From positions 245,780 through 309,779 of the forward strand of contig JAXLZT010000001.1 of NCBI GenBank assembly GCA_046350795.1: DNA of 64,000 bases. Reading direction: 5' to 3'. Positions within the stretch are counted from its first letter, which is position 1, and every line of letters begins with the position of its first letter. A program made the translations under genes and the position numbers. Below are positions 1-64,000 of this stretch, piece after piece. The notes beneath the pieces were generated by a model. It saw only the letters and a list, made by a program, of their open reading frames with translations. It did not search any database and was not told the origin of the DNA. This stretch comes from Minisyncoccota bacterium (lineage in GTDB: Bacteria; Patescibacteriota; Minisyncoccia; Phycocordibacterales; CALRHW01).

Positions 1-1
1 A

Positions 2-208
2 AAAAAGAAATATCTTGAGGGAAGAGTGGATGTTGCTGAGGAAAATTTAATTTATCTAAAAAATTCAAGAGAAGCTGCGATTGATTTAACAAAGAAAAAT
101 AAAGATTGGCGTAAAATAGAATGCTGTAAAAATATGGTGTGTATGCTACCAGAAGAGGTGAGCGATAGAGTTTGGTCAATCGTAAAGAAAGAATTAAAAA
201 TAAAATAA
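2..208 (+). CDS. C-terminal fragment of an unidentified protein; the frame is open from the window start
   Basis: The frame is open from position 2 to the TAA at 206-208. The dut start codon abuts it at 209. Confidence 0.3.
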   Translation, partial: KKKYLEGRVDVAEENLIYLKNSREAAIDLTKKNKDWRKIECCKNMVCMLPEEVSDRVWSIVKKELKIK

Positions 209-637
209 ATGAATCTTGTTTTGAAAATTAAAAAACTTCGTGCGGATGCTACTTTGCCTACGTATGCCCATCCTGGAGATGCCGGTCTAGATATATATAC
301 TTGTGAGTCAGTGAGTGTAGAGCCTGGTGAGAAGACAGCTATTTCTACCGGCATAGCTATGGAGATACCTGAGGGATATGTTGGGATGATTTGGGACAAG
401 AGCGGTATAGCTATAAAAAATGGAATAAAAACTTTGGGTGGTGTGGTAGACTCTGGATATAGAGGAGAGGTATTGATCGGAGTTATAAATCTTTCAAAAG
501 AGAGATATACTTTTGAAAAAGGACATAAGGTGGCGCAGATGGTGATTCAGAAAAAGGAGGATGTGGTGGTAGAGGAAGTGCAAGAATTGAGCGATACATC
601 TCGCGGAGAAGGGCGCTTTGGAAGTACAGGGAAATAA
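209..637 (+). CDS. dut: dUTP diphosphatase (dUTPase)
   Basis: 142 aa with dUTPase motifs (AGLDIY, GVVDSGYRGEV, RGEGRFGSTG). Confidence 0.85.
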   Translation: MNLVLKIKKLRADATLPTYAHPGDAGLDIYTCESVSVEPGEKTAISTGIAMEIPEGYVGMIWDKSGIAIKNGIKTLGGVVDSGYRGEVLIGVINLSKERYTFEKGHKVAQMVIQKKEDVVVEEVQELSDTSRGEGRFGSTGK

Positions 638-651
638 TTGCGTGCAAAAAG

Positions 652-2322
652 ATGAAAGACATTAAAGAAATAATAAAAGAAGAATTGAAGAAAGACGGTG
701 TAGATATCGGGGATGGTTTTTTGTCACATCCTAAATATTTACCAAATGGAGATTTTTATTTTTTTGTACAGGATAAAAAAATAGACCTATCAACTCTTTT
801 TTTTACAGAACTTAAAAAAAATAAATACATAAAGGATGTAAAGGTTGTGGCTCAGTTTATAAACATCTATCTGTCTGACACTTTTTTTGCTGAGCTTTTG
901 CAAAACATTTTGCAAAGTGGCGACGACTTTGGCAAAAACAATTTACGCGAAGGTGAAAAAGTAATGTTTGAATACACAGATCCAAATCCTTTCAAGCAGT
1001 TTCATATAGGTCACTTGATGCCAAACGTTATAGGAGAATCCCTCTCTCGCATTGTTCAGTGGAGTGGTGCTGACGTAAAACGTGCCAACTATCAGGGCGA
1101 CGTGGGTCCTCATGTAGCCAAGGCTATATGGGGTATGCAGGAGCTTTCTGCTGAAATGCCAAACGTAAAAGAGGATTTGGCAAAAAAAGCAGAGTTTATC
1201 GGTAATGCATACGTGCATGGCTCAAACGCATATGAAGATGATGAAAGTGCAAAAAAAGAAATAGATGTCCTCAATAAAATAATTTACGAAAAATCAGATC
1301 CAAAAGTAGTCGAGCTGTACGACTGGGGAAGAAAAGTAAGTCTGGATCATTTTGAAGACATATATGCAAAGCTCGGCACAAAGTTTGATTACTATTTTTT
1401 TGAAAGTGAGACGGCTCCGCGTGGTCTTTTTCTGGTAGAAGAATTTTTGGCGAAGGGCATTTTTGAAAAAAGTGACGGCGCCATTGTTTTTAAAGGCGAG
1501 CCGTACGGTTTGCATACGCGCGTATTTGTAAATTCACAAGGTCTGCCGACTTACGAAACAAAAGAATTGGGGCTCAGTAAAATGAAGTTTGAAAAGGCAG
1601 ACTTTGATTTGTCTGTAGTTATTACTGGTAATGAACAAAATGAGTATTTTAAAGTGCTACTAAAAGTACTTGAATTCGTAGACTCAAAAATTGCTAATAG
1701 GACTCGTCATATCGGTCACGGCATGTTGCGCTTTGCTAGCGGTAAAATGTCTTCTCGAAAGGGTAATGTGATCACCGGCGAGTCGCTTATCGTGGACGTA
1801 GAAAAGTTGGTGTATGAAAAAATAAAAGACAGGGAGCTGTCTGATGAAGAAAAGAGGGAAATCATGGCGCAGGTGGCTGTGGGCGCTATCAAGTATTCTA
1901 TTTTACGTCAGTCACCTGGTCGCGATATTATTTTTGATTTTGAAAAATCACTTTCATTTGAGGGAGACTCAGGTCCGTATCTGCAATACTCTCACGCTCG
2001 TGCATGTTCTATTTTACAAAAGGCAAAAGAAGCGGGGATAGTGCCTAGTTTAGAAAAAGCTGACGTTGCGGGTGAGCTAGAAAAAATGCTTGCAAAATTT
2101 GCTGACACCACTCTGCGCGCAGAAAAAGATTTTGCTCCACAGCTTATTGTCACATATCTGACCGAGCTCGCGGGTGCTTTCAATAGTTACTATGCCAATA
2201 ATCCTATAGTAGACAGCACAAACCCTTCGTCGCCATATCGTGTCGCTCTCACACAGTCATTTAAGACAGTCATGAAAAACGGTCTGTGGCTCCTCGGTAT
2301 CGTGGCTCCGGAGAGGATGTAA
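652..2322 (+). CDS. argS: arginyl-tRNA synthetase
   Basis: 556 aa. It has the class I HIGH motif (FHIGHLMPNVIGESL) and ArgRS anticodon-binding C-terminal features. Confidence 0.9.
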   Translation: MKDIKEIIKEELKKDGVDIGDGFLSHPKYLPNGDFYFFVQDKKIDLSTLFFTELKKNKYIKDVKVVAQFINIYLSDTFFAELLQNILQSGDDFGKNNLREGEKVMFEYTDPNPFKQFHIGHLMPNVIGESLSRIVQWSGADVKRANYQGDVGPHVAKAIWGMQELSAEMPNVKEDLAKKAEFIGNAYVHGSNAYEDDESAKKEIDVLNKIIYEKSDPKVVELYDWGRKVSLDHFEDIYAKLGTKFDYYFFESETAPRGLFLVEEFLAKGIFEKSDGAIVFKGEPYGLHTRVFVNSQGLPTYETKELGLSKMKFEKADFDLSVVITGNEQNEYFKVLLKVLEFVDSKIANRTRHIGHGMLRFASGKMSSRKGNVITGESLIVDVEKLVYEKIKDRELSDEEKREIMAQVAVGAIKYSILRQSPGRDIIFDFEKSLSFEGDSGPYLQYSHARACSILQKAKEAGIVPSLEKADVAGELEKMLAKFADTTLRAEKDFAPQLIVTYLTELAGAFNSYYANNPIVDSTNPSSPYRVALTQSFKTVMKNGLWLLGIVAPERM

Positions 2323-2341
2323 GCGTGATAAAATTAAATAT

Positions 2342-2815
2342 ATGAAAGTAGCCAATATCTGTTTCTTGAGGAGAGGAGATGAGGTACTTTTGGCAATGAA
2401 AAAACGAGGATTTGGTGTGGATAAGTGGAATGGTCCTGGCGGTAAGATACAAGAAGGTGAGACCATAGAGGAAGCGACAGTGAGAGAAATAAAAGAAGAA
2501 ATCGACGTAGATATTGATAAAAAAGATTTACAAAAAGTAGCCGAGATCAATTTTTATTTTCCAGACAAAGAGGGATGGGACATGCTCGTTCATGTATTTT
2601 TTGTGGAGAGTTGGAAAGGCGAGCCAACAGAAAGTGAAGAGATGAGACCGCAGTGGTTTCCTATTTCAGAAATTCCATATGATGAAATGTGGCTGGATGA
2701 TAAGTACTGGCTGATGGATGCAATCAAGGGCAAAAAACTAAAAGCAAAATTTTATTTTAAGGGTGAGGGAAAAGAGATGGGAAAGTATGAGATAAAAGAA
2801 GTAGAGAGGTTTTGA
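2342..2815 (+). CDS. NUDIX hydrolase (MutT-like)
   Basis: Nudix box GPGGKIQEGETIEEATVREIKEEIDV. Confidence 0.75.
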   Translation: MKVANICFLRRGDEVLLAMKKRGFGVDKWNGPGGKIQEGETIEEATVREIKEEIDVDIDKKDLQKVAEINFYFPDKEGWDMLVHVFFVESWKGEPTESEEMRPQWFPISEIPYDEMWLDDKYWLMDAIKGKKLKAKFYFKGEGKEMGKYEIKEVERF

Positions 2816-3019
2816 AAACCGGTCTGGAAGCCAACTTGACTTTGAGGCCTATTTATGCTACTATTTATATAGGTAAATTAAGCTCTTTCACAACCTATTT
2901 GCAAGTATCGCCATAGCTCAAAGCGGCTTAAATTAGGCCTTTTTGGGCTATGGCGACAGCGCGTCGTCCTCTAGCTTCTAAAACCAGCCAGTTGCGCAAG
3001 CAATGGCATACAAGAAAGG

Positions 3020-3751
3020 ATGACAGCGATGAAGCCATCGACTGCATCAAAGACGTCGGTCAAGCGAATCAGTGCAGGTCAGAAGGAAGAAGGCACTCAG
3101 CTCGTTGTGAGTGCTACCCGTAAAGCGATGGGAGTTGCGATTGATGAGCTGTCCAATAGCGGCGTCATCAACAGTGTCAACTTCCAGCGTCTCATGGGGA
3201 AGGGAAATGTCATTGTCTCGGCGGTCACCGATCTCGTGAAGCAGAAAATTGCCGAGCTCGCGGAGGACATCTCCGGCTGTCTCAAGCTCATCTCGGATGC
3301 AGAAATCCTGCCCCTCGATGCAACAGACGGTAAGGAGACCATCTCACAAGTGCGCGATCTCTTCACCGGCTGGATCGACCCTTATTTCAAGAGTTGGGGT
3401 TGTGATGTCGCGAGCAAGCCCGCGGGTGCGGCGAATGTCGCAGTCCACGAGATGATCAAGGACGGCACATTCGCCCAGATCTTCAATGGGATGAGCGACG
3501 ATCTTGATGCTCTGTGTCTCTCGCAGGCCCAGATCATCAACTTCGTGAAGAAGCACCGCAAGTGGCTTCGCACGGATGGCCACTCCACGTTCTTCCTGTT
3601 CAAGGTCGGCGACGAATTCTTCGTTGCTGACGTGCGCGTGTACGACGATGGCCAGCTCGATGTCGACGTCTGCCGGTTCTCGGACGGCTTCGTCTGGGGC
3701 GCCGAGTATCGTCGTCGCGTCGTGGTTCCGCAACTGACTCTTGCAATCTAG
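3020..3751 (+). CDS. hypothetical protein in a GC-rich (~57%) compositional island
   Basis: A 243-aa ORF with an SD-like AAAGGA 7-8 nt upstream. Its GC content contrasts sharply with the ~35% flanks. The overlapping - strand ORFs are typical artefacts of GC-rich DNA. Confidence 0.5.
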   Translation: MTAMKPSTASKTSVKRISAGQKEEGTQLVVSATRKAMGVAIDELSNSGVINSVNFQRLMGKGNVIVSAVTDLVKQKIAELAEDISGCLKLISDAEILPLDATDGKETISQVRDLFTGWIDPYFKSWGCDVASKPAGAANVAVHEMIKDGTFAQIFNGMSDDLDALCLSQAQIINFVKKHRKWLRTDGHSTFFLFKVGDEFFVADVRVYDDGQLDVDVCRFSDGFVWGAEYRRRVVVPQLTLAI

Positions 3752-4011
3752 GTTCTCGAGCCCTTGGGCTCTTGGTCCCCTTGACTCTTTGCCAATTTAG
3801 TTTGGCGGTCAGGGGGATCTTTTCGTATAATAAAACTACATGCATGAATGTGTGGCGGCCATGGCTTCCTCACCACGCTTGTGAAAAGATACACTCGGGA
3901 ATTTTGCTGGATACGTCTTGCAGAAGAGTGAGTATATTTTTATCTAAATAAAAAATAGTTAGAAGGCTTTCTTTTTGTAAAAACGCTTAAAAATGCTAGT
4001 ATTTTGCATAT

Positions 4012-7000
4012 ATGAACGAATCGAAAGACGTATCCAAAAAAAGCGAGACAGCTCTAAACGAAGAAAAAATACTGAAATTTTGGGCCGAAAATGACATTTT
4101 TCAAAAAACTCTAAAAAAGCCTACTACCGAGGGCGACTTCGTATTTTATGAAGGACCTCCGACCGCCAATGGCAAGCCTGGTATTCATCATATTATTGCT
4201 CGTGTTTTCAAAGACGTGATTCCTCGATACAAAACGATGCGTGGTTTTCACGTGGATAGAAAAGGTGGTTGGGACACTCACGGTCTGCCTGTGGAAATAC
4301 AAGTAGAAAAACAACTTGGCCTAAAATCAAAGAAGGAGGTGGAGGCATATGGCGTAGAAAAATTTAATCAGGAGTGTAAAAAAAGTGTTTGGGAATATGT
4401 TGATTTGTGGAATGATTTTACTAGTCGTATCGGGTACTGGGTAGATCAAGAAAATCCATACATTACATATGAAAAAACATACATGGAGTCTGTGTGGAAT
4501 ATCTTGAAAAATATTTCTGAAAAAAAGACTGGTGGTGTGCTTGGCATTGGTGGAAAGGAAATGATCTACAAGGATTACAAAGTCCTACCTTGGTGTCCGC
4601 GTTGTGGTACGGCTCTTTCATCTCATGAGCTCGCGCAAGGATATGAAGACGTAAAAGATTTGTCTGTGTATGTGAAGTTTAAAGTTGTCGGCCAAGAAAA
4701 TACTTACTTGCTTGCGTGGACTACAACACCTTGGACATTGCCGGGCAACGTAGCGCTCGCTGTAGGGGAGGAAATGCAATACGCAGAAGTAGAATCAGAA
4801 AATGTAAAATATTTTTTGGCTGAAAAACTGGTAGAAAAAGTTTTTGCTGGAAAAGAAAATTATAAAATAATAAAAAAGTTTTCAGGAAAAAATCTCGTCG
4901 GTCTTGAATACGAACCTCTCTACCCATATCTTGCGGAAAAATTTGGCGACAAAGATCCTGAGGCTTTTGCGCGCGCATACAAAGTCTATTCGGCAGATTT
5001 TGTCACAACAGAAGATGGTACAGGCATAGTCCACACTGCTGTGATGTACGGACAAGAAGATTTTGATTTGGGTACAAAAGTAGGTCTACCAAAATTTCAT
5101 CTTGTAAAAGAAGACGGACATTTTCTCGATGATATGGATTTTCTTTCTGGAAGATTTGTAAAAGAAAAAGATGAAAAAGGGGAGGACACACTTGCGATAG
5201 ATATTATAAAAGATTTGGCGGGTCGAGGAATTCTTTTCAAAAAAGAAAAATACGCTCACACATATCCTCACTGCTGGCGATGCAAGACACCGCTCATATA
5301 TTACGCTCGAGACTCGTGGTATATCCGTATGTCTTCTTTGCGAGAGGAGCTTGTAAAAGAAAATGAAGATATAAATTGGCACCCAGAGCACATTCGTGAA
5401 GGACGTTTTGGCGAATGGCTTCGCGAAGTAAAAGACTGGGCTATTTCTCGTGAGAGATATTGGGGAACTCCTTTGCCTATATGGGAAGACAAAGATGGAG
5501 ATCGTATTTTTGTTGGTTCTATTTCGGAATTGAAATCATATATACCACAAAGAAATAAATTTACGCTTGTTCGTCATGGTGAGTCAGAAGCAAATACAAA
5601 AGATCTGATAGATTGTGATTACAAAAACAACGACTCACTTACAGAAAACGGAAGAGAAGAGGCAAAAAACGCCGGCAAAGTTGTTGCAGAAAAGAAAATT
5701 GATTTGATTTTCACCTCTCCTTTCAACAGGGCAAAAGAAACTGCTCAGATAATAGCAAAAGAGATTGGATTTGGTGGGGAGATTATCGAAGATGAAAGGC
5801 TGGGTGAGATTAGGCTCGGTCATTGGAGTGGAAAATCTTGGGAGAGTTATATTTCTTTGTTTAAAAACACACTAGAAAGATTTACAAAACATCCAGATCA
5901 CTCTTTGCAAAATATAGAAAATTGGGACGATTTGAGAGCTCGTGTTTCTGCTTTTATGTATGATATTGATTCAAAATATCAGGGCAAAAATATTCTCATT
6001 GTCGGACACGGAGGACCGCTAAATCTGATAGATCTAGCTTCTTTGGGTTATTCAAAAAAGGAAATGGCAAAACATTATCTCGATGATTCTTTTATGAATG
6101 CAGAAGCGCGAGATATTGATTGGAGAAATCTACCACACAATGAAAATTTTGAAATAGATTTGCATAGACCTTTTATAGACAACGTCGTTTTGGTGGATAA
6201 AGAGGGAAAAGAATACAAGCGTGTCAAAGAAGTGCTAGATGTGTGGTTTGACTCTGGTGCAATGCCTTTTGCTCAGATGCATTATCCTTTTGAAAAAGAT
6301 ACACAAGCTTTGGCATATCCAGCTGATTATATTTCCGAAGCGATAGATCAGACTCGTGGATGGTTTTACACCCTTCACGCTATTGGAATCTTGATGGGAA
6401 TGGGGAAGGCTTACAAAAATGTAATATGTCTTACTCATATTTTGGATGCGCACGGCAAAAAGATGTCAAAATCTGTCGGCAACGTAGTCGATCCTTGGGA
6501 AATGATGGATAAATACGGTGTAGACGCTTTGCGCCTTTGGATGTTTACGGTAAATCAGCCGGGAGACTCAAAGAATTTTGATGAAAAGACAGTTGATGAA
6601 GTAGTAAAAAAAGTATTCAACTTGATCACAAACATCGTTTCTTTCTATGAAATGTATGCTGATGAAAATGTGGTCGCTAGTGCTCAAAGTCAAAACGTGT
6701 TGGACAAATGGATAATCACGAGAATGCATCGTGTTATTTCAGATGGTACAAATGCCCTTGATAGCTACGATGTATTTTCTGCTGGCCGAGCAATACGCGA
6801 TTTTGTTTCTGATTTTTCTACTTGGTATATCAGACGCTCACGCGATCGATTTAAGTCAGATGATTTACTCGATAAAGCAAACGCTCTATCTACTACAAAA
6901 TATGTTTTGCTAGAGCTCGCAAAGTACATGGCGCCGTTTACTCCTTTTTACGCAGAAACTTTGTATCAAAAAGTAGGCGGAAAGCTAGAAAGTGTGCATC

Positions 7001-7533
7001 TGGAGGATTGGACAGAGGGGGAGATAAAGTCGGTAGGAGATGTTGTGGTCCTAGAAGATATGCAGGAAGTGAGAAATATAGTAAGTGTTGGACTAGAGCT
7101 ACGATCAAAGGCAAATATAAAAGTGCGCCAACCTATTTCAAAAATTACAATAAAATCAAACAGAGTTCAGGGTAGAGAAGATTTGGTAGATCTAATAAAA
7201 GATGAATTAAACGTAAAAGAAGTCGTCTTTGATAGTGCTCTGGCTAATGATGCAGAAATAGACACAAATATTTCAGAAGAGCTACGCTTGGAGGGACAAA
7301 TGAGAGAGTTTGTAAGAGCTGTGCAAGATTTAAGAAAAAATAAAAACCTTACAGTGGGTGACAATGCAAGACTTTTTGTCTCAACAAATGAAAAAGGCAA
7401 AAAATTAATAGAAGATTTTTCTTCAGAGATAAAGAGGATTACTCTCATAAGTGAGATTGTTTACAAAGATTTTTCTGGAGAAAAAATACAGGTAGAAGAT
7501 CTAGAGTTTGTTCTTGAGATAGAAAAAATCTAG
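4012..7533 (+). CDS. ileS: isoleucyl-tRNA synthetase (type 2 / eukaryote-like) carrying an inserted histidine-phosphatase domain
   Basis: It has HIGH-like PGIHH, WAISRERYWGTPLPIW and KMSKS motifs and the CP1 editing region TTPWTLPGNVA. About 200 extra residues between PLPIW and DLHRPFID carry the RHGE...GHGG motifs. Confidence 0.95.
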   Translation: MNESKDVSKKSETALNEEKILKFWAENDIFQKTLKKPTTEGDFVFYEGPPTANGKPGIHHIIARVFKDVIPRYKTMRGFHVDRKGGWDTHGLPVEIQVEKQLGLKSKKEVEAYGVEKFNQECKKSVWEYVDLWNDFTSRIGYWVDQENPYITYEKTYMESVWNILKNISEKKTGGVLGIGGKEMIYKDYKVLPWCPRCGTALSSHELAQGYEDVKDLSVYVKFKVVGQENTYLLAWTTTPWTLPGNVALAVGEEMQYAEVESENVKYFLAEKLVEKVFAGKENYKIIKKFSGKNLVGLEYEPLYPYLAEKFGDKDPEAFARAYKVYSADFVTTEDGTGIVHTAVMYGQEDFDLGTKVGLPKFHLVKEDGHFLDDMDFLSGRFVKEKDEKGEDTLAIDIIKDLAGRGILFKKEKYAHTYPHCWRCKTPLIYYARDSWYIRMSSLREELVKENEDINWHPEHIREGRFGEWLREVKDWAISRERYWGTPLPIWEDKDGDRIFVGSISELKSYIPQRNKFTLVRHGESEANTKDLIDCDYKNNDSLTENGREEAKNAGKVVAEKKIDLIFTSPFNRAKETAQIIAKEIGFGGEIIEDERLGEIRLGHWSGKSWESYISLFKNTLERFTKHPDHSLQNIENWDDLRARVSAFMYDIDSKYQGKNILIVGHGGPLNLIDLASLGYSKKEMAKHYLDDSFMNAEARDIDWRNLPHNENFEIDLHRPFIDNVVLVDKEGKEYKRVKEVLDVWFDSGAMPFAQMHYPFEKDTQALAYPADYISEAIDQTRGWFYTLHAIGILMGMGKAYKNVICLTHILDAHGKKMSKSVGNVVDPWEMMDKYGVDALRLWMFTVNQPGDSKNFDEKTVDEVVKKVFNLITNIVSFYEMYADENVVASAQSQNVLDKWIITRMHRVISDGTNALDSYDVFSAGRAIRDFVSDFSTWYIRRSRDRFKSDDLLDKANALSTTKYVLLELAKYMAPFTPFYAETLYQKVGGKLESVHLEDWTEGEIKSVGDVVVLEDMQEVRNIVSVGLELRSKANIKVRQPISKITIKSNRVQGREDLVDLIKDELNVKEVVFDSALANDAEIDTNISEELRLEGQMREFVRAVQDLRKNKNLTVGDNARLFVSTNEKGKKLIEDFSSEIKRITLISEIVYKDFSGEKIQVEDLEFVLEIEKI

Positions 7534-7540
7534 CTATAAA

Positions 7541-8152
7541 ATGGCGCATCATATATATACGACAGAGGGTTTTGTGTTAGATAGCCTTCCTTTTGGCGAA
7601 GGCAACTCTTTCATTTACTTATTTACTCGTGATCTAGGTCTTGTGGGTGCGAGCGCAAGGAGTGTTAGAGATATAAAATCAAAACTCAGATACGGTCTGC
7701 AGACTTTCTGTCGGTCTACTGTTTCTTTGGTGCGTGGAAAAAATGAGTGGAAAGTCACAAGCGCTTTACCAAAGAAAAATTTTTACTATATTTTTTCTCA
7801 AAAAGATACAGTCCAACACGGTGCTGAAAAATTTTTAGTTTGTGCGCATGTTTTGTCTATTATAAAAAAGCTTGTAGCGGGTGAAGAAAAAAATGAAGCG
7901 CTTTTTGATATTGTGCAGTCTGGCTTTGATTTTTTAGAAGACAACGCCTTAAACAAAGAAGAGGTGTCTTTTTTTGAATGCATTTTAATGCTCCGTATAG
8001 TTTCAAATCTGGGTTATCTCACATCGGATCATGACTTAAGGGTGTTTGTAGAAAGTAAAGATTGGAACAGCGATCTACTGGTACAAATGGAAAAATATAA
8101 AAAGAAAGCAATTTTTGAGATTAATAAGTCAATAAGAGAAAGTCAGCTATAG
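7541..8152 (+). CDS. recO: DNA repair protein RecO-like
   Basis: The N-terminal pattern TEGFVLDSLPFGEGNSFIYLFTRDLGLVGASARSVRDIKSKL resembles the RecO OB-fold N-terminus. Confidence 0.5.
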   Translation: MAHHIYTTEGFVLDSLPFGEGNSFIYLFTRDLGLVGASARSVRDIKSKLRYGLQTFCRSTVSLVRGKNEWKVTSALPKKNFYYIFSQKDTVQHGAEKFLVCAHVLSIIKKLVAGEEKNEALFDIVQSGFDFLEDNALNKEEVSFFECILMLRIVSNLGYLTSDHDLRVFVESKDWNSDLLVQMEKYKKKAIFEINKSIRESQL

Positions 8153-8183
8153 CATTTTGTCTGTGATATAATTTTGTCTATAT

Positions 8184-10124
8184 ATGGGTCCAAATAAAGT
8201 TGAAAGTAAAATAGATCGTCGCGAGCGCGACTTGTACTCGAGAAATGTTCCTCAAGAAAAGGAGCCTGTACGAGGGGGTTTTACAAAGCCAAACTACGAT
8301 GTGTCTAATGATTGGCAAAACAAAGATTCTTTTGCTAGTGCACTCACCCAAGAGATTACAGATACAGAAAAGAAAAGTAAGTTTTTTAAATTTTTCTTTA
8401 TTGGTTCTGTAGGCTTTTTTGTGGTTGCTGTATCGTTTTTCATATATATGTCTTATGGTGGTTTCAATGCTGTATCTTCTAAAAATTTGGATATAAATAT
8501 ACAGGCACCAGTGTCTATAGGTGGTGGTGAGGAACTCGTTTTGGATATAGTGGTGACCAATAACAACAATGTACCACTTGAGAGCGCTCAATTATTGGTG
8601 GAGTATCCGGAGGGTACTAGAGAGGTTTTGGATTTATCCAAAGATCTTTTGCGACAGACAGAGACACTCGGTCCAATCGCTTCTGGTGAGAGTGTGACAA
8701 AGACAGTAAAAGCTGTTTTGTTTGGAGAGAAAAATACATCTAAAGATATAAAGGTGAGTGTGGAGTACAAAGCTCAGGGTTCAAATGCAACATTTACAAA
8801 AGAAAAAGATTATCCTATCGTCATTCAATCTTCGCCGGTTATATTTACTGTAGATTATGCAAAAGAGGTAAATAGCAATCAGAAAATGGATCTGACTATT
8901 TCAGTGACATCCAACTCAAATACTATTATAGAAAATTTACTTGTACGTGCGGATTATCCTTTTGGTTTTTCTTTGGATAGTGCCACACCTCAGGCGTCTT
9001 TTGATAATAATGTATGGAGCATTGGTGATCTAAAACCAAAGGAAAAGAGAGTGATAAAAATTTCTGGAAAAATAGAGGGGCAAAATGATGAAGAGAAAAC
9101 TTTTAGATTTAGCGCTGGTACTGCAACATCAGAAGATGAAAAGTTGATAGGGGTAGATTTTATTTCTTCTGCCGAGACCGTAATGATTAGAAAACCATTT
9201 TTTGATGTAAAGTTGGCTTTAGAAAATGATGAGAGCAAGGAATATCTCGCTGAGATAGGCCAGTCCATAAAGGCCAATATCTCTTGGACCAACAATTTAC
9301 CTGTAAGTGTAAATGATGCGGTGCTTGAAGTGACTCTTGGTGGTAGCGCCCTAGACAGAAACAAAGTTTCTACAGATCAACGCGGTTTTTATCAGTCTTC
9401 TGCCAATAAAATAACTTGGAATAAAAATACAGCGCCGTCTCTTTCAGAAATAAATCCGGGTGAGAGTGGAAGTTTCAATTTTGATTTTAGTACTTTGTCG
9501 AATTCTGCTCAAAATATTTTTGCTTTACGCAATCCAGAAATAAATCTCGATATAACAATTAAGGGTGTTAGGTTTTCTGATTCAGAGCCACCACAAGAGA
9601 TCTCGTACTCTTTTTCAAGAAAAGTAAAAGTGATTACACAGGCTACATTTGGTGCACGAATGGTGTATTCGACTGGGCCATTTGAAAATAGAGGCCCCAT
9701 CCCTCCAAAGGCAGAAAAAGAGACTACATATACTGTGATTTGGACACTTAGTAATGCATTCAATGATCTGACCAACACGTCTGTATCAGCTTCCTTACCT
9801 CCATATGTAAAATGGGAAAATGTAAAAAGCCCTTTGTCTGATAAGATTTTGTATAATCCCACAACAAACAAGGTGGTTTGGGAGCCAGGAGAAATAAAAG
9901 CAGGAGTTGGATATTCTAGCTCTCCGCGCGAGGTGGCATTTCAGGTATCTTTCTTGCCGAGCCTTGGGCAGGTGGGATTTGTACCAAAGATTATTGAAGA
10001 TGTTACTTTTACTGGGCAAGATAGATTTACTTTAAAAAATATCTCAATTACGAATGCCCCTCTGACTACTCGCATTAGCACTGATCCGGCATTTGATTTT
10101 ACAGACGATGTGGTTGTAAAGTAG
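8184..10124 (+). CDS. hypothetical membrane-anchored extracellular protein (CARDB/DUF11-like repeats)
   Basis: 646 aa with an N-terminal TM helix (FFIGSVGFFVVAVSFFIYM) and a long beta-rich ectodomain. Confidence 0.55.
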   Translation: MGPNKVESKIDRRERDLYSRNVPQEKEPVRGGFTKPNYDVSNDWQNKDSFASALTQEITDTEKKSKFFKFFFIGSVGFFVVAVSFFIYMSYGGFNAVSSKNLDINIQAPVSIGGGEELVLDIVVTNNNNVPLESAQLLVEYPEGTREVLDLSKDLLRQTETLGPIASGESVTKTVKAVLFGEKNTSKDIKVSVEYKAQGSNATFTKEKDYPIVIQSSPVIFTVDYAKEVNSNQKMDLTISVTSNSNTIIENLLVRADYPFGFSLDSATPQASFDNNVWSIGDLKPKEKRVIKISGKIEGQNDEEKTFRFSAGTATSEDEKLIGVDFISSAETVMIRKPFFDVKLALENDESKEYLAEIGQSIKANISWTNNLPVSVNDAVLEVTLGGSALDRNKVSTDQRGFYQSSANKITWNKNTAPSLSEINPGESGSFNFDFSTLSNSAQNIFALRNPEINLDITIKGVRFSDSEPPQEISYSFSRKVKVITQATFGARMVYSTGPFENRGPIPPKAEKETTYTVIWTLSNAFNDLTNTSVSASLPPYVKWENVKSPLSDKILYNPTTNKVVWEPGEIKAGVGYSSSPREVAFQVSFLPSLGQVGFVPKIIEDVTFTGQDRFTLKNISITNAPLTTRISTDPAFDFTDDVVVK

Positions 10125-11455
10125 TGTATAAACAAAAAACAATGAAAAAACCAGAAAATGATGTAATGGAAAAGATAGTCTCTCTTTGTAAAAGAAGGGG
10201 ATTTATATACCAGGGTTCAGAGATATACGGTGGTTTGGCTGGTACATGGGATTACGGCCCACTTGGCGTGACTCTAAAAAATAATATAAAAAACCTTTGG
10301 TGGAATAGGTTTGTCGATAGTCGCACCGATATGTATGGAGTGGATACTGCCCTTTTAATGAATCCAAAAGTGTGGGAAGCGAGTGGTCATGTCAGTGGTT
10401 TTTCGGATCCTTTGGTAGAGTGTAAAAAATGTAAGCGTCGTTTTCGCGCAGATCATATTGAAGACAAAAATAAATGTCCTGAATGTGAGGGTGAACTCGG
10501 TGAAGAAAAGCAGTTTAACATGATGTTCAAGACTAATGTTGGTGCATCACAGGATGAGTCTTCTGTATCATATCTTCGTCCAGAGACTGCGCAGGGTATG
10601 TTTGTAAATTTCAAAAATGTTCTTGACTCTTTTCATCCTAGACTTCCTTTCGGTCTAGCACAAATAGGTAAGGCTTTTAGAAATGAAATTGCTCCGCGTG
10701 ATTTTGTCTTCCGCACACGTGAGTTTGAACAAATGGAAATAGAATATTTTGTGCGCGAGAATGATTGGAAAAAAGAGTTTGAAAAATGGCGAGAAGAAAT
10801 GATCTCTTGGATGAAAGATGTCGGTCTTTCAGAAAAAAACATCCATGAGCTCGAAGTGGAAGGTAATGATCTCGCGCACTATTCAAAGCGCACGATTGAT
10901 TTTGAATACGATTTTCCTTTTGGTCGCAAAGAGCTTTATGGCCTTGCGTATCGCACGGATTTTGATTTGAAAAATCACAGTGAGGCAAGTGGCACAGATC
11001 TCTCATACTACGAAGAAGAGTCAAAAGAAAGATTTACTCCTCATGTCATAGAGCCGACTTTTGGTGTAGATAGGACAATACTTGCTGTACTTTCTGAAGC
11101 GTATACAGAAGACGAGCTTGGTGGTGAGGGCGAGACTCGTGTGTATCTCAAGCTCCCAGCACATATTGCACCTGTAAAAGTTGCCGTTTTTCCTTTACTT
11201 AAAAATAAGCCGGCTCTAATAGAAAAAGCAAAAGAAGTCTTTGCACAGCTTAAATCGACTTATGGCGCTGTGGTATTTGATGACAATGGAAACATAGGTA
11301 AGAGATATCGACGTCAGGATGAAATAGGTACTCCGTATTGTGTGACTGTAGACTTTGACACCCTTGAGGACGATACGGTGACTGTGCGCGATAGAGATAC
11401 AGGAAAGCAGTCTCGCGTAAAAATATCTGAGCTATCTGAAGCGATAAAAATCTAG
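10124..11455 (+). CDS. glyQS: glycyl-tRNA synthetase (alpha2 type)
   Basis: The N-terminal FIYQGSEIYGGLAGTWDYGPLG and class II motifs fit GlyRS. The start is GTG at 10124 or ATG at 10142. Confidence 0.9.
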   Translation: MYKQKTMKKPENDVMEKIVSLCKRRGFIYQGSEIYGGLAGTWDYGPLGVTLKNNIKNLWWNRFVDSRTDMYGVDTALLMNPKVWEASGHVSGFSDPLVECKKCKRRFRADHIEDKNKCPECEGELGEEKQFNMMFKTNVGASQDESSVSYLRPETAQGMFVNFKNVLDSFHPRLPFGLAQIGKAFRNEIAPRDFVFRTREFEQMEIEYFVRENDWKKEFEKWREEMISWMKDVGLSEKNIHELEVEGNDLAHYSKRTIDFEYDFPFGRKELYGLAYRTDFDLKNHSEASGTDLSYYEEESKERFTPHVIEPTFGVDRTILAVLSEAYTEDELGGEGETRVYLKLPAHIAPVKVAVFPLLKNKPALIEKAKEVFAQLKSTYGAVVFDDNGNIGKRYRRQDEIGTPYCVTVDFDTLEDDTVTVRDRDTGKQSRVKISELSEAIKI

Positions 11456-11467
11456 TATTATATTGCT

Positions 11468-12526
11468 ATGGGAAAAGAAAGAAATGATGTCACCCTGCAT
11501 ATCGGCACGGGGACTATTATAAAGGTAATAGTGATTTCTGTTTTGTTTGTTGTGCTTTTTTTGCTTCGAGACCTCGTGCTTGTGGTACTTGCAGCTATAG
11601 TAGTAGCTTCATCCATAGAACCAATAACAAGGTGGTTTGTATCAAGGAAAATACCGCGTTTGCCGTCTGTTATGCTTATCTACTTTTCTTTAGCCTTGAT
11701 TTTTATTGGAGGATTTTATTTTTTGATTTTGCCTCTATTAAATGATTCTTCTAGTTTTCTTTCGTCTTTACCGCAATATATAAATCAGGGTTCAGAGTCC
11801 ATACGCGGAAGTAGCTTTGTGCAATCCGAGCCGATATTTCAGCAGATTTCCAGTGGAGTATCGTTGGGTAATTTTGCTGAGCATGGTAACAAAATCCTCG
11901 CTAGTCTGTCTGCTGGTTTTTGGAATACTGTAAGTGTGGTGTTTGGTAGTTTGCTTAGCTTCGTACTTATTATCGTCCTTTCTTTTTATCTTGCTGTGCA
12001 AGAAAACGGTGTTGGAAAATTTTTAAAGATAATTAGTTCTCGTCGATACGAAAACTATATCACCGATCTTTGGAAGAGATCAGAAATAAAAATAGGTCTA
12101 TGGATGCAGGGTCAGCTTTTGCTTGTTGTGATAATAGGTGTGATTGTGTATTTAGGGTTGGCATTGTTTGGAGTGCGACACGCATTACTTTTAGCTGTGT
12201 TGGCTGGAGTTTTTGAGCTTATACCACTTTTCGGTCCTATTTTGGCGGCAATACCAGCAATACTTATTGGTTTTGTGGATGGTGGCTTGTCTATGGGGCT
12301 AATCATTGCTGGTTTTTATCTTGTTGTACAACAATTTGAAAATCAGCTTATATATCCTCTTGTTGTAAAAAAGGTAGTTGGCGTTTCTCCGATAATTGTT
12401 ATTATTGCCCTTGTTGCTGGCGCTCAGCTAGCAGGATTTTTGGGAATGTTACTCTCTGTGCCTCTTGCGGCGATTATCATGGAATTTGTAAATGATTTAG
12501 AGCACGACAAGACCTCATCACAATAA
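11468..12526 (+). CDS. AI-2E family transporter (PerM/UPF0118 permease)
   Basis: 352 aa with multiple TM helices and the typical AI-2E architecture. Confidence 0.65.
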   Translation: MGKERNDVTLHIGTGTIIKVIVISVLFVVLFLLRDLVLVVLAAIVVASSIEPITRWFVSRKIPRLPSVMLIYFSLALIFIGGFYFLILPLLNDSSSFLSSLPQYINQGSESIRGSSFVQSEPIFQQISSGVSLGNFAEHGNKILASLSAGFWNTVSVVFGSLLSFVLIIVLSFYLAVQENGVGKFLKIISSRRYENYITDLWKRSEIKIGLWMQGQLLLVVIIGVIVYLGLALFGVRHALLLAVLAGVFELIPLFGPILAAIPAILIGFVDGGLSMGLIIAGFYLVVQQFENQLIYPLVVKKVVGVSPIIVIIALVAGAQLAGFLGMLLSVPLAAIIMEFVNDLEHDKTSSQ

Positions 12527-12546
12527 AATACTAAATAAGCAATAAA

Positions 12547-14007
12547 ATGTCTGAAAGAAATTTATACATTACGACGACTCTGCCGTACGTCAATTCAGAT
12601 CCTCATGTTGGATTTGCCCTAGAGATAGTACATGCAGATATTATGGCTCGCTACAAAAAACTGTGCGGTTTTGATGTGTTTTTTAATACAGGAACGGATG
12701 AGCATGGTTCAAAAGTTCATGCAAAAGCTTTGGAGAATGGTAAAGATCCTCAGGAATACGTAAATGAATATGCAGAAAAGTTTAAGGGTTTAAAAAAAGT
12801 ACTCGGTCTTTCAGAGGATATAAATTTTATACGCACTACAGATGAATTTCATAAAAAATCAGCGCAGGCTTTTTGGAAAAAATGTGCTGACAATGGATAC
12901 ATTTACAAGAAAAATTACAAGATGAAATATTGTGTTGGTTGTGAGCTAGAAAAAACAGATTCAGAGCTTGTTGATGGAAAATGTCCGATACATCCCAATA
13001 CCGAACTCCAGCTTATAGAAGAGGAAAACTATTTTTTCAAATTTAGTGATTTTCAGGAGAGACTTTTGAAACTATATGAAGACAGGCCGGATTTTGTGCT
13101 GTCGTCATCTCGTTTTAATGAAATAAAATCTTTTGTGTCTCGTGGACTAGAAGATTTTAGTATTTCACGTCTCAAATCAAAAATGCCTTGGGGTGTGCCT
13201 GTGCCAGGGGATGATGAACAGGTGATGTATGTTTGGTTTGATGCTCTTGTAAACTATGTCTCAGCTATTGGTTGGCCAGATGATATGGAGAAATTTAATA
13301 AATATTGGCCGGTAGTGCAGTTTGCTGGAAAAGACAATCTTCGTCAGCAATCAGCAATGTGGCAAGCGATGCTTATGGCCGCCGACATTGAGCCATCAAA
13401 GCAAATAGTCATCCACGGTTTTATAAACAGTGGAGGACAAAAAATGTCTAAATCACTTGGAAATGTCATAAATCCTTACGATGTTGTATCTGAATACGGC
13501 ACGGACGCTTTGAGATATTTTCTCGCTCGAGAAATGAATACGTTTGAGGACAGTGATTTTACAATGGAAAAATTTAAAGAGAGCTACAATGCCAATCTGG
13601 CAAATGGTATTGGTAACCTAACTAGTAGAATAATGAAGATGGCGGAGACTCATCTAGAGTCGAGTGGACTTTCAACGCCAGATAGTTTTAATGCACTTCT
13701 ACATTTACAAAGTGAGGAGGGAAAAGAATATAAAGAAGCTTTGGATTCTTTTGATATAAAAAAAGCATCTGACATTATTTGGAGAGAAATAAAACAAACT
13801 GACGCTTTTATTCAGAGTGAACAGCCGTTCAAATTAATAAAAATGGATTTGGAAAAAGGCAAAACGCAGATTAAGAGATTTGTTGTCTATCTTGCTCGCA
13901 TAGCTGTAATGCTCGAGCCTGTTTTACCCGACACTGCGCAAAAAATAAAAGATGCAATAAAAGCAAATGCAATGCCCAGCGCACCACTTTTTGCTCGTAA
14001 AGACTAA
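12547..14007 (+). CDS. metG: methionyl-tRNA synthetase (minimal form)
   Basis: It has the HIGH-like PYVNSDPHVGF and KMSKSLGN motifs. Confidence 0.9.
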   Translation: MSERNLYITTTLPYVNSDPHVGFALEIVHADIMARYKKLCGFDVFFNTGTDEHGSKVHAKALENGKDPQEYVNEYAEKFKGLKKVLGLSEDINFIRTTDEFHKKSAQAFWKKCADNGYIYKKNYKMKYCVGCELEKTDSELVDGKCPIHPNTELQLIEEENYFFKFSDFQERLLKLYEDRPDFVLSSSRFNEIKSFVSRGLEDFSISRLKSKMPWGVPVPGDDEQVMYVWFDALVNYVSAIGWPDDMEKFNKYWPVVQFAGKDNLRQQSAMWQAMLMAADIEPSKQIVIHGFINSGGQKMSKSLGNVINPYDVVSEYGTDALRYFLAREMNTFEDSDFTMEKFKESYNANLANGIGNLTSRIMKMAETHLESSGLSTPDSFNALLHLQSEEGKEYKEALDSFDIKKASDIIWREIKQTDAFIQSEQPFKLIKMDLEKGKTQIKRFVVYLARIAVMLEPVLPDTAQKIKDAIKANAMPSAPLFARKD

Positions 14008-14025
14008 AATACGTTCTACAAATTT

Positions 14026-14793
14026 ATGCCAGAATTTATAGACATACACTGCCATACAAATTTTCCTGAATATGATGCCGATCGCGATGAGACAGTTTCT
14101 CGTGCTCTTAAAAAAAATATTTGGATGATAAACGTGGGTACCGATAAAGAATCTTCTTCTTCGGCGGTGGAGCTGACTGGTAAGTACAGTGAAGGTGTAT
14201 ATGCAGTTGTTGGGCAACATCCTACAAATACCGAAGAATCTTTTGATTATGATTTTTATAAAAATCTAGCTCAAAATCCAAAAGTGGTGGCGATAGGAGA
14301 GTGTGGTCTTGATTATTTCCGTGCAGATCCAAAAACCGCTGAGCATCAGAAAAAAGTTTTTCAGGCACAAATAGATTTAGCAAAAGAATTGAACAAACCA
14401 CTGATGCTCCACATTAGAAATGCTTACAAGGACGCTTATGAAATTTTAAAAGCAAATCCTGGAGTACATGGTAACGTCCATTTTTTCGCCGGCACTATAG
14501 ATGAAGCAAAAATGTTCTTAAGTCTCGGTTTCACACTATCTTTCACGGGTGTTATTACGTTTGCACGTGATTATGATGAGGTTATACGTTATATACCGCT
14601 AGATATGCTCATGAGTGAGACAGATGCGCCATACGTCGCTCCAGCGCCCCATAGAGGCAAAAGGAATGAACCATCCTACGTAGACGAGGTTGTAAAAAAG
14701 ATAGCTGAAATAAGGGGTGAGGATGTGGGGATTGTTAAAAAAGCTATAATTTCAAACGCAAATAGGCTTTTTGGCTTTAGCACTTCTTTATAA
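14026..14793 (+). CDS. tatD: TatD family hydrolase
   Basis: It has IDIHCH, GECGLDY and the TatD metal-binding pattern. Confidence 0.85.
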   Translation: MPEFIDIHCHTNFPEYDADRDETVSRALKKNIWMINVGTDKESSSSAVELTGKYSEGVYAVVGQHPTNTEESFDYDFYKNLAQNPKVVAIGECGLDYFRADPKTAEHQKKVFQAQIDLAKELNKPLMLHIRNAYKDAYEILKANPGVHGNVHFFAGTIDEAKMFLSLGFTLSFTGVITFARDYDEVIRYIPLDMLMSETDAPYVAPAPHRGKRNEPSYVDEVVKKIAEIRGEDVGIVKKAIISNANRLFGFSTSL

Positions 14794-14850
14794 TTTATTG
14801 ACCTTTTGTATGTTGCAATAACCAAGCACATATGATAACCTAATCGCTAC

Positions 14851-15354
14851 ATGTCTACAGAAGAAAAAGTAAATAAAACAGCAAAAGAAGGCAACCTTGT
14901 TTATGAGGTTGGTTTTCTATTACTTCCTACATTACCAGAAGAAAAGATGCCTGAAATAATGGCTAATATAAAGGGTATTATAGAAAAAAGTGGTGGTGAG
15001 ATTATCTCCGAAGAAGCTCCAAAAATGCGACCACTTGCTTATGAAATGTCTAAGTTGATACAGACAAAGAATACTTCTTTTGATCACGCATATTTTGGAT
15101 GGGTAAAATTTGAAATCGAGTCAGCAGAACTTTCTTCTGTAAAAAAATCTATCGAGTCTATGGACGAAATCCTTCGCGCTCTTTTTATAAAAACTATTCG
15201 AGAGAGTACTCTAATGTCAGGAAAGGTAAGTGAAAGAGATGCTCAAAAGACAAAAGCTGAAGATGAGGCAGTAGAATCTCCTGTCGAAGAAAACACAGCT
15301 CCTGCTAGTGAAGAAGAGATTGATAAAAGTATAGAAGCTCTTGTGGTAAATTAA
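14851..15354 (+). CDS. rpsF: 30S ribosomal protein S6
   Basis: It has S6-like sequence and sits in the conserved rpsF-ssb-rpsR order. Confidence 0.65.
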   Translation: MSTEEKVNKTAKEGNLVYEVGFLLLPTLPEEKMPEIMANIKGIIEKSGGEIISEEAPKMRPLAYEMSKLIQTKNTSFDHAYFGWVKFEIESAELSSVKKSIESMDEILRALFIKTIRESTLMSGKVSERDAQKTKAEDEAVESPVEENTAPASEEEIDKSIEALVVN

Positions 15355-15360
15355 AAAATT

Positions 15361-15813
15361 ATGTATTTAAACAAAGCACTTATTATCGGTAATCTCGTTC
15401 GTGACCCTGAAGTAAAATCTTTACCATCTGGTATACAAGTAGCCACTTTCAGTGTTGCGACCAACAGAGTTTGGAAAGATAAAAATGGGGCAAAGCAAGA
15501 AAATACTGATTATCACAACGTAGTGGTTTTTGGAAGACAAGCAGAGACTACAGGGCAGTATTTAAAAAAAGGCAGCTCAGTACTCGTAGAGGGTAGAATG
15601 CAAACACGAAGCTGGGACGCTCAGGATGGTACAAAAAAATACCGCACAGAGATAGTCGCAGATAGAATACAGTTTGGTCCTAGACGTGAAGGTGGTGCAG
15701 GGGCTAGCGCAAATGCAGACAAAGCAGGAGATAGTGCACCGGCCGCAAAGGAGGCTCTAGACACGATCGAGTATCCTTCAGAAGAAATCAATCCAGACGA
15801 TATACCATTTTAA
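15361..15813 (+). CDS. ssb: single-stranded DNA-binding protein
   Basis: It has an OB-fold SSB sequence and an acidic C-terminal DDIPF tail. Confidence 0.85.
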   Translation: MYLNKALIIGNLVRDPEVKSLPSGIQVATFSVATNRVWKDKNGAKQENTDYHNVVVFGRQAETTGQYLKKGSSVLVEGRMQTRSWDAQDGTKKYRTEIVADRIQFGPRREGGAGASANADKAGDSAPAAKEALDTIEYPSEEINPDDIPF

Positions 15814-15836
15814 GAAATTAAATAATAAGAAAATTT

Positions 15837-16040
15837 ATGCAGAAACAATGTTTTTTCACTCAGAATAATATAAAGGTAATCGACTACAAAGATGTCGATA
15901 TCTTAAAGAAATTCCTAAATCCTCATGGCCGTATCATGGCAAAAAAGAGGACAGGAGTGTCTTCAAAGTATCAGCGTCAGCTCGCTACTGCTATAAAGCG
16001 AGCAAGATTCATGGGTCTTCTACCGTTTGTTTCTCGCTAA
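15837..16040 (+). CDS. rpsR: 30S ribosomal protein S18
   Basis: It has S18 motifs (RTGVSSKYQRQLATAIKRARFMGLLPF). Confidence 0.85.
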   Translation: MQKQCFFTQNNIKVIDYKDVDILKKFLNPHGRIMAKKRTGVSSKYQRQLATAIKRARFMGLLPFVSR

Positions 16041-16048
16041 GTTCAACG

Positions 16049-16149
16049 CAAAAACATCATTTGAAAAGCACGCGTCAATCCCTGCTGGGATTGCTGCTCC
16101 GCTCGGCGCCGTCGCGCCTGCGCGAGTCTTTCCAAATGATGTTTTTTGC
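16049..16149 (+). repeat. family-B structured repeat element, copy B1
   Basis: The core GCACGCGTCAATCCCTGCTGGGATTGCTGCTCCGCTCGGCGCCGTCGCGCCTGCGCGAG is flanked by the inverted repeat CAAAAACATCATTTGAAAAG/TCTTTCCAAATGATGTTTTT. It starts 9 nt after the rpsR stop. Confidence 0.8.
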
Positions 16150-16165
16150 TGTAAATCTAATTAAT

Positions 16166-16268
16166 AAAACAAAATACCTAAAAAGGGGGTCGCGAGGCTG
16201 TCGAGCCGAGCGTTTCAGGCTTTTTTAAGCTTCAAAAAAGCCGTACCCTTTTAGGTATTTTGTTTTAA
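16166..16268 (+). repeat. family-A structured repeat element, copy A1
   Basis: The conserved core GGGGGTCGCGAGGCTGTCGAGCCGAGCGTTTCAGGCTTTTTTAAGCTTCAAAAAAGCCGTACCC is embedded in a copy-specific inverted repeat AAAATACCTAAAAAG/CTTTTAGGTATTTT followed by a T-run. It lies between rpsR and efp. Confidence 0.8.
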
Positions 16269-16828
16269 TTAACTCTATCTGTATACTCTCCAGTCTCAGT
16301 ATTTATCCTCAAAATATCTCCTTCTTTTACAAACATTGGCACAGTCACACTTGCACCCGTTTCTACTTTTACAGTTTTATTTCCACCTCGAGCCGTATCA
16401 CCACGCACAGCAGGGAAAGCTTCTGTTACTTTCAAATCCACTTTGATAGGTATTTTAATTCCGATTATCTTTTCATCAAACACAAGAGCGGGGACTATGG
16501 AGTTTGGTTTTAGAAATTGCATTCCAGGGCCAAGTAAATCTGCACTGAGCTCAAATCTGTCACTAGGCTTTGCTGGATCGCAAAACCAAAACGCACCTTT
16601 ATTTGTGTAAAGATATTTAACGTCTTTTGTAGAGATGTCAGCTTCTTCTACTTTTTCTGAGACGTGAAAAGAGACCTCGGCCACTTTACCAGTGATTAGG
16701 TTTTTCATTTTTACAGCGTTTACTGGCTTGCGCTGTTGTTTGCGGAAAACGTGTGAATGAATCACTTCGTACGGAGCACCTTCGTAAACAATAAACTTTC
16801 TTTCTACTATTTCGTTATATTCCAACAT
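16265..16828 (-). CDS. efp: elongation factor P
   Basis: A 187-aa EF-P with the KPG loop region. Confidence 0.9.
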   Translation of the reverse strand: MLEYNEIVERKFIVYEGAPYEVIHSHVFRKQQRKPVNAVKMKNLITGKVAEVSFHVSEKVEEADISTKDVKYLYTNKGAFWFCDPAKPSDRFELSADLLGPGMQFLKPNSIVPALVFDEKIIGIKIPIKVDLKVTEAFPAVRGDTARGGNKTVKVETGASVTVPMFVKEGDILRINTETGEYTDRVN

Positions 16829-16871
16829 AATACAGACGAGTCTAACCCAATAAAAGAAAAAAGGGAAGTAG

Positions 16872-17882
16872 CTAGGCCACCTCTGCTATTTTTTTGCGTA
16901 TTTCACCTAATATTTTGTCAGCTTCTTTTGGATTTTCTCGTAGGTACTGACGAGTAGAATCATATCCTCGACCAAGCTTTGTTTCACCATATGAGTAGCT
17001 AGAGCCACTTTTGCTTATGAGACCGTATTTTTCCCCAAGAGCGATGATTTCTCCTTCGCGAGATATACCTTCGTTGTACATGAGATCAAACTCTGTCTGG
17101 CGGAAAGGAGCGGCGACTTTGTTTTTTACTACCTTTGCGCGTATGCGTGAGCCCATGACCTCCTCGCCCTTTTTGATCTGGGCAATGCGACGGATGTCTA
17201 TGCGTACAGAAGTGTAAAACTTTAATGCTTTACCTCCAGGAGTAGTCTCTGGATTGCCAAACATTACTCCTATTTGCATTCTTATTTGGTTGATGAAAAT
17301 AACAATTGTCTTGCTCTTTGCGACTATTGCTGTGAGTTTGCGTAGGGCTTGTGACATGAGGCGTGCTTGTTTACCTACATGATGTGCTCCCATGTCTCCC
17401 TCTATTTCATCTTTTGGTGTCAGCGCTGCTACAGAGTCTATGACTATTACATCTATCTTTCCAGATCGTACGAGGCTTTCAGTGATCTCTAGAGCTTGTT
17501 CTCCAGTATCAGGCTGGGAAATGAGTAGCTCTTCTATTTTCACACCAAGCTTTTTTGAATACTCAGGATCCATAGCGTGCTCTGCATCTATAAACGCACA
17601 CACGCCACCCTTTTTTTGTGCTTCTGCTATGACATGTAGTGAAAGGGTAGTTTTACCAGATGACTCTGGTCCAAATATTTCTACTATTCTACCGCGAGGT
17701 AAACCTCCTACGCCAAGCGCTGCGTCTAGACCGATAGATCCTGTAGACACTGCGTCTATGTGTACGCGAGGTTTTTCACCAAGCTTCATTATCGAATCGT
17801 CTCCAAACTTATTTTTAATCTCTCTAAGTGCGTCCTCGATTTTTAAACCGTTTTCCTTTGGTATTTTTTCTTTTTTTGCCAT
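16872..17882 (-). CDS. recA: recombinase RecA
   Basis: It has Walker [10 protein letters not shown] and the RecA L1/L2 regions. Confidence 0.95.
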
Positions 17883-17883
17883 G

Positions 17884-18270
17884 TTAATTTATTTTCTGCG
17901 ATGTTATCAATCCAAGAGATTTATTTTGGTTGAGCACTAGCTCGAGCATTTTTTCTGTGTGTCTGCCAAATTTATCCTCTGCGGAAAGCTTGATTATATT
18001 ATAGCCGGGGGAGAGGAGCAATTTTTCATTAAATACACCCTCCTTGTCTACTGTGATGGCTCTGTCATTTATACTTATTGATGAAATGTTTTGAGCCATA
18101 CCTTTTATTTCTATCAAAGGATTTTCTATTGCAGAGCCATCTGTTGGCTCAAAAATCTCGAGTATCGGTCCACGTATAATATTGCGAGCCTCGTAAAGAG
18201 AATAACCACCAATAAAAATCACCATAGCGATCAATGAAGTTATTTTTATGGTTTTCTTAATGTTGGTCAT
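17884..18270 (-). CDS. hypothetical membrane-anchored protein
   Basis: 128 aa with an N-terminal TM helix. It lies in an operon position between ftsK and recA. Confidence 0.4.
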
Positions 18271-18289
18271 CTCGTATATAAATTATACC

Positions 18290-20596
18290 TTATACTCGTT
18301 CTGATGGCTCGTCTGTAGAAGTCTCATATCCTGTGGTTATTTCCTCCGTGTCATTATCATCACTACCAGAGTCGTCTGATGATGTGTTTGTGGCTGTATC
18401 TGCTCCTATGACATCTCTAGGTTTTGCTCCAGAGCCGGCACTTACCACACCTCGCTCTTCGAGCATATCTATAAGCCTAGCTGCTCTGGCATATCCCACA
18501 CGTAGTTTTCTTTGTAGAAATGAGGTAGATGCTTTGCCTGCGGAGACTACTATTTCTCTCGCTTCTTCGTATAATTCATCATCATCTTCGTTATCTCCTA
18601 TACTTGATTCAAATATGGCGTTTCTGTCGCCACTTTTTGCATCAAGGTCTATTCCTTGAGGTATTTCATCTTGGTATTGATCGGCTAGATACTTTACGAC
18701 ATTTTTTACTTCAGCTTCAGATATAAAAGCGGACTGTATACGCTGTGGCTTGGACATATCTCCAGACATGTACAACATATCTCCAGCACCAAGTAGTTTT
18801 TCTGCTCCGCTGGCGTCTAGAATGGTGCGAGAGTCTATTTGTGATGATACTTGCAGAGCAATACGGGCTGGCACATTGGCTTTGATTAGACCTGTAATGA
18901 CGTTTACTGATGGTCTTTGAGTGGATAGGATAAGATGTATACCAACAGCGCGACTCATCTGTGCTAAGCGAACAATAGCGCTTTCCAGCTCACGAGGGTA
19001 GGACTGCATAATATCGGCTAGTTCATCGATAATTATGATTATATATGGCATTGTTTCTGGCATTTTTGGATTACCGTCTGCATCTTTTGTGCTTTTGCCA
19101 CTGCGGATTTTTTCAAGTTCGGGCTGAAGTACGTTTTTGTGATACGAATCAATGTCCCGCACAGATTCTCCTTCAAGTATGTCATAGCGTCTATCCATCT
19201 CTTTCGCTGCCCATTTTAGAGCTAGTATAGCTTTTTTAGGGTCTGTAATAACTGGTGTAAGTAGGTGAGGGATTTTATTGTAAAGGGTAAGCTCGACACG
19301 CTTTGGATCGATCATTATAAATTTAAGTTGCTCTGGGGAATTGCGATAGAGGAGAGATGTAATAATGGCGTGAATTGTTACTGACTTTCCAGAGCCGGTG
19401 GCACCAGCGATGAGTAGGTGAGGCATTTTTGCTAGGTTTGCAAACTGTGATTTTCCTGAAATAACTTTTCCTAGGCCCACGAGTATTGGTTTGTCTGATT
19501 GTTGAAATTCTTCTGCAGAAAGGAGTGTGCCTAGACCCACAGTAGTCTTTGTACTGTTTGGTATCTCTATTCCTACTAGAGATTTACCTGGGATAGGAGC
19601 TTCTATGCGGATAGGGTGAGCCGCTAGAGCGAGAGCAAGATCATTTTGTAATGCCACTATACGAGACAGTTTTACACCCTCAGCCGGTTTGAGTGCGTAT
19701 CTGGTGACAGATGGACCGATAGATATTTCGTCCATTTCTACAACAATTCCAAAGTTTAAAAGGGTACGCTGGATGATGTTTGCATTTGCTTTTATATCAC
19801 CTACGCCTGGTTTACCCTTGTCTCTTTCAAGTATAGATAGTGGAGGGGGAATGAATTCTTTTCCTGTAGCTATATTGATCGGTTTAAAACCAAATTCGTT
19901 TTCTTTTTCTTCGCTCGCACCGAATATTTTTTTGATTGTGCTTGGCTCTTTCTTTTCTTCTATTGGCTTTGGTTGTTCAATTTCCTTTGAATCATTTTGT
20001 GCTATTTTTATCTCCGCCGGCTTCATTTCAGGCAAAGTTTCTTTTTCTAGTTCTTTTTTGCCAAAAAACTTTTTCCATAACATAGGTATAAAACGTATGC
20101 TTAGGGTGCTGTCGAATACTACAAATGTAGATATGAGAAATAGTGCACCGAGAGCTATATATGTAGTTGTGATCTCAAAGAGTTTTACTAGTGGAAATGA
20201 AATACCCCTACCAATGAGACCTCCTGCATTGTCTGGAAACATTAAGTCTATGATGCCAAGAGCTGAAAAAAACATCACTATCGAGCCGATGGTTTGTGTG
20301 AGGGCGAGGTTTTTCTTTAGTGACATCAATAGAGAAATGCCCAGTATAATGAGGGTGAGAGGAAGAAGGTAGTAGCCTATACCAAAAAGCATCTCCAGTA
20401 TCTTGTATGTAAATCCTCCTACCGGTCCTGCCTTGCTCACACCTGCATCATTATGCATTGCAGATAAGGCAAAAAAGATGGCCACCACAAAAAGACCTAT
20501 CGCATATATTGCCTGACGAGTCTCTTCTTTTAGATTTTTTAATGGGTTTAAATTTCGTTTTTCTTTTTCGTATTTTTTGGCCATATTTGTGCACAT
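18290..20596 (-). CDS. ftsK: DNA translocase FtsK/SpoIIIE
   Basis: It has N-terminal TM helices, Walker A GATGSGKSV and a C-terminal winged-helix gamma domain. Confidence 0.9.
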   Translation of the reverse strand: MCTNMAKKYEKEKRNLNPLKNLKEETRQAIYAIGLFVVAIFFALSAMHNDAGVSKAGPVGGFTYKILEMLFGIGYYLLPLTLIILGISLLMSLKKNLALTQTIGSIVMFFSALGIIDLMFPDNAGGLIGRGISFPLVKLFEITTTYIALGALFLISTFVVFDSTLSIRFIPMLWKKFFGKKELEKETLPEMKPAEIKIAQNDSKEIEQPKPIEEKKEPSTIKKIFGASEEKENEFGFKPINIATGKEFIPPPLSILERDKGKPGVGDIKANANIIQRTLLNFGIVVEMDEISIGPSVTRYALKPAEGVKLSRIVALQNDLALALAAHPIRIEAPIPGKSLVGIEIPNSTKTTVGLGTLLSAEEFQQSDKPILVGLGKVISGKSQFANLAKMPHLLIAGATGSGKSVTIHAIITSLLYRNSPEQLKFIMIDPKRVELTLYNKIPHLLTPVITDPKKAILALKWAAKEMDRRYDILEGESVRDIDSYHKNVLQPELEKIRSGKSTKDADGNPKMPETMPYIIIIIDELADIMQSYPRELESAIVRLAQMSRAVGIHLILSTQRPSVNVITGLIKANVPARIALQVSSQIDSRTILDASGAEKLLGAGDMLYMSGDMSKPQRIQSAFISEAEVKNVVKYLADQYQDEIPQGIDLDAKSGDRNAIFESSIGDNEDDDELYEEAREIVVSAGKASTSFLQRKLRVGYARAARLIDMLEERGVVSAGSGAKPRDVIGADTATNTSSDDSGSDDNDTEEITTGYETSTDEPSERV

Positions 20597-20759
20597 ATTT
20601 TAACACAGAAAGTCGTACACTTTTTTGTTTTTTTGAAAAAATAGCTGAGGATATTTTTTAGATAAAAAATTGCTTTACTTTTGTCTTTGACCAAACTATA
20701 ATGGACATGTTTAGGTTTCTAAGAAGTCCTTTTATATAAGACATTTAGTAAAGGACAAG

Positions 20760-21602
20760 TTGAATAAAATAAAAGACAAAAATATGGATGATAAAAAGGA
20801 CAAAAATCCTCACTTCCAGTCTTCTGAAGGTGATAAAAATAATCAAAAATCTGTTGTTGATACGGGATTTTTTAAACATCTTGGTACATCAGACACAAAC
20901 TTTATATTTCAGTACAAAAAGACAGAAAAAATATTGGCCGCACTGTATTTAGTTACCAATTTTTTGTCTGTTCAGGAGCCACTTCGGTGGGGTATTCGTG
21001 AGATAGGGCTCAATCTTTTGTCTGATGTTATGTCCTTAAAAAGTGCTTTACCATCACAAAAAGAAGAGTTGTGTGTATCAATAAAATCTTCTGTTTTTGA
21101 GATAATTTCATTGCTTGAAATAGCGCATCTTGCCGGTTTCATTTCTGGTATGAATTTTGATATTCTCAAGAGGGAATTTGTGCTTCTGCTTGATTCAGTT
21201 TCAAATACAAAACAATCACTAGAGTCATTTATTTTGCCAAACAACTTCTTTGCAGATGATCTTTTAGATCAGACTTTGGATGTAAAAAATATTCAACACA
21301 TTTTTGAATCAAAAAACATAAAAGACAAAAATAAATCTTATATAAACACTTCAAATACAAAAGGACAAATCAATAAAAAGTCAGTTGGTGAAATGGGTAG
21401 GGTTGAGGTAAAAAAGACCAATCGCCAAGAGATAATCATAGGTCTACTGAAGAATAAAAAAGAGATCATGATAAAGGACGTTTCTGCCGTTGTTAGTGAT
21501 TGTAGTGAAAAAACTCTCCAAAGGGAGCTGTTGTATATGGTATCTCAGGGAATACTAAAAAAAGAGGGTGAAAGACGTTGGAGTAAGTACTCTTTGGCTT
21601 AG
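20760..21602 (+). CDS. hypothetical protein with a C-terminal winged-helix-like segment
   Basis: A 280-aa ORF with K/N-rich regions. The C-terminal LQRELLYMVSQGILKKEGERRWSKY segment is wHTH-like. Confidence 0.4.
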   Translation: MNKIKDKNMDDKKDKNPHFQSSEGDKNNQKSVVDTGFFKHLGTSDTNFIFQYKKTEKILAALYLVTNFLSVQEPLRWGIREIGLNLLSDVMSLKSALPSQKEELCVSIKSSVFEIISLLEIAHLAGFISGMNFDILKREFVLLLDSVSNTKQSLESFILPNNFFADDLLDQTLDVKNIQHIFESKNIKDKNKSYINTSNTKGQINKKSVGEMGRVEVKKTNRQEIIIGLLKNKKEIMIKDVSAVVSDCSEKTLQRELLYMVSQGILKKEGERRWSKYSLA

Positions 21603-21995
21603 GGCGTAATTTAGGTTGCTTTTTGTCATATTTTGCTATAGGATAGCCTGGTTAGCTTTGTCTCTGGGGTAGTTATCCCCAGACGTTATTTTGCAGGTTA
21701 TTCTGGGAAAGGGTATATTTATCCTATATACGTAAAACGTATATTCCTGGCTGTAAGAATAGGCAGTATTTCACGTCTGATACAGGAGAGACTGACAAGG
21801 CTCTGTTCGTTGACAATTTAATACGCAAATCACAAGTTTTTTACCGCAAGACTTTTTCCGTATATGGATGATTATATACAGACAAGCAGACCCAATCTCA
21901 ATAACTAACCCGTTATCCTGTGTCGGTTTACCTCTGAGTCTACTAGTTGGACAAGGAGAGTAAATTAGGGTTTCGGTTAGTGGAATGTGCGCAAA

Positions 21996-22023
21996 GTAAA
22001 CATTTAGGCAACTAAATGTTTAC
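21996..22023 (+). promoter_or_regulatory. perfect 11-bp inverted repeat GTAAACATTTA-N6-TAAATGTTTAC (candidate operator) upstream of the surface-protein gene
   Basis: The palindrome is ~110 nt upstream of the 22130 start, adjacent to a TTGAAA -35-like hexamer. Confidence 0.4.
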
Positions 22024-22129
22024 AAACATTTTTATTGAAAAACGTCGAACGAATTTCAATAAAAGTGTCGTGAGAAAACATTATAAAAAATTTTTCTTTT
22101 CCAAATATTATTAATAAAACGGAAAAGAA

Positions 22130-24169
22130 TTGTTCAATTATTACAAAAATATATTTATGATTTTGAAAACATCAAAAACTGCAAAGATTGTTGCAGGAGT
22201 TGTAGGATTCGCAATGGTTTTGAGTTTCATGGTGGCAACACCTGTGAAAGCTCAGACTACTGACATCGCAGCTCTTCAGGCAATGATTGCTTCATTGACA
22301 GCACAAATTGCAGCATTATCAGGCGGTTCATCTTCAATGATGACAGGTTCAGCTCCTATGGCTCCTCTTACAATGGGAAGCTCAGGCGCTGAGGTTACAA
22401 AGCTACAAAACTTCCTTATCTCAAAAGGATTTGGAATTGCAGCTGGTGCAACTGGCTACTTCGGTGGACAGACACAATCAGCTCTTGCAGCTTTCCAAGC
22501 AGCAAACGGAGTTACTCCAGCTGCTGGATACTACGGCTCAGTCACAGCAGCTAAGGTTGCTATGATGATGGGTCCTTCAACACCAAGTACACCTTCAACA
22601 CCTTCTACTCCAGCAGGTTCTGCTGATCTAGAAGGAACTGATGGTTCTATCTCAGATGTAGCTACACTTTCACAATACTCAAACGAGGAGGTGGGAGATG
22701 GTGAGTCTGAAGTAAAAGTAGCTGGTTTTGAAGTTGAAGCTTCAAAGGATGGAGACGTTGCTTTGAAGTCTATGAAACTTCATTTCGTTGGAACATCAAA
22801 CAGTGGTTCAAAAAGACTTGATGACTATGTCGATACTGTAAAGGTATGGATGGGATCAGAAGAGATTGGATCAGCTGATGCTTCAGATTTCAACAAAGAC
22901 AGCTCAGGAGTATACACAAAAACTATTACTCTAAAGTCTGGCGTTGTTGTAAAGGCTGACGAAACAGAGAAGTTCTACATTACTGTAGATGCAGTATCAA
23001 ATCTTGATTCAAGTGATGTATCTGGTGATGCATGGACAGTGGATGTTGATAACATTCGATTCACAGACGGTTCAGGTGTAACAACAACTGATGTCGATAC
23101 TGGTGATATCAATGCTATGAACATATCTATGAACTTCGTTACTTTCTCAGCTTCAGCTGATACAGAACTAAAGTTCACAACTGACTCATCAAACAATCCA
23201 GAAGCTGGTGTTGTTATGATTGATGATACTGAGGATACAGACGGAGTTGAGCTTTTGGCTGGTAAGATTGAAGTTGAAGGAACATCAGATGTGTGGATTG
23301 ACTCTATTCCTTTCGTGTTCACAACAACTTCAGACAGTCTTTCTGCGGTTGCTGGATCTGTAACACTTACTATAGATGGTGAGGAGTTCACAGAGAGTGT
23401 AAACACTTCAAACTGTTTGCCTGCAGCTGGTGGAACAAGTTGTGCAAGTACACAAAATGCTTCTATTGCATTCGACAATCTTGACTTCACTATTGGTGCT
23501 GGAGACACTGTATCATTTACAGTTTCTGCTGATATCAATGACATCAATGATTCTGGCGCAACAGCTACTGATCTTGATGAGGGAGACACACTTACAGCTT
23601 CTATGAACGCTACAACTCGAGGTGCTGTAGATGCAGAGAACGAAGAGGGTGATCAGTTGAGTTCTTCAGAGAGATCTGGAACAGTTACTGGTAATGCTCA
23701 AGAGTTCCGAACAAGTGGTATAACAGTAGATCTAGTTGGTACTCCAACTGCAACTGCAACTATTGGACAGAGCAATAACGATGATATCGGATTGTTCACA
23801 ATCAAGTTCAAGGTAACAGCTGTAGGAGATACTATTTACGTAGCTTCTGCTGTATCAAACGGTGTTACTTACTCTGTAGACAAGGGAGGAACAGCTACAT
23901 CTGCACCTACAATATCAGCTGCTCTTGTAAACAATTCTGACACAGATCTTACTTCAACTTATGGTCTATGGGAGATCGAAGAGGGTCAGAGCGAGACAAT
24001 GACATTGTCAGTGAGTGTGCCTATGGGTGGTCAATCTGGTAATGCTGGTTTGTACCGAACAGCTCTAACAGGAGTAAAGTGGGGTACAGCTTCAGATGAC
24101 GTAACTCCAAACAACACATACACTTCAAACCTTGACACATTTAAGACTGATTACGTCACTCTTAACTAA
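22130..24169 (+). CDS. secreted cell-surface protein with a peptidoglycan-binding domain and a long S/T/D-rich region
   Basis: It has a signal peptide, a PG_binding_1-like segment (TKLQNFLISKGF...GGQTQSALAAFQAANGV), an STPSTPSTPSTP linker and about 480 aa of low-complexity beta-rich sequence. The real start is probably the MILKTSKT Met. Confidence 0.6.
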   Translation: MFNYYKNIFMILKTSKTAKIVAGVVGFAMVLSFMVATPVKAQTTDIAALQAMIASLTAQIAALSGGSSSMMTGSAPMAPLTMGSSGAEVTKLQNFLISKGFGIAAGATGYFGGQTQSALAAFQAANGVTPAAGYYGSVTAAKVAMMMGPSTPSTPSTPSTPAGSADLEGTDGSISDVATLSQYSNEEVGDGESEVKVAGFEVEASKDGDVALKSMKLHFVGTSNSGSKRLDDYVDTVKVWMGSEEIGSADASDFNKDSSGVYTKTITLKSGVVVKADETEKFYITVDAVSNLDSSDVSGDAWTVDVDNIRFTDGSGVTTTDVDTGDINAMNISMNFVTFSASADTELKFTTDSSNNPEAGVVMIDDTEDTDGVELLAGKIEVEGTSDVWIDSIPFVFTTTSDSLSAVAGSVTLTIDGEEFTESVNTSNCLPAAGGTSCASTQNASIAFDNLDFTIGAGDTVSFTVSADINDINDSGATATDLDEGDTLTASMNATTRGAVDAENEEGDQLSSSERSGTVTGNAQEFRTSGITVDLVGTPTATATIGQSNNDDIGLFTIKFKVTAVGDTIYVASAVSNGVTYSVDKGGTATSAPTISAALVNNSDTDLTSTYGLWEIEEGQSETMTLSVSVPMGGQSGNAGLYRTALTGVKWGTASDDVTPNNTYTSNLDTFKTDYVTLN

Positions 24170-24215
24170 TCTTGGTTCTATAGTGTGATTCAGTAGCGCA
24201 AGCTATTTGAAAAAC

Positions 24216-24248
24216 AAAAACCGTCCTTAATTGGGCGGTTTTTGTTTT
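24216..24248 (+). terminator. intrinsic terminator after the surface-protein gene
   Basis: AAAAACCGTCC-TTAATT-GGGCGGTTTTTGTTTT hairpin plus T-run. Confidence 0.7.
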
Positions 24249-24285
24249 GCTTGAAAAAGTGATCTTTTTAATATAGTGTTGATAT

Positions 24286-26280
24286 ATGAATATTTCAACA
24301 AACAGCTGGATTGATAGAGTTTTTAATTCAATTTTTTACATATTTTTTATATCTTTTCCTTTCGTTACTACAAAGTATTTTTTGTATAGCGGTACATCTG
24401 TTAGATCGGCTTTTCTTATTTTAATTTCTATAATACTGTCTATTGTTTTCTGTCTTTCTGTTTTGATGAAAAAGACACAAGTCTCGATACCAAAATCTCC
24501 AATTTTTCTAGCTCTGTGTCTGTATTTTTTATCAATTGTTGTTTCTGCATTTTTGGGATTTAGTCTGCATACATCTTTTTGGTCTGTGCTTACCAGAACA
24601 TCTGGTCTGTGGTATTTTTTGCATCTAGGTTTGTTTCTATATTTTTTGTGGATATTTTTGTTGGATAAAGTTAGGCACGAGAAATTGATTTTACTTACAG
24701 TCATTTCTTCCGCTATTTTTTCCGTTCTGTCTTTTTTAGGTCCAGAAGGTTTGGGCTTAATCTTTAATGGATACAAGAACGATGGTTTTACTATCGGCAA
24801 TTCTTCTTTTGCTGGGATGTATATATTTGCCTCTTTTATTTTATCTGTTTATTATCTTTTGCGAGCAGAAAAAAAGAAGTGGTGGATGTTTTGTCTGCCG
24901 GTTCTTTTGGTTATAAATCCATACGTTTTAAATAACAATGTTTGGTCTGGTAATTTTTCTTCATTTTTTGGTGAGGCTAGAATGTCTACCATATCAATAA
25001 TTCTATCTGTGTTCTTTCTGCTTTTATCTTGGTTTTTATTTAAAATTAAAAATCATAAAACTCTAAAAATAGTTTCTTATACTTCTTTTGTTGTGTTGAT
25101 TGTCGGTTTTTTTGTCTGCGCACACTCCCTTCTTACTAATGATGGTTTTTTGCGAAAGGAGTATTTGTCTCAGGCTACGCTGGCAAGACCGATAGTTTGG
25201 GATATATCTGCAAGATCGATAATGAAAAATCCCATTCTTGGAACTGGCCTAGACAATTTTGATAGAGTTTTTCAGATTCAATATGACAACCGTTTACTAC
25301 AAACAAAGTATGGTTCAGAACCATGGTTTGATAGAGCGCATAACATTATATTGGAACAGGCTGTAGACAACGGCATTCTCGGGCTCTCTCTGTATCTACT
25401 GATCTATTTTGTCATTCTTCTATCTCTCATTTATGTATTTTTAAATACAAAAGATAGAAAGGACAAGATTTTTTCTGTTGTACTTTTTGTTTATTTTGTA
25501 TGTCATTTATCAGAGCTTCAAACAGCGTTCGACACAACGATTTCTTATCCGATACTTGGTTTTATGTTTGTTTCTGCTGTAGTGCTTTATGGAAGAACTA
25601 GAAAAGAAATTTTGCAAAAGAAAGAAGAGATTGTCTTATCCAACACACTTAAATATTCTACACTTTTTGTAATATTTGTATTTTGTTTCTGGTCTTTCTT
25701 TTGGGGTTTGGTACCTTTTGTGAGAGCGCAAAATATAAATGGGTACATCAGAACAATTGGATCAGCAGAAAAGAGAATCCCTGTGTACGAAACTCTTTTT
25801 AGCTCAGAAGTAGATGAACATGCCTTTTTGTGGAGAACGATGACTGATTTTCAAAGAGGAATTTCAGAAAATCCAAAAATATTATCAGACTCAAAAAGAC
25901 TAGAATATTTAAAGACTGAAGCTGATATTTTTGAAAATGAATATAGGCGGTTTGTATCAGAAAACCCTAATCACTTTAGAGCTAAATTAAATTTTGCTGA
26001 TATTCTCATTTACCAAACTCTTTTTGGTAAAAACAAATTAGAAGAAGCACAAAAAGTGCTTGATGAAGCTATTGCTTTGGTACCAAATAGCCCTCAACCA
26101 TATTGGATGAAGGCCGTTGGTTATCTTTATATGAAAAAGTTTGATCTAGCAAAACAAAATGCTAAAAAGGGTTTTGATTTAAATCCTGATGTAGAAGAAA
26201 GTCAGCATGTAGTGAAATACATTGAAGAGTCAATAAAGACTTTTCCAGAAATAGATTTATTCTTCTTTAGATTAATATAG
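24286..26280 (+). CDS. O-antigen ligase-like (Wzy_C) polytopic membrane protein with C-terminal TPR repeats
   Basis: It has about 10 TM helices and C-terminal TPR-like repeats. This architecture is common in Parcubacteria. Confidence 0.6.
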   Translation: MNISTNSWIDRVFNSIFYIFFISFPFVTTKYFLYSGTSVRSAFLILISIILSIVFCLSVLMKKTQVSIPKSPIFLALCLYFLSIVVSAFLGFSLHTSFWSVLTRTSGLWYFLHLGLFLYFLWIFLLDKVRHEKLILLTVISSAIFSVLSFLGPEGLGLIFNGYKNDGFTIGNSSFAGMYIFASFILSVYYLLRAEKKKWWMFCLPVLLVINPYVLNNNVWSGNFSSFFGEARMSTISIILSVFFLLLSWFLFKIKNHKTLKIVSYTSFVVLIVGFFVCAHSLLTNDGFLRKEYLSQATLARPIVWDISARSIMKNPILGTGLDNFDRVFQIQYDNRLLQTKYGSEPWFDRAHNIILEQAVDNGILGLSLYLLIYFVILLSLIYVFLNTKDRKDKIFSVVLFVYFVCHLSELQTAFDTTISYPILGFMFVSAVVLYGRTRKEILQKKEEIVLSNTLKYSTLFVIFVFCFWSFFWGLVPFVRAQNINGYIRTIGSAEKRIPVYETLFSSEVDEHAFLWRTMTDFQRGISENPKILSDSKRLEYLKTEADIFENEYRRFVSENPNHFRAKLNFADILIYQTLFGKNKLEEAQKVLDEAIALVPNSPQPYWMKAVGYLYMKKFDLAKQNAKKGFDLNPDVEESQHVVKYIEESIKTFPEIDLFFFRLI

Positions 26281-26286
26281 ATTAAT

Positions 26287-26490
26287 ATGAAAAAATATTT
26301 CGATAAAACATTTTTCAGATTTCTGATCGGTTTTATTGTCATTCTTGTCATTAGTTTTTCTATTACTTTTATTGCTATATATTTTGAAAGAAAAAATCAG
26401 GCACAAAATACCGTCGATGACTCGGTGTCTCAGGCAAGTACCATAGAATTTGCTTCTGACGATGAATGTTTGACAATGGGAAATTGTTAG
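26287..26490 (+). CDS. small hypothetical membrane protein
   Basis: 67 aa with a single TM helix. It overlaps an alternative - strand ORF. Confidence 0.25.
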   Translation: MKKYFDKTFFRFLIGFIVILVISFSITFIAIYFERKNQAQNTVDDSVSQASTIEFASDDECLTMGNC

Positions 26491-26625
26491 GTATACTACG
26501 ATGCATAAGGTCAAAGACAATAGGCAATCAATAAGCCCTATCGAGACGTAACGAAAGCGCTTTGCGTTTTCATCACTATTCTCGGCCTTGTGGTCGATTT
26601 TTTATTTATCAATCTGTAAACATAA

Positions 26626-26728
26626 AGAGTAATCATACTTTAAAATGCCTCGCGCAGGCACGTCGGTGCCGAGCGGAGCAGAAATCCTAGCAAGGATTTA
26701 CGCGTGCAGTTTAAAGTATGATTACTCT
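26626..26728 (-). repeat. family-B structured repeat element, copy B2
   Basis: The reverse complement gives ...GCACGCGTAAATCCTTGCTAGGATTTCTGCTCCGCTCGGCACCGACGTGCCTGCGCGAG... flanked by AGAGTAATCATACTTTAAA/TTTAAAGTATGATTACTCT. It lies in the rplJ leader region. Confidence 0.8.
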
Positions 26729-26735
26729 GTGACAC

Positions 26736-27224
26736 ATGGCTATATCAAAAGAAAAAAAGAAAGGAATTCTAGAAAATCTTAATACGATCGTAAAGGATTC
26801 CGGCTCTGTTGTTTTCGTTAATTTTCATGGGCTTCCTATGAATGACACTACTGAGCTAAGAAAAGCACTTCATGCACAAGAAGTAGGGTATACAGTCGCA
26901 AAAAAGACTCTTACTCGAAAGGCTTTTGAAGGAGTAAAAATAGAAGGAGAAATGCCAGAGCTTACAGGTGAGCTAGCTCTAGTGTATGGCAAAGATATGA
27001 TTGCACCTGCGCGTGAAATATATGCTTTCCAGAAAAAGCTTGATGGTAAAGTAACAATCCTTGGTGGAGTATTTGAGGGAAAATACATGGACAAAACTGC
27101 GATGATGACTATCGCGCAGATCCCATCTCTACAGACTCTACGTGGAATGTTCGTCAATATCATCAATTCACCTATACAGCGTCTCGCAGTTTCTTTGTCA
27201 CAAATAGCTGCAAAGAAAGCTTAA
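26736..27224 (+). CDS. rplJ: 50S ribosomal protein L10
   Basis: It has L10 sequence and lies upstream of rplL. Confidence 0.85.
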   Translation: MAISKEKKKGILENLNTIVKDSGSVVFVNFHGLPMNDTTELRKALHAQEVGYTVAKKTLTRKAFEGVKIEGEMPELTGELALVYGKDMIAPAREIYAFQKKLDGKVTILGGVFEGKYMDKTAMMTIAQIPSLQTLRGMFVNIINSPIQRLAVSLSQIAAKKA

Positions 27225-27250
27225 TTAAAAATTATTAAAAATTATAAAAT

Positions 27251-27643
27251 ATGGAAAATACAAACGTAGAAGTTCCTGCAAAATTCAAGTCTATCGTAGA
27301 AAGTATTGAAAATATGTCAGTACTTGATTTGCACGAGCTAGTAAAATTGTTTGAGGCAAAGTTTGGGGTATCTGCGGCTGCTGTCGCTGCTCCTGCTGCT
27401 GGTGGTGCTGCTGGCGCTGGTGCAGAAGAGAAGACTTCATTTACAGCGCACTTAGCTGATGCAGGTGCTCAGAAAATCGCTGTCATCAAGGTTGTAAAGG
27501 AAGTATTGGGTCTTGGTCTAAAAGAGGCAAAGGATCTAGTAGATGCTGCTCCTTCTGTGCTTAAGGAAGGAATGAAGAAAGAAGACGCAGAGAAACTAAA
27601 GAAAGACGTAGAAGCTGCTGGAGGAAAGGTAGAATTGAAATAG
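27251..27643 (+). CDS. rplL: 50S ribosomal protein L7/L12
   Basis: It has an Ala-rich hinge and the C-terminal domain KEAKDLVD...[10 protein letters not shown]. Confidence 0.9.
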
Positions 27644-27651
27644 TTAAACAA

Positions 27652-27750
27652 AACAAAAAGTACTCAAAAAGGGGGTCGCGAGGCTGTCGAGCCGAGCGTT
27701 TCAGGATTTTTTAAGCTTCAAAAAATCCGTACCCTTTTTGAGTACTTTTT
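27652..27750 (+). repeat. family-A structured repeat element, copy A2
   Basis: The same core with a compensatory GGC...GCC to GGA...TCC change. The flanking inverted repeat is AAAAAGTACTCAAAAAG/CTTTTTGAGTACTTTTT. It lies downstream of rplL. Confidence 0.8.
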
Positions 27751-27801
27751 GTTTGCTTTAGGTGTTTTTGTTTTGTTTCCTATGGTATATACTTATCCAT
27801 C

Positions 27802-28422
27802 ATGGATATTTTAGAGAAAGTCTTTGGAAGTGGGGAAAAGGTCAGGCTTATGCGACTTTTCATGTTTAATCCAAACTCAGTTTTTGATTTAAACGATATC
27901 GCAGAAAGGACAGATACAAACCCGCGCTCTATAAAAAAAGAAATAATTAACCTAGAGAAAATTGAGCTTATAAAAAGTAAGGTTTTTGTACGTGACATAG
28001 AGAAAAAGCGGGGTAAAAAGAAATTTACTATAAAGAAAAAGTCTTCTGGCTGGACATTAAATCAAAAATTTCAGTATTTGCGACCACTGCAAGATTTTTT
28101 AGTCTATATGAACCCATTTCGTCACAACGAACTAATAGAAAAGCTCAGGAAAATAGGAAATATAAAGCTTCTGGTTATTTCTGGGGTATTTATACAAGAG
28201 TGGGAGAGTCGGGTAGACCTTTTTCTGGTTGGAGACAATATAAAAAAGGGTTCTTTGGATAATGTTATACGTGGCTTGGAGTCTGAGCTCGGAAAAGAGC
28301 TTAAATATGCTGCTTTAGAGACAGGCGATTTTCATTATAGGCTCAATATGTGTGACAAACTCATCAGTGATGTATTAGATTTTCCGCACGAAAAGGTCAT
28401 AAATAAGATAGGGATTGAATAA
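27802..28422 (+). CDS. hypothetical protein with an N-terminal wHTH-like segment
   Basis: 206 aa with a helix-turn-helix-like N-terminus. Confidence 0.4.
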   Translation: MDILEKVFGSGEKVRLMRLFMFNPNSVFDLNDIAERTDTNPRSIKKEIINLEKIELIKSKVFVRDIEKKRGKKKFTIKKKSSGWTLNQKFQYLRPLQDFLVYMNPFRHNELIEKLRKIGNIKLLVISGVFIQEWESRVDLFLVGDNIKKGSLDNVIRGLESELGKELKYAALETGDFHYRLNMCDKLISDVLDFPHEKVINKIGIE

Positions 28423-28546
28423 AATTGGTTATCCACAGCTAAATCTGGCAAAAGTTGGCTCTATGTCAATGCGTGTTATAATTTATAAGGACATTAAAAG
28501 GTCTTTTATTATTAATTATTAAAAGTAATGCATTGCGTGATGCGTA

Positions 28547-29266
28547 GTGCGAGCCCGTTTATCGGGAAAAATCAAGAACATGATGCTTCAAACATGGACA
28601 GCAGGACTAAGCCAATCATTCTTTAGTTTATGGAATGGTGTTGCTATGTTCCTACCAACACTTATTATCGCTGTGATAATAGTGGTTATCGGATGGATTG
28701 TTGGTTCACTTCTAGGACGAGTAGTTTCTCAAGTTATAAAATCAGTAAATGTCGATCAGGCTTTGCGAAAGGCTGGAGTAGAGGAAACTCTTCAAAAGGG
28801 AGGTGTACACCTTAATTCAGGAAATTTCATAGGTGGACTAGTGAGATGGTTTGTCATTGTTGTGTTTTTAGTTGCAGCCTTTGATGTACTAGGACTTGTA
28901 CAGGTAAATCAATTCCTATACAACGTAGTACTTCTTTACATGCCAAATGTAATCGTAGCTGTACTTGTACTTCTTTTGGCTGCTGTTATTGGTGATGCAT
29001 TACAAAGAATTGTATCTGCTTCAGCTCGTACAGCTGGACTAAGATCTTCTGCTTTGCTCGGTGTGGTAGCACGATGGACTATTTGGATTTTCGGTCTACT
29101 TGTAGCACTATCTCAGCTTGGTATTGCAGCTCCATTTATACAGACTCTATTTACAGGAGTTGTTGTGGCTCTTTCTCTCGCTCTTGGACTATCATTTGGT
29201 CTAGGAGGCCAGGAGGCAGCTGCTCGATTTATCGAGAAGACTCGACAAGAGATTTCTCACAAATAA
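28547..29266 (+). CDS. polytopic membrane protein (conserved TM-helix repeat, mechanosensitive-channel-like)
   Basis: It has repeated TM helices and moderately elevated GC. A strong intrinsic terminator follows it. Confidence 0.5.
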   Translation: MRARLSGKIKNMMLQTWTAGLSQSFFSLWNGVAMFLPTLIIAVIIVVIGWIVGSLLGRVVSQVIKSVNVDQALRKAGVEETLQKGGVHLNSGNFIGGLVRWFVIVVFLVAAFDVLGLVQVNQFLYNVVLLYMPNVIVAVLVLLLAAVIGDALQRIVSASARTAGLRSSALLGVVARWTIWIFGLLVALSQLGIAAPFIQTLFTGVVVALSLALGLSFGLGGQEAAARFIEKTRQEISHK

Positions 29267-29308
29267 TAATTGGGATTATATTATTTAATCTAGGTAATAT
29301 TTTTCAGC

Positions 29309-29340
29309 AAAAAACACCCGAGAGGGTGTTTTTTGTTTTC
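29309..29340 (+). terminator. intrinsic terminator after the membrane-protein gene
   Basis: AAAAAACACCCGAGAGGGTGTTTTTTGTTTT. Confidence 0.8.
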
Positions 29341-29353
29341 CTTAGAAACTTCA

Positions 29354-29447
29354 AGAAAGTAACCTTTGAAATGCACGCATAAATCGCTGCTGCGATTTTG
29401 CTATGCTCGGCTACCCGCCTGCGCAATGCATTTCAAAGGTTACTTTC
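29354..29447 (+). repeat. family-B structured repeat element, copy B3 (diverged)
   Basis: GCACGCATAAATCGCTGCTGCGATTTTGCTATGCTCGGCTACCCGCCTGCGCAATGCA flanked by AGAAAGTAACCTTTGAAATGCA/TGCATTTCAAAGGTTACTTTC. Confidence 0.7.
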
Positions 29448-29555
29448 GTTACGTTATCTAGTAGAAAAAATTTATCACTTCTTTAGCGTGGCTTTAGGTG
29501 CCGTTTTTTAAAATTTACAAAGAATCGTTCTTTTTAGCCTCTTTGAAAGGAGAAT

Positions 29556-30716
29556 GTGATGAACACTGTTGCGGTTTTGATCTGCGCTTTTTTGTTTGGC
29601 GGTGGATTTGATCATGTTTTGCTGGAGACCAGGTATCGTGTTACTGATCTCGGTGTACTGCCGGAACATCAGAGCTCACGTGCTTTTTCTGTGAACAATC
29701 GTAGTGTGGTGGTGGGTGAGTCTACGCAGGGTTTTCTCACACAGCACGCTTTTGTGTGGAAGATCGGTAGTTCCATGCGTGACTACATGGATTTTGGTGT
29801 GGGTCAGACTGTTGCATTGGGGGTGAGTGATTGTGGATATGTGACTGGCACACATTCGGGCGTTGATGGAGTATCTCATGGATGGATTTGGCGAGGAGGG
29901 CAGACAAGAGGTCAAGGCGAAAAGCTTTTCGACCTAGGTACGCTCGGTGGTAACTTTTGTGCGCCATACGCTGTGAATGACAATGGTGTTGTGGTGGGCG
30001 TGTCTCACAATGCAGATTACAAAAACCATGCGTTTTTGTGGCGAGACGGAGTGATGAACGATCTCTTTCCTCAGTATGATTTTAGTGTAGCAACTGATAT
30101 CAATGAGGCTGGCCAATCTTGTGGTTTTTTCCAAGATGTCTCTGGTGCGAGCGTGGCTTTTTTGCGCTCAACAGATGGGCAAACACTTGAGCTTGGTACC
30201 CTTGGAGGTGATCACTCTGTGGCACTTGGTTTGTGTGATCTTGTGTCAGGAGAAAACCATCCGAGAGTTGTGGGATCTTCGTATCTTTCTACTGGTCATC
30301 GTCATGCATTTCTTTTTGAAAATGGAGAGATGTGTGATCTGGGGACTTTGGAAAATGATCGTGACGGAAATGACACGACTAGCGAGGCATTTGAAATAAA
30401 TAATCATGGCGTTGTGATCGGTGAGTCAGTATCGCTCGGCGCGCCGGCGAGAGCGTTCGTCTGGTCGCGCGCGGAGGGGATGCGGGACTTGCAGAGCCTC
30501 ATCCTCTGTCCCACCGGCGCGCCCACATCGCGCACACCACCCACTTTTCATCTCGAGCGTGTGAGTGATATCAATGATTCTGGCCAGATTGTCGGCTGGG
30601 GATATTTTGGTGAAATTGACGGCGATGGCAACAAGCCACCAACGCACGCCGTCATTTTGACACCCATTAGTTGTCCCCAAGCTCTCCACAACTTCTCCAC
30701 AAAAGAGACAAAATAA
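29556..30716 (+). CDS. HAF-repeat family extracellular protein (GC-rich, probably foreign)
   Basis: It has a signal peptide and repeated HAF(L/V)W...DLGTLGG... units. Strong SD AAGGAG at 29547-29552. The start is GTG at 29556 or ATG at 29559. GC is ~52%. Confidence 0.6.
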   Translation: MMNTVAVLICAFLFGGGFDHVLLETRYRVTDLGVLPEHQSSRAFSVNNRSVVVGESTQGFLTQHAFVWKIGSSMRDYMDFGVGQTVALGVSDCGYVTGTHSGVDGVSHGWIWRGGQTRGQGEKLFDLGTLGGNFCAPYAVNDNGVVVGVSHNADYKNHAFLWRDGVMNDLFPQYDFSVATDINEAGQSCGFFQDVSGASVAFLRSTDGQTLELGTLGGDHSVALGLCDLVSGENHPRVVGSSYLSTGHRHAFLFENGEMCDLGTLENDRDGNDTTSEAFEINNHGVVIGESVSLGAPARAFVWSRAEGMRDLQSLILCPTGAPTSRTPPTFHLERVSDINDSGQIVGWGYFGEIDGDGNKPPTHAVILTPISCPQALHNFSTKETK

Positions 30717-30726
30717 ACCAAAAACC

Positions 30727-30751
30727 ACAGCCCGCTAACCCCGGGCTTTTT
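30727..30751 (+). terminator. intrinsic terminator after the HAF-repeat gene
   Basis: CAGCCCGCTAACCCCGGGCTTTTTG. Confidence 0.65.
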
Positions 30752-30800
30752 GTATGGAAGGGAGTAATAATGTGTGGTAACTAGTCTTGAGAAACCTAGT

Positions 30801-30890
30801 AAAATAGCCTCAAAAATGTGTTGCGGAGCGCTTGGCGCGAGCATAACGAAATTTCAGCAGAAATTTACGTGCACATTTTTGAGGCTATTT
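30801..30890 (-). repeat. family-B structured repeat element, copy B4 (diverged, inverted)
   Basis: The reverse complement gives TGCACGTAAATTTCTGCTGAAATTTCGTTATGCTCGCGCCAAGCGCTCCGCAA flanked by AAAATAGCCTCAAAAATGTG/CACATTTTTGAGGCTATTTT. Confidence 0.65.
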
Positions 30891-30911
30891 TGCTATGATT
30901 TCTATACCTTG

Positions 30912-30939
30912 TTGACATAATTTTACCTATGTATATACT
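30912..30939 (+). promoter_or_regulatory. sigma70-type promoter for the 23S-tRNAGly-5S unit (TTGACA-N16-TATACT)
   Basis: It is a near-consensus promoter about 370 nt upstream of 23S. Confidence 0.5.
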
Positions 30940-31017
30940 GTTATTTATCTCTGATATGCGTAAATTAATTAATCCAACAATAAAGCGGTAAAGATAACGT
31001 TATTTTTATGTTATCCC

Positions 31018-31041
31018 TGCCGCTTTCAAGCGGTTTTTTTC
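31018..31041 (+). terminator. terminator-like hairpin plus T8 inside the 23S leader
   Basis: GCCGCTTTCAAGCGGTTTTTTT lies between the putative promoter and mature 23S. Confidence 0.4.
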
Positions 31042-31804
31042 TTTAAAAAATCGCAGGATTAAAAGAGGATCGTGTACAGAAGTTTTTTGACAAAAATCAC
31101 ATGAAAAGCCCGAGGGCGATTTATGTGATCATTCCTGTCGCACACCCTTTTTCTGAGGTCTTAGTGGTGTGAAGACAGGTGCAGAAACTGTTATATATGA
31201 TTGTTAATTATATGTAACAGAGTAAAAAGAAACTGTCGCGAAAGCGACAGAGTAAGTTAAATATTGTGGTTTTTAAATTTCCTAATAGGAAATTTAAGAG
31301 CATATGGTGGATGCCTTGACTCTAAGAGGCGAAGAAGGACGTGGTCTGGCTGCGATAAGCTTCGGGGAGGTGCCTAGCAACCTTTGATCCGAAGATTTCC
31401 GAATGGGGAAACCCTATAGCGTAAGCTATAATCATGCACTTGATGTGTGATGCAAACTCTGGGAAGTAAAACATTTCAGTACCAGAAGGAAAAGAAACTA
31501 ACAAGCATTTCCTTAGTAGCGGCGAGCGAAAAGGAAGAAGCCCAAACCGAGCTTCATTCTCACGATGCATTTATGTGTTGTGGGAATGACGCTCGGGGTT
31601 ATAAGACGACAACTCAATTTATATTGAGAGAGTTACAAAACATTTTGTTAATGGAATACGCTGGAAAGCGTGACCCTAGGGGGTAATAGTCCCGTACATG
31701 AAAATAAAATGTCTCTTACGTTGTTGTTCTTGAGTACCTCAAGACACGTGTGGCTTGAGGGAATTTACCGGAACTAACCGGAAAGGCTAAATACTCTTAG
31801 AGAT

Positions 31805-31841
<37 letters not shown>

Positions 31842-33260
31842 CAACCCGATTAGGGTGGTGAAATAGACCTGAAACCATATGCTTACAAGGAGTCAGAGCG
31901 GACGTCGCAAGACTGTTCCGTCATGGCGTGCCTATTGAAGAATGAGCCAACGAGTTTATGTATGCTGCAGGCTAAGTGCGAGAGCATGGAGCCATAGGGA
32001 AACCGAGTGTGAATAGCGCGTTTGTAGTATATATAAGACCCGAAGCCAAGTGAGCTTGCCATGAGCAGGGTGAACTTATGAGAAATCGTAAGGGAGGCCC
32101 GAACCGATAAGCCGTGCAATACTTCCGGATGACTTGTGGTAAGAAGTGAAAAGCTAATCGAACTTGGTAATAGCTGGTTCTCTCCGAAATAGCTTTTGGG
32201 CTAGCGTCGAGTGTACCCTAGAGGGGTAGAGCACTGGATGGTTTAAACAGGGCGAAAGCTCGTTAAACCAATCAAACTCCGAATACTCTAGATTAATTAC
32301 TCGGCAGTTAGACTCTGGGGGCTAAGCTCCAGTGGTCAAAAGGGAAACAGCCCGGATCTCAAGTTAAGGTCCCTAAATCAACGCTAAGTGCACTTAAGGT
32401 GGTAGAATTTCTCAGACACTGAGGAGGTTGGCTTAGAAGCAGCCATCCTTTAAAGAAAGCGTAACAGCTCACTCAGTAAGAGATTTTGCGCCGCAGATAA
32501 TCGGGGCTAAGCGTAGTACCGAAACTGAGGATGTGTCGTCGATTCGTCGATGATACGTGGTAGGAGAGTATTCTTGTCTGCTGTGAAGGCAAAGGGGTGA
32601 CCCATGCTGGAGCGTCAAGAAGTAAGAATGTTGGCACAAGTAACCGCAATGCGGGTGAGAGTCCCGCACACCGAAAGACTAAGGTTTCCTTGGCAATGTC
32701 AATCATCCAAGGGTTAGTCGGGCCTAAGGCAATGGAGAAATCCGCAGCCGATGGACACATGGTTAATATTCCATGACTTCTGTATACAGCGATGGAAGGA
32801 CGGAGTTCAGTATGTTTCGCATGTTATTGGATTTGTGTTCGTGTTGTAAGAAAGCTTCACAGGTAAATCCGTGAACTGATTTAAATATCGATTTCAAGCA
32901 AAGCGAAAATGTCGGGTAACCGGCAAATGAAACAAAGCGAGCTTCCAAGAAAATTTTCTAAGCTTATGTATATAGGATCCGTACCGCAAACCGACACAGG
33001 TAGTCAGCTCGAGTAGAGTAAGGTGAACGAGTGAGAGGTCCCCAAGGAACTCGGCAAAAAAGCAGCCGTAACTTCGGAATAAGGCTTGCCCTTCGCAAGA
33101 AGGGCCGCAGCTAAAGTATCTCTGGCAACTGTTTATCAAAAACACAGCTCCCTGCGAACTCGTAAGAGGATGTATAGGGGGTGACACTTGACCAATGCCA
33201 GAAGGTCAAACAACGACTGTCTGCTTTCGCAAGATTGCAGGCCGATTGTTGTAAGCCCTG

Positions 33261-33295
<35 letters not shown>

Positions 33296-33512
33296 TCTGA
33301 GATTATCGCAAGATGATTTCAGAATGACTGGGACTGTTATGTGGCAAAGTGGCTGTTTAGATAAACGAAAAAGTTAAATCATTACATAAAAATGCTACCT
33401 ACTTTGTAGTAATACAAAGTCAGTCAAAATGTGGTTGGCAAGAGACCAACGCCACACATCCTACTCCGAAGAGAGGATGAAGATAGAGTCCGTCTGTGTA
33501 AAGGAATAGACG
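33296..33512 (+). other. putative ORF-less group I intron in 23S (E. coli ~1917 region)
   Basis: It inserts between the conserved CGGTCCTAAGGT and AGCGAAATTCCTTGTC. The 5' exon ends in U and the insertion ends in G. Confidence 0.55.
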
Positions 33513-34175
33513 AGCGAAATTCCTTGTCAGGTAAGTTCTGACGCGCACGAATAGTGTAATGACTGGAGAACTGTCTCGGGGACTTGCTCGGTGAAAATAC
33601 AGTACCGGTGAAGATGCCGGTTACCTGCAGTTAGACGAAAAGACCCCAGGAGCTTTACTGCAACTTGATATTGCATGTATGTTTTTTATGCGTAGCGTAG
33701 ATGGGAGGATTTGAAGTTTATCTTTCGGGGTAGATGGATCCGACAGTGAAATACCATTCTTAAAAAATATACCTGCTAACCCACACGGAAAAAACGAGCG
33801 GGGACAGTATCTGGCGGGCAGTTTTAGTGGGGCGCTATCCTCCTAAAGAGTAACGGAGGAGTTTATTAAGGTCAGCTAGGCGCGAATGGAAACCGTGCCG
33901 ATAGTGTAATGGCATAAGCTGGCTTAACTGTAAGACGTACTTGTCGAGCAGATACGAAAGTAGAACATAGTGAACCGACCATGCGCATTAGAGGCGGTGG
34001 GAGATTATCGGATAAAAGCTACCCTGGGGATAACAGGCTGGTTGTGCCTAAGAGTCCATATCGACGGCACAGTTCGGCACCTCGATGTCGGCTCTACTTA
34101 TCCTGGAGGTGGAGAAGCTTCCAAGGGTATGGCTGTTCGCCATTTAAAAAGTAACGCGAGCTGGGTTCAGACCGT

Positions 34176-34456
34176 TCAGAGGCAGATGAGTAATCGCCCT
34201 TGAGCAATCTGAATCCTCAGAGGAATTGTTTGAAATGTTTTTGTTTTTGAAAAAGAAAGTGAAACCAACCAATCACGGCGGTCGCACAATGCGTAAAGCA
34301 ATGCGCGATTAAAGCTGATGAATATCGATGAAACCCCAATGGGCAACGTCGAGGGAAGTCGAAAGACACCCGTAGAGACTACATATCGGCCGTGACGCGG
34401 ACAACACGTGTACACGAAGGCATAGTCCAATGCACACAGTAATGTGTGGGAACATG
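34176..34456 (+). other. putative ORF-less group I intron in 23S (E. coli ~2593 region)
   Basis: It inserts between GGGTTCAGACCGT and CGTGAGACAGGTTGGTC. The 5' exon ends in U and the insertion ends in G. Confidence 0.55.
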
Positions 34457-34832
34457 CGTGAGACAGGTTGGTCTCCTATCTACTGCAGGCGTTGATTCTT
34501 GAGGAGATTTGACTCTAGTACGAGAGGACCGAGTTGAACTGACCTCTGGTCTATCTGCTGTCACGCCAGTGGCACCGCAGAGTAGCTATGTCGGGAATGG
34601 ATAACTTCTGAAAGCATCTAAGAAGGAAGCCAACTCCAAGATTAGGAATCGTTTGAGACTCGTGAGAGATGATCACGTTGATAGGCTTTAGGTATAAGCA
34701 CAGTAATGTGTTGAGCCGAGAAGTACTAATAAGTCGATTCTATTAGGAAATTTGAAAACCATCTTTTTACTCTGTTACATGGGATGAACAATCCTGTGAT
34801 TTATGCAGTTATTTGAAAACTAAATACTGAAG

Positions 34833-34905
34833 ATAAAATTGCTCTTATAGCTCAGCGGCAGAGTGTCGGCGTGCCACGCCGAAGGTCGTTGGTTCAAATC
34901 CAACT
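34833..34905 (+). tRNA. tRNA-Gly (GCC)
   Basis: It folds by hand into a cloverleaf (acceptor GCTCTTA/TGAGAGC, anticodon loop GTGCCAC). It lies between 23S and 5S. Confidence 0.75.
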
Positions 34906-35142
34906 GAGAGCTTCCCGCCAAGGGAACGGGCGGGTGTTGGTTGCGTTGGCCCAACCTTAGGGAGTCCTGGAGCTTGGTGTCGGAGCCAAGAAGTTGTCTG
35001 CTACCACGACGGAAGCAGGTACTCCAGGCTCTCTGAGGGCCAAGCAAGACGTTGTTCTTTGTTTATTTTCAGTCACAAGAGCTTTGCTCTCGTGTTCAGT
35101 ATTTAGTTTTCAAATGACGCTTGGTTTTTTGAATCTTTAGTT

Positions 35143-35250
35143 TTGGTGGCTCGACGTGGTGGTCACACCCCTTCCCATTCCGAACAGGGCAGTTAAGCAC
35201 CATAGTGCCGATGATACTCCGATGAGGGGGAAAGTAGGTAGCCGCCAGAA
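35143..35250 (+). rRNA. rrf: 5S rRNA
   Basis: It has CCCATTCCGAACAGGGCAGTTAAGC...GTGCCGATGATACTCC and a terminal helix TGGTGGC/GCCGCCA. Confidence 0.85.
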
Positions 35251-35271
35251 CTAAGGATTTAAAACTAGACA

Positions 35272-35377
35272 AAAACAAAAGACATTAAATGGGCACGGAT
35301 TTTTTGAAGCTTAAAAAATCCTGAAACGCTCGGCTCGACAGCCTCGCGACCCCCCATTTAGTGTCTTTTGTTTTTTT
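35272..35377 (-). repeat. family-A structured repeat element, copy A3 (inverted orientation)
   Basis: The reverse complement of the core is flanked by CAAAAGACATTAAATGGG/CCCATTTAGTGTCTTTTG plus a T-run. It lies immediately downstream of 5S rRNA. Confidence 0.8.
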
Positions 35378-35411
35378 GCCCATCTTTCTATTGTGTTATT
35401 ATTAGTGCAAC

Positions 35412-36791
35412 ATGTCATCCTGGTCCGCAAAAAGAAAACTCACTTACGCAATAATGTTTTTTTCTTTTGTTGTGATTGTTGTGGGTATTCCTACTTTTTT
35501 CCTTTGGTATCAAAAGCCGACATGTTTTGATACAAAGAAGAATGGTGATGAGATAGGTGTGGATTGTGGCGGATCTTGTCGTTTACTGTGCAGTTTTGAA
35601 GCTATTGCACCAGATATACTTTGGAGCAGATCGTTTAAAGTAGCTTCTGGTTTGTATTCTGCTACTGCATATGTCCAAAATCACAATTTTGATTCTGAAG
35701 CAGTAAATACTCCATATATTTTTAAAATATATGACAAAACCAACTCTCTTATTGCGACACGTACAGGAAATGCTTACATTCCAAAAAATAAAATTTTTGC
35801 TGTTTTTGAGCCGATTATAAATGTGGGTGACAAGATCCCGTACCGTACCACTTTTGAATTTACGGCCGAGCCAGTCTGGGTAAAAGATGATTCTGCACCA
35901 CCTGACCTACTAGTCAAAGAAAAATCTCTATCACGTGAAGATACTTTGCCACGTATTGACGCGAGTATACAAAATAATTCTTTGATACCATTTTCAAATA
36001 TAGAAGTTGTCGCTTTGGTCTATGATGGCAAAGACAACGCTATTGGCGCATCACGTACCTATATAGATTCACTTGCAAAAGACCAATCCGCAGATGTTGT
36101 TTTTACTTGGCCAGCGCCATTTGATGTACAGACCAGTGTATGCAAGACTCCAGCAAACGTCATGATGGTGATAGATAGATCTGGAAGTATGGCAAGTGAT
36201 GGACAAAATCCACCCCAACCACTGACTGATGTAAAAAATGCCGCTACTTTGTTTGTAAATCAACTAGGTGAATCTGATAAAGTTGGTTTAGTATCATATG
36301 CTGATATGTCTTCGAGTCCAATAGACGCGGAGCTCACGTCTGATTTTAAAAAGGTAAAAGATTCTATTTTATCTATAAAAATAGGCACAGATGCATTGCA
36401 ACAGACAAATATTGGTGACGGTTTACAAAAAGCCCTCCTTGAGCTTGGTTCAGAGAGGTATGATAATGTTGCAAGAAAAATAATAATTATGCTTACTGAT
36501 GGTATACCCACACGACCGCTAAAAACTGGGGATGAAAAATATCCAGAGACTTTTGCGTCAAAGATAGCGGATGAAGCCAAGAAATCTGGTGTACAGCTAT
36601 ACACTATTGGTCTAGGTAAAAATGTGAATCAAGAATATTTAAAAAATTTGGCTTCTACACCAGATCATTATTTTGCTGTTGTTTCTAGTAAAAATCTTGG
36701 TGATATCTACAAACAAATAGCCACATCTATTTGTAAAGACACTCCTACATCGATTGAGATTATTCCGATAGTTCAGAAAAACTTTATTTAA
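35412..36791 (+). CDS. membrane-anchored von Willebrand factor type A (vWA) domain protein
   Basis: It has an N-terminal TM helix and a MIDAS motif (MMVIDRSGSMASDG...TDGIPTRP). Confidence 0.7.
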   Translation: MSSWSAKRKLTYAIMFFSFVVIVVGIPTFFLWYQKPTCFDTKKNGDEIGVDCGGSCRLLCSFEAIAPDILWSRSFKVASGLYSATAYVQNHNFDSEAVNTPYIFKIYDKTNSLIATRTGNAYIPKNKIFAVFEPIINVGDKIPYRTTFEFTAEPVWVKDDSAPPDLLVKEKSLSREDTLPRIDASIQNNSLIPFSNIEVVALVYDGKDNAIGASRTYIDSLAKDQSADVVFTWPAPFDVQTSVCKTPANVMMVIDRSGSMASDGQNPPQPLTDVKNAATLFVNQLGESDKVGLVSYADMSSSPIDAELTSDFKKVKDSILSIKIGTDALQQTNIGDGLQKALLELGSERYDNVARKIIIMLTDGIPTRPLKTGDEKYPETFASKIADEAKKSGVQLYTIGLGKNVNQEYLKNLASTPDHYFAVVSSKNLGDIYKQIATSICKDTPTSIEIIPIVQKNFI

Positions 36792-36809
36792 ATTTATTTA
36801 ATATAGAAA

Positions 36810-37964
36810 ATGGAAAACTCCATTACCACAAAGATATCAAGATTTTTTCCATTATTCTTACGAGAAAAGCTTTTGGGAATAGATTGGATGCTTTTGTCAT
36901 CAGCTTTTTTGATAGCTTTGGCTGGATTGGTGACAATGAATTCTTTTGTAGAAGAGCAGAGTCATTTTTTTGAAAAACAATTGATCTGGATTGTTGTTTC
37001 TGTTGTGCTTTTTTTCTTGGTCAGTGTTGTTGATTTTAGATTTCTTCGTAGGTCAGGTGTAATAATAACTATTTTTATAGTATCTTGCGTAGTTTTGGCG
37101 CTACTTTTTTTGATAGGACATGTTTCAAAGGGTGCGCAGAGCTGGTTTCATTTGGGAGCTTTTTCAGTTCAGCCGTCAGATTTAAGTAAACTTGTTCTTA
37201 TTTTGATTTTATCAAAATATTTTACGCGACGACACGTAGAGATAGCGCATATTAGACACATTATTGTGTCAGCTTTCTATGCTTTCGTTTTGTTTTTTCT
37301 TATTTTGCTTCAGCCGGACTTTGGAGGTGCGATAATCATATTTTTGCTTTGGTTTGGTATGGTGATGGTGTCTGGAATATCAAAGAAGCATTTAATCACA
37401 GTTTTTTTGGTTGGTATCACAGCTTTTTCAGGGCTATGGTTTTATGTTTTTCAGGATTATCAAAAGCAGAGAATTATGACTTTTATAAATCCACTAGCTG
37501 ACGTACGTGGCGCTGGCTACAACGCTTATCAGTCTATGATAGCTGTGGGTTCTGGCCAAATTCTTGGAAAGGGTGTGGGTTATGGTACACAATCAAAACT
37601 TCGATTTTTGCCGGAATATCAGACGGATTTTATATTTGCGGCCTTTGCTGAGGAGTGGGGTTTTGTGGGAGTTGTGATTATCTTTTTGTTGTTTGGTGTA
37701 ATGATATGGAGGATTTTAGAAAATGCTTTTCGCGGTGCGACAAATTTTGAGATGCTTTTTGGTATGGGGATAGCAATATTTTTTATGATTCATTTCATCA
37801 TTAATATTGGAATGAATATAGGTCTTTTGCCCGTTACCGGTATTACCGTGCCTTTTATGAGTTATGGAGGTAGTCATTTGCTGACAGAGTTTTTGGCGCT
37901 TGGAATGATTATGGGTATGAGGCGGTATAGTAGATCTACCCACAAAGACCTACTTTCTTCTTAG
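36810..37964 (+). CDS. ftsW: SEDS family peptidoglycan glycosyltransferase FtsW/RodA
   Basis: It has 10 TM helices and conserved SEDS motifs (PSDLSKL, QPDFGGA, GITVPFMSYGGSHLL). Confidence 0.85.
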   Translation: MENSITTKISRFFPLFLREKLLGIDWMLLSSAFLIALAGLVTMNSFVEEQSHFFEKQLIWIVVSVVLFFLVSVVDFRFLRRSGVIITIFIVSCVVLALLFLIGHVSKGAQSWFHLGAFSVQPSDLSKLVLILILSKYFTRRHVEIAHIRHIIVSAFYAFVLFFLILLQPDFGGAIIIFLLWFGMVMVSGISKKHLITVFLVGITAFSGLWFYVFQDYQKQRIMTFINPLADVRGAGYNAYQSMIAVGSGQILGKGVGYGTQSKLRFLPEYQTDFIFAAFAEEWGFVGVVIIFLLFGVMIWRILENAFRGATNFEMLFGMGIAIFFMIHFIINIGMNIGLLPVTGITVPFMSYGGSHLLTEFLALGMIMGMRRYSRSTHKDLLSS

Positions 37965-37969
37965 TTTTT

Positions 37970-38173
37970 TTAAAAAACAAAATTTGCAAATACGTATAGA
38001 GAGGCTACAAATGCGATTATTGCAATAACACCAAGAGCGAGATTGGCTTGTTGTGTTGTCTTTATTACTCCGGTTTTCATCAGTATTTTTGCAAGGGTAG
38101 GGATATTTTCTATTTGTTTTGGCACCTGGTTTATTAAGGTGTTTTCTTCTTCAAATTCTACTTCTTCGTTCAT
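37970..38173 (-). CDS. small hypothetical tail-anchored membrane protein
   Basis: 67 aa with an acidic N-terminus and a C-terminal TM helix. It abuts the glycosyltransferase gene on the same strand. Confidence 0.3.
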   Translation of the reverse strand: MNEEVEFEEENTLINQVPKQIENIPTLAKILMKTGVIKTTQQANLALGVIAIIAFVASLYVFANFVF

Positions 38174-38176
38174 ACG

Positions 38177-39313
38177 TTAATTATATAATGCAATTGTTTT
38201 TCTTACCATTTCTTTTTGTAGAAATTGTCTCTCAACTTTTTCTTTTAGATTTCTGCCGTAAGTCTGGCGAGTAGCTTCATCGTTTAAAAGGGTAGAAAGC
38301 GCTTTTTGTATTTGTTCTATATTTCCTTTTTCTATGAGTATACCGCTTTTACCATTTTCTATAATCTCTGGTATGCCACCCACAGAGCTAGCTACTACAG
38401 GTAGGCTAGCAAGGCCGGCTTCTGGTATAGAGTATGGCAATGCTTCTGTGCGAGAGGTGAGTGTAAATACATCAAAAGCTTTTAGATATGATTTTGCGTC
38501 TTTTACGTGTCCCAAGAGATGTATTTTGTCTTGGAGGTTTTTTTCTGCAATTAGTTTTTCGAGGTTATTTCTTTCTTCGCCCTCACCCATGATAAATATT
38601 TCAGAGTTAGGATTTTCTGACTCAATTTTTGAGAAAGCATTAATAAGAAAATCCAAACCTTTATTTTTATGTAGTTCTGCCGCTGTTCCTATCCATTTTT
38701 CTGGTGTTATTGTGCCCCCATATATTTTTATGAGTGCTGCTCTAGCTTCTGCACGATCTTTTAGATCAAATGGAGCAATACCATTGTGTATTACGTGTAT
38801 CTTTTTTGAAATAAATGGCCAATGAGTGACTTGTTTTGCCAAGTTTTCTGATACGGCTATCGTTTTATGAGAAAAAACGATGGTGAGCCAGTGTAAAAAT
38901 TTAATAGCTACTTTTGATATGGCATTACGATTTTCATTCCAGGCCCATCCATGTGCGGTAAATATAATATTTGGTACACCAGTGACTCGGCCGGCTAGTG
39001 ATCCTAGCCCGCCTATTTTTGAGCTGTTTATGTGTATTGTATCTGGTTTTTCTTTTATAAAAATCTTTACTAGTTCAAAGAAAGATTTCAAATCAAGAAG
39101 TAAATTTACATCGCGTTGCAAGCTTTTTATTTCTATTGTTTTTATATCTGCGTCGCGAAGCTTTTCTGCAAGCATTCCCGCCTGACCAAAAGCGACAGAT
39201 ACGTCAAACGTCTCGCGAGGCAAGGAGGTCGCTAGATCAAAGACATATCTTTGAGCACCACCAAAATTGCCTTTTGTAATTATATATAGGATTTTATGCC
39301 TTTTTTGCTTCAT
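38177..39313 (-). CDS. GT4 family glycosyltransferase
   Basis: It has a GT-B C-terminal motif EALPYSIPEAGLASLPVVASSVGGIPE. Confidence 0.8.
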   Translation of the reverse strand: MKQKRHKILYIITKGNFGGAQRYVFDLATSLPRETFDVSVAFGQAGMLAEKLRDADIKTIEIKSLQRDVNLLLDLKSFFELVKIFIKEKPDTIHINSSKIGGLGSLAGRVTGVPNIIFTAHGWAWNENRNAISKVAIKFLHWLTIVFSHKTIAVSENLAKQVTHWPFISKKIHVIHNGIAPFDLKDRAEARAALIKIYGGTITPEKWIGTAAELHKNKGLDFLINAFSKIESENPNSEIFIMGEGEERNNLEKLIAEKNLQDKIHLLGHVKDAKSYLKAFDVFTLTSRTEALPYSIPEAGLASLPVVASSVGGIPEIIENGKSGILIEKGNIEQIQKALSTLLNDEATRQTYGRNLKEKVERQFLQKEMVRKTIALYN

Positions 39314-39395
39314 TTAAGGGTATTATAGCACGGATTATAGCCATTTTTCATACTAGCGTATAATCTAAAATCTGCTAGTATAAGGGCACAATACT

Positions 39396-40748
39396 ATGAT
39401 TAATTCAAGAAAAAAAGAGTCCATCTTACTCTTTGTTGGCGACGTTTTCTTTTTCTTCTTTTCGCTATGGTTGATGCTGTTTATTAGATATGGGGCTATT
39501 CCTAATGCGTCACTTTTTTATGATCATGCTTCAGCTTTCTCTTTGCTTTTTGTTGTTTGGATAATCGTCTTTTTTATTGCTGGTTTATATGAAAAACACA
39601 CTCTTATTTTACGTAATAAAATTCCGACGATTATTTTAAACGCCCAACTTATTAATTGTGGTTTGGCGGCGCTCTTCTTTTATCTAATTCCATATTTTGG
39701 CATCACCCCAAAAACAAATCTTTTTATTTATCTCATACTTTCATTTCTTTTTATTTTATTTTGGCGTATATACGGTGAAATGGTCTTTCATGTAAGACAT
39801 AAGCAGAATGCTATTCTCATTGGTAGTGGATCAGAAATGAAAGAGTTGAAACAAGAAGTCAACAACAACCCTAGGTATGATCTATTTTTTATCTCGTCTA
39901 TTGATCTTGAGGGGGTGGAAAGTTTGGATTTTAAAGACGAGGTGTTGGAGCAAATTTATTCAAAAGATGTTCAGGTTATAGTCGCTGACTTTAAAAATCA
40001 TAAGCTTGGTCCAATACTACCAAATCTGTACAATCTGGTTTTTTCAAAAATTCGTTTTATCGATATGAATAAAATTTACGAAGATATTTTTGATAGAATA
40101 CCACTTTCTTTGGTTACTTATAGTTGGTTTTTGGAAAGTTTTTCTTTAGATACGAAGCCTGTATATAATTTTTTCAAACGCGTCATGGATATAGTTGCTG
40201 GATTCGTGCTTGGAATAATCTCTTTGATCTTTTATCCTTTTGTATTTTTAGCGATAAAAATGGATGACGGCGGACCGCTTTTTAGTATTCAGGAGCGTGT
40301 TGGTCAAAATAATCAGCCAATAAAAATGTTTAAATTTCGCACCATGACAACAGCAAATGATGGTGGCAAGTGGGGTGCGGGAAATGAAAATAAAGTAACT
40401 CGTGTGGGCGCTTTTTTACGCAAATCACGCATAGATGAGCTTCCACAGCTTTGGAACATATTATTCGGTAGCATTTCTCTCATAGGTCCTCGTCCAGAAT
40501 TTGCACAGGCGGTCAAGCAATACGAGCACGATATACCATACTACGGTGTAAGACATCTTTTAAAACCCGGCCTTTCTGGTTGGGCGCAGATATATCATGA
40601 TGAACACCCTCATCATGGTGTAGCGATAGAACAAACAAAGGACAAGCTGTCTTACGATCTTTTTTACTTAAAAAATCGTTCTCTAATCCTCGATATAGTT
40701 ATTGCTTTAAAAACAATAAAGAAACTTATCCTTAGGGTAGGGGTTTAA
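39396..40748 (+). CDS. undecaprenyl-phosphate sugar phosphotransferase (WbaP/EPS initiating sugar transferase)
   Basis: It has N-terminal TM helices and the bacterial sugar transferase C-terminal motifs KFRTM...DELPQLWNILFGSISLIGPRP. Confidence 0.8.
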   Translation: MINSRKKESILLFVGDVFFFFFSLWLMLFIRYGAIPNASLFYDHASAFSLLFVVWIIVFFIAGLYEKHTLILRNKIPTIILNAQLINCGLAALFFYLIPYFGITPKTNLFIYLILSFLFILFWRIYGEMVFHVRHKQNAILIGSGSEMKELKQEVNNNPRYDLFFISSIDLEGVESLDFKDEVLEQIYSKDVQVIVADFKNHKLGPILPNLYNLVFSKIRFIDMNKIYEDIFDRIPLSLVTYSWFLESFSLDTKPVYNFFKRVMDIVAGFVLGIISLIFYPFVFLAIKMDDGGPLFSIQERVGQNNQPIKMFKFRTMTTANDGGKWGAGNENKVTRVGAFLRKSRIDELPQLWNILFGSISLIGPRPEFAQAVKQYEHDIPYYGVRHLLKPGLSGWAQIYHDEHPHHGVAIEQTKDKLSYDLFYLKNRSLILDIVIALKTIKKLILRVGV

Positions 40749-40792
40749 TTTTGGGTTGATTTTTAATAGTCTTCTGTTTAAGATAATGCTTT

Positions 40793-42100
40793 ATGACAAA
40801 ATATAGAATATTTTCAGTAGTGCTTTTGGTCGTTATGGTTGGGATTGGGTATTTTGTTTATACGCCAAAATACTCTTTTAAGTTGGGTCTTGATTTGAAT
40901 GGTGGTACAGAGTTGGTTTACAAAGCCGACACTTCTCAGGTGGTTGGTGGCAGTATATCTGACTCGATGAACACGCTTCGTGATGTTATAGAGCGAAGAG
41001 TAAATATCTTTGGAGTATCTGAGCCTATTATTCAAGTTGAAAAATCAAGTGTTGTAAGTGGTGGTTCAGAACAAAGACTGATTGTCGAACTTCCCGGTGT
41101 AAATGATATTGATAAGGCGGTGGCTCTTATAGGAAAAACACCTACTCTAGATTTTAGATTGGAAGAACAAATTGTTGTGCCTCCGACAAACAATGCCACG
41201 ACTTCAAAAACAGAAATCGGTTTTAAACCTACAGGCCTAACCGGAAGACTCTTGGATAAAGCTAGATTGGACTTTAATCAAACTTCTCACGAACCTATAG
41301 TAGGACTCGTTTTCAATAAAGAAGGAAAAGATTTGTTTGCCAAAATTACAAAAGAAAATGTTGGTAAAACTTTGGCAATATTTTTGGACGGTACACCCAT
41401 CTCTACTCCTACTATAAGAGAGGAGATTAGTAGTGGTGAAGCTGTAATATCTGGAAGCTTTACAACTGACGAAGCAAAAACTCTTGTAAGAAATCTAAAC
41501 TACGGAGCTTTGCCTATACCAATAGAGCTTGTTGGCTCACAGACAATAGGTGCTTCTCTAGGATCAGATGCTCTGAATTCTGGAGTAAAAGCAGGAGTCT
41601 GGGGATCAATCCTGGTTATTATCTTCTTGATACTTTGGTATCGTTTGCCTGGAGTTATTGCTTCTCTTGCTTTGGTTTTGTATGTAGCAATCAGCTTGGC
41701 TTTGTTTAAATTGATTCCTGTCACACTTACTGCTGCTGGTTTGGCAGGATTTATCTTGTCTATTGGTATGGCAGTGGATGCAAACGTTTTGATTTTCGAA
41801 AGAACAAAAGAAGAATTGAAGAAAGGTAAAACAATATACGAAGCCGTTCATGAGGGCTTTCACAGAGCTTGGTTGTCTATTCGTGATTCAAATATTTCAA
41901 GCATCATTACAGCTTTAGTTCTCTTTTGGCTAGGTACTGCCTCTGTAAAAGGTTTTGCTTTGACACTGGGTATTGGAGTTCTTGTAAGTATGTTTACAGC
42001 GATAACAGCTACTAGAACAATGTTGTTTGCAATAGTACCAAAAGGATCAGGTCCTATTTCACGATTCTTATTTAGTAACGGTCTTCATATAAAAAACTAA
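40793..42100 (+). CDS. secD: protein translocase subunit SecD
   Basis: It has SecD topology and motifs and sits next to secF. Confidence 0.85.
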   Translation: MTKYRIFSVVLLVVMVGIGYFVYTPKYSFKLGLDLNGGTELVYKADTSQVVGGSISDSMNTLRDVIERRVNIFGVSEPIIQVEKSSVVSGGSEQRLIVELPGVNDIDKAVALIGKTPTLDFRLEEQIVVPPTNNATTSKTEIGFKPTGLTGRLLDKARLDFNQTSHEPIVGLVFNKEGKDLFAKITKENVGKTLAIFLDGTPISTPTIREEISSGEAVISGSFTTDEAKTLVRNLNYGALPIPIELVGSQTIGASLGSDALNSGVKAGVWGSILVIIFLILWYRLPGVIASLALVLYVAISLALFKLIPVTLTAAGLAGFILSIGMAVDANVLIFERTKEELKKGKTIYEAVHEGFHRAWLSIRDSNISSIITALVLFWLGTASVKGFALTLGIGVLVSMFTAITATRTMLFAIVPKGSGPISRFLFSNGLHIKN

Positions 42101-42101
42101 T

Positions 42102-43016
42102 ATGTTTGTAGCAAAATATAGAAAAATATTCTTCATAATCTCATCACTACTTGTTATCGGATCGATAGCTATGATGGCGGTTTTCGGTTTCAATTTCGGA
42201 ATTGATTTTAAAGGAGGATCTTTGCTAGAAGTTTCTTATGGTAACGTTGCTAGACCTTCTCTAGAATCTGTTCAGACAAATATAGACAAATTAGAGCTTG
42301 GCGGTTATTCAGTAAGACCTTCTGGTACTGATAGATTTGTCGTAAGAACTCGTGAGATTAATCCAAAAGAAAAAGCTGAGCTTTTATCAGCTCTTTCAGT
42401 TGATGGAAAAACACTTCCAAAAGAAGAACGTTTCAACTCTATTGGTCCTGTCGTTGGAAATGAATTAAAGAACAAGGCATTTGTAGCTATCGCTGTGGTG
42501 ATACTTGCTATTGTATGTTTTGTCACTTTTGCTTTTAGAAAAGTTTCAAAACCCGTGTCTTCTTGGAAATATGGATTCGTGACTATTTTGGCTCTTGTTC
42601 ACGATGTGATAGTGCCTACTGGCGTATTTATTCTTTTCTCACATTATCACGGTGGGGAAATAGATTTGCTATTTGTTACCGCAATATTGGCTATTCTTGG
42701 ATACTCTGTGCATGACACAATAGTTGTGTTTGATCGCGTGCGTGAAAATTTGAGAATAAACAATGACTCTAGAAACAACGAAGATTTTGAAATTACTGTA
42801 GGAAAAAGTGTTAGCCAAACTTTCGGTCGTTCAATAAATACTTCTCTTACAATTTTCTTGGTACTTGTGGCGTTATACTTCATAGGTGGTGCAACTACAA
42901 AAAATTTCGCCTTCGTACTCTTGGTAGGAGTAATAGCTGGAACATATTCTTCTATATTTATCGCTTCACCCCTACTTATATCTATACAGAAATTTGGTAG
43001 CAGAAAAGCAAAATAA
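42102..43016 (+). CDS. secF: protein translocase subunit SecF
   Basis: It has SecF motifs and six TM helices. Confidence 0.85.
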   Translation: MFVAKYRKIFFIISSLLVIGSIAMMAVFGFNFGIDFKGGSLLEVSYGNVARPSLESVQTNIDKLELGGYSVRPSGTDRFVVRTREINPKEKAELLSALSVDGKTLPKEERFNSIGPVVGNELKNKAFVAIAVVILAIVCFVTFAFRKVSKPVSSWKYGFVTILALVHDVIVPTGVFILFSHYHGGEIDLLFVTAILAILGYSVHDTIVVFDRVRENLRINNDSRNNEDFEITVGKSVSQTFGRSINTSLTIFLVLVALYFIGGATTKNFAFVLLVGVIAGTYSSIFIASPLLISIQKFGSRKAK

Positions 43017-43017
43017 T

Positions 43018-43045
43018 AAAAGCCCCCGAAAGGGGGTTTTTGCTT
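43018..43045 (+). terminator. intrinsic terminator after secF
   Basis: AAAGCCCCCGAAAGGGGGTTTTTGCTTT. Confidence 0.85.
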
Positions 43046-43080
43046 TAAAATGGCTAAATTATTGGCTTGCACAATACCCC

Positions 43081-43108
43081 TTGACTCAAAAACAGATATC
43101 TATATAAT
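43081..43108 (+). promoter_or_regulatory. sigma70-type promoter for 16S rRNA (TTGACT-N16-TATAAT), with an 8-bp palindrome TCCCTATA/TATAGGGA just downstream
   Basis: It is a near-consensus -35/-10 pair about 300 nt upstream of 16S. Confidence 0.55.
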
Positions 43109-43400
43109 GGTGAAATCCCTATAAAAGATATAGGGATGTACTTTGAAATTACTTATACGTATTCACATACGTGCAAGTCAAAAGTTTATTCAAAAATAAG
43201 GAAATTACATTTCCTTGTTTCGACGGCGCTCGGACGATGTGGAAGCAAGCTTCCACTCGCTCCTCGCTTGTCGAAATAATTTCGGATTAAAAAGTTCTGG
43301 GCAGAAAGGACTCTTAAAAACAGGGCGCATTTTAGAAAGATACTATTTTCTATTTTGTTCCGTTCAACAAAAATTTGTCTTCAAAAATAAATTTTTACTA

Positions 43401-44889
<1,489 letters not shown>

Positions 44890-45191
44890 AAATGAAAATC
44901 GTTCTGTTGTTTTTACAACAAAACTTACAGTCGATTTCTGAGCCTCAATTGAGCTCAGAAACGGATTATTGCTAAATATCCTAAAAGTAGCATGACAATC
45001 GGAAAGACGGTTTGAACGGAACAAAATAAAGAATAGTATCTAGAAAAATCGCATACGAAAGTGTGCGGTTTTTCTTTTGTTTGGGTCTTGGGTAGTATCA
45101 TTGACAAATAGTATTTTTAATGATAAGATATAGTGTAGAGCCTGATGATTGAAAACGTGCGTTTTCTCTTACTCAGGAAGTTCTTGGAGAT

Positions 45192-45677
45192 TTGGTTATG
45201 GACAAGCATGACAAGCTGATGATGAAGTTGATTTTCTGGTGCTTCATCGCGCTACTCTGTGCGACCTTCATGGTGACTCCTGTTTTTGCTTCAGGGCAAA
45301 TGTCGGGGGCCACCGGTGATCGTCTCATCACCGCAATCATTGAAGTGGAGTCTGGCAACAATGACTCTCCTGAGCCCGGAGACAAGAACAAGAAGGACTG
45401 GGCCTATGGATGCATGCAGATTCGCCAAGACTGCGTCACGGATGTGAACCAGCGTTTTGGGACGAACTACACATCCAAGGACTGTCATGGCAACCGTGAG
45501 TTGTCAGTGTGGATCTTCCGGAAGTACATGGAGATCTACGCCACAGAAGCTCGTCTCGGCAGAAAGCCGACTGACGAAGATCGCGCTCGCATTTGGAATG
45601 GCGGGCCGAACGGCTACAAGAGGTCTGACACCAAGTCCTACTGGGCAAAGGTGCAGAAGGCTTTGAAGAAGCTGTAG
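45192..45677 (+). CDS. secreted lytic transglycosylase-like (SLT domain) protein in a GC-rich insert
   Basis: It has a signal peptide, the motif IEVESGNN...YGCMQI (an SLT catalytic E-S...G(L)MQI pattern) and ~55% GC. It lies between 16S and tRNA-Ile. Confidence 0.5.
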   Translation: MVMDKHDKLMMKLIFWCFIALLCATFMVTPVFASGQMSGATGDRLITAIIEVESGNNDSPEPGDKNKKDWAYGCMQIRQDCVTDVNQRFGTNYTSKDCHGNRELSVWIFRKYMEIYATEARLGRKPTDEDRARIWNGGPNGYKRSDTKSYWAKVQKALKKL

Positions 45678-45845
45678 AAACAATTCCAGTCGAAATGGGC
45701 GTCGGAGACGCTCGAGGAGAAAAACATGCACAGCATGTAAAAGGACCACCCGCTCGGAGAGTAGGTGGTCTTGTTGTTTACATAGGAGTAAATCTTGTGT
45801 TATCGTCCGTTTTTTGTTAGATTTTATGGGCATATAGTTTTATTT

Positions 45846-45919
45846 GCGCGCATAGCTCAGCTGGTAGAGCATTCGACTGATACTCGAAAGGTCCTAGGTT
45901 CGACTCCTAGTGCGCGCAC
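45846..45919 (+). tRNA. tRNA-Ile (GAU)
   Basis: Hand-folded cloverleaf (acceptor GCGCGCA/TGCGCGC, anticodon loop CTGATAC). It is the typical 16S-23S spacer tRNA. Confidence 0.8.
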
Positions 45920-45954
45920 CCGTTTTGCGCCTTTGTTGGCGCCGTTTTATTTAC

Positions 45955-47376
45955 ATGAATATTCAGAAAAAAACAAAAATTGTTGCAACAATAGGTCCAG
46001 CTACAGAAAGTGAAAAGATGATAGAAAAACTTTTTCTTACTGGTCTTGATGTTGTGCGCTTAAATTTTTCTCATGGTGATCACGAAGAGCATCAAAAACG
46101 TGTAGATATTGTAAAAAAAATATCAAAGAAGATTGGTAAAAACGTAGCTATTTTACAGGATCTTGCTGGTCCAAAGATTCGTATTGGAGATTTTGCTACC
46201 GAAAGAATTCAGCTAAAAGAGGGTCAATTTTTTACTTTAACAACAGAAAAAATAACAGGTGATGAAAAACGTGTTTATATAAATTATCCAAATTTATCAG
46301 AAGATGTGAAAATAGGCGGTTTTGTTTTACTTGATGATGGAAAAAAGAAACTCCAGATAGTGGATATAAAAGACAAAGAAGTAAAATGTCTTGTGGTTGT
46401 CGGTGGTGAGATAAAGGGTAGGCGTGGAGTAAATCTACCTGGTGCATATTTGAAAATTAGTTCAATTACAGAAAAAGACAAAAGAGATTTTGCTTTTGCT
46501 GTAAAAAATAAAGTTGATTTTTTAGCTCTTTCTTTTGTACGCAAACCAGAAGATGTAATTGAGTTGAGAAAAATGATAGAAAGAGCAAAAATCGATACTG
46601 GAATTATATCAAAAATAGAGACACCTGAAGCTGTAGAGAACATTGATAAAATTATAGAGATATCTGATGGAATAATGGTAGCTCGCGGTGACTTGTCTAT
46701 CGAAGTACCCGCTGAAAAGGTGCCGATGATTCAGAAAATGATTATAAAAAAGTGTAATGATGCTGGTAAGCCAGTAATTACAGCAACTCAAATGTTAGAA
46801 TCAATGATAAATATTCCTGTACCCACTCGAGCAGAAGTATCTGATATTGCTAATGCTATTTTTGATGGTACGGATGCGGTAATGCTTTCAGAAGAAACAA
46901 CTCTTGGTAAATTTCCTCTAGAGGCGGTAGGGGTGATGTCTCGTGTAGCTTTAGAGGTAGAGCGTGGTTATCGTGAAAGATCTAGTGTTGAGACTGCAAA
47001 TAATAGTGGAATGGAGATAGTAAATTCTATTACCAAATCTGTGGTAAATATAGCTAATGACGTAGGTGCTAAGCTTATTTTTGCACTTACCGAAACGGGT
47101 TTTTCTGCACGTATGGTGTCACGACATAAACCCAATTCACTTATTATGGCACTATCACCAAACGAAAGAGCTTGTAAAAAGCTTAGTCTGAGTTTTGGTT
47201 GTTACCCGGTATGTATAAAAAGATTTCTAACTCTACCTGATGCCTTTAATTTTGTACGTACTTTTTGTTTAAAAAATAAATTATCAAAAAAAGGAGATAA
47301 GGTTGTTGTGGTGGCTGGTGCCCCATTCAACAAAAAAGGTGTTAAGACAAATATGATTATAGTTGAAGTAATTTAG
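45955..47376 (+). CDS. pyk: pyruvate kinase
   Basis: It has the PK motifs KIVATIGPA and MVARGDLS. The start is taken at MNIQKK. The longer ORF starting at 45910 overlaps tRNA-Ile. Confidence 0.85.
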   Translation: MNIQKKTKIVATIGPATESEKMIEKLFLTGLDVVRLNFSHGDHEEHQKRVDIVKKISKKIGKNVAILQDLAGPKIRIGDFATERIQLKEGQFFTLTTEKITGDEKRVYINYPNLSEDVKIGGFVLLDDGKKKLQIVDIKDKEVKCLVVVGGEIKGRRGVNLPGAYLKISSITEKDKRDFAFAVKNKVDFLALSFVRKPEDVIELRKMIERAKIDTGIISKIETPEAVENIDKIIEISDGIMVARGDLSIEVPAEKVPMIQKMIIKKCNDAGKPVITATQMLESMINIPVPTRAEVSDIANAIFDGTDAVMLSEETTLGKFPLEAVGVMSRVALEVERGYRERSSVETANNSGMEIVNSITKSVVNIANDVGAKLIFALTETGFSARMVSRHKPNSLIMALSPNERACKKLSLSFGCYPVCIKRFLTLPDAFNFVRTFCLKNKLSKKGDKVVVVAGAPFNKKGVKTNMIIVEVI

Positions 47377-47391
47377 GATATAATACTTATT

Positions 47392-47880
47392 ATGGACTTG
47401 CATATTATAAAAAGAAGAGGCTTTACCCTTATAGAGCTTCTGGTTGTAATTGCTATTATTAGTCTACTATCTAGTTTGATTTTGGCTGGTCTACAAGAAG
47501 CTAGGGTAAGAGCGCACAACATTGCTCTGTTAGAAAGTTTTTCTTCTTTACGTTCAAGTGTTGAAAACGAGTTTGTTTCTCTCGGTTCATCATATCGCGG
47601 TATTTGTGATGCTGGTTCACCGGTTATGAACCAGTTAGCGTCTATTGGTAACAATTTTGGTGGTCCATCGGCGATAAATTCACCGACTTTTCCACACAAC
47701 TACGCTTGTTTTGATTGGGAAAGCTTGTATCTGATAGTTTTAAAGATGCCAGACGATTCTTTTTATTGTTTAAGTTCTTCTGATGTTAATGGTAACGCAT
47801 TGGGAAAAATTTATTTTGAATTTGAGTTTACCTATGATCCATTAAATCCCCCAACCTCTTTTCCTTGTAGTAATCCTTAA
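47392..47880 (+). CDS. type IV pilin-like protein with prepilin N-terminal cleavage/methylation domain
   Basis: It has the N-terminal RRGFTLIELLVVIAIISLL motif. Confidence 0.6.
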   Translation: MDLHIIKRRGFTLIELLVVIAIISLLSSLILAGLQEARVRAHNIALLESFSSLRSSVENEFVSLGSSYRGICDAGSPVMNQLASIGNNFGGPSAINSPTFPHNYACFDWESLYLIVLKMPDDSFYCLSSSDVNGNALGKIYFEFEFTYDPLNPPTSFPCSNP

Positions 47881-47890
47881 ACCCTGATTT

Positions 47891-49285
47891 ATGTTCGAAA
47901 AAAAATATTTTAAAAATAAAAAAATTACTGTTATGGGGTTGGGTCTTTTGGGTCGCGGTCTTGCCGATGTGGCTTTTCTTGCAGAATGTGGAGCAGATCT
48001 TATTGTGACAGATTTAAAAAAAGCAGAGGATTTGGCACCCACCCTTCGCAAGCTCAAAAAATTTAAAAAAATAAAATATATACTTGGCGAGCATAGACTA
48101 GAGGATTTTCGCGGTAGAGACATGATTTTAAAATCAGCTGGCGTGCCGCTAGACTCTCCTTTTATTGCAGAAGCACGAGTAAATAATATTCCTGTAGAAA
48201 TGGATGAGTCGCTTTTTGCAAAGCTTGCGCCAGATGTAATCCTGATAGGTGTGACTGGTACTCGCGGAAAGACCACTACTACGATGCTTATATATGAAAT
48301 GCTTTTACATGCAAAGAAAAAGCTCAAATGGAAACAGCGTGTTTTTCTGGGCGGAAATATTCGAGGTGTGGCTACATTACCTTTATTAAAAAAGGCGAAA
48401 CCTGGAGATATTGTGGTGCTCGAGCTTTCATCATGGCAACTTCAGGGTTTTGGTGAATCAAGTCTGAGCCCTCACATATCAGTGTTTACAAACTTTCTTG
48501 ATGATCATCTCAATTATTATGGTGGAAGTCGAGATGCGTATTGGGATGATAAGGCGAAAATATTTACGTCACAGACAGGTGAGGATTTTCTTGTGGCTCC
48601 AAGAGAGATGCTTAAGAATATTCAGTCAAAATATCCAAGCTTGAAAAGTCATTTTATGGTTCCTTTATCTGTGCCGGATTCTTGGCGTTTAAAGATAAGG
48701 GGCGAACACAATAGAAGAAATGCAGAACTCGCTTTTGCTGTGGGTGAAATAATGCAAATAAAGGAGTCTGTGATAAAAGAAGCTTTAGAAAAATTCTCTG
48801 GTGTGGAGGGTAGGCAAGAGCTAGTGGCAGAAATCGGCGGTATTTCTATTTATAATGACACTACTTCTACTACACCTGATTCTCTCTTGGTAGCGCTTGA
48901 AGCTATTGGTGGAGAAAAAAACGTCGTACTTATCATGGGTGGCGCAGATAAAAATCTAGATATGAAACCCGCACTTGATCGTATTCCGGAGTTTGTTACA
49001 ACAGTGGTGCTTTTGTCTGGCGTCGGTACGACAGGATCTGAAAAAATAAAACCAATGTTGGAATCATTGAATGACGTACATTTGGTGGAGGCAGACAACC
49101 TGACTGATGCTTTAGTACACGCATTTTTCTATGCGCGCAGCGGAGACAGTATTTTATTTAGTCCAGGTTTTGCTTCTTTTGGAATGTTTAAAAATGAATT
49201 TGATCGAGGTGATCAATTTAATAAAGCCGTAAAAGAACTTACTGCTCAGACAAAAAAGACCCAAGTACGTAAAAGGAAGAAATAA
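47891..49285 (+). CDS. murD: UDP-N-acetylmuramoylalanine--D-glutamate ligase
   Basis: It has Mur ligase motifs (GVTGTRGKTTTT) and a MurD-like N-terminal Rossmann fold. Confidence 0.8.
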   Translation: MFEKKYFKNKKITVMGLGLLGRGLADVAFLAECGADLIVTDLKKAEDLAPTLRKLKKFKKIKYILGEHRLEDFRGRDMILKSAGVPLDSPFIAEARVNNIPVEMDESLFAKLAPDVILIGVTGTRGKTTTTMLIYEMLLHAKKKLKWKQRVFLGGNIRGVATLPLLKKAKPGDIVVLELSSWQLQGFGESSLSPHISVFTNFLDDHLNYYGGSRDAYWDDKAKIFTSQTGEDFLVAPREMLKNIQSKYPSLKSHFMVPLSVPDSWRLKIRGEHNRRNAELAFAVGEIMQIKESVIKEALEKFSGVEGRQELVAEIGGISIYNDTTSTTPDSLLVALEAIGGEKNVVLIMGGADKNLDMKPALDRIPEFVTTVVLLSGVGTTGSEKIKPMLESLNDVHLVEADNLTDALVHAFFYARSGDSILFSPGFASFGMFKNEFDRGDQFNKAVKELTAQTKKTQVRKRKK

Positions 49286-49288
49286 CAA

Positions 49289-50587
49289 ATGAAAGATTTA
49301 GATATCTCAAAAATTAAGAGCATATATTTTATCGGTATTGGAGGCATAGGCATGTCCGCTATTGCGCGTATGTTTTTGCTTGAGGGCAAGAAAATATCTG
49401 GCTCTGATTTAACGCAATCTATGGTGACAAATGAAATCGAAAAATTTGGTGTAAATATTTACTACAAGCAAGAAGCCGTAAATATTTCTGCTGACACTGA
49501 CTTGGTGGTATATACACCAGCAATACCAGATAATAATCCTGAATTGATGCGAGCGCGCGAGCTCTGTATTCCCACTTTTTCATATCCGGAAATGCTCGGC
49601 ATTATCTCAAAAGAAAAATATACAATAGCTGTATCTGGTACACATGGAAAAACGACGACTACAGCGATGATTGCTAAAGTGATGATTGATGCTGGGCTTG
49701 CGCCTACTGTAATAGTCGGTAGTTTTCTAAAAGATCAAAAAAGTAATTTTGTGGCCGGAAATAGTAAGTACTTTGTTGTTGAAGCTTGTGAATACAAACG
49801 TTCTTTTTTAAATCTATACCCAAATATTTTAGTGATTACAAATATAGATGAAGATCATTTGGACTATTACAAAGATATAGAGGATATACAGTCAGCTTTT
49901 AAAGAGCTGGCTACACGTTTAGGCAAAGAGGGTCATCTGGTTTGCTCTCCCAGTGATAAAAACTTGTCGTCTGTTGTAAATTGTTTAGATTGCATTTTAG
50001 AAGATTTTTCAGTTTTTGATCCTTTGAGCAAGATTACTCTTGCTGGAGAACATAATAAAAAAAATGCGCGTGCCGTGCTCGCTGTGGCAAAAATTTTGGG
50101 GATTGATGAAGAAAAAGCTGTGGCGTCTCTAAACTCTTTTGGTGGCACATGGCGACGTTTTGAATACAAAGGAAAAACAAAGGGTGGCGCTGTGGTATAC
50201 GATGATTACGCTCACCATCCTACAGAAATAAAAGCCACACTTTCTCAGGCGAGCGAGATGTTTCCAAATAAGAATATTACGGTAGTTTTCCAACCGCATC
50301 TATATAGTCGTACTAAAGATTTATTAGATGATTTTGCACAATCTTTTAAGGGGGCTAATAGTGTTTTGTTGGCACCAATATATGCTGCTCGCGAGCCTTT
50401 TGATCCAAGTATTTCATCTGAGATTTTGGCACAAAAAATATCAGGGCTAGATGCTATAAAAGCAAAATCATATGAAAATTTTGAGCAGATTTTGACCGAA
50501 TTATCTTTTTTAGACGAGAATAATGTCCTTATTGTGATGGGTGCGGGAGATGTTGGCGCGATTGCCGAAAGGACTGTCTCAATTTAG
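49289..50587 (+). CDS. murC: UDP-N-acetylmuramate--L-alanine ligase
   Basis: It has IYFIGIGGIGMSAIA and GTHGKTTTT motifs. Confidence 0.85.
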   Translation: MKDLDISKIKSIYFIGIGGIGMSAIARMFLLEGKKISGSDLTQSMVTNEIEKFGVNIYYKQEAVNISADTDLVVYTPAIPDNNPELMRARELCIPTFSYPEMLGIISKEKYTIAVSGTHGKTTTTAMIAKVMIDAGLAPTVIVGSFLKDQKSNFVAGNSKYFVVEACEYKRSFLNLYPNILVITNIDEDHLDYYKDIEDIQSAFKELATRLGKEGHLVCSPSDKNLSSVVNCLDCILEDFSVFDPLSKITLAGEHNKKNARAVLAVAKILGIDEEKAVASLNSFGGTWRRFEYKGKTKGGAVVYDDYAHHPTEIKATLSQASEMFPNKNITVVFQPHLYSRTKDLLDDFAQSFKGANSVLLAPIYAAREPFDPSISSEILAQKISGLDAIKAKSYENFEQILTELSFLDENNVLIVMGAGDVGAIAERTVSI

Positions 50588-50644
50588 TTGTTTTATTTTT
50601 ATAAAAATTTTGCTTTTATTATACGTTATGTATAATGTGCATAT

Positions 50645-50992
50645 ATGTTTTCTAAAAATCGATTGATTTTAATCTTAGGTGTTTTGGTGGCTTTAATGCC
50701 GTTTTCTGGTTTTCCTGCTAGTTGGAAAAATTTTTTCTATATAGCTTTTGGTTTGATTATATCGACATTTTCTTTTTTACTTGCTCGACATAAAAGAATC
50801 ACCAGAAGACATGGCCCAAAGAAAGAGAGATCAAATATAAACTATAAGAAAGAGATTGTTCAATCTGATTATATTGAACCTGAATCGGAATTGTCTACTG
50901 AGTCTGTTGTGCCAGAAGAGTCTACACTAGAATCGGTTTCTGAAACTCCAGCCGAATCAATAGAAATTTTAGAAGAGGAAGAAAAAATATAA
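50645..50992 (+). CDS. hypothetical small membrane protein
   Basis: It has two TM helices and an acidic E/S-rich C-terminus. Confidence 0.4.
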   Translation: MFSKNRLILILGVLVALMPFSGFPASWKNFFYIAFGLIISTFSFLLARHKRITRRHGPKKERSNINYKKEIVQSDYIEPESELSTESVVPEESTLESVSETPAESIEILEEEEKI

Positions 50993-50995
50993 CTC

Positions 50996-52225
50996 ATGTC
51001 TGCTCCACGTAAGACACATAAGTATCTGGGTTTAGCAATCCTTTGTATGGGATTGCTTTTGGTTGTATTTTTTATCAAGTATTCTTTTTTTGCTTCTGGA
51101 AAAACATTAGAATATGTAGCAAATAATATAGCATCACAAAAAATAATAGAAAAAGTAGAAGAAAAAAAGGCCATTCACATAAATACTCCAGAACCGCTAA
51201 AGTCTATATACATGACCCAGTGTGTAGTGGGCACAAAGGCTTTTCGTGAAAGTTTGGTAAAAATTGCTGGAGAAACAGAAATAAATGCGATAGTTATTGA
51301 TATAAAAGACTACACCGGTCGAATTGCTTTTGATACAGAAAACCCACAGCTTATAGAATCAATATCAGATAAGTGTGGGGCAAGTGATATGAGGGAGTTT
51401 GTAGAGATTTTGCACGAAAAAGGAATATATGTAATAGGTCGTGTGGCAGTATTTCAAGATCCTTATATGGTAAAAAAGCGCCCCGATCTCGCGGTACAGA
51501 GTAAATCTACAGGCGGTGTTTGGAAAGATTACAAAGGGCTTAGCTTTATCGACGTCGGGGCGCGTGAGCATTGGGACTATATTATTGAAATTGCAAAAGA
51601 AGCTTATAAAATAGGTTTTGACGAAATTAATTTTGATTATGTCCGATTTCCTTCTGATGGAAATATGGACGATGTTTCTTATGTTCATTCAGTGGGAAAG
51701 ACAAAACCAGACGCGCTTAAAGAATTTTTTTCATATCTACACGATAAATTGAAAGACACCGGCATAAAGACTTCTGTTGATATTTTTGGTATGACAACTA
51801 CCAGTTTTGATGATTTAAATATTGGACAGTTGATAGAAAATACATTTCCGTATTTTGATTATGTGGCTCCAATGGTTTATCCTTCTCATTATCCTAAAAA
51901 TTTTAACGGTTGGAAAAACCCAAATGATCATGTGTATGAAGTTGTTAATTTTGCCATGAACAATGCTGTCAATCGTGCCAATACACTCGATTCTCTTATA
52001 GGTAGTACTACGGCTACTACCACACCCACCTCACCTCCGACTTGGTATAAGGGTGGTTCTGCAAAAAAACTACGTACATGGATTCAGGATTTTGATTATG
52101 GTGGTAACTACGATATAGCAGAGGTAAAAGCACAGATAAAAGCAAGTAATGACGCCGGAGTACAGTCCTGGATGGTTTGGAGTCCTAGCAATAAATATAC
52201 AACAGGCGCACTTTTGAAAGAGTAG
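50996..52225 (+). CDS. hypothetical membrane-anchored protein, possibly glycoside-hydrolase-like (DUF4015-type TIM barrel)
   Basis: It has an N-terminal TM helix. The rest resembles a family widespread in CPR genomes. Confidence 0.35.
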   Translation: MSAPRKTHKYLGLAILCMGLLLVVFFIKYSFFASGKTLEYVANNIASQKIIEKVEEKKAIHINTPEPLKSIYMTQCVVGTKAFRESLVKIAGETEINAIVIDIKDYTGRIAFDTENPQLIESISDKCGASDMREFVEILHEKGIYVIGRVAVFQDPYMVKKRPDLAVQSKSTGGVWKDYKGLSFIDVGAREHWDYIIEIAKEAYKIGFDEINFDYVRFPSDGNMDDVSYVHSVGKTKPDALKEFFSYLHDKLKDTGIKTSVDIFGMTTTSFDDLNIGQLIENTFPYFDYVAPMVYPSHYPKNFNGWKNPNDHVYEVVNFAMNNAVNRANTLDSLIGSTTATTTPTSPPTWYKGGSAKKLRTWIQDFDYGGNYDIAEVKAQIKASNDAGVQSWMVWSPSNKYTTGALLKE

Positions 52226-52288
52226 TTTTTATAGAAAAAATATTTTTTTGACTACGTGTCTGTGTTATAATAAAACACAAACAGTCAT

Positions 52289-54070
52289 ATGAACCCTAAT
52301 GCTATTACATATTTTGGGCAGACTGACTCTCGCAATCAAAGAGTTCCTTTTGGAATAAAAACCAAGGATAGGACAAAGCACGTCTATGTTATCGGAAAAA
52401 CAGGTATGGGAAAGTCCACTCTCCTGGAAAACATGGCTGTGCAGGATATAAAAAATGGTCAGGGAATGGCCTTTATAGATCCACACGGCAAGACAGCAGA
52501 TCTTTTGCTAGAGTATGTGCCACCTGAACGTATAAAAGATGTCATATATTTTGCCCCGTTTGATACTGAGCATCCTATCTCTTTCAACGTGATGGAAGAC
52601 GTGGGTGTAGACAAACGTCATCTGGTTGCCAACGGCCTTATGAGTGCTTTCAAAAAAATCTGGGTAGACGCTTGGTCAGCTAGAATGGAATATATTTTGA
52701 ACAATATTCTTTTGGCTCTCTTGGAATATCCAGATTCTACTTTGATGGGTGTCAATAGAATGCTTGCAGACAAGGATTATAGAAAAAAAGTGGTTGCCAA
52801 TATTTCTGATCCATCTGTGAAGTCTTTTTGGGTAGACGAATTTGAAAAGTATGGTGAGAGATATATGCAAGAGGCCGGTGCTGCTATTCAAAATAAGATT
52901 GGACAGTTTGTGTCCAATCCTCTGGTGCGCAATATCATTGGTCAACCAAAGTCTACTTTCGATATTAGAAAAGTAATGGATGATAGTAAAATCCTTATTG
53001 TGAATCTTTCAAAGGGTAGGGTGGGTGAAGCCAACGCCAATCTTTTGGGTAGTATGCTTATTACAAAAATATATCTAGGTGCTATGTCTCGTGCGGATGT
53101 AAATGAATCTACCCTGAGTGGTTTGCCACAGTTTTATCTATATGTAGACGAATTTCAAAATTTTGCTAATGAATCTTTTGCTGACATTCTTTCTGAAGCT
53201 AGAAAGTATAAACTCAATCTAACTATTGCGCATCAGTATATAGAGCAAATGTCAGAAGAAGTGCGTGATGCTGTATTTGGAAACGTTGGTACCATGATTG
53301 TATTTCGTGTCGGTGCTTTTGACGCAGAGGTGCTGGAAAAAGAATTTTCACCCACTTTTACCGCTGAGGATTTGGTAAATCTTGGTTTTGTGCAAATTTA
53401 TTTAAAACTCATGATAGACGGCGTGACATCTCCGCCATTCTCAGCTACTACTTTGCCTCCAATAGAGAAGCCTGCAACTATGCACAAAGATGAAATAATA
53501 GAAAATTCTAGAAAAGTCTTTGCACGACCAAAAGCAGAGGTAGAAAAGGAAATCCATGATTGGCATCAGCCGGTAAACCCAAAGCCAGAAAGTAAAAATC
53601 ATGTAAAAACCACTTCTCACGAAAATGGTCAAAAAAATGATCATGCACAGACTCATCAAAATGGAAAAAATCATCCAGAAAAAAAGGAGGAGGTATTGCG
53701 TGATTTTAAGGTGAGGCCAGCCGATCGTCCAGCAATGCCTCCACAGAAAAACCCTTTTGAGGATATAAAAATAACTGAAGATGGCAAAATTGTATTACAA
53801 GAAAAAAAGCCAGAGCCAACCGTTTCACTAGAATCTCTAAAGGCCAAAGACAAGAAAAATAATATAGATCCAAAAGCACCATCAAAAGAGAATATTTCTA
53901 GTCTAAAGCAGGCACTTGCTTCTGTTGTAGAAAAGAGTAAGAATGAAAAGCAGGAAGCAAAACCACCTCAAAATGAGTCAAAAAATGGCTTTGCTCCAAA
54001 GCGACCAGTAGAAAAAGACGGTCCGCAAGAGGTACCAGAAGACGTACTAAGGAAAATACTAGAGATCTAG
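52289..54070 (+). CDS. P-loop NTPase of the TraD/TraG/VirD4-like (DUF87/HerA-like) type with a long K/E/P-rich tail
   Basis: It has Walker A IGKTGMGKST. The C-terminal ~170 aa are low-complexity charged sequence. Confidence 0.45.
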   Translation: MNPNAITYFGQTDSRNQRVPFGIKTKDRTKHVYVIGKTGMGKSTLLENMAVQDIKNGQGMAFIDPHGKTADLLLEYVPPERIKDVIYFAPFDTEHPISFNVMEDVGVDKRHLVANGLMSAFKKIWVDAWSARMEYILNNILLALLEYPDSTLMGVNRMLADKDYRKKVVANISDPSVKSFWVDEFEKYGERYMQEAGAAIQNKIGQFVSNPLVRNIIGQPKSTFDIRKVMDDSKILIVNLSKGRVGEANANLLGSMLITKIYLGAMSRADVNESTLSGLPQFYLYVDEFQNFANESFADILSEARKYKLNLTIAHQYIEQMSEEVRDAVFGNVGTMIVFRVGAFDAEVLEKEFSPTFTAEDLVNLGFVQIYLKLMIDGVTSPPFSATTLPPIEKPATMHKDEIIENSRKVFARPKAEVEKEIHDWHQPVNPKPESKNHVKTTSHENGQKNDHAQTHQNGKNHPEKKEEVLRDFKVRPADRPAMPPQKNPFEDIKITEDGKIVLQEKKPEPTVSLESLKAKDKKNNIDPKAPSKENISSLKQALASVVEKSKNEKQEAKPPQNESKNGFAPKRPVEKDGPQEVPEDVLRKILEI

Positions 54071-54073
54071 TTT

Positions 54074-55204
54074 ATGAAGAAAATCTTAATATATTCAATT
54101 GCATACCATCCATTTGTGGGTGGTGCTGAAGTCGCTGTCAAAGAAATCACTGACAGAATTTCTGATATAGAATTTCACATGCTTACTTTAAATCTAGACG
54201 GTAAGCAAAGAAAATATGAAAAAATAGGTAATGTGCATGTGCATCGTATAGGTAGTGGCAATGTGGGTAAGTATCTTTTTCCATTTATTTCTTTACCAAA
54301 AGCTCTGTCTTTGCATAGGAAAACAAGATTTGATGCAATCTGGTCTATTATGGCCAACTATGCTGGTTTTGGTGCGTTGTTTTTTAAAATTTTTAAACCT
54401 AAGCTAACTTTTATTTTAACTCTTCAAGAGGGTGATCCTATAGATCATATAAAAAGACGAGTCGGATTATTTTATCCACTATTTAGACAGATTTTTAAAA
54501 GGGCTAATGTTGTCCAGGCTATTTCAAATTATTTAGCTAATTTTGCAAAAAACATGGGCTATGCGGGTGATGTAGAAGTGATACCTAATGGTGTGGATAC
54601 GTATATTTTCTCACGAGATTATGGTGAACAAGAGCTTGGTGCTTTGCGGTGGCAATTTCATAAGGAGACAAAAGATGTTTTTCTCGTGACCACTTCCAGA
54701 CTTGTTACTAAAAACGCGGTGAGTGATGTCATATCAGCACTTCATTTTTTGCCAAATAATGTGAAGTTTTTGATTGTGGGAGTAGGACCACTTGAGAAAA
54801 GTCTAAAAAAGCTCGCTTTGGATCTGGGTGTAGACAAGAGAGTTATCTTTGCTGGATTTGTAGAATACAAAGAAATACCTAAATATTTAAAGATTTCAGA
54901 TATTTTTATTCGGCCATCCCTTTCTGAGGGTATGGGTAATTCTTTTATAGAAGCCATGGCTGCTGGTATACCAGTGATAGCTACTCCTGTGGGAGGCATA
55001 CCAGATTTTTTGAAAGAAAATAAAACCGGACTTTTTTGTAAAGTGCAAAATGGTGAAAGTATCGCTTTGTGTGTAAATAAAATTTTAGATAATGAAAAGT
55101 TGCGTAAAGACATTGTCTCAAATGCTCTGAAAATGGTAGCAAAAGAATATGATTGGGCGCATATCGTCAGGCAAATGGAGGATAGTGTTTTTGCTAAAAT
55201 TTGA
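54074..55204 (+). CDS. GT4 family glycosyltransferase
   Basis: It has the EX7E-type C-terminal motif (SLSEGMGNSFIEAMAAGIPVIATPVGGIPD). Confidence 0.8.
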   Translation: MKKILIYSIAYHPFVGGAEVAVKEITDRISDIEFHMLTLNLDGKQRKYEKIGNVHVHRIGSGNVGKYLFPFISLPKALSLHRKTRFDAIWSIMANYAGFGALFFKIFKPKLTFILTLQEGDPIDHIKRRVGLFYPLFRQIFKRANVVQAISNYLANFAKNMGYAGDVEVIPNGVDTYIFSRDYGEQELGALRWQFHKETKDVFLVTTSRLVTKNAVSDVISALHFLPNNVKFLIVGVGPLEKSLKKLALDLGVDKRVIFAGFVEYKEIPKYLKISDIFIRPSLSEGMGNSFIEAMAAGIPVIATPVGGIPDFLKENKTGLFCKVQNGESIALCVNKILDNEKLRKDIVSNALKMVAKEYDWAHIVRQMEDSVFAKI

Positions 55205-55216
55205 TAGGGTATATAC

Positions 55217-56212
55217 ATGAAAATACTCATATGTACGGGTATATATCCACCCGCTATAGGGGGGCCGGCACAGTATGCAAAGAGACTAGAAGAAGAGCTT
55301 AGATCTCAAGGGAATGAGGTAAAAGTGCTCACCTATGCTTTTGAGAGAAAATTGCCGACTCTTGTTCGTCACAAACTTTTCTTTTGGCGAACCCTCTTTT
55401 CTCTGCGCGGTGTTGATTTGGTAATAGCACTAGATACTTTTTCTGTCGGCTGGCCAGCCGTATGTGCTACAAATCTTTTGAATAAAAAAACAATAATTCG
55501 TACCGGTGGCGATTTCCTTTGGGAGTCTTATGTGGAGAGAACAAAAGAGAGTGTGACTCTGACAGATTTTTACAAAAGATATTTAATGAGTTTGAGTTTA
55601 AAAGAACGTATAATATTTTTGATTACACGTTTTACTTTGCAAAACGCTAGTGCTGTAGTTTTTAGTACTGTCTGGCAAAGAGATATTTTTACAAAAGCTT
55701 ATCGCCTAAAAGAAAATAAAAATTTTATTATAGAAAATGAGTACACTCCTCAGGTGGGAGATTTTACTTCAAAATCAAAGACTTATTTATGGGCTGGTAG
55801 AATGCTGACTTTAAAAAATGTAGATAGGTTGAAAAGAGCTTTTGAAAATGCAAAGAAAAAAAATTCTAGTATTGAGCTAGATATCGTTACGGGCATTTCA
55901 AAGGCCGATCTTTTGGAAAAAATGAAAAATTGTTACGTTTTTATTTTGCCCTCTATTAGTGATATAAGCCCAAACGTCGTATTAGATGCTATCTCTCTAG
56001 GAAAGCCATGTATCGTGACAAAAGAAACAGGTATAAACGATCGTATAAAAGATGCGGCACTTTTTGTCGATCCTTTAAATGAAAAAGATATAGAGGAGAA
56101 AATTCTTCTTTTGGCAGATGATAATAAATATAGAGAAATGAAAGAAAACATAAAAAACTTTTCATTTACGCACAGTATTAAACAAATAGCAGAAGAGTTT
56201 TTAAAAATATGA
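55217..56212 (+). CDS. glycosyltransferase (GT4-like)
   Basis: It has GT-B-like architecture and sits in the glycosyltransferase cluster. Confidence 0.55.
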   Translation: MKILICTGIYPPAIGGPAQYAKRLEEELRSQGNEVKVLTYAFERKLPTLVRHKLFFWRTLFSLRGVDLVIALDTFSVGWPAVCATNLLNKKTIIRTGGDFLWESYVERTKESVTLTDFYKRYLMSLSLKERIIFLITRFTLQNASAVVFSTVWQRDIFTKAYRLKENKNFIIENEYTPQVGDFTSKSKTYLWAGRMLTLKNVDRLKRAFENAKKKNSSIELDIVTGISKADLLEKMKNCYVFILPSISDISPNVVLDAISLGKPCIVTKETGINDRIKDAALFVDPLNEKDIEEKILLLADDNKYREMKENIKNFSFTHSIKQIAEEFLKI

Positions 56213-57351
56213 AAGTCTTAAGTATAGGAACAGACAGAAAAATATTTGAAAAGGGTAGTGCTGTGGCTTTGCGTGTGGCAGAGCAGGGTGCGCTTTTTGA
56301 GGAGATACATGTGGTTGTTTTTTCTTTACGTCATCTCGGCCTCAGGGCTGGGCAGATAGCTTCGAATGTTTGGGTGTATCCCACCAACTCTATCTCGCGA
56401 TTGTTTTACATAAAAGATGCAAAAAAAATTTCTAAAAGAATTATTCTCGAAAGAAAGTTGGGGGGAAATGATGTGGTAACTTGTCAGGACCCTTTTGAAA
56501 CTGGCTTGGCGGGCCTTAATTTAAAGAAAGTGTTTGGTATACCTCTTCATATTCAGGTGCATACAGACATTTTTAATAAATATTTTATTGGCGAGAGTTT
56601 TTTGAATAAACTGAGGGCAATGATATCAAAAAGGGTTTTTGCTGGTGCTGATGCTGTTCGTGTCGTATCAAAACGTATTGCTGATTCATTGGTTTCAAAA
56701 AACATTCTAAAAACTCCCCCAGTCATTTTGCCGATATTTGTTGATATAGAAAAAATTAAAAACACTGAAGTGTTGCAAGATTTTGATTTAAAGAAAAAAT
56801 ATCCACAATTTAATTTTGTTATTTTGATGGCATCACGTCTAACAAAAGAAAAAAACATATCTCTAGCATTGGGGGTGTTGAAAGAAATTATAAAAAAATA
56901 TCCTATGGTCGGTCTTGTCGTGGTTGGTTCTGGACCATGCTTGAATGATCTAAAAAACACAGTGCATCAAGACGGCCTTGGTAAAAATGTTATTTTTGAA
57001 GGCTGGAATGAAGACCTAAGCTCATATTACAAAACAGCAGATCTCTTTTTGCTAACCTCAAACTATGAGGGTTACGGTATGACTATTGTGGAGGCGCTCG
57101 GTGCACATTGTCCTGTTGTGTCTACTGATGTGGGTATAGCATCAGATGTGCTTAGAGATGGGGAGGTCTTTGTATGCCCTGTGGGTGATGCAAGGTGTTT
57201 GTTTGAAAAAATAAAAAAATTCATAGAAAACAGCGGTCTTAGAGAGGCTTTTACTCATGAAGCATTTGCTAGATTGTCTGGTGTCACTTGTCCATTAAAA
57301 GAGGATTATCTACAAAAGTATAAAGATTCTTTGGAGTTAGCTATAAAATAA
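56209..57351 (+). CDS. GT4 family glycosyltransferase
   Basis: It has the motif SNYEGYGMTIVEALGAHCPVVSTDVG. Confidence 0.75.
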   Translation: MKVLSIGTDRKIFEKGSAVALRVAEQGALFEEIHVVVFSLRHLGLRAGQIASNVWVYPTNSISRLFYIKDAKKISKRIILERKLGGNDVVTCQDPFETGLAGLNLKKVFGIPLHIQVHTDIFNKYFIGESFLNKLRAMISKRVFAGADAVRVVSKRIADSLVSKNILKTPPVILPIFVDIEKIKNTEVLQDFDLKKKYPQFNFVILMASRLTKEKNISLALGVLKEIIKKYPMVGLVVVGSGPCLNDLKNTVHQDGLGKNVIFEGWNEDLSSYYKTADLFLLTSNYEGYGMTIVEALGAHCPVVSTDVGIASDVLRDGEVFVCPVGDARCLFEKIKKFIENSGLREAFTHEAFARLSGVTCPLKEDYLQKYKDSLELAIK

Positions 57352-57353
57352 TC

Positions 57354-58394
57354 ATGAAAAAAATACTGATCATAACTCAGAAGGTTGATAAGGAGGATCC
57401 TATTTTGGGTTTTTTTCACGCTTGGATAAATGAATTTGCAAAATACTACGAAAAAGTAACTGTGATTTGTTTGTGGAAGGGTAGATATGCTTTACCAAAC
57501 AATGTAAAGGTTCTTTCTCTTGGTAAAGAAGAAGGAGTTTCAAGATTTACATATGTATTAAGGTTGTATAAATACATCTGGCGTGAGCGTAAAAACTACG
57601 AAGCCGTGTTTGTTCATATGAATCCTATTTATGTTGTGCTTTGTGGGCCACTATGGAAGATTTTGGGTAAGAGGATTTCTCTTTGGTATACGCATAAACA
57701 TGTAGATTTAAAGTTGCGTTTGGCCGAAAAAATGGTAGATAATATTTTTTCTGCATCAAAGACAAGTTTTCGTTTAAATAGTAAAAAACTAAACGTAATG
57801 GGTCATGGTATTGATACTGATAAGTTTGCTCCGTCTGCATCAAATAAAGATAGTAGAATTTTTAAAGTCGTTACTATTGGTAGAATCGCGAAAGTAAAAA
57901 ATATAGATGTTATTTTACATGCTGTAAATAATTTAAAGAAAGCTGGTGTTCCGGTCATCTTTGAAATTATTGGTGGGGTAGTTACTGATGATGAAAAAAA
58001 ATACAGATTGTCGCTACTTGAAATTGTAAATAATCTTGATTTAGAGAAGGAGGTTGTTTTTCGTGGCGAAATATCTCATGACAAAATACAGCCATACTTT
58101 TTATCCAGCGATGTGTTTGTTAATATGTGTGATGTTGGAAGTTTTGATAAGGCGGTACTTGAAGCGATGTCTTGTGTTGTGCCGGTTGTGGCATCAAATA
58201 AGGAATTTTATGGGGTTCTTCAACCATTAAATCTAGCTGTTAAGTCGAGAGACGCGATTGATTTATCAGACAAGATAAGGTCAGTCTTTTTATCAAAAGA
58301 AAATTCATTAGATAAATATAGTAGCCTGAGAGAGTTTGTAGTAATGGGACACAACCTTTCCATGTTGATACAAAAATTAGTTAAAAAAATATGA
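57354..58394 (+). CDS. GT4 family glycosyltransferase
   Basis: It has C-terminal GT-B motifs ([20 protein letters not shown]). Confidence 0.65.
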
Positions 58395-59005
58395 AACAAG
58401 TAGACAAAGAAAATTATTATTTTGAAAAATATTGCTATCCAGAAAGGTGGGCGAGCTACTACTATCAGATCAGTGAGATAATGTCTTGTTCGCCAATTTC
58501 CATGTTGGAAGTTGGTGTGGGTGATGGTGTGGTAAAACAATACATAAAAAACAACACAAATATTTCTTACAAAAATCTGGATGTTGCAGAAGATTTAAAT
58601 CCAGATGTTTTGGGCTCTGTCGATAAAATTCCTTTAACTGTCGAGACATTTGATCTTGTCTGCGCCTTCGAGGTTTTAGAGCACCTACCCTTTGAGAAGT
58701 TTGAGACATGTTTGTTGGAAATGAAGCGCGTCTCAAAAAAACACGTGATTGTTAGTGTTCCACATTTTGGTCCACCAATTAATTTTTATCTCAAGCTTCC
58801 TTTTCTACCAAAATTTAGGTTTGCCATAAAAATACCATTTCCTAAGAAGCACGTTTTCAATGGTCAACATTATTGGGAGATAGGAAAGTCTGGTTATCCT
58901 CTTTCAAAGATAAAATCTATTTTGTCTAAACATTTTATTTTAAAGAGAGACTTTGTTCCATTTGAAAGTCAATACCATCACTTTTTTATATTAGAAAAGA
59001 AATAA
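58391..59005 (+). CDS. class I SAM-dependent methyltransferase
   Basis: It has motif [11 protein letters not shown]. Confidence 0.6.
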
Positions 59006-59006
59006 G

Positions 59007-60047
59007 ATGTCAGATCAAAAAATAAATCTGTACTGTTTTGATCGACTCCCGGGTATGACTTGGATTCCTTTTTTAGATTGGGTGTTTGGTCCACGTAAAA
59101 CAAATGAATTATTTCAAAATAAGGATCCGTATTTGTATGCTGGTTTATTTAATTTGATAGATGATCCAGAAAATGCGGATTATTTTTTGGTTCCTCACTT
59201 GTGGTCTTTTATAAAAAACAAAGAATCTTATTTGAAAAAGATCTGCAGTATTTCCAGTAAGTACAATAAAACCATGATATTATTTGCATATCAGGATAGC
59301 GCAGAACAAATAAACATCCCAAATACGATTATATTTAGATCTTCTCAGTATAAGTCTAAGTTGGCTAAAAATGAGATTATTATGCCGGCTTTTGTAGAAG
59401 ATCTGGGTGCTTTATATGGTGTGTCTTTTAAAAAGAGATCAGACAAACCATCTGTTGGTTTTGTAGGGAAGGCGGGTTTTGAGAGTTTTACTCATTGGAT
59501 CAAATTTTTTATAAAGAATGTTTTTCTATTAAATGGGCCATATAAAAATGGAATATACTTTCGGCTAAGGAGCATGGGTATTCTCAAGAAACATTCAGGG
59601 GTATTTACGAATTTTATTTGTAGATCATCTTTTTCTGGTAATTTAAAAACTATCCCACTCGATCCTGAGACTGCAAGAAGGGAATACGTAGAAAATATCA
59701 CACAGAACGATTTTACTTTATCAGTAAGAGGTGACGGTAATTTTTCTCTTAGATTTTACGAAGCATTGTCTCTGGGTAGAATACCCTTATTTTTAGATAC
59801 TGACTGCGTGCTCCCACTCGAAGACGAGATTTTTTATGATGATTTTTTATTAAGGGTTGATTATAGAGATATTGAGAATCTTGGTAACGAGCTTGTGCAT
59901 TCATATGGTCTTTGGTCTGAGGAAGAGTATCTAATAAGACAAAAAAGGGCCCGTGAAATTTTTGAAAAATATTTATATATGCCAGTGTTTATAAAGCATA
60001 CTTTTAGTAGAGAATTTTTGTCTCGTTATGAATCAAAAAATAAATAG
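59007..60047 (+). CDS. exostosin-like (GT47-like) glycosyltransferase
   Basis: It has the DYFLVPH motif and an exostosin-like C-terminal region. Confidence 0.45.
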   Translation: MSDQKINLYCFDRLPGMTWIPFLDWVFGPRKTNELFQNKDPYLYAGLFNLIDDPENADYFLVPHLWSFIKNKESYLKKICSISSKYNKTMILFAYQDSAEQINIPNTIIFRSSQYKSKLAKNEIIMPAFVEDLGALYGVSFKKRSDKPSVGFVGKAGFESFTHWIKFFIKNVFLLNGPYKNGIYFRLRSMGILKKHSGVFTNFICRSSFSGNLKTIPLDPETARREYVENITQNDFTLSVRGDGNFSLRFYEALSLGRIPLFLDTDCVLPLEDEIFYDDFLLRVDYRDIENLGNELVHSYGLWSEEEYLIRQKRAREIFEKYLYMPVFIKHTFSREFLSRYESKNK

Positions 60048-61173
60048 ATTGTTCTATATTTTTGAGGGACGTTTCCCAAGCGAAAAAGCTGCATCGCTTT
60101 TTGCTGCAAAAAGTTGTGAGGCTTTTGTGAAACTTGGATATGAGGTGGTTGTGTTGGTCCCGCGTCGCATAGGCAGAGCCATAGAAGATTACGGGAGTTA
60201 TTATAAAATAGACAGTCGGTTTAAGGTTAAGTTTTTACCTATTATAGACTTATTTGGAATAAGATCTTTGTTACCGATAGCGTTTAGGATTTCACTTCTA
60301 ACCTTTTCTTTGTCAGTTTTCTTTTACGTTTTATTCAATCGTAAAAGGGGAGACGTAGTATATTCAAATGCGATGGTGCCACTTTATTTCGGTGCTCTGA
60401 CTGGCACCCCAGGTTTTTATGAAGTCCATGATTTTCCTGAAAAAAGTCTTTTTCTCTATAAACACATGTTGCAAAAGATGGCTTGGATATTGTCTACCAA
60501 CCAATGGAAAAAAGAAAAACTAATAGAGATTTTTGGTTTAGATAGTAAAAAAATTATTGTTGAACCAAATGCTGTAGAGCTCGAGGCTTTTGGAAAAGAG
60601 ATAGATAAGGCTGATGCGCGAAGACAGCTCAATCTACCGGCGGATAAAAAAATAATACTTTACACTGGTCATCTGTATGGCTGGAAGGGAGTTGATACTT
60701 TAGCGCAAGCATCTGACCTTATAAAAGGAGCAGAAATATATTTTGTGGGTGGGACAAAAGATGATTGTGAAAATTTTGCAAAAAAATATGGCCACATGAA
60801 GTCTGTGCATATCATAGGACATCGTCCACACACAGAGATTCCTCTCTGGCAGGCGGCATCAGATATCTTGGTTTTACCAAACACTGCCAGAGAAAAAATT
60901 TCCGCTTATTACACTTCGCCTATGAAGCTTTTTGAATATATGGCAAGTGGTAGACCGATAGTAGCTTCAGACCTGCCGTCTATTAGACAAATTACTGGAG
61001 ACGATGCAGCAATTTTGTTTAAACCGGACGATCCCAGGTCTCTTGCTGACGCTATTTCATCTGCGTTGGGCAATGAATGGCTTTGTGATAGAGTATCAAA
61101 TGTGGCAAGGGAAAGAGTGAAAGAACATACTTGGGAGAAGAGAGTGAAGAGGGTGCTAGATTTTATGGTTTGA
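60028..61173 (+). CDS. GT4 family glycosyltransferase
   Basis: It has the motif EYMASGRPIVASDLPSI. Confidence 0.8.
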   Translation: MNQKINRLFYIFEGRFPSEKAASLFAAKSCEAFVKLGYEVVVLVPRRIGRAIEDYGSYYKIDSRFKVKFLPIIDLFGIRSLLPIAFRISLLTFSLSVFFYVLFNRKRGDVVYSNAMVPLYFGALTGTPGFYEVHDFPEKSLFLYKHMLQKMAWILSTNQWKKEKLIEIFGLDSKKIIVEPNAVELEAFGKEIDKADARRQLNLPADKKIILYTGHLYGWKGVDTLAQASDLIKGAEIYFVGGTKDDCENFAKKYGHMKSVHIIGHRPHTEIPLWQAASDILVLPNTAREKISAYYTSPMKLFEYMASGRPIVASDLPSIRQITGDDAAILFKPDDPRSLADAISSALGNEWLCDRVSNVARERVKEHTWEKRVKRVLDFMV

Positions 61174-61183
61174 TCAAATTGTT

Positions 61184-62545
61184 ATGCAAGAATCTCAACA
61201 TTCGACAACAAGGTCTATTGCGCAGGGCACATTTGTCCTTTCCTTTTTTGGACTACTTACTAAGTTTGCTTCTTTCTTCACTGCCATTATTGTGCTTAGA
61301 TCACTTTCTATTCATGAATACGGTCTTTCTGAACTATCGATGACCCTGTTTTCTTTTTTAGGGATTCTGCTTCTCCCTGGAATATCATCAGTGATTATTG
61401 CTGACATGAGTTTTTGTAAGGGGCAAGGGAATATGCCTCGTGCAAAAGAGATTTTCAAGCGCTACGTTACCCTACAAAGTTTATTGTGTATTGCTGGATT
61501 TATTATTTTATTTTCCTCTTCTTTTTTTGTTGAATATTTTGCAACTGAAAACGTATCAAATTCTTTACGCATTTTGTCTTTTTCTTTTTTGATATCGCCG
61601 TTTCGTATGGCGTTTTCTATTCTATTTTCTGTAGAAAAAAAGTTTTTTTACCAGGGTATGATTGGTTTTTTTGAAGAATTTTTTAGGTTAGTTGTTGTTC
61701 TTTATATTTTTGTATTCCACTCATTTCATCTGGAGAGTGTTTTTTTGGCGAATACTATTGGTCAGGCGAGTGCTATGGTTTTCATATATCCATTTTTCTT
61801 AGTATCATACAAAATGTGGAGGCGTGTCATCGCCACTAATGGTGGACATGTTTTAGAATCTCTTTTTGCGCATGGTAAATGGGCTGTCTTTTCAACTTAT
61901 TTAAACACCTTTGGACAAAATATACGTTTGTGGATTATAAAAACAATACTCGGTACACCTGCTGTAAGTATTTTTTCATTAGCGGCTACTTTGTTGGCAC
62001 ACACACAATCCTTGTTCTCTCTTTCAAATGTTTTGGTACCAATTATTTCTGAAAAGATGTCTGATCGTAAATTGGTAAACATCATTATCGCAAAATCTAT
62101 AAAGTATCAGATGATTGCTTTCGTTATTATTGGGTTATGTTCACTCGTCTTCATGCCTTTTGTAATTTCTCTGGCCTTCCCCAAATATTTAATTGCTTTG
62201 AGTTCTTATAAATTACTTCTTGTTGCAATGTTGTTAGCACCGTTTGCTGCTGTGTTTACACCCATGTTTCAGGCGGCCAAACAACAAAAATCACTATTTA
62301 AGGCTACTTTTTTAAAGAATATATCAATTGTCGTTTTTTCAATCGTATTGTTGCCTGTATTTGGGGTGATTGGCGCATCAATCGAGTATTTGATAACACT
62401 ATCGATTTATCTTTTTGAAAGATACCGAGTCCTTAAAAATATTTACCCCGGGTTTAGGATTTCTTGGAAGAGTTTCTTCTTATACGATGATGTTGATAGG
62501 ATTATTGTTTCTAAGGTGCAAGACAAACTTTTTAAATGGATATAG
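61184..62545 (+). CDS. polysaccharide biosynthesis protein / oligosaccharide flippase (Wzx-like MOP superfamily)
   Basis: It has 12-14 TM helices and lies in the polysaccharide locus. Confidence 0.65.
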   Translation: MQESQHSTTRSIAQGTFVLSFFGLLTKFASFFTAIIVLRSLSIHEYGLSELSMTLFSFLGILLLPGISSVIIADMSFCKGQGNMPRAKEIFKRYVTLQSLLCIAGFIILFSSSFFVEYFATENVSNSLRILSFSFLISPFRMAFSILFSVEKKFFYQGMIGFFEEFFRLVVVLYIFVFHSFHLESVFLANTIGQASAMVFIYPFFLVSYKMWRRVIATNGGHVLESLFAHGKWAVFSTYLNTFGQNIRLWIIKTILGTPAVSIFSLAATLLAHTQSLFSLSNVLVPIISEKMSDRKLVNIIIAKSIKYQMIAFVIIGLCSLVFMPFVISLAFPKYLIALSSYKLLLVAMLLAPFAAVFTPMFQAAKQQKSLFKATFLKNISIVVFSIVLLPVFGVIGASIEYLITLSIYLFERYRVLKNIYPGFRISWKSFFLYDDVDRIIVSKVQDKLFKWI

Positions 62546-62583
62546 TGTTGTATACCAAAGACTATTTGGTATCATGAAAAAAC

Positions 62584-63474
62584 CTAAGAGATGTACCTTC
62601 CTTGAGATATTGCAAATTGAGCCTCTTTTGAAAGTGGTGTATCTGTGATTTTAAAATCTTTGGGAAATGAGTAGGTAGTATTTTCTATATAAGAAGTAGA
62701 AGAGAAGAAAGATGTAAACATCAGCCTCTCATTTTTTGTTGCATAACCGCCCTTGTGTATACCGCTAGTGTCACAAAATATTACTGTACCGGCTTTACCA
62801 GTCATCTTTTTTATGTTTTCTGTAGGAATTTTCTCTTTTAATTCTTCTTCTTTCATATAAATACCCTCTGGTGTTTTTTGTGGAAATAGTTTGCCGTATA
62901 TGCCCTCATGATTAGATTGCACTATATAAAAGAATGGTCCAGCATCATCACCAACATCATTTAGATAAATAAACATCTTGAATATTTTCTTTTCTTGTGG
63001 GTCACGATGCCATCGTTGTGACTGTACAGCGTCTGTTCCAGAAGATACTGGTATTGTCATGGCAAGATCATATTGTTTTAGTATTGACCACATTCCCATA
63101 TATTCATTTACTATATCTAGGATTTTTTTCTCTAAAGTTAATCTCAAAAATGGATTACTTAGATTAAAAATCGGAAATCTGTCCCAATATTTTTTTAAAT
63201 AAAGCTTTTTTCCTTGCTCCGCTTCTTCTGGGTGGAGAGTTTTTGAATAGTCAGAAAGAATCTGTAGCATGTTTTGTCCAGGAAATAATATATCAAGTGT
63301 GCTTACCGCTATACCAGTTTTTTTCATCTCGTCGACTATTCTTTTTTGCTCGCTATCGAGTGATGGTCTATTTTTTGATAATAAATCTATAGCTTTCTTG
63401 TTTATAAGCTTCCAAATTGGTCTTGCGTTTCGTGTTTTAAAATATATATGTAACAGGTATTTTTTTAGGTTCAT
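62584..63474 (-). CDS. hypothetical protein, possibly Fe(II)/2-oxoglutarate dioxygenase-like (PhyH-like)
   Basis: A 296-aa protein whose weak HxD...H pattern (WHRD...H) is the only support. Confidence 0.35.
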   Translation of the reverse strand: MNLKKYLLHIYFKTRNARPIWKLINKKAIDLLSKNRPSLDSEQKRIVDEMKKTGIAVSTLDILFPGQNMLQILSDYSKTLHPEEAEQGKKLYLKKYWDRFPIFNLSNPFLRLTLEKKILDIVNEYMGMWSILKQYDLAMTIPVSSGTDAVQSQRWHRDPQEKKIFKMFIYLNDVGDDAGPFFYIVQSNHEGIYGKLFPQKTPEGIYMKEEELKEKIPTENIKKMTGKAGTVIFCDTSGIHKGGYATKNERLMFTSFFSSTSYIENTTYSFPKDFKITDTPLSKEAQFAISQGRYIS

Positions 63475-63534
63475 TGGGGGCTTGTATTATGTTTGTATCC
63501 CGATATTATATCTATATTGTAGTAATAATGCTAT

Positions 63535-64000
63535 ATGAAAAAAACCATATTTATCACTATAGCTGAGGATATTATCTCTAGAAACCTTATTTTTACTGAT
63601 TTTTGGAAAGAATTTTATGCTGAAAATAAAGATCATAAAATCGTGTTTTTGGTCCAGCCAGACAGACTAGAGTATTACAAAGAGCTTTTTTCTAGTGGAT
63701 CTTTTGTTGGCACAGACATCGCGGTGGAGCAATACAAGAGATCGAGTGCTTCAAGGTTTGAAAATATGATCATGTCGCTTGCTCGTAGTGGTATCAATAG
63801 TCATACAAATCTGTGGTCAAAAATGCGTTCTTATAAAAGGGGACACTCAAGCTGGATAGACACTCACACAAAAAGAGTTATTGCTTTTTCTCTAGGTGGT
63901 TTTTCTTTCTATAAAAATATTATTCGCCGGCTGATTTTGACTTGGGAGTCTGATGCACGACTAATAGAGCTATATGATAAATACAAACCGACTGTACTTT
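63535..64000 (+). CDS. hypothetical protein (5' part; continues beyond the window)
   Basis: The ORF opens at ATG 63535 and has no stop before the window end. Confidence 0.35.
   Translation, partial: MKKTIFITIAEDIISRNLIFTDFWKEFYAENKDHKIVFLVQPDRLEYYKELFSSGSFVGTDIAVEQYKRSSASRFENMIMSLARSGINSHTNLWSKMRSYKRGHSSWIDTHTKRVIAFSLGGFSFYKNIIRRLILTWESDARLIELYDKYKPTVL

Follow-up and report, generated by a model that had tools for sequence, protein, structure and literature searches.

Why would a core enzyme of translation carry a phosphatase inside its catalytic body? Aminoacyl-tRNA synthetases (aaRSs) are among the most conserved enzymes, and to our knowledge the extra catalytic domains within their cores have so far been essentially limited to editing domains. 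The ileS gene discussed here, which comes from an ultra-small bacterium and lies in a 64-kb stretch of DNA that was analyzed as a whole (the window), encodes an isoleucyl-tRNA synthetase (IleRS) in which a complete histidine phosphatase domain with seemingly intact catalytic residues is nested within a surface loop of the catalytic core. Our literature search, which was thin on subscription journals, returned no description of an IleRS or other aaRS with such a domain, the Candidate Phyla Radiation (CPR)/Patescibacteria included. Below, we move from the host enzyme to the nested domain and its relatives, and afterward weigh what the phosphatase may do there.

The host synthetase

Type-2 bacterial IleRSs are the eukaryote-like, mupirocin-resistant form of the enzyme, and the ileS product belongs to them. 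It scores 899.9 bits against TIGR00392, the IleRS equivalog model (cut-off 621.4), with the match split in two stretches, and Pfam recognizes tRNA-synt_1, Anticodon_1, and DUF5915 outside the insert. The main parts of the gene are as follows.

4012–7533, + strand: ileS, 1173-aa type-2 IleRS with the phosphatase domain nested within (stop codon included)
4012–5553, + strand: N-terminal IleRS part (aa 1–514), aligned to 8c8w residues 2–476
4180–4191, + strand: class I signature in the non-canonical form GIHH (aa 57–60)
5437–5466, + strand: CP2-3 linker WAISRERYWG (aa 476–485), 30 residues upstream of the insert start
6157–7530, + strand: C-terminal IleRS part (aa 716–1173), aligned to 8c8w residues 479–1027 and recognized by Pfam

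The N-terminal part comprises the first half of the Rossmann fold, the CP core, the CP1 editing domain, CP2, the CP2-3 linker, and the first half of CP3, whereas the C-terminal part holds the second half of CP3 (DLHRPFID and following), the second half of the Rossmann fold, the anticodon-binding domain, and the C-terminal DUF5915 (subdomain names after PMC7191050 and PMC7955072). The GXHH variant of the HIGH motif is known for IleRS2 (PMC10485003). Next to GIHH and DUF5915, the class I motif KMSKS (6460–6474, + strand) and the CP1 editing motifs WTTTPWT (4717–4737) and GTGIVHTA are all conserved. The best PDB matches are likewise IleRS2 enzymes, namely 8c8w from P. megaterium and 1ile from T. 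thermophilus, and the query has the C-terminal DUF5915 of this type and is collinear with it throughout outside the insert (E 7e-239). The full-length AF2 model (pLDDT 88.5, pTM 0.80, linkers above 90) superposes on IleRS structures with TM scores of 0.79–0.89. The exception models for MupA and MupB, the acquired IleRSs of mupirocin resistance, gave 775 and 795 bits, where 1900 are required. The gene encodes an intact type-2 IleRS, which, given this motif conservation and with no second ileS within the 64-kb window, is predicted to perform both isoleucylation and editing.

The nested phosphatase domain

Compared with P. megaterium IleRS2 (8c8w), query residues 5–509 correspond to chain residues 2–476 and query residues 708–1073 to chain residues 479–849, so that about 198 residues stand in place of a 2-residue CP3 loop, between the WAISRERYWGTPLPIW and DLHRPFID blocks. 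Insert-less relatives are 945–1010 aa long and have 23–61 residues between these blocks, versus about 222 in the query. The insert sits between the two halves of what is, in relatives, a zinc knuckle. The knuckle's cysteines are absent in the query, which is a second difference from 8c8w and 1ile; roughly half of the relatives with an insert have them, as do the Tt and Pm IleRS2 enzymes. The domain's boundaries were refined through alignment with free-standing homologues, and its features are given below, with residue counts from 121 homologues.

5554–6123, + strand: nested histidine phosphatase domain (His_Phos_1, PhoE-like; aa 515–704)
5572–5577, + strand: R521-H522 of the RHG motif, H522 being the predicted phosphoryl-accepting nucleophile (121/121)
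5593–5595, + strand: N528, phosphate-pocket Asn (121/121)
5728–5730, + strand: R573, second phosphate-binding Arg, in the SPxxR motif (121/121)
5806–5808, + strand: E599, predicted general acid/base (Glu in 117, Asp in 4)
6007–6009, + strand: H666, second catalytic His, in GHGG (121/121)
6124–6156, + strand: linker RNLPHNENFEI (aa 705–715), which leads the chain back into CP3

His_Phos_1 (PF00300) is detected in the whole protein at aa 518–689 (E 1.8e-36, 126.1 bits, cut-off 21.7) and, when nucleotides 5545–6140 are taken alone, with E 5.8e-38 and 130.9 bits. The motifs RHGE (aa 521–524), SPxxR (569–573, with S569 likewise invariant), and GHGG (665–668) are in place, and the excised domain is modeled with a pLDDT of 92.7 in the alpha/beta fold of the superfamily. 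Both its score and its complete catalytic core place it in branch 1 of the histidine phosphatases. An earlier note on this DNA had described some 200 extra residues between the named IleRS blocks, carrying the three hallmark motifs, as an in-frame domain fusion. Profile search, alignment with type-2 IleRS, and structure prediction all bear this description out: the open reading frame 4012–7533 (+) is single and uninterrupted over its 1173 codons, and the segment is a true insertion that type-2 structures lack, not a regular CP region.

The same note had called the domain PGAM-type, which holds for the superfamily but not for phosphoglycerate mutase (dPGM) proper. Mutase-specific substrate residues in E. 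coli dPGM are Tyr92, Lys100, Arg116/117, and Asn186 (of the HGN motif). In the query, the first is replaced by L602 (V/A/L/F in the family), Lys100 by W610 (W/V/I/F), and Asn186 by G668 (G/A/I/S), and dPGMs in the PDB align with the domain over its first ~100 residues only. The curated dPGM models NF038349 (95–101 bits versus 225) and TIGR01258 (41–47 versus 81.7) stay below their cut-offs, and every PRK dPGM model falls far under its own. Because these residues and cut-offs are both missed, the domain is a PhoE/PspA/CobC-like phosphatase and not a phosphoglycerate mutase proper.

The models for CobC (TIGR03162, 97–102 bits versus 162.9), PspA (NF045917, 73–78 versus 350), and SixA (TIGR00249, 33 versus 74.5) are missed too, and the free-standing relatives likewise miss the curated CobC, PspA, and SixA cut-offs. 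With all curated NCBIfam equivalog cut-offs missed (CobC, archaeal dPGM, PspA, and SixA), no function can therefore be transferred by homology. The closest phosphatases, at 26–28% identity, are PhoE (YhfR) of Geobacillus stearothermophilus (1h2e/1ebb), PspA (4ij5), CobC (6e4b), and an HFP of the riboflavin pathway (9mmh). PhoE is a broad-specificity phosphatase, PspA a phosphoserine phosphatase, and CobC an alpha-ribazole phosphatase. All of these enzymes are free-standing, whereas the domain discussed here resides within IleRS or is encoded next to it, and in a neighbor-joining tree it makes up a clade of its own. In fold comparison, it is equally close to PspA, archaeal-type dPGM, GpgP, and CobC, and protein- or polymer-directed relatives score lower than the capped small-molecule type.

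Distribution and alternative forms

Rather than a singular oddity, the arrangement is a trait spread widely across lineages, and it also comes in split, relocated, and duplicated forms; the same insertion is common among CPR relatives, where the earlier note had suggested to look. PF00133 and PF00300 occur together in all of the best 120 matches (55–95% identity), and the insert is present in 94 of the best 150 representatives clustered at 50%, at identities as low as about 36%. The sources, as read from protein-cluster names rather than GTDB genomes, include Zambryskibacteria, Minisyncoccia, Campbellbacteria, Parcubacteria, and Peregrinibacteria; a single-protein contig scan gave four loci. 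The architecture recurs in independent assemblies from NCBI, JGI, ENA, and Logan.

The catalytic hexad R521/H522/N528/R573/E599/H666 reads RHNREH in 117 and RHNRDH in 4 of the 121 sequences. Mean pairwise identity is 0.40 for the insert versus 0.71–0.76 for the IleRS core, and outside the hexad the insert evolves about twice as fast. This pattern points to purifying selection on the catalytic residues. Distances of insert and core are correlated weakly to moderately (Mantel r 0.33 and 0.20, the observed value being reached in 0/499 and 0/999 permutations), a co-divergence that is compatible with mainly vertical descent. On the IleRS tree, the distribution is sporadic. Core and domain trees alike are neighbor-joining trees built on saturated distances, without support values. 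A tie between the insert and the non-canonical GXHH signature was considered and rejected: insert-bearing sequences have 28 G/AXHH versus 50 HXGH forms and insert-less ones 30 versus 22, with no exclusive association.

Nesting in CP3 is not the only solution. Pfam-confirmed copies occupy three other IleRS positions, among them one after WFESG (P0216 and P0251) and one between the catalytic and anticodon domains (P0156), which brings the insertion sites to four; of these, the ones labeled A, A', and B fall within the stretch that separates the CP2-3 linker from KMSKS. Two copies per protein are found in P0203 and P0220, the latter form on 9 contigs. Moreover, at 5/5 informative loci, the genes of the closest free-standing relatives of the nested domain (P0271, P0273, P0275, P0276, and P0278) immediately precede an insert-less ileS, with stop/start overlap between both genes at three loci (L009, L011, and L022). 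In the crude neighbor-joining domain tree, the ileS-adjacent proteins group together in a single clade that falls within the CP3-nested copies, and the more distant free-standing His_Phos proteins P0282 and P0283 show no ileS adjacency. Some of the free-standing proteins are altered around the RHG motif: P0271 reads RHFFV there, and P0274, P0277, and P0278 lack an Asn equivalent to N528.

Loss is illustrated by P0122, which is 61% identical to the query and stands beside it in the core tree, but has the order argS-ileS-recO without a phosphatase gene and with a linker scar. Of 87 representatives with the insert, 66 have P708 of the linker. Among 53 without it, about 43 show a gap at this segment, and P0122, P0142, P0146, P0161, and P0188 retain it; the linker survives as a scar in some close relatives that lost the domain. 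In short, this dedicated IleRS-associated phosphatase module of Patescibacteria exists in five states, namely nested in CP3 (common), at three other sites, doubled, as a separate 5' gene, and lost.

The surroundings are conserved as well, with two markers in the window.

652–2322, + strand: argS (ArgRS, 556 aa; Pfam), within the conserved gene order argS-(phosphatase)-ileS-recO
7541–8152, + strand: recO-like gene (RecO_N, RecO_C), immediately 3' of ileS

The argS order is kept in L007, L009, L011, L017, L022, and L002, and the recO-like neighbor also in L007, L011, and L017. Between argS and ileS, the window, L002, and L003 also carry a gene for a MutT-like Nudix protein, which L001 and L004 do not have. 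As mycobacterial MutT1 joins a Nudix to an RHG domain, a MutT1-like partnership is a weak lead; the phosphatase domain of MutT1 is SixA-like. A noncoding RNA in the ~1 kb stretch of 50–62% GC that lies 5' of ileS was considered as well, but Rfam gave no match there and L002 and L003 share a + strand open reading frame of 234/235 aa, so this idea was rejected. So was a defence-system reading, as PADLOC-DB models matched neither the nested domain nor the free-standing P0275 and P0278.

What the phosphatase may do at IleRS

Since the nesting is shared by many CPR lineages and the same phosphatase stands as a separate gene beside ileS in others, this core enzyme of translation seems to have a partner enzyme that is not described so far. 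We favor, with some confidence, the reading that the module is an active but dispensable phosphomonoesterase that is functionally coupled to IleRS. Its first element seems quite likely to us: the domain would be a working enzyme with the standard chemistry of its superfamily, whose activity selection ties, physically or genetically, to IleRS as an accessory. H522 would attack the phosphomonoester and become phosphorylated, while R521, N528, R573, and H666 would hold the phosphoryl group and E599 would protonate the leaving group and then activate water. Aminoacylation itself would not need this activity. Our best single guess at the substrate class, speculative and less likely than not, is a small phosphomonoester, most plausibly of the ribose-phosphate or nucleotide type, handled at or near the synthetase. 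The earlier note had suggested nucleotides, tRNA ends, or a regulatory role; we consider a macromolecular substrate less probable, given a fold typical of capped small-molecule phosphatases. Tethering would provide 1:1 stoichiometry and co-localization but no precisely shared active site, since the domain functions at various insertion sites and also when encoded separately.

A stronger version, in which the domain is a so far unrecognized accessory activity of isoleucylation in Patescibacteria that is mechanistically coupled to IleRS, strikes us as rather doubtful. The phosphatase might then remove a phosphorylated compound, be it a nucleotide or another metabolite, that the synthetase produces or is inhibited by, restore a phosphorylated acceptor end of tRNAIle, or be gated by Ile or tRNA binding and so relay translation status to metabolism. 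Any such coupling, if true, would add to the editing domains a further, new class of catalytic domains associated with aaRSs. Counting against the favored reading, too, the loss in close relatives and the four tolerated sites speak against tight mechanistic integration and fit a merely co-expressed housekeeping enzyme.

The latter is the essence of a rival that we consider unlikely, although worth serious attention. A housekeeping gene that happened to lie 5' of ileS in an ancestral operon, e.g., for a PspA-type phosphoserine phosphatase or a short phosphoglycerate mutase, would have been captured into a permissive loop without any functional link to isoleucylation, fusion merely guaranteeing its expression. 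The free-standing form in an argS-hisphos-ileS operon means that the neighborhood could precede the fusion. Dispensability and tolerance of several sites suit this account, as do the fold's equal nearness to PspA, archaeal-type dPGM, GpgP, and CobC and a 64-kb window without a second His_Phos gene. On the other hand, at least four sites, double copies, and retention from Parcubacteria to Peregrinibacteria, always in the same host protein, are hard to reach by chance capture, and simple read-through cannot turn an upstream gene into an internal domain. The missing dPGM substrate residues (L602, W610, and G668) and the missed curated cut-offs also weigh against the enzymes named.

The nested and free-standing forms have a familiar parallel. 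The INS editing domain of bacterial ProRS is inserted in the core in some lineages, and its YbaK/ProXp homologues are separate proteins in others, so that here too a catalytic domain is nested in a class-defining core or separate, depending on the lineage. ProRS INS and YbaK deacylate aminoacyl-tRNA and clearly serve proofreading, whereas our domain has a phosphomonoesterase fold with no known tie to aminoacylation chemistry. This likeness to trans-acting editing factors speaks for tRNA end-healing, in which the domain would strip a 3'- or 2'-phosphate, or a pyrophosphorylated or cleaved CCA remnant, off tRNAIle and thus allow recharging on the same enzyme. The CP3 insert lies just past the CP2-3 linker, whose equivalent in yeast IleRS lines the tRNA A76/reveromycin pocket (PMC7955072). 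One relative, P0262, has an extra P-loop kinase-like domain (AAA_18, AAA_33, and Zeta_toxin above Pfam cut-offs, with weak similarity to Pnkp1) that recalls kinase-plus-phosphatase RNA repair modules, and the free-standing ileS-adjacent proteins are very basic (median pI 9.9). Nevertheless, nested domains are acidic to neutral (pI 5.6 in the query, about 5.6–6.8 among nested copies), and the high pI of the free-standing proteins largely mirrors a basic proteome in those genomes, their neighbors, IleRS included, being basic too in 2/4 genomes. The capped small-molecule fold, with polymer-directed relatives scoring lower, points elsewhere, there is no obvious reason for tRNAIle alone to need a phosphatase, and we know of no histidine phosphatase that acts on RNA ends. 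End-healing is improbable in our eyes.

We give still less credit to a regulatory or non-catalytic module that binds a phospho-metabolite (e.g., a glycolytic intermediate) or dephosphorylates IleRS or another protein in a SixA- or PGAM5-like manner, thereby tuning aminoacylation to metabolic state or reversing an inhibitory phosphorylation near the KMSKS loop. The location of sites A, A', and B, all upstream of KMSKS, would allow this, an accessory with a regulatory or arms-race role might well be gained and lost in such a patchy way, and the RHG domain of MutT1 acts on phospho-histidine proteins. There is also precedent for a phosphohydrolase-fold aaRS domain with a non-hydrolytic role, as the HD domain of bacterial GlyRS beta, whose catalytic His-Asp doublet is gone, functions in tRNA binding (PMC8464048). 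The nested phosphatase differs from it in retaining all its catalytic residues. An artefact, intein, or selfish mobile insert, finally, which would owe its ~190 residues to mis-assembly, splicing, or parasitism without host benefit, is almost certainly not what we see: its sporadic occurrence on the IleRS tree, the free-standing copies that superficially recall homing elements next to their target, and the 'HN' at aa 709–710 stand against recurrence in independent assemblies, a continuous frame, an insert GC of 0.35–0.36 near that of the whole gene, correlated insert and host distances, selected residues that are a phosphatase's and not a nuclease's, no HINT/intein Pfam match, an insert start at N515-K-F instead of Cys/Ser, and an H709-N710 that lies in the post-domain linker, is followed by Glu, and belongs to an 'LPHN' shared with some insert-less IleRSs, so that the earlier note rightly set inteins aside.

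Returning to the favored reading of a functionally coupled phosphomonoesterase, its interest lies in a different chemistry, predicted phosphomonoester hydrolysis, that is kept with one particular synthetase across a large part of the CPR, whose minimal genomes are unlikely to retain neutral extras. The fused, split, relocated, and lost forms offer ready-made natural variants for probing the phosphatase's role at IleRS. His_Phos_1 is likewise fused to a partner enzyme of a related pathway in PFK-2/FBPase-2, mycobacterial MutT1, and Rv2228c-type RNase H/acid phosphatase. The NCBIfam family NF040702 (isoleucine--tRNA ligase, N-acetyltransferase domain-containing) also combines a synthetase with a domain of an unrelated enzyme superfamily, and it matches only the IleRS part of the query (335 bits versus a cut-off of 1999). 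For annotation, the NCBI pipeline labels many such proteins only as 'class I tRNA ligase family protein', and metabolic reconstructions may mistakenly count a phosphoglycerate mutase where the nested domain occurs.

A phosphatase domain nested in IleRS

The 1173-aa isoleucyl-tRNA synthetase (IleRS) of the window is encoded by a single open reading frame of 1173 codons. In the Pfam search its tRNA-synt_1 domain is interrupted by a His_Phos_1 domain (PF00300; residues 518-689, E 1.8e-36), and the segment 5545-6140 by itself matches the same family with E 5.8e-38. The NCBIfam model TIGR00392 identifies the host as IleRS, matching two stretches with 899.9 bits (cut-off 621.4). With phmmer, residues 5-509 and 708-1073 align to residues 2-476 and 479-849 of the solved P. 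megaterium IleRS2 (8c8w), so that about 198 residues occupy the place of two. The claim in the earlier note of a complete histidine phosphatase inserted in frame into IleRS is correct in every detail. We set the domain limits by aligning free-standing homologues, which also assigns the invariant N515 (motif N-x-Y/F-F-x-x-RHGE) to the phosphatase. At 0.35-0.36, the insert's GC content is near that of the remaining ileS gene.

Features of the IleRS gene and its product
4012-7533, forward strand: ileS with the nested phosphatase domain
4180-4191: class I signature GIHH (GXHH form, replacing HXGH)
aa 515-704: phosphatase domain
aa 705-715: linker RNLPHNENFEI, following the phosphatase domain

In IleRS structures, the CP3 subdomain is the segment following the 'W-x-x-S-R-x-R-Y-W-G' linker (residues 459-526 in ScIleRS and 473-534 in CaIleRS); in the T. 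thermophilus enzyme it includes a zinc motif, and the CP2-3 linker just before it contributes to the tRNA A76/reveromycin pocket (PMC7191050, PMC7955072). In insert-less relatives a 2 x CxxC knuckle flanks the insertion point; its cysteines are retained in 47 of 87 insert-bearing representatives and are missing from the window protein. The KMSKS and editing motifs (WTTTPWT, GTGIVHTA) are conserved. The GXHH form is known from type-2 IleRS and has been tied experimentally to mupirocin hyper-resistance in IleRS2 (PMC10485003); among the relatives it does not correlate with the phosphatase insert. A confident full-length AF2 model (pLDDT 88.5, pTM 0.80, linkers above 90) superposes on type-2 and eukaryotic IleRS structures with target-normalised TM scores of 0.76-0.89, and the 64-kb window holds no second ileS. 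From motifs and model, the host enzyme looks functional. The analysis thus shows a type-2 IleRS, intact apart from the insert, with a complete PhoE-like domain nested in its CP3.

The architecture was already implicit in precomputed Pfam annotations, and we found no description of a histidine phosphatase inserted into IleRS or another aminoacyl-tRNA synthetase (aaRS) in the full-text literature, a coverage outside which most subscription journals fall. Extra enzyme-fold domains in synthetases are already known, for example editing domains, the HD domain of GlyRS beta, which is dead, and the GNAT domain of an IleRS described by an NCBIfam model. For those who work on aaRS or CPR, the present case should be of considerable interest.

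Catalytic residues and likely activity

We aligned the window protein and the 120 homologues closest to it (55-95% identity, each with PF00133 and PF00300). R521, H522, N528, S569, R573, and H666 are invariant, and position E599 is Glu in 117 sequences and Asp in four. Mean pairwise identity is 0.40 for the insert versus 0.71-0.76 for the IleRS catalytic core, a divergence rate about 1.9 times that of the core. Conserved catalytic residues in a fast-diverging insert mark selection on catalysis rather than on mere bulk, and the insert looks catalytic. We predict an active phosphomonoesterase that would act via phospho-His522.

The insert reaches none of the curated NCBIfam equivalog cut-offs and, in the alignment, lacks the residues that distinguish true dPGMs. 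We therefore treat it as an unclassified PhoE-like subfamily rather than a mutase. The capped fold favors a small-molecule substrate, our best (speculative) guess being a nucleotide or ribose-phosphate compound. Rival substrates would be the tRNAIle end or a phosphoprotein. The superfamily's protein phosphatases match with lower scores and over fewer residues (SixA 17.6 over 134 aa, PGAM5 14.8, Sts-2 14.8). As a side observation, the 300-aa protein P0306 (locus L019, 1280-2182) fuses a HIT domain (histidine triad nucleotide hydrolase) to a His_Phos_1 domain 32% identical to the insert, a possible hint at relatives acting on nucleotides.

Fused, relocated, adjacent, and lost copies

Across Patescibacteria, this phosphatase family is found fused to, relocated in, duplicated in, beside, or lost from IleRS genes. 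When 1.84 billion representatives at 50% identity were searched, 94 of the best 150 matches to IleRS had the domain (identity down to about 36%) and 56 lacked it; the submitters' names of its bearers include Zambryskibacteria, Minisyncoccia, Campbellbacteria, Parcubacteria, and Peregrinibacteria. Mapped to IleRS landmarks and confirmed by Pfam, it occupies at least four sites.

Insertion sites of the phosphatase domain in IleRS
Site A, CP3: more than 84 representatives
Site A', DLHK to WFESG interval: second copy of P0220 (domains 536-715 and 753-940)
Site B, after WFESG-SMPYA: P0216 and the Peregrinibacteria protein P0251
Site C, junction of the catalytic and anticodon-binding domains: sole copy of P0156 and second copy of P0203 (domains 493-679 and 870-1055)

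The two-copy form of P0220 is no assembly accident, as it has three cluster members on nine contigs. All our trees are neighbor-joining, built on saturated distances and without support values; in such a crude tree, the second copies of P0220 and P0203 group more closely with generic free-standing phosphatases than with CP3 copies, a hint of independent acquisition rather than intragenic duplication. Another IleRS relative, P0262, combines a site A phosphatase with a P-loop kinase-like domain at site B (residues ~725-910, ~170 aa, Walker A GACGAGKT), which scores above the Pfam thresholds of AAA_18, AAA_33, and Zeta_toxin and shows weak PDB similarity to APS kinases, shikimate kinases, and Pnkp1.

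A search with the insert alone yielded free-standing His_Phos proteins of 175-215 aa. We checked the gene neighborhoods of a handful of the closest ones. In five of the five informative loci the phosphatase gene lies 5' of ileS; one more contig, the sixth, was too short.

Free-standing phosphatases beside ileS
P0275: 4-bp overlap, then a 945-aa insert-less IleRS
P0278: argS on one side, a 965-aa IleRS on the other
P0276: upstream of a 977-aa IleRS, with one 238-aa ORF intervening
P0271: upstream of an insert-less IleRS truncated by the contig end
P0273: flanked by argS and ileS, with overlapping stop/start codons

In the domain tree these form one clade among the CP3 copies, with generic His_Phos proteins outside. 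The more distant free-standing proteins P0282 and P0283 have unrelated gene neighborhoods. In a complete 840-kb genome (OZ246406.1; locus L013, 4447-6172), two free-standing His_Phos genes stand in tandem, their stop and start codons overlapping, and genes for a HAD hydrolase and an alpha/beta hydrolase come next; these phosphatases are more distant relatives of the insert, and their context is not ileS.

Insert-bearing and insert-less sequences are intermixed in the IleRS core tree, where P0122, at 61% identity the nearest relative without the insert, stands beside the window protein and P0121. The insert-less P0122, P0142, P0146, P0161, and P0188 retain the 'LP-x-N/D-E...DLHRP' linker, elsewhere found together with the insert, and we read it as a deletion scar. 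Since neither P0122 nor P0142 has a nested or adjacent phosphatase, the module is dispensable. Its role might be purely regulatory or a housekeeping one unrelated to IleRS. We favor coupling to IleRS as an accessory function kept by selection; that several insertion sites and a split form are tolerated points to co-localization or stoichiometry rather than to a shared active site.

NCBI names most insert-bearing IleRS 'class I tRNA ligase family protein' (e.g., P0032, P0049, P0063, P0078, P0083, P0095, and P0163), presumably because the insertion upsets its naming rules; JGI uses isoleucyl-tRNA synthetase. The closest public genome, L001 (CAYOFR010000008.1; 99% identity over the protein query of insert plus flanks, 95-97% DNA identity over the region), is labeled 'uncultured Candidatus Saccharibacteria bacterium'. 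This may be inaccurate, as all other relatives are labeled Parcubacteria, Minisyncoccia, or Patescibacteria.

Surroundings of the window gene

The gene order dUTPase-argS-Nudix-ORF-ileS::His_Phos-recO-DUF11 is a synteny in common with the split-form loci. The argS-ileS interval (2323-3965) holds a MutT-like Nudix gene (2342-2815) and a 243-aa ORF (3020-3751) with 54-58% GC versus about 38% around it and no family match. Both are missing in L001, where argS abuts ileS. In L002 and L003 the same slot holds a Nudix gene and a different 234/235-aa ORF (GC 0.51-0.52 versus 0.40 for the locus) without BLASTP similarity to the 243-aa ORF. Judging by these comparisons, a fast-evolving or exchangeable gene seems to occupy the slot.

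The rRNA genes are unlinked and unusually ordered, with about 8 kb of protein genes between 5S and 16S. The 23S match spans 3471 nt versus a 2925-nt model, hence about 545 nt extra, and no intron family reaches the Rfam gathering thresholds in this region.

RNA genes of the window
31280-34750: 23S rRNA
34841-34912: tRNA-Gly(GCC)
35142-35250: 5S rRNA
43394-44893: 16S rRNA
45846-45918: tRNA-Ile(GAU)

Within 14 kb the window encodes four aminoacyl-tRNA synthetases: ArgRS (652-2322), IleRS (4012-7533), a class II enzyme (tRNA-synt_2b plus HGTP_anticodon; 10124-11455), and a further class I enzyme (match to the IleRS core, E 1.5e-14; 12547-14007).

Follow-up and report, generated by a model that had tools for sequence, protein, structure and literature searches.

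Intergenic hairpin repeats with a conserved three-way junction and copy-specific arms in Patescibacteria (CPR)

The spacer between rpsR and efp in the Minisyncoccota bacterium assembly GCA_046350795.1 contains a short element whose internal hairpin keeps its loop while the stem changes on both sides from copy to copy, and which is enclosed in a long inverted repeat of its own. A first-pass annotation of the 64,000-nucleotide stretch analysed here, which we call the window, took this covariation as strong evidence for a functional RNA structure. Homogenisation of inverted repeats at the DNA level yields the same 'compensatory' pattern, however, so that covariation is possible without selection on RNA. 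This raises the question whether the element is a structured RNA or a DNA repeat whose arms are kept complementary in some other way.

Copies in the window and in other genomes

The window has a G+C content of about 38% and consists of tightly packed housekeeping genes, almost all of them on one strand. The closest assemblies are metagenome-assembled genomes (MAGs) of Parcubacteria/Paceibacterota type, which places the window in a Patescibacteria (CPR) bacterium; many related MAGs carry their depositors' label 'Saccharibacteria'. The 23S rRNA gene (31280-34750) measures 3471 nt against a 2925-nt model, and insertions account for about 545 nt. The rRNA genes are unlinked: tRNAGly (34841-34912) lies between the 23S gene and 5S (35142-35250), and the 16S gene with tRNAIle (43394-44893) lies 8.6 kb downstream. 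In the isoleucyl-tRNA synthetase ORF (4012-7533, 1173 aa) a His_Phos_1 domain at residues 518-689 splits the catalytic domain. A 24-bp imperfect palindrome at 2908-2956 (83% complementary, 1-nt centre), in the spacer between a NUDIX gene and the next ORF, is unrelated to the elements described here. Two further ORFs may be relevant to DNA uptake or transfer: one is pilin-like, with an N-terminal methylation motif (47392-47880), and the other (52289-54070) is similar to type IV secretion coupling proteins.

The four copies first described as family B (B1-B4) are all present at the places given for them, and a MAFFT alignment reproduces their shared core (Table 1). The diagnostic hairpin pattern AATNNNTGCTNNNATT has four matches in the window against a chance expectation of 0.56, and on either strand the four copies fold into a long outer stem with two inner hairpins (z-scores between -5.6 and -9.1 relative to shuffles). 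The covariance model R1, built from a 54-copy alignment of B elements, recovered B1-B4 with 86-96 bits, together with about 80 further copies outside the window, almost all in assemblies of Patescibacteria. It also matches A1, A2 and A3, annotated until now as a separate family A, at 52-56 bits (E about 1e-11) and on the strand opposite to the one originally assigned. Since a model built from B copies finds the A copies too, the division into two families has to be given up in favour of one superfamily that had been read on opposite strands. Common to both is the 3' half, in which a hairpin is flanked by GCTCG and YTCGCRAG, and it is the other hairpin, P2, that differs. In total the window has seven superfamily copies, four sense and three antisense, all of them intergenic, and they represent seven of the nine longest inverted repeats among those listed for the window.

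Table 1. Superfamily copies in the window and neighbouring features mentioned in the text
Feature	Position	Strand	Description	Scores
B1	16044..16158	+	arms 16050-16068 / 16128-16146, three-way-junction core between	R1 87.4 bits, fold z -5.6
A1	16156..16269	-	arms 16165-16186 / 16246-16267; inverted repeat I6	R1 52.5 bits
rplJ promoter (TTGACA-16 nt-TATACT) and conserved L10 leader/attenuator	26470..26603	+	ends CTCGGCCTTGTGGTCGA then TTTTTT; upstream of B2, outside the element	
B2	26616..26731	-	arms 26626-26648 / 26706-26728	R1 94.3 bits
A2	27642..27756	-	arms 27646-27673 / 27732-27755; directly past rplL stop codon	R1 55.8 bits
Remnant of older right arm	27756..27778		CTTTAGGTG then TTTTTGTTTTGTTT, outside the present A2 right arm	
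Intrinsic terminator of MscS-like gene	29306..29337	+	CAAAAAACACCC-GAGA-GGGTGTTTTTTG; distinct from B3; read from the sequence	
B3	29349..29460	+	perfectly paired arm parts about 29356-29375 / 29427-29446	R1 96.4 bits
B4	30787..30898	-	arms 30792-30820 / 30872-30900	R1 85.6 bits
A3	35269..35384	+	arms 35271-35293 / 35353-35375; inverted repeat I4, 96% complementary	R1 52.9 bits

The copies lie close to the ends of genes. B1 starts 8 nt past the rpsR stop codon, A1 adjoins the efp stop codon and A3 starts 19 nt past the 5S rRNA gene. A promoter and terminator scan places B4 between a terminator (30729-30747) and the rRNA promoter (30912-30939), on the side of the -35 box. The model start of B3 is 12 nt downstream of the canonical terminator of the MscS-like gene, which is kept in the relatives L044, L091 and L219 (L numbers stand for sequences outside the window). 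B2 lies within the rplJ 5' UTR and ends about 5-8 nt ahead of the ATG at 26736 (arm end 26728, model end 26731). It had been said to occupy the L10 leader, which is misleading, because relatives keep the leader without B2; the element is an insertion downstream of the real conserved leader. Whether or not B2 is present, L215, L218, L221 and L222 keep this leader. Across relatives it (26498-26603 in the window) contains AAGGTCAAAGACAATAGG ... AATAAGCCCTATCGAGAC ... CTCGGCCTTGTGGTCGA and then TTTTTT, an apparent antiterminator/terminator alternative, and it gave no match to the Rfam L10 leader even at E <= 10.

To describe the taxonomic range we scanned 185,579 species, one genome each (596 Gb), with a degenerate core pattern of 17 specified bases. 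At least 119 stretches were returned, against an estimated 140 or so chance matches, and about half of the raw matches are chance. About 60 have a complementary inner stem; these come nearly all from Patescibacteria MAGs and have the full architecture. The R1 search gave 82 copies in 62 CPR loci, and 76 of 79 copies lie outside ORFs. Nothing rose above noise in Rfam 15, searched with the whole window at the gathering threshold and with the elements, long variants and other subfamilies at E <= 1-10, so that B1/A1, B2, the long variants and the other subfamilies are all without a match there. Our literature searches, which spanned part of the literature, found no description of such elements in CPR. 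These hairpin-shaped repeats of about 110 bases between genes of Patescibacteria apparently form an undescribed family.

We found no candidate for a gene that travels with the elements. A mobilising enzyme or transposase is absent from the 54 ORFs of the window, and Pfam searches of 130 flanking ORFs returned housekeeping functions only, with no recurrent neighbour and no transposase in the 25 families seen most often. For the window and the flanking ORFs, the idea of a gene or transposase linked to the elements was rejected on this basis. Carriage by phages was rejected as well: two pattern scans of IMG/VR for phage-borne copies gave four matches, all of them chance and without R1 confirmation, and none, respectively.

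Other hairpin elements of similar architecture, with different or larger cores, are found past rplL in L143 (2383-2520, with 30-bp perfect arms), L125 (1366-1480), L138 and L184. R1 misses most of these and matches L184 weakly, which means that the superfamily is broader than R1 detects. A further type, C, has a conserved 27-nt core, GAACGRGTTAGCGAAGCGCTTTAGAGA, within copy-specific terminator-like arms of 14-22 bp (L212 8513-8650, L202 3214-3276, L022 near 3439 and L058 near 2056). The window has no C element, and a 99%-identical strain has one.

Anatomy, covariation and orientation

The outer stem P1 is 19-35 bp long, and up to 35-39 bp in other genomes, and is topped by a three-way junction in which J1/2 is usually CAC. 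Read by eye on the extra copies, P2 has the form xxx-(bulged U)-AAAUnnn-NGCU-nnnAUUU-xxx. P3 starts with the 3-bp helix P3a, continues with a UC/YUC internal loop and ends in P3b, a GC-rich hairpin of variable sequence. The inner stem of P2 covaries as originally described (CCC/GGG, CCT/AGG, CGC/GCG and TTC/GAA). The outer extension of P2 (GCG/UGC, GCA/UGC, ACG/CGU, GGA/UCC), P3a (UGC/GCA, CGC/GCG, AGC/GCU, CUC/GAG) and the P3b hairpin covary too. An RNAalifold consensus of 54 copies has 38 pairs, 33 of which show compensatory changes. With 85 copies aligned to R1, 93.2% of the cells are paired, compared with 42-52% when partners are slid, and both-sided changes are seen at 37 of the 38 pairs, in an alignment that leans to the structure of the model it is based on. 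The conserved unpaired nucleotides are CAC, the bulged U, the NGCU loop and GCUCG. Between genomes in which intergenic DNA can no longer be aligned, the core, including these unpaired bases, is far better kept than its flanks.

Some copies have large insertions at the tips of P2 or P3 with the junction preserved. In the long variants (L027 2146-2340, L059, L067 7176-7400 and L085 105-300) a structured insert of 110-130 nt takes the place of P3, and these inserts share the motifs CAAACTCG and CAAACAGTGCTTCAGGC. The longest variants, with about 170-190 nt between the arms, contain no ORF. A larger subfamily (L016, L018, L021, L042, L049, L095, L099 and L113) has a second conserved stem layer, giving a unit of about 150 nt. 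This layer is an asymmetric internal loop in which the 5' arm CTTTCTCA faces the 3' arm TTCGACNA, bracketed by further pairing.

Are these features those of a functional RNA? The RNA could be a cis-acting UTR module, for instance a 3'-end stabiliser that binds a protein, a super-terminator or a substrate of RNase III, or else a small RNA gene under selection at each locus. Such a role would be in line with the very strong covariation in four helices, the conserved unpaired nucleotides, a core that is kept where the flanks are saturated with change, and the tips of P2 and P3, which vary in length and in the long variants have expanded with conserved motifs. A G-U pair is kept in P2 of B1-type copies on the modelled strand. 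Location also speaks for it, as copies adjoin the highly expressed rpsR, efp, rplJ, rplL, 23S and 5S genes. The 461 kb of sequence around rplJ in 80 more distant relatives contain 10 matches in total, and all 10 adjoin rplJ or rplL, the vicinity of which makes up only about 28% of the non-ORF bases by a crude estimate. Yet orientation is random, with 24 sense and 23 antisense copies between co-directional genes, and an element read as its reverse complement would have loops and a junction of different sequence. As the arms reach up to stop and start codons, there is no room for a promoter, and none is seen at the elements. B3 and B4 are found in nominally untranscribed spacers, downstream of a terminator and ahead of the promoter that follows. 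If selection acted on RNA, G-U intermediates should be favoured on the functional strand, but such intermediates are almost absent: 36 of the 38 pairs have 0-4 one-sided (wobble) changes each, whereas double changes in the outer stem number 17-54. In per-copy arm alignments the mismatches on the modelled strand comprise 31 G-T (G-U) against 56 A-C, and thus no excess of G-U. Presence and absence differ even between 99%-identical strains, and no Rfam family matches. The conclusion from covariation to functional RNA is thus not borne out, given the random orientation, the placement between transcripts, the few wobbles and the instability at strain level, and we regard a functional structured RNA, whether UTR module or small RNA gene, as unlikely. 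An RNA role that does not depend on orientation, as a predicted terminator or exonuclease block, is plausible because elements are found at sites where relatives have terminators.

Arms and their turnover among relatives

The flanks had been described as perfect inverted repeats of 18-22 bp, unique to each copy. Long inverted repeats they are, with window values of 19-23 bp, but complementarity ranges from 95 to 100% (95% in the inverted repeat of B1, I9). Similarly, it is the outer 10-25 bp that differ between copies, while members of one subfamily share the inner 9-12 bp. In B1, B4, A1, A2 and A3 the outer arms have the sequence form of an A-tract, a stem and a T-tract, which is terminator-like in both directions. 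The arms of B2 and B3 are AT-rich; B3 has no T-tract and B2 has a T-run that is at best weak.

Several comparisons, two of them between copies that are likely orthologous, show arms that have changed and are still perfectly paired. The B3-type copies of the window and L219 have the same core, place and orientation, and unrelated arms of 19 and 29 perfect bp. The B4-type copies past rplL in L044 and L091 have related arms that differ by eye at about a quarter of their positions and are perfect over 27-32 bp. In P2 of A1, the window and L203 differ by a compensated 2+2-nt change, that is, in two adjacent pairs, within a block that is otherwise 96-100% identical. As described in PMC8604942 and PMC13100816, template switching homogenises and expands the arms of inverted repeats and inverts the spacer between them. 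We infer that the changed yet perfect arms are the footprints to be expected from intra-strand template switching.

The remnant beside A2 belongs to this picture of remodelled arms. Its first part, CTTTAGGTG, is the complement of CACCTAAAG, an arm sequence found in L215 and L222, and its second part, TTTTTGTTTTGTTT, is a perfect 14-nt complement of 27646-27659, the left A-tract (inverted repeat I19). The present right arm has probably pushed the remnant outward; a new copy that took the place of an older one is another possible source. In L109 (7825-7990) a complete element is followed by a second, slightly diverged copy of its right arm and the complement of the first 8 core bases, apparently another remnant of an arm or element duplication. 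Two further ideas about the arms were tried and rejected. One is that one arm and the core are transferred and the other arm is regenerated with each transposition, which is rejected because four recent copies share an asymmetric internal loop in their arms. The other is that arms are guide- or spacer-like sequences; a blastn-short comparison of all left arms with the whole set of sequences analysed gave self and sister matches and chance matches of 15-19 nt.

The elements are gained and lost between close relatives. L212 (CAYQIZ010000003) is 98.9-99.9% identical to window positions 22251-32650 and carries B2, A2 and B3. It has no B4; a truncated A fragment and a C element take up the place of the whole 152-nt spacer that separates terminator and promoter. 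Among relatives with identical S18, the rpsR-efp spacer is found in three states: a single plain bidirectional terminator without any element (L200, L201, L208), B1 together with A1 (window, L203, L206), and a C element that displaces the 5' half of B1 (L202, L204), B1 of L202 being 5'-truncated. The rplL site has a plain terminator in L218-L221 and an A-type copy in L215 and L222, with GCACCT in its left arm as against GTACTC in the window. Comparison with L215 and L222 shows B2 as a clean insertion, about 110 nt long, that separates the conserved rplJ leader from the start codon. The empty site of these two relatives reads ...TTTTTTATTTAGAAAATATACATCTAA-ATG, with no element and no hairpin, and no direct repeat or target-site duplication is seen in this single clean case. 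The MAG CAZFHL01 has four copies at unrelated loci that are 92-97% identical over about 134 nt. One of these is nested inside an older element, and L113 contains a nested insertion. Short-read contigs break inside the elements.

Exchange between lineages is visible around B1. Compared with L203, window positions 14338-18208 contain two blocks, 14738-14937 and 15835-16828, at 96-100% identity, and elsewhere identity is 71-88%. The stretch rpsR-B1-A1-efp is 96-100% identical and its flanking genes 72-88%, a mosaic that points to recombinational exchange of the whole rpsR-B1-A1-efp block. The sequences suggest that homologous recombination between lineages may be frequent.

The terminator-like form of many arms leads to another possible explanation, namely a mobile module of 27-85 nt that inserts into the loops of terminator hairpins, each copy inheriting the stem of its target. 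Many variable arms indeed consist of an A-tract and 4-6 GC-rich bases, mirrored by the stem and a T-tract, and this form matches native terminators (L132, L148, L127, L200 and window 29306-29337). C modules are found inside textbook terminator stems, as in L058 with CAAAAAACGCTTCC ... GGAAGCGTTTTTTG, and both the A2 site and the B1/A1 site are occupied by a plain terminator in relatives. It is questionable, however, whether such insertion could have produced B2, whose empty site in L215 and L222 is without any hairpin, or the copies at the B3 site, where in four genomes, the window, L044, L091 and L219, the terminator of the gene is intact and the element lies 9-25 nt downstream with its own arms, unrelated from one genome to the next. 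These two sites contradict the strict version, which places all copies in loops of terminators that were there beforehand. The AT-rich arms of B2 and B3 have no clear flanking T-tracts, recent duplicates carry 33 nt of identical arms along, and no empty terminator sharing the stem of a filled one was found at an orthologous site, the 80 metagenome rplJ loci being at most 63% identical in L10 and too distant to be informative. Insertion into terminator loops is in our view quite improbable. Chance similarity or an assembly artefact can practically be dismissed, as R1 scores are 85-111 bits and the same elements occur in independent NCBI, JGI, ENA and Logan assemblies.

Likeness to known repeats and a probable origin

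The first-pass annotation was right that this is a genuine structured repeat family, and also that the elements are not CRISPR, REP/BIME or a classical MITE, since the features that define these classes are lacking. The likenesses are nevertheless instructive. REP/BIME elements, which are mobilised by RAYT/TnpA_REP in proteobacteria, are also small, non-coding, extragenic, palindromic and high in copy number (here seven copies per 64 kb, with 76 of 79 outside ORFs). They are often located directly 3' of a gene or in the space between two convergent ones, show turnover at strain level, and can serve as hairpin terminators or stabilise mRNA, an activity that is predicted here. A REP, however, is a GC-rich stem-loop of 20-40 nt with a conserved stem and a 5' GTAG-like (GTAG/GGAG) head, whereas our unit is about 110 nt long, with an AT-rich copy-specific stem and conservation in the apical three-way junction. 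No RAYT (Y1 HUH transposase) is present among the 54 window ORFs or the 25 commonest families of the 130 flanking ORFs.

Bacterial hairpin MITEs such as Correia/CREE, ERIC, RUP and Rickettsia RPE (reviewed in PMC3184786 and PMC10969869) share the size of 100-150 nt, terminal inverted repeats that form a long hairpin, a non-autonomous and dispersed character and insertion polymorphism. In MITEs the terminal repeats are conserved and bind the transposase, but here the ends vary and the centre is conserved. MITE insertions also have direct target-site duplications, in contrast to B2, the one clean case. The folded single-strand DNA sites of attC and of IS200/IS605 hairpin ends are similar in that structure matters more than sequence and extrahelical bases are important. 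Sites of the attC type have R and L boxes (GTTRRRY) at their outer ends, a variable centre and cassette arrays near intI; our elements vary at their outer ends and occur as solitary, dispersed copies, and the window has no integrase, so that an assignment to attC fails. IS200/IS605 elements have two similar hairpins with guide tetranucleotides, a feature that is absent here. Bidirectional intrinsic terminators resemble B1, B4 and A1-A3 in their A-tract/stem/T-tract arms and occupy the same sites in relatives, but the 'loop' here is a conserved three-way junction of 55-60 nt, and B3 lies beside an intact terminator. Finally, template-switched inverted repeats, as described in PMC8604942, PMC13100816 and PMC5941160, share the perfect arms, the compensated multi-nucleotide changes, the outward growth of the arms and the possible inversion of the spacer. 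Quasipalindrome correction is a mutational process and not an element family, and leaves the junction core and the spread of the elements unexplained.

Taking these comparisons together, B1-B4 and family A are probably REP/MITE-like palindromic DNA repeats of about 110 nt whose arms are kept perfect by hairpin template switching. Such elements would be selfish or semi-domesticated DNA, propagated or exchanged at the DNA level. They might spread through a trans-acting enzyme that reads the junction, through template switching during replication, or through homologous recombination of the flanking genes. Fold-back (intra-strand) template switching would keep the arms complementary while remodelling and extending them. 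Copy-specific perfect palindromes and apparent covariation would then both arise without selection acting on RNA. Transcription is probably terminated or insulated by the long hairpin and its T-tract as a side effect, as is predicted from their form, and at some sites, such as rpsR/efp and rplL, the element may have replaced the native terminator.

The core is better conserved than neutral DNA, which implies that something reads the junction. Presumably this is a mobilising enzyme acting on the folded DNA, or a host factor. The conservation of the core argues against decaying selfish copies unless turnover or gene conversion is fast, and a selected function would fit it equally well. Two further observations count against the DNA-repeat reading: insertions in P2 and P3 preserve the junction as they do in functional RNAs, and B1-type copies have a G-U pair on the modelled strand. 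Mobility in particular is weakened by the fact that there is no enzyme seen, no target-site duplication and no established definition of the ends. A bolder version of the DNA-repeat reading is that the three-way junction is the recognition structure of a CPR mobile system that reads shape, either driven by an enzyme or transposase-free by way of stalled replication. We put this forward tentatively and consider it rather doubtful. If it were true, an enzyme would cut and paste whole hairpins, or the hairpins would copy themselves by template switching; their arms would be grown from local sequence, and they would have been co-opted as terminators or insulators near highly expressed operons.

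The genomes of CPR bacteria are tiny and usually considered poor in repeats, which makes such a family notable. The elements fill about half of the larger intergenic spacers in the window and recur across many CPR lineages, and because of them short-read assemblies break at predictable places. They also provide a natural case in which homogenisation of a DNA palindrome mimics RNA covariation, a caveat for pipelines that discover non-coding RNAs. Should a junction-specific enzyme or a role in termination prove true, the elements would offer a route to understanding genome dynamics and transcription control in CPR bacteria.

What the first reader, a model, noticed from the sequence alone, without database searches (positions are those of the whole stretch)
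16166..16268. Family A: conserved 64-nt structured core inside copy-specific perfect palindromes, three copies at 3' ends of rpsR, rplL and 5S rRNA
Copies lie at 16166-16268 (+), 27652-27750 (+) and 35272-35377 (inverted). The core GGGGGTCGCGAGGCTGTCGAGCCGAGCGTTTCAGG[C/A]TTTTTTAAGCTTCAAAAAA[G/T]CCGTACCC is nearly identical between copies. A 9-bp internal hairpin GGCTTTTTT/AAAAAAGCC becomes GGATTTTTT/AAAAAATCC in copies A2 and A3. This C:G to A:U change is compensatory and argues for selection on RNA structure. Each copy sits in the centre of a different, perfectly complementary 15-18-bp inverted repeat followed by a T-run, so it looks like an intrinsic terminator whose loop carries the conserved module. 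All three copies lie directly downstream of very highly expressed genes. A3 has one T/G position in its outer stem that pairs as a wobble only if the + strand is transcribed. Possible identities are a lineage-specific small RNA or protein-binding RNA module, or a MITE-like element that targets terminator loops.
Basis: seen in the sequence. Interest (0 to 1): 0.75.

Follow-up and report, generated by a model that had tools for sequence, protein, structure and literature searches.

The report
Three-way-junction hairpin repeats in Parcubacteria
The three "family A" copies are real. They belong to a larger, apparently undescribed family of about 120-base hairpin repeats, each with a conserved branched tip. 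The repeats are scattered between housekeeping genes of Parcubacteria-type genomes, come and go between related species, and probably act as transcript-end hairpins.

Summary
**Observation:** confirmed. The 64-nt core occurs three times in the window, against 0 expected by chance. Each copy sits inside a long inverted repeat and folds far better than shuffled sequence (z about -7 to -8).

**Family size:** family A is not alone. Four more copies in the window (here called B1-B4) have the same build. A covariance model trained only on B-type copies finds all three A copies. There are exactly 7 significant copies, all between 16 and 35.4 kb.

**Shared structure:** a three-way junction.
- P1 is formed by the arms.
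- P2 is YGC/GCR, then a tandem G.A, then a GC hairpin with a GWCG loop.
- P3 is an AT-rich hairpin with an AGC-containing loop.
- Covariation is strong: 94% of cells paired against 70% in shuffles, and 21 of 25 pairs show double changes.

**Known families:** no Rfam family, tRNA prediction, plasmid or phage matches.

**Distribution and turnover:** about 50 further copies occur in Parcubacteria/Paceibacteria-type MAGs and metagenomes, next to housekeeping genes and in either orientation. Across syntenic loci of related genomes, copies are inherited, decay, are lost, or are replaced by another subtype. Short-read contigs break inside the cores.

**Arms:** they are part of the unit and change by compensated steps. 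Their mismatches are G.U on the locally transcribed strand.

**Best reading (confidence about 0.5):** a non-autonomous, structured palindromic repeat that serves as a transcript 3' hairpin or terminator. How it spreads is unknown.

The parts
16165..16267 (+). Element A1. The arms are 16165-16184 / 16249-16267 and the core is 16185-16248. Core layout: P2a CGC 16191-93 / GCG 16210-12; tandem GA 16194-95 / 16208-09; P2b GGCT/AGCC with loop GTCG 16200-03; P3 16218-26 / 16234-42 with loop AAGCTTC. It lies 5 nt from the stop of efp (- strand).
27646..27760 (+). Element A2, core 27671-27734. It starts 3 nt after the rplL stop codon and fills most of the rplL-to-next-gene spacer. It is orthologous to L119:1416-1540, which has the same arms.
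35271..35375 (-). Element A3, core 35291-35354 on the - strand. It lies 21 nt after 5S rRNA (35142-35250). The closest relative, L119, has a canonical short terminator at this position.
16050..16146 (-). Element B1, B-type core in the same reading orientation as A on the - strand. It starts 10 nt after the rpsR stop. With A1 it forms a head-to-head pair between the convergent genes rpsR and efp.
26626..26728 (+). Element B4. It ends 8 nt before the rplJ start codon. It is orthologous to L119:391-495. The arms of the two copies differ by compensated changes, including a deletion of both partners of one pair.
29332..29470 (-). Element B2. The inner arms are nearly perfect and the outer arms are decayed (77% complementary over 44 nt). 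It lies just downstream of an intact canonical terminator at about 29310-29335.
30792..30900 (+). Element B3. It lies between the canonical terminator of the DUF3466 gene (about 30728-30752) and the 23S rRNA promoter-like TTGACA box. Relatives have an orthologous copy (L135), a decayed remnant (L133, L134) or only traces of the arms (L119).

Best explanation
Family A is one subfamily of a family of hairpin repeats found across Parcubacteria/Paceibacteria-type genomes. The median full hairpin is about 121 nt.

**Anatomy of one unit (shown).**
- A long, almost perfectly paired stem forms the arms.
- The stem is capped by a conserved 57-64-nt three-way junction.

**Behaviour in genomes (shown).**
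- Units are dispersed in intergenic DNA beside ordinary housekeeping genes, in either orientation.
- They are numerous enough to break short-read assemblies.
- Between related genomes they are inherited, decay, disappear, appear, or are exchanged for another subtype at the same site.
- This is the behaviour of non-autonomous repeated DNA, not of a fixed regulatory site.

**Arms (shown).**
- The arms belong to the unit.
- They evolve by symmetric, compensated changes.
- Their isolated mismatches are G.U on whichever strand is locally transcribed.

**Inferred.**
- In the host, the unit works in cis as a large RNA 3' hairpin: a two-way intrinsic terminator and/or a structure that protects the transcript 3' end. 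Its core type and orientation are interchangeable.
- The conserved cap carries purine-rich non-canonical pairs (tandem G.A; G.A, G.U and U.G at the junction) on one strand only. It is probably the handle recognised in single-stranded form by whatever copies or maintains the element. That factor is unknown.
- Spread may occur by ectopic recombination or template switching between hairpins, not by a dedicated transposase.
- The perfect arms may be kept perfect by hairpin-templated correction together with selection on the RNA helix.
For: **Homology and structure.**
- A covariance model built from B-type copies alone finds A1-A3 at E = 2.5e-8 to 6e-5, and finds nothing else significant in the window.
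- On 30 copies, 94.0% of cells are paired against 70.5% in shuffles, and about 34-52% when partners are slid. 21 of 25 pairs show double changes.
- The same holds on a plain MAFFT alignment: 92.6% against 73.8%.
- A-type copies show compensated changes in P2a, P2b and P3.

**Repeat behaviour.**
- Contigs L117, L118, L133 and L135 end inside cores.
- Eight loci hold 2-3 copies each within 8-15 kb.
- Occupancy of five orthologous sites differs between the window and L061, L119, L120, L121, L133, L134 and L135. Examples include a subtype swap (A against B3-like after rplL) and decayed remnants.
- The 60 flanking proteins scanned are housekeeping. None is a transposase, reverse transcriptase or integrase.

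**Arms.**
- Orthologous copies keep their arms. B4 and its L119 counterpart differ by C:G to A:T and by deletion of both partners of one pair.
- B3-like copies at different sites share ATAGCAAAATAGC / GCTATTTTGCTAT.
- In one sublineage, arms up to about 45 nt are shared between copies.

**RNA-level constraint.**
- Isolated arm mismatches are G.U 13 times against A.C 3 times on the transcribed strand (p = 0.02). The split is 8:2 in sense copies and 5:1 in antisense copies.

**Terminator equivalence.**
- After rplL, the element is the only hairpin in 4 of 4 genomes.
- After 5S, three genomes have an element and L119 has AAAAAACCGCttgaGCGGTTTTTT.
- In the three window copies, and in several copies elsewhere, the A-type core is flanked directly by A- and T-runs: AAAAAGGG...CCCTTTTT.
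Against: - No insertion event with clean boundaries was caught. No close strain with an empty site was available, so mobility is inferred only from comparisons at genus-level distance.
- No mobilising enzyme, target-site duplication or parent element was found.
- Cores are far better conserved (up to 70/70 nt identical between MAGs) than neighbouring proteins (41-75% identity). Junk DNA would not show this, so the cores may have a function of their own.
- Only 8 of 45 units have both an A-run and a T-run at the hairpin base by my crude measure, against 1.7% in controls. In one sublineage the core is flanked by T-run then A-run, the reverse of what a terminator needs.
- The G.U test rests on 16 mismatches.
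- There are no expression or 3'-end data.
Confidence: 0.5

Rival explanations
1. The core is a functional structured RNA module in its own right. It might be a protein-binding three-way junction, or a small RNA released from the long stem by RNase III. It would be kept in many copies under purifying selection, as tRNA genes are. The arms would merely present it.
For: - Sequence conservation of the junction, loops and tandem G.A is extreme, while the stems covary.
- Non-canonical pairs exist on one strand only. One G.A to A.G swap is seen at the junction.
- Conserved GA-rich internal loops occur in P1 of several lineages: UUGAG/YGAGA and GUCGAAG/CGAGUAAAAAG.
- The long, perfectly paired stems are the kind of duplex RNase III cuts. 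This is inference from established knowledge and was not tested.
Against: - Core orientation is mixed relative to local transcription (17 sense, 12 antisense), so about 40% of copies would be transcribed as the complement.
- No conserved promoter is evident.
- Copies decay or vanish at orthologous sites without replacement: s2 and s3 in L119, L134 and L135.
- Different subtypes substitute for one another at one site.
- There is no link to any gene class.
Confidence: 0.25
2. It is a REP/RAYT-like or IS200/IS605-like single-stranded-DNA element. The one-strand-specific fold of the cap would be recognised by a chromosomally encoded HUH (Y1) enzyme acting in trans, which would copy the hairpin to new sites.
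For: - The non-canonical pairs in the cap are strand-specific, yet orientation is indifferent to transcription.
- The copies are dispersed between genes, and include a head-to-head pair (B1+A1) that resembles BIME pairs.
- No adjacent transposase is needed under this model.
Against: - The units are 100-160 nt with a three-way junction, not 20-40-nt imperfect palindromes.
- There is no GTAG or CGTC tag at the foot of the hairpin (compare the abstract of PMC3733652).
- There is no bias relative to the replication strand. The window has uniformly positive GC skew but 4 plus and 3 minus copies.
- No Y1 transposase was seen in any neighbourhood. Whole genomes were not searched.
Confidence: 0.12
3. 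They are ordinary intrinsic terminators whose similarity is convergent or due to low complexity, or they are an assembly artefact.
For: They lie at gene 3' ends, have A/T tracts, and both strands fold.
Against: - The GC-rich cores of 57-64 nt are identical in detail, against a chance expectation of 0.
- The covariance-model E-values are as low as 1e-33.
- The same elements appear in independent NCBI, JGI and Logan assemblies.
- Canonical short terminators coexist with them in the same genomes.
Confidence: 0.03

Closest known systems
Long palindromic intergenic repeats of bacteria: ERIC/IRU, Correia (CREE), RUP, BOX (named from my own knowledge; reviews PMC3184786 and PMC10969869 appeared in the searches but I did not read them)
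   Same: They are 100-160-bp imperfect palindromes dispersed in transcribed intergenic DNA in both orientations. They fold as long RNA hairpins, have no coding capacity, and are present or absent between relatives.
   Different: In this family the best-conserved part is the centre, a branched three-way junction, and the ends are the least conserved. MITE-type repeats are the opposite: their terminal inverted repeats are conserved. No target duplication or parent insertion sequence was found here. Sequence similarity to those families was not tested because no reference sequences were available.
REP/BIME elements with RAYT transposases (PMC3733652, abstract)
   Same: They are extragenic palindromes proposed to act in termination and mRNA stabilisation. 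They can occur in inverted pairs and have no adjacent transposase.
   Different: REPs are 20-40 bp simple hairpins with a GTAG or CGTC tag. The units here are three to five times longer and branched, and they lack the tag at the foot of the hairpin.
GC clusters, double-hairpin elements and repetitive hairpin-forming elements of AT-rich mitochondrial genomes (PMC4478555, read in part; PMC2800124, abstract; Paquin et al. 2000, as cited in PMC4478555)
   Same: They are GC-rich, hairpin-forming, non-coding repeats in compact AT-rich genomes. Structure is conserved by compensatory change, turnover is rapid, and the way they spread is unknown.
   Different: The host is bacterial. The units carry long AT-rich arms around the GC-rich cap. 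No putative AG-type target duplication is seen. There is no sequence relationship.
Bidirectional intrinsic (Rho-independent) terminators
   Same: They sit at the 3' ends of genes. Many copies have an A-tract, hairpin and T-tract layout. At one orthologous site the element alternates with a canonical terminator.
   Different: The canonical terminators in these same genomes are 5-7-bp GC stems with 4-6-nt loops. The elements have 20-45-bp AT-rich stems and a 57-64-nt structured cap. Termination was not measured.
Terminator-embedded aptamer (HMP-PP riboswitch; PMC6478431, abstract)
   Same: A structured RNA domain is nested inside a terminator hairpin.
   Different: A riboswitch has a fixed orientation, sits in a 5' leader and is tied to particular genes. 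None of these holds here.

Membership tests
Any Rfam 15 family | Match to a curated covariance model | tested here: not met
   The gathering-threshold scan of the window finds only rRNAs and tRNAs. The permissive scan of 16000-16320, which contains B1 and A1, gives only noise, with E of 2 or more and bit scores far below the gathering scores.
tRNA / tRNA-like | Cloverleaf recognised by ARAGORN or the Rfam tRNA model | tested here: not met
   Only tRNA-Gly and tRNA-Ile were found in the window, and neither lies at an element.
MITE | Terminal inverted repeats that are the conserved part of the element | tested here: not met
   Conservation is highest at the centre and falls towards the ends of the arms.
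MITE | Direct target-site duplication | tested here: inconclusive
   None is visible at the 7 window copies or at filled and empty site pairs. No recent insertion with a close empty allele was available.
MITE | Related autonomous element encoding a transposase | tested here: not met
   No transposase was found among 60 flanking proteins. There was no match in plasmids, phage records or viral contigs. ISfinder was not available.
REP/BIME | 20-40-nt imperfect palindrome with a GTAG or CGTC tag at one end | tested here: not met
   Units are about 100-160 nt and branched, with no tag at the foot of the hairpin.
REP/BIME | A cognate RAYT (Y1 HUH) gene in the genome | not testable with these tools
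   Whole genomes of the carriers could not be scanned.
Intrinsic terminator | Stable hairpin followed by a U-tract at the end of a transcription unit | tested here: inconclusive
   The hairpins are very stable. The position fits. A/T tracts flank the A-type cores in the window. Only 8 of 45 units have both tracts at the base by my measure.
Intrinsic terminator | Actual 3'-end formation | not testable with these tools
   No transcript data were available.
Integron attC | R''/L'' and L'/R' boxes, a cassette context and an integrase | tested here: not met
   The neighbours are ribosomal, aminoacyl-tRNA synthetase and other housekeeping genes. No integrase was found.
Riboswitch / cis-regulatory leader | Fixed orientation in the 5' leader of a defined gene set | tested here: not met
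   Orientation is mixed (17 sense, 12 antisense), most copies lie 3' of genes, and the neighbours are unrelated.

The most novel reading that the evidence does not exclude
The conserved three-way junction may be the recognition module of a previously unknown way of spreading in Parcubacteria that needs no transposase or depends on a host factor. Alternatively, it may be the binding site of a lineage-specific RNA- or ssDNA-binding protein. In either case a portable hairpin would be copied between intergenic sites and exchanged like a cassette. Its arms would be kept perfect by hairpin-templated correction, and the host would reuse it as a terminator.
Probability: 0.3. Interest if true: 0.8.

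Novelty: new variant of a known kind. Interest (0 to 1): 0.58.

Why it matters
- Parcubacteria and related ultra-small bacteria have tiny, tightly packed genomes. Non-coding function in them is almost unexplored.
- If the density seen in the window (7 copies in 64 kb) held genome-wide, this family would occupy about 1% of the genome. It also marks the ends of highly expressed operons (rplJL, the rRNA genes, rpsR, efp).
- It gives a concrete handle on transcription termination and RNA 3'-end biology in organisms that cannot be cultured alone.
- It explains a recurrent cause of contig breaks in their metagenome assemblies.
- It is a clean case for studying how long palindromes stay perfect while their sequence drifts.
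- If a specific partner of the conserved cap exists, it would be a new protein-nucleic-acid system.

Tried and rejected
**Invalid searches.**
- Searches used an A-type pattern with 9 N instead of 8 N after CAG. Their zero hits mean nothing. I corrected the pattern, checked it on held sequence and re-ran it.

**A weak result I set aside.**
- My first count of G.T against A.C in the arms (39 against 9) was inflated, because ungapped extension ran into the flanks.
- A symmetric recount gave 18 against 12 with respect to core orientation, which is not significant.
- Only the recount relative to the transcribed strand was informative.

**The genome-contig scan.**
94 matches lay in loci with GC of 0.5 or more.
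- It therefore cannot be used to estimate distribution or copy number.

**Taxonomic breadth.**
- I first read the "Saccharibacteria" labels of several MAGs as showing conservation across classes.
- The ValRS next to one such copy (L105) has its best named relatives in Paceibacterota, Taylorbacteria, Vogelbacteria and Giovannonibacteria at 65-75% identity.
- That label is therefore doubtful, and I claim only Parcubacteria/Paceibacteria-type breadth.

**Identities considered and dropped.**
- Hammerhead, HDV-like and twister ribozymes: the core motifs are absent by eye, and Rfam gives no hit.
- SRP RNA: a shared UGACGCGUG / AGCAGC string with E. coli 4.5S RNA, recalled from memory, but no Rfam hit.
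- The L11/L10-binding rRNA mimic.
- parS or DNA-uptake sequences: the internal stems covary, which double-stranded-DNA sites would not need.
- Retron msr/msd and DGR: no reverse transcriptase nearby.
- attC.
- Riboswitch.

**Insertion into pre-existing terminator loops.**
- Empty sites show either an intact terminator beside the insertion point or no palindrome at all.

**Literature.**
- Six full-text searches found no description of this element.

Full report

Yes.
- The first 35 nt of the core occur exactly three times, at 16185(+), 27671(+) and 35354(-). Shuffled sequence gives 0 matches.
- Reading the sequence confirms the 64-nt cores, the C:G to A:T double change in the 9-bp hairpin, and the flanking complementary arms.
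- Each unit folds at -46 to -51 kcal/mol, with z of about -7 to -8. Both strands fold about equally well.
- One correction: A1 abuts the convergent efp gene. It is separated from rpsR by a second element.

**2. Family A is part of something larger.**

- The inverted-repeat scan showed four more long palindromes with a 51-59-nt GC-rich centre: 16050-16146, 26626-26728, 29332-29470 and 30792-30900. I call them B1-B4.
- Aligned with A, they share T-YGCG...CGAGC...AGC.
- A covariance model built from 18 B-type sequences only recovers all three A copies at E = 2.5e-8 to 6e-5 with filters off. It finds nothing else significant in 64 kb.
- The window therefore holds 7 copies, all between 16 and 35.4 kb.

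**3. Structure.**

The consensus is a three-way junction with these parts:
- P1 is formed by the arms.
- P2a is YGC/GCR.
- An internal loop follows: 5'-(G)NA / 5'-GA, which is a tandem G.A in A-type copies.
- P2b is a GC-rich hairpin with a GWCG loop.
- P3 is an AT-rich hairpin. Its loop is AGCA in B-type copies and AAGCTTC in A-type copies.

Covariation is strong:
- On 30 copies, 94.0% of cells pair, against 70.5% in shuffles and 34-52% when partners are slid. 21 of 25 pairs show changes on both sides.
- A plain MAFFT alignment not fitted to the model gives 92.6% against 73.8%.
- Within 22 A-type copies there are compensated changes in P2a (CGC/GCG to CGT/ACG or TTTT/AAAA), in P2b (GGCT/AGCC to GGCC/GGCC, GGTT/AACC or GTTT/AAAC) and in P3.

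One strand differs from the other in the cap:
- Three copies swap G.A for A.G.
- On the other strand these positions would be pyrimidine mismatches.
- Several lineages also carry conserved GA-rich internal loops in P1.

Covariation shows that a single strand folds. It does not say whether that strand is RNA or DNA.

**4. Not a known family.**

- Rfam 15 gives no match, even at E of 10 or less.
- ARAGORN sees no tRNA-like gene at any element.
- Plasmid and phage collections give no match.
- IMG/VR gives no match with valid A and B patterns.
- Six literature searches found no description of it.

**5. Distribution.**

- A pattern scan of species-representative genomes returned about 25 true copies in Parcubacteria, Vogelbacteria, Minisyncoccia and Patescibacteria MAGs, among many chance hits in high-GC genomes.
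- A metagenome scan added 11 loci holding 13 copies.
- The window itself is from a Candidatus Paceibacterota MAG, on a 562-kb contig.
- Some carriers are labelled Saccharibacteria. The ValRS beside one such copy groups with Paceibacterota, Taylorbacteria and Vogelbacteria at 65-75% identity. I therefore do not claim spread beyond Parcubacteria-type lineages.
- Cores can be identical over 70 nt between MAGs whose DUF3466 homologues are 41% identical.

**6. Behaviour in genomes.**

*Context.* The 60 flanking proteins scanned are ordinary housekeeping genes, such as aminoacyl-tRNA synthetases, RF-1, SecY, UvrD, DprA and ABC transporters. None is a transposase, reverse transcriptase or integrase.

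*Orientation.*
- Relative to neighbouring genes it is mixed.
- Relative to local transcription it is 17 sense and 12 antisense.
- Relative to replication it is also mixed: GC skew is positive across the whole window, yet 4 copies are on the + strand and 3 on the - strand.

*Assembly breaks.* Short-read contigs end inside cores:
- L117 ends in A2.
- L118 starts in B4 and ends in A2.
- L133 starts in a B-type core.
- L135 ends in a B-type core.

*Site occupancy.* Seven syntenic loci were compared with the window: L061, L119, L120, L121, L133, L134 and L135. "Outside locus" means the site is not covered by the DNA held.

| Site | Window | L119 | L061 | L120 | L121 | L133 | L134 | L135 |
|---|---|---|---|---|---|---|---|---|
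| 5' of rplJ | B+ | B+ (orthologous) | outside locus | outside locus | none | outside locus | outside locus | outside locus |
| 3' of rplL | A+ | A+ (same arms) | B3-like+ | outside locus | B+ | outside locus | outside locus | outside locus |
| After the MscS-like gene | B- | empty | A- | outside locus | B+ | B- (other subtype and arms) | empty | empty |
| Before the 23S promoter | B3+ | arm traces only | A+ (unrelated arms) | empty | empty | decayed remnant | decayed, internally deleted remnant | orthologous copy, altered P2b |
| After 5S | A- | canonical short terminator | outside locus | B3-like+ | B3-like- | outside locus | outside locus | outside locus |

Together they show inheritance, decay, loss, gain and replacement at genus-level distances. 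L119 is about 75-84% identical to the window in protein-coding stretches.

**7. The arms.**

They are not pre-existing terminator stems:
- At two sites the canonical terminator is intact and the element lies beside it.
- Empty sites show no suitable palindrome.

They belong to the unit:
- Orthologous copies keep them.
- B3-like copies at three different sites in four genomes share outer-arm motifs.
- Two copies within L121 share 14 nt of inner arm.
- In one sublineage, arms of about 45 nt are shared.

Changes are symmetric. Between B4 and its L119 orthologue, a C:G pair became A:T and another pair was deleted on both sides. A paired deletion suggests correction templated by the opposite arm. 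This is inference.

The arms appear constrained as RNA. Among 29 units with a clear local direction of transcription, isolated arm mismatches are G.U on the transcribed strand 13 times and A.C 3 times (p = 0.02). The split is 8:2 in sense copies and 5:1 in antisense copies. The helix therefore seems to be constrained in the transcript, whatever the orientation of the core.

**8. What it most likely is.**

- It is a non-autonomous structured palindromic repeat that the host uses as a transcript 3' hairpin, acting as a terminator and/or a protective structure.
- Support: positional equivalence with terminators (after rplL in 4 of 4 genomes; alternation with a canonical terminator after 5S), A/T tracts around the A-type cores in the window, and the G.U bias.
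- Limits: there are no transcript data; only 8 of 45 units have both tracts at the base by my crude measure (1.7% in controls); and one sublineage has the tracts reversed next to the core.
- Open question: the reason for the extreme conservation and one-strand features of the cap. I infer a single-strand recognition step in copying or maintenance. An independent RNA function is the main rival.

**9. Verdict.**

- It is wrong that the element targets terminator loops and that the arms are merely local sequence.
- By form it is closest to ERIC/Correia-type palindromic repeats and to mitochondrial GC-cluster and double-hairpin elements. Its conserved centre and variable ends are the reverse of MITE logic.
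- I rate it a new variant of a known kind, of moderate to good interest.

Noticed in passing
window 31280-34750: The 23S rRNA match spans 3471 nt for a 2925-nt model, so the gene carries about 550 nt of insertion(s). A syntenic relative (L121:7671-8183) has a LAGLIDADG ORF in the stretch that aligns to the window's 23S gene.
   Followed up: no
window 31280-35250 and 43394-45921: The rRNA genes are unlinked and in an unusual order. 23S, tRNA-Gly and 5S lie at 31.3-35.3 kb. 16S and tRNA-Ile lie about 8 kb further downstream, with protein genes in between.
   Followed up: no
window 16050-16267: B1 and A1 lie head to head, 19 nt apart, between the convergent genes rpsR and efp. Each is antisense to the gene it abuts. 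This resembles the alternating REP pairs of BIMEs.
   Followed up: partly
window 26626-26728 against L119:391-495: The arms of these orthologous copies differ by a deletion of both partners of one base pair and by a C:G to A:T double change. This suggests that one arm is corrected against the other.
   Followed up: partly
L125:5362-5452 and L121:3833-3912: These are divergent subtypes. One has a much longer P3 (GCCACACCTC...GAGGTGTGGC). The other has a B-like P2 but an AAGCTT loop like A. They look like intermediates between A and B.
   Followed up: no
L046, L085, L105 (CAYOUG01...) and perhaps L004, L027, L052, L082, L084, L110: These MAGs are labelled 'uncultured Candidatus Saccharibacteria'. 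The ValRS of one (L105) is closest to Paceibacterota, Taylorbacteria, Vogelbacteria and Giovannonibacteria proteins at 65-75% identity, so the label looks wrong.
   Followed up: partly
L135:1-24: This Logan contig starts with TTCAGACGTGTGCTCTTCCGATCT. That is Illumina adapter sequence left in the assembly (the adapter identity is from my own knowledge).
   Followed up: no
window 30905-30935; L061:4470-4500; L119:4400-4430; L120:1975-2005: A strongly conserved promoter-like block, cTTGTTGACATAAttt..cTATGTATATACTg, lies upstream of 23S in all relatives. Elements insert immediately upstream of its -35 box.
   Followed up: no
A-type P3 loop, e.g. window 16227-16233: The loop AAGCTTC is invariant in the 21 typical A-type copies aligned (one divergent copy, L046:3903, differs) and contains the self-complementary AAGCTT. 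This could allow loop-loop kissing between two copies. It is speculation.
   Followed up: no

Follow-up and report, generated by a model that had tools for sequence, protein, structure and literature searches.

The window analysed here, a stretch of 64,000 nucleotides, belongs to a Paceibacteria-like (CPR/Patescibacteria) genome, that of an ultra-small bacterium with an unlinked 16S rRNA gene. The 16S gene (43394-44893, forward strand; Rfam RF00177, 1368.8 bits) stands apart from the 23S-tRNA-Gly-5S genes, located ~8 kb upstream of it (23S at 31280-34750, 23S and 5S both within 31280-35250). It is enclosed by the two arms of a processing stem (43338-43367 and 45012-45041, both on the forward strand), 93% complementary over 30 nt, the 3' arm being 100% identical in the relative L005. 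Past the stem, 305 nt downstream of the 16S end and on the same strand, lies a gene for a lysozyme-like protein of 159 aa (45198-45677; ORF calls, homology, fold and dN/dS). It is followed, still on the forward strand, by tRNA-Ile(GAU) (45845-45921; ARAGORN and Rfam) and pyruvate kinase (45955-47376), which lies next downstream in relatives L005 and L175 as well. The neighbourhood further contains a pilin-like gene and, a few kb downstream, two Mur ligases.

A first-pass annotation had placed an ORF between the 16S 3' end and tRNA-Ile(GAU), past the closed processing stem. That placement is correct, with two small corrections: the stem is longer than claimed, and the ATG at 45198 is a likelier start than the alternative TTG at 45192 (ORF 45192-45677). 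The "rRNA operon" in which the gene was said to sit does not exist, as 23S and 5S are found upstream and pyruvate kinase follows tRNA-Ile. There is no ribosomal gene after tRNA-Ile in the window, and a 23S gene in that position was not found in any related locus examined; the classical operon (16S-tRNA-Ile-tRNA-Ala-23S) is not present here. Unlinked rRNA genes have been reported to be widespread, Patescibacteria included (Brewer et al., bioRxiv 10.1101/705046), and the window likewise has its 16S apart from 23S/5S, with protein genes adjoining the 16S. That study covers the unlinking itself and does not deal with a recurrent lysozyme between 16S and tRNA-Ile or with variable cargo in this gap. 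A literature search for protein genes within CPR 16S-tRNA-Ile spacers found nothing specific.

The ORF is a genuine protein gene, far above chance. It is under purifying selection (dN/dS of 0.12-0.33 against three relatives), and a word-indexed search yields 202 homologues of its protein at E≤1e-3, an exhaustive one 3608 homologous cluster representatives at E≤1e-10. The CDS is also a strong compositional outlier. Its GC content of 0.53 (initially put at ~55%) stands against 0.35-0.37 for both the flanks and a set of 34 window genes, and its GC3 of 0.70 against 0.29±0.04 for that set, in keeping with the foreign look ascribed to it from the start. The high GC3 persists despite saturation of synonymous sites between relatives (dS 1.2-2.4). 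As the window is part of a metagenome-assembled genome and mis-assembly is common in rRNA regions, the abrupt shift in composition from 0.35 to 0.53 might be taken for the junction of an assembly chimera. However, the sequence over 16S, ORF, tRNA and downstream genes, that is, across both junctions, agrees at 99.6-100% identity among four assemblies made independently from different sequencing runs, and the layout is identical in more diverged relatives. The ORF is therefore not an assembly artefact, and a chimeric origin of the GC-rich segment is effectively ruled out.

The encoded protein and its family

Both peptide strings quoted in the first-pass annotation, IEVESGNN and YGCMQI, are found in the translation, and the signal peptide that it proposed is borne out by a signal-peptide-like N-terminus of residues 1-31 (45198-45290, forward strand), ending in VFA with SG beyond the putative cleavage site. 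The AlphaFold model (pLDDT 89.9) has a helix at residues 3-25, followed by a low-confidence linker, and hydrophobic N-terminal segments occur throughout the family alignment. These features suggest that the protein is exported and its signal cleaved.

The catalytic region had been described as SLT-like, with a search against SLT and lysozyme-like HMMs proposed as a check. Such a search detects a lysozyme-like domain at scores under both Pfam gathering cut-offs: 22.6 bits for Destabilase PF05497 (E=1.3e-4; curated cut-off 26.2) and 16.6 bits for SLT PF01464 (E=5.8e-3; cut-off 21.3). A precomputed PF05497 match is present in many homologues. Sequence matches in the PDB include leech destabilase 8bbu (E=6.3e-12) and the clam i-type lysozymes 2dqa, 3ab6 and 4pj2 (1.2e-4, 2.8e-4 and 3.5e-4, respectively). 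When the model was compared with the PDB in Foldseek, the six best matches were all i-type lysozymes (target-normalised TM 0.73-0.85), destabilase reaching 0.80-0.85 with 34-36% identity over ~118 residues, whereas SLT/MltE structures matched only at E≥5e-3 and ranked under every i-type lysozyme. Scans against PHROGs (a 12-residue match only) and NCBIfam (a weak EmtA match only) were uninformative. The lysozyme-superfamily domain of the original reading thus stands, and its SLT identity does not: as judged by sequence and model, the nearest relatives are the i-type lysozymes and destabilase.

Hydrolysis by a Glu with an acidic partner is mechanistically distinct from the single-Glu reaction of lytic transglycosylases. 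Glu51 (codon 45348-45350) and Asp62 (codon 45381-45383) occupy the alignment positions of Glu and Asp in the clam enzyme chain 3ab6, and both are invariant among 51 aligned family sequences; the i-type catalytic Glu/Asp pair is defined in PMC10126035. The invariant Asp partner of Glu51 points to hydrolysis and not to a single-Glu transglycosylase mechanism. We suggest that this putative muramidase probably serves in extracellular peptidoglycan hydrolysis, most likely cleaving glycan strands via Glu51/Asp62. What the family shares with SLT lytic transglycosylases (PF01464; E. coli MltE/EmtA, Slt70) is the lysozyme-like superfamily, a catalytic Glu in an E-S motif ending the first helix and, in all likelihood, export and action on peptidoglycan; it differs in the weaker sequence and fold match and in the invariant Asp62 beside Glu51.

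With the i-type lysozymes and destabilase (PF05497; 8bbu, 8bbw, 2dqa, 3ab6) the window protein has in common the fold, a similarly spaced Glu/Asp pair and the GxxQI and NGGPxG motifs. The animal enzymes are Cys-rich, their cysteines being cross-linked by disulphides, whereas the window protein is bacterial, carries a bacterial-type signal peptide and has only three cysteines past it, in the mature domain. The numerous cysteines of the clam sequence fall opposite residues other than Cys, and the alignment indicates that the disulphide-rich animal-type scaffold is absent. Within the i-type family, the protein falls into a cysteine-poor branch with a wide distribution among bacteria and phages. 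PMC10126035 mentions a metagenomic branch of PF05497, bacterial and viral, and leaves it out of its analysis; our literature searches found no characterised member of the bacterial/phage i-type-like branch, and nothing specific on destabilase or i-type lysozymes in Patescibacteria. Phage lysins with a homologous catalytic domain are 40-56% identical to the window protein. In the closest viral example examined, the lysin of locus L092, and in many top-ranking family representatives, the lysozyme domain is C-terminal in a multi-domain protein of 300-490 aa, and the L092 gene stands among tail genes; the window gene, in contrast, encodes one domain only, behind a signal peptide, and lies in a cellular context.

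Transcription signals around the gene

Ahead of the 16S leader, a consensus scan picks out a promoter-like site (TTGACT-16-TATAAT, 11/12; 43081-43108, forward strand, as are all signals below). The transcript starting there would close the processing stem and then reach T1, a terminator-like hairpin (45042-45075; RNAfold dG -10.7) that with its T run (45042-45085) would end the 16S unit. Most of the 24 linked loci examined have such a hairpin and T run separating the 16S end from the ORF, and the T1 stem shows compensatory changes in relative L009. Next comes a candidate promoter of the lysozyme gene, TTGACA-17-TAAGAT with a TG extension (45101-45129; consensus scan). The pattern TTGACA (or TTGACT)-16/17-TAnnAT with TG recurs 13-80 nt 5' of the ORF in 14/24 linked loci examined, their spacer sequences differing. 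The predicted 68-nt 5' leader (45130-45197) contains a hairpin, CCTGA...TCAGG (~45143-45178), and a GGAG (45186-45189); an Rfam search of 44880-45960 at a permissive threshold returned chance-level matches only, none of them placing the leader in a riboswitch or leader family. Beyond the ORF lies T2, a terminator-like hairpin with TTGTTGTTT (45739-45783; dG -19.2), which is conserved in relatives and carries a compensatory A>G / T>C change in relative L008. For tRNA-Ile, a candidate promoter read by eye (TTGTGT-17-TAGATT with TG 5'; 45795-45824) forms a block kept in all four relatives, with a weak -35; the consensus scan instead called a weaker site nearby (45777-45806). A hairpin scan finds a further terminator-like structure past the tRNA (45927-45942).

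The consensus matches and their conservation suggest that these elements work as promoters and terminators. Because T1, the extended -10 promoter, the 68-nt leader, the ORF and T2 follow one another in series, the lysozyme gene appears to be a self-contained transcription unit, with tRNA-Ile apparently forming another. The GGAG, 8 nt 5' of the ATG, is present as first annotated; its role as a working Shine-Dalgarno sequence is rejected because the 16S 3' tail (GGAGTATTTCAAAT) lacks the CCUCC anti-SD and the host genes lack SD motifs, such motifs occurring in 5/47 window genes, about the random rate.

The original suggestion that the gene hitch-hikes on rRNA transcription would require T1 to be leaky, or to be overridden by an rRNA-type antitermination system able to carry the polymerase through it. 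Lysozyme output would therefore track ribosome synthesis and growth rate, and the downstream tRNA-Ile would rely on the same read-through. The short distance to the 16S and the common strand of all three genes agree with such co-transcription, as does the retention of the order 16S, lysozyme, tRNA-Ile in 24 species; the 97% identity of spacer plus leader between the window and L005, as opposed to 79% in pyruvate kinase, could likewise reflect constraint from the processing of a long precursor. A hairpin and T run straight after the processing stem, with a near-consensus TG-extended promoter next in line, would however be superfluous in a single transcript, and their conservation counts against it. 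Moreover, among the contigs listed in the 16S-based sample described below, tRNA-Ile is inverted relative to the 16S in 21 of 89, and therefore cannot generally depend on read-through. We consider co-transcription improbable.

Recurrence, recombination and variable cargo

Comparison of the same spacer in relatives, proposed along with the first-pass annotation, shows the ORF conserved in place. A same-strand series of 16S, lysozyme and tRNA-Ile is found in 24 of the 80 species-representative loci with a homologue, plus L175, all of them Patescibacteria, with 16S identities to the window of 75-100%. The arrangement is thus no one-off insertion, though it is confined to a minority of the lineage. 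In a neighbour-joining tree (142 columns, and hence weak), 22/27 linked genes fall into one clade without unlinked members, a near-monophyly that would fit either lateral spread or vertical inheritance followed by losses, and protein identity declines roughly in step with 16S identity. The unlinked paralogue P0015 has as neighbours a periplasmic binding protein, an HTH protein and unknowns, which give no functional clue.

A less biased view comes from at least 120 contigs picked solely by the 16S 3' motif. Among the 120 contigs listed, of which ~100 are evaluable, all sharing this 16S 3' end, the lysozyme is found in 6, a rough frequency because a few groundwater projects dominate the sample. 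tRNA-Ile lies 175-4823 nt downstream of the 16S in 89/120 of the contigs listed; gaps lacking the lysozyme are empty or hold a HicA toxin, a trypsin-like protease or unknown proteins. The 16S-to-tRNA-Ile gap is therefore a variable accessory-gene site, with the lysozyme as one recurrent cargo, which cautions against using this spacer as a marker or taking rRNA-adjacent DNA to be inert.

The lysozyme CDS is a clear recombinant. At informative sites in 44894-45214 the window agrees with L005 and L008 at 61 and 0 positions, respectively, and in 45340-45700 at 11 and 107 (Fisher p=6e-37 across segments). An L008-like segment covering the mature domain (45340-45700, forward strand) is thus set between L005-like flanks, with breakpoints at ~45215-45340 and 45700-45710. 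Allele replacement was discarded as the sole reading of conserved flanks around a diverged CDS: since the window and L005 share only 79% identity in pyruvate kinase itself, it is the flanks that are unusually conserved and not the CDS that is uniquely diverged. Recombination follows from the three-way mosaic with L008 and not from the contrast between flanks and CDS. Linked lysozyme genes exceed their neighbours in GC3 by a mean of 0.12 (19/20 loci), an excess that could also stem from other causes, e.g. selection on mRNA. No empty-site relative with near-identical flanks was found among the 120 contigs listed, where only remote processing-stem matches occur. Around the ORF there are no target-site duplications or terminal inverted repeats, only short repeats at chance level.

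Origin and possible role

We conclude that the lysozyme appears to be an accessory gene that does not ride on rRNA transcription, given its apparent own signals, its recurrence in at least 24 species and its swapping between lineages. The explanation that we favour, with fair confidence, is that of an exported i-type-like muramidase, apparently a transcription unit of its own, situated in a variable gap and subject to lateral exchange. The cargo would pass between lineages via homologous recombination, which would account for both the mosaic sequence and the GC-rich codons in an AT-rich genome. The target of the enzyme may be the wall of the host cell carrying the ultra-small bacterium, or the bacterium's own wall.

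Two other origins have to be weighed against this. The gene could be an ancestral housekeeping autolysin of this Patescibacteria clade, inherited vertically at this site, often lost, and remodelling or splitting the cell's own wall, with its odd composition and mosaic structure due merely to occasional recombination among close relatives. The mostly coherent clade of linked genes, the rough parallel between protein and 16S identity, the strong purifying selection and the two nearby Mur ligases (peptidoglycan synthesis) all suit such an enzyme. Its presence in 6 of ~100 evaluable contigs, among those listed, makes it ill-suited to a housekeeping role, however, and unrelated cargo occupies other spacers, many family members are phage lysins, and a GC3 of 0.70 against the genome average of 0.29 has outlasted saturation at synonymous sites; we regard this origin as unlikely. 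An even smaller chance is given to a stranded endolysin left by a recent phage or plasmid insertion beside the tRNA gene. A phage or plasmid lysin had been suggested in the first-pass annotation, and the many phage relatives of the family are real. There are 234 homologues on viral contigs (IMG/VR), and in L092 the domain sits at the C-terminal end of a protein of 462 aa that matches endolysins and is encoded beside tail/baseplate genes; the foreign-looking composition and a second, partial copy of the tRNA-Ile 5' end in L005 point the same way. Several observations count against a recent insertion: the flanks (16S, tRNA-Ile, pyruvate kinase, Mur ligases) contain no phage, integrase or transposase genes, the same layout is found in at least 24 species with 16S identity down to 75%, and no holin partner accompanies the gene, which encodes a signal peptide and has a host-type promoter.

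More tentatively, the favoured explanation of an exchanged muramidase can be extended to a reading in which the gap acts as a recombination-driven exchange site and the lysozyme, evolving in an arms race, serves to attack the host wall or to feed on it. The two highly conserved RNA genes, together with the conserved spacer, would provide homology arms, allowing cargo to move between species otherwise too diverged to recombine, and this traffic would keep the lysozyme GC-rich. To our knowledge, host and mode of attack have been established for hardly any Paceibacteria, and a conserved, predicted exported muramidase with an apparently strong promoter of its own and a mature domain of 128 residues is a concrete candidate for breaching, or feeding on, a partner's wall. 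The gene itself is a moderately interesting accessory gene related to clam and leech lysozymes; the family of ~3600 cluster representatives (E≤1e-10) to which it belongs bears on the origin of the animal i-type enzymes, and its bacterial and phage members could yield new lysins.

A probable i-type lysozyme gene beside an unlinked 16S rRNA gene

The best-supported reading of the ORF at 45198–45677 (+, 159 aa) is that it encodes a muramidase, predicted to be independently transcribed and exported, whose gene would be exchangeable cargo of a variable intergenic site. The ORF (45192/45198–45677) is real: the peptide strings quoted from it in the first-pass annotation are found in its translation, and its GC content is indeed high (0.53 vs ~0.35–0.37 around it). 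Assembly chimerism was excluded: over the 16S, ORF, tRNA and downstream genes the window is 99.6–100% identical to four assemblies made independently from different runs. Values of dN/dS of 0.12–0.33 against three relatives indicate purifying selection on the ORF. An identical protein is recorded as a hypothetical protein in a 'Candidatus Paceibacterota bacterium' metagenome-assembled genome.

This protein had been taken for an SLT-like lytic transglycosylase. In Pfam, lysozyme-like and SLT families were both matched, each below its cut-off (Destabilase PF05497, 22.6 bits against 26.2; SLT, 16.6 bits against 21.3). Among solved structures the closest in sequence was destabilase of the medicinal leech (8bbu, E=6e-12); three i-type lysozymes from clams came next, and MltE-type transglycosylases reached only an E of about 0.5. 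All six top PDB matches of an AlphaFold model built from 51 homologues (pLDDT 89.9) were i-type lysozymes (target-normalised TM 0.73–0.85, identity ≤36%), and SLT domains ranked after these at E≥5e-3, which argues for an i-type lysozyme instead. Where the clam enzyme has its Glu and Asp, the aligned residues of the window protein are Glu51 and Asp62, which do not vary within the family; the motifs GxxQI and RIWNGGPNGY are conserved across it as well. Such a Glu/Asp pair serves i-type lysozymes as their muramidase dyad (PMC10126035). Unlike its animal counterparts, the window protein has just three cysteines in its mature part. Residues 1–31 (ending VFA|SG), modelled as a helix (3–25) followed by a low-confidence linker, look like a Sec signal peptide. 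The first interpretation was right in part: a predicted secreted lysozyme-superfamily enzyme is encoded between 16S and tRNA-Ile. Its target may be a host wall or, as a remodelling enzyme, the cell's own wall.

The description of the locus as an rRNA operon was wrong. By Rfam and ARAGORN, the 23S rRNA (31280–34750), tRNA-Gly (34841–34912) and 5S rRNA (35142–35250) genes lie upstream of the 16S rRNA gene (43394–44893), all on the forward strand; protein genes fill the ~8 kb separating 5S from 16S, which is therefore unlinked from 23S/5S, and tRNA-Ile(GAU) (45845–45921, +) is followed by pyruvate kinase (start 45955). Unlinked 16S genes in Patescibacteria have been described previously (bioRxiv 10.1101/705046). 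The order 23S-tRNA-Gly-5S is unusual, and the stretch matched to 23S is 3470 nt long whereas the model has 2925 nt, so that ~545 nt are insertions, which contain no long ORF. A 24-nt inverted repeat within 16S (44487–44536) forms a long hairpin, possibly a lineage-specific helix extension. The 16S genes of eight relative loci (L014, L018, L020, L030, L049, L053, L056 and L175) carry insertions of roughly 0.7–1.4 kb at sites near window 16S positions 739, 1371/1372 and 1456, probably rRNA introns known from CPR.

Transcription and translation signals

As first noted, the 16S processing stem (43338–43367 with 45012–45041; 30 nt, 93% complementarity) closes 5' of the ORF, given the position of its 3' arm. 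This arm is directly followed by a 15-bp hairpin and T run (45042–45085), and a sequence scan places a promoter-like TTGACA-17-TAAGAT with a TG extension at 45101–45129; past the ORF there is another strong hairpin, whose tail is rich in T (45739–45783, dG -19.2). With a predicted terminator and then a candidate promoter between 16S and the ORF, the proposed hitch-hiking on rRNA transcription is unlikely. Among 24 relative loci sharing the window's gene order, a hairpin and T run separate the 16S end from the ORF in most, and in most the ORF is followed by a hairpin resembling a terminator. In 14 of them a promoter close to consensus (TTGACA or TTGACT, 16–17 nt, TAnnAT with TG) is predicted 13–80 nt 5' of the ORF. 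The recurrence of these predicted signals, together with intervening sequences that vary among loci and stems that show compensatory changes, favours three transcription units, one each for 16S, lysozyme and tRNA-Ile, over a single rRNA transcript.

The SD-like GGAG reported earlier is present 8 nt 5' of the ATG, but a Shine-Dalgarno role is unlikely: the 16S 3' tail (44860–44893) reads GGAGTATTTCAAAT instead of the canonical GGATCACCTCCTTA and thus lacks the CCUCC anti-Shine-Dalgarno, and SD-like motifs precede 5/47 window genes, about the random rate (12.5% of random 17-mers). Many window genes have a TATAAT-like box ~7–12 nt before the start codon (for example upstream of 8184, 18270(-), 39313(-), 47392, 50645 and 52289), and the sequence suggests that mRNAs of this genome are normally leaderless or have a very short leader, a pattern to which the lysozyme gene's 68-nt leader is an exception. 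A motif CC(T/A)(G/A)ATGA lies ~10–20 nt past the -10 box in the window (45141–45150) and in the leaders of L008, L009, L015 and L019, with a CCAATGA variant in L016, L017 and L031; in the window, an upstream reading frame of 24 codons that overlaps the main start begins at the ATG of this motif.

The gap between 16S and tRNA-Ile in relatives

Close relatives of the protein (64–80% identity) are found on 1–2 kb contigs that start in the last ~40 bases of 16S and finish in tRNA-Ile, and thus have the window's layout. At species level, a scan of one genome per species gave 80 loci with a homologue, in 24 of which 16S lies upstream and tRNA-Ile(GAU) downstream of the gene on the same strand. The 24 are labelled Patescibacteria, apart from one that is mislabelled as an archaeon although its 16S shares 89% identity with that of the window; over all 24, 16S is 75–100% identical to the window's, and 23S is absent nearby. 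On the 1-Mb contig L175 the order is 16S, lysozyme, tRNA-Ile, pyruvate kinase, tRNA-Leu. Some 20 further homologues from Patescibacteria and all those from other phyla lie away from 16S, and in a neighbour-joining tree 22/27 linked genes form one clade without unlinked members.

We also sampled the gap independently of the protein, by scanning contigs from metagenomes for the last 29 nt of the window's 16S (at least 120 contigs matched). Among the 120 matches listed, tRNA-Ile(GAU) lies downstream in 89 (68 on the same strand, 21 inverted), spacers measure 175–4823 nt, and just six contain a lysozyme homologue, an approximate frequency, as a few projects dominate the sample. Other spacers listed are short and empty or hold unrelated genes, including those for a trypsin-like peptidase (PF13365), for a HicA toxin (PF07927, above threshold) together with a minus-strand partner, and for two recurrent proteins without annotated function, of 100 aa (membrane-like) and 444 aa, in at least five loci each; contigs with other cargo include L197, L228 and L246 (spacer 1871 nt) as well as L221, L284 and L289. 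By these comparisons the gap is a site of variable accessory genes, at which the lysozyme recurs in a minority of the lineage. Lysozyme-superfamily enzymes and neighbourhoods of unlinked rRNA genes are already known; in the searchable literature we found no account of the recurrent 16S-lysozyme-tRNA-Ile order or of the changing contents of this spacer.

Additional genes separate 16S from the lysozyme in some loci. L016 (633–1205), L017 (1737–2288) and L031 (749–1285) have a small extra unit with its own predicted promoter and terminator, encoding a ~180-aa protein with a Cys-rich C-terminus (CxQC...NRG...CPxxC) and, by eye, a FlgM-like stretch; a Pfam search of this protein gave no match. In L033 (525–3140) the interval holds an 871-aa repeat-rich secreted protein, fibronectin-III-like by eye, and a 169-aa protein.

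Probable exchange of the gene, and its wider family

Over the spacer, promoter, leader and first codons (44894–45214) the window is ~97–100% identical to relative locus L005, with which its pyruvate kinase shares only 79% identity. Over the mature-domain segment (45340–45700) it is 88–96% identical to another locus, L008, whose promoter and leader are only 40–54% identical to the window's. Informative sites in the 5' segment agree with L005 at 61 positions and with L008 at none; in the mature domain the counts are 11 and 107 (Fisher p=6e-37). By this pattern the lysozyme region is a recombinant, with breakpoints near 45215–45340 and near 45700.

The foreign-looking composition of the gene was borne out: its GC3 is 0.70 vs 0.29±0.04 (range 0.20–0.37) in 34 window genes. 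The genes of three close relatives keep a GC3 of 0.60–0.70 despite saturated synonymous sites between them. Across loci, linked genes exceed their neighbours in GC3 by 0.12 on average (positive in 19/20), compared with 0.04 for unlinked paralogues (Mann-Whitney p=0.004), and the gene stays near 0.5–0.6 irrespective of the host value. Such steadiness would fit a gene circulating among hosts of differing composition; other causes are possible. No transposon-like repeats, integrase or phage genes were found in the ORF's flanks. In L005 and L007 part of the 5' end of tRNA-Ile, GCGCGCATAGCTGTTTTGGTAGA, is duplicated ~50 nt upstream of the full tRNA (~1010–1035; columns 1050–1130 of A1, an alignment of relative loci); the duplicate may have been left behind by recombination or by integration at the tRNA.

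The wider family has 3608 members at E≤1e-10 (representatives of 50%-identity clusters), many of them 300–490 aa long with the domain C-terminal. A literature search for a characterised member found none; PMC10126035 mentions a PF05497 branch of bacterial and viral metagenomic sequences, which it leaves out of its own tree. The suggested phage connection holds for the family: 234 matches lie on viral contigs, and a 462-aa protein of L092, which has endolysin matches and is encoded next to tail and baseplate genes, carries the domain at its C-terminus.
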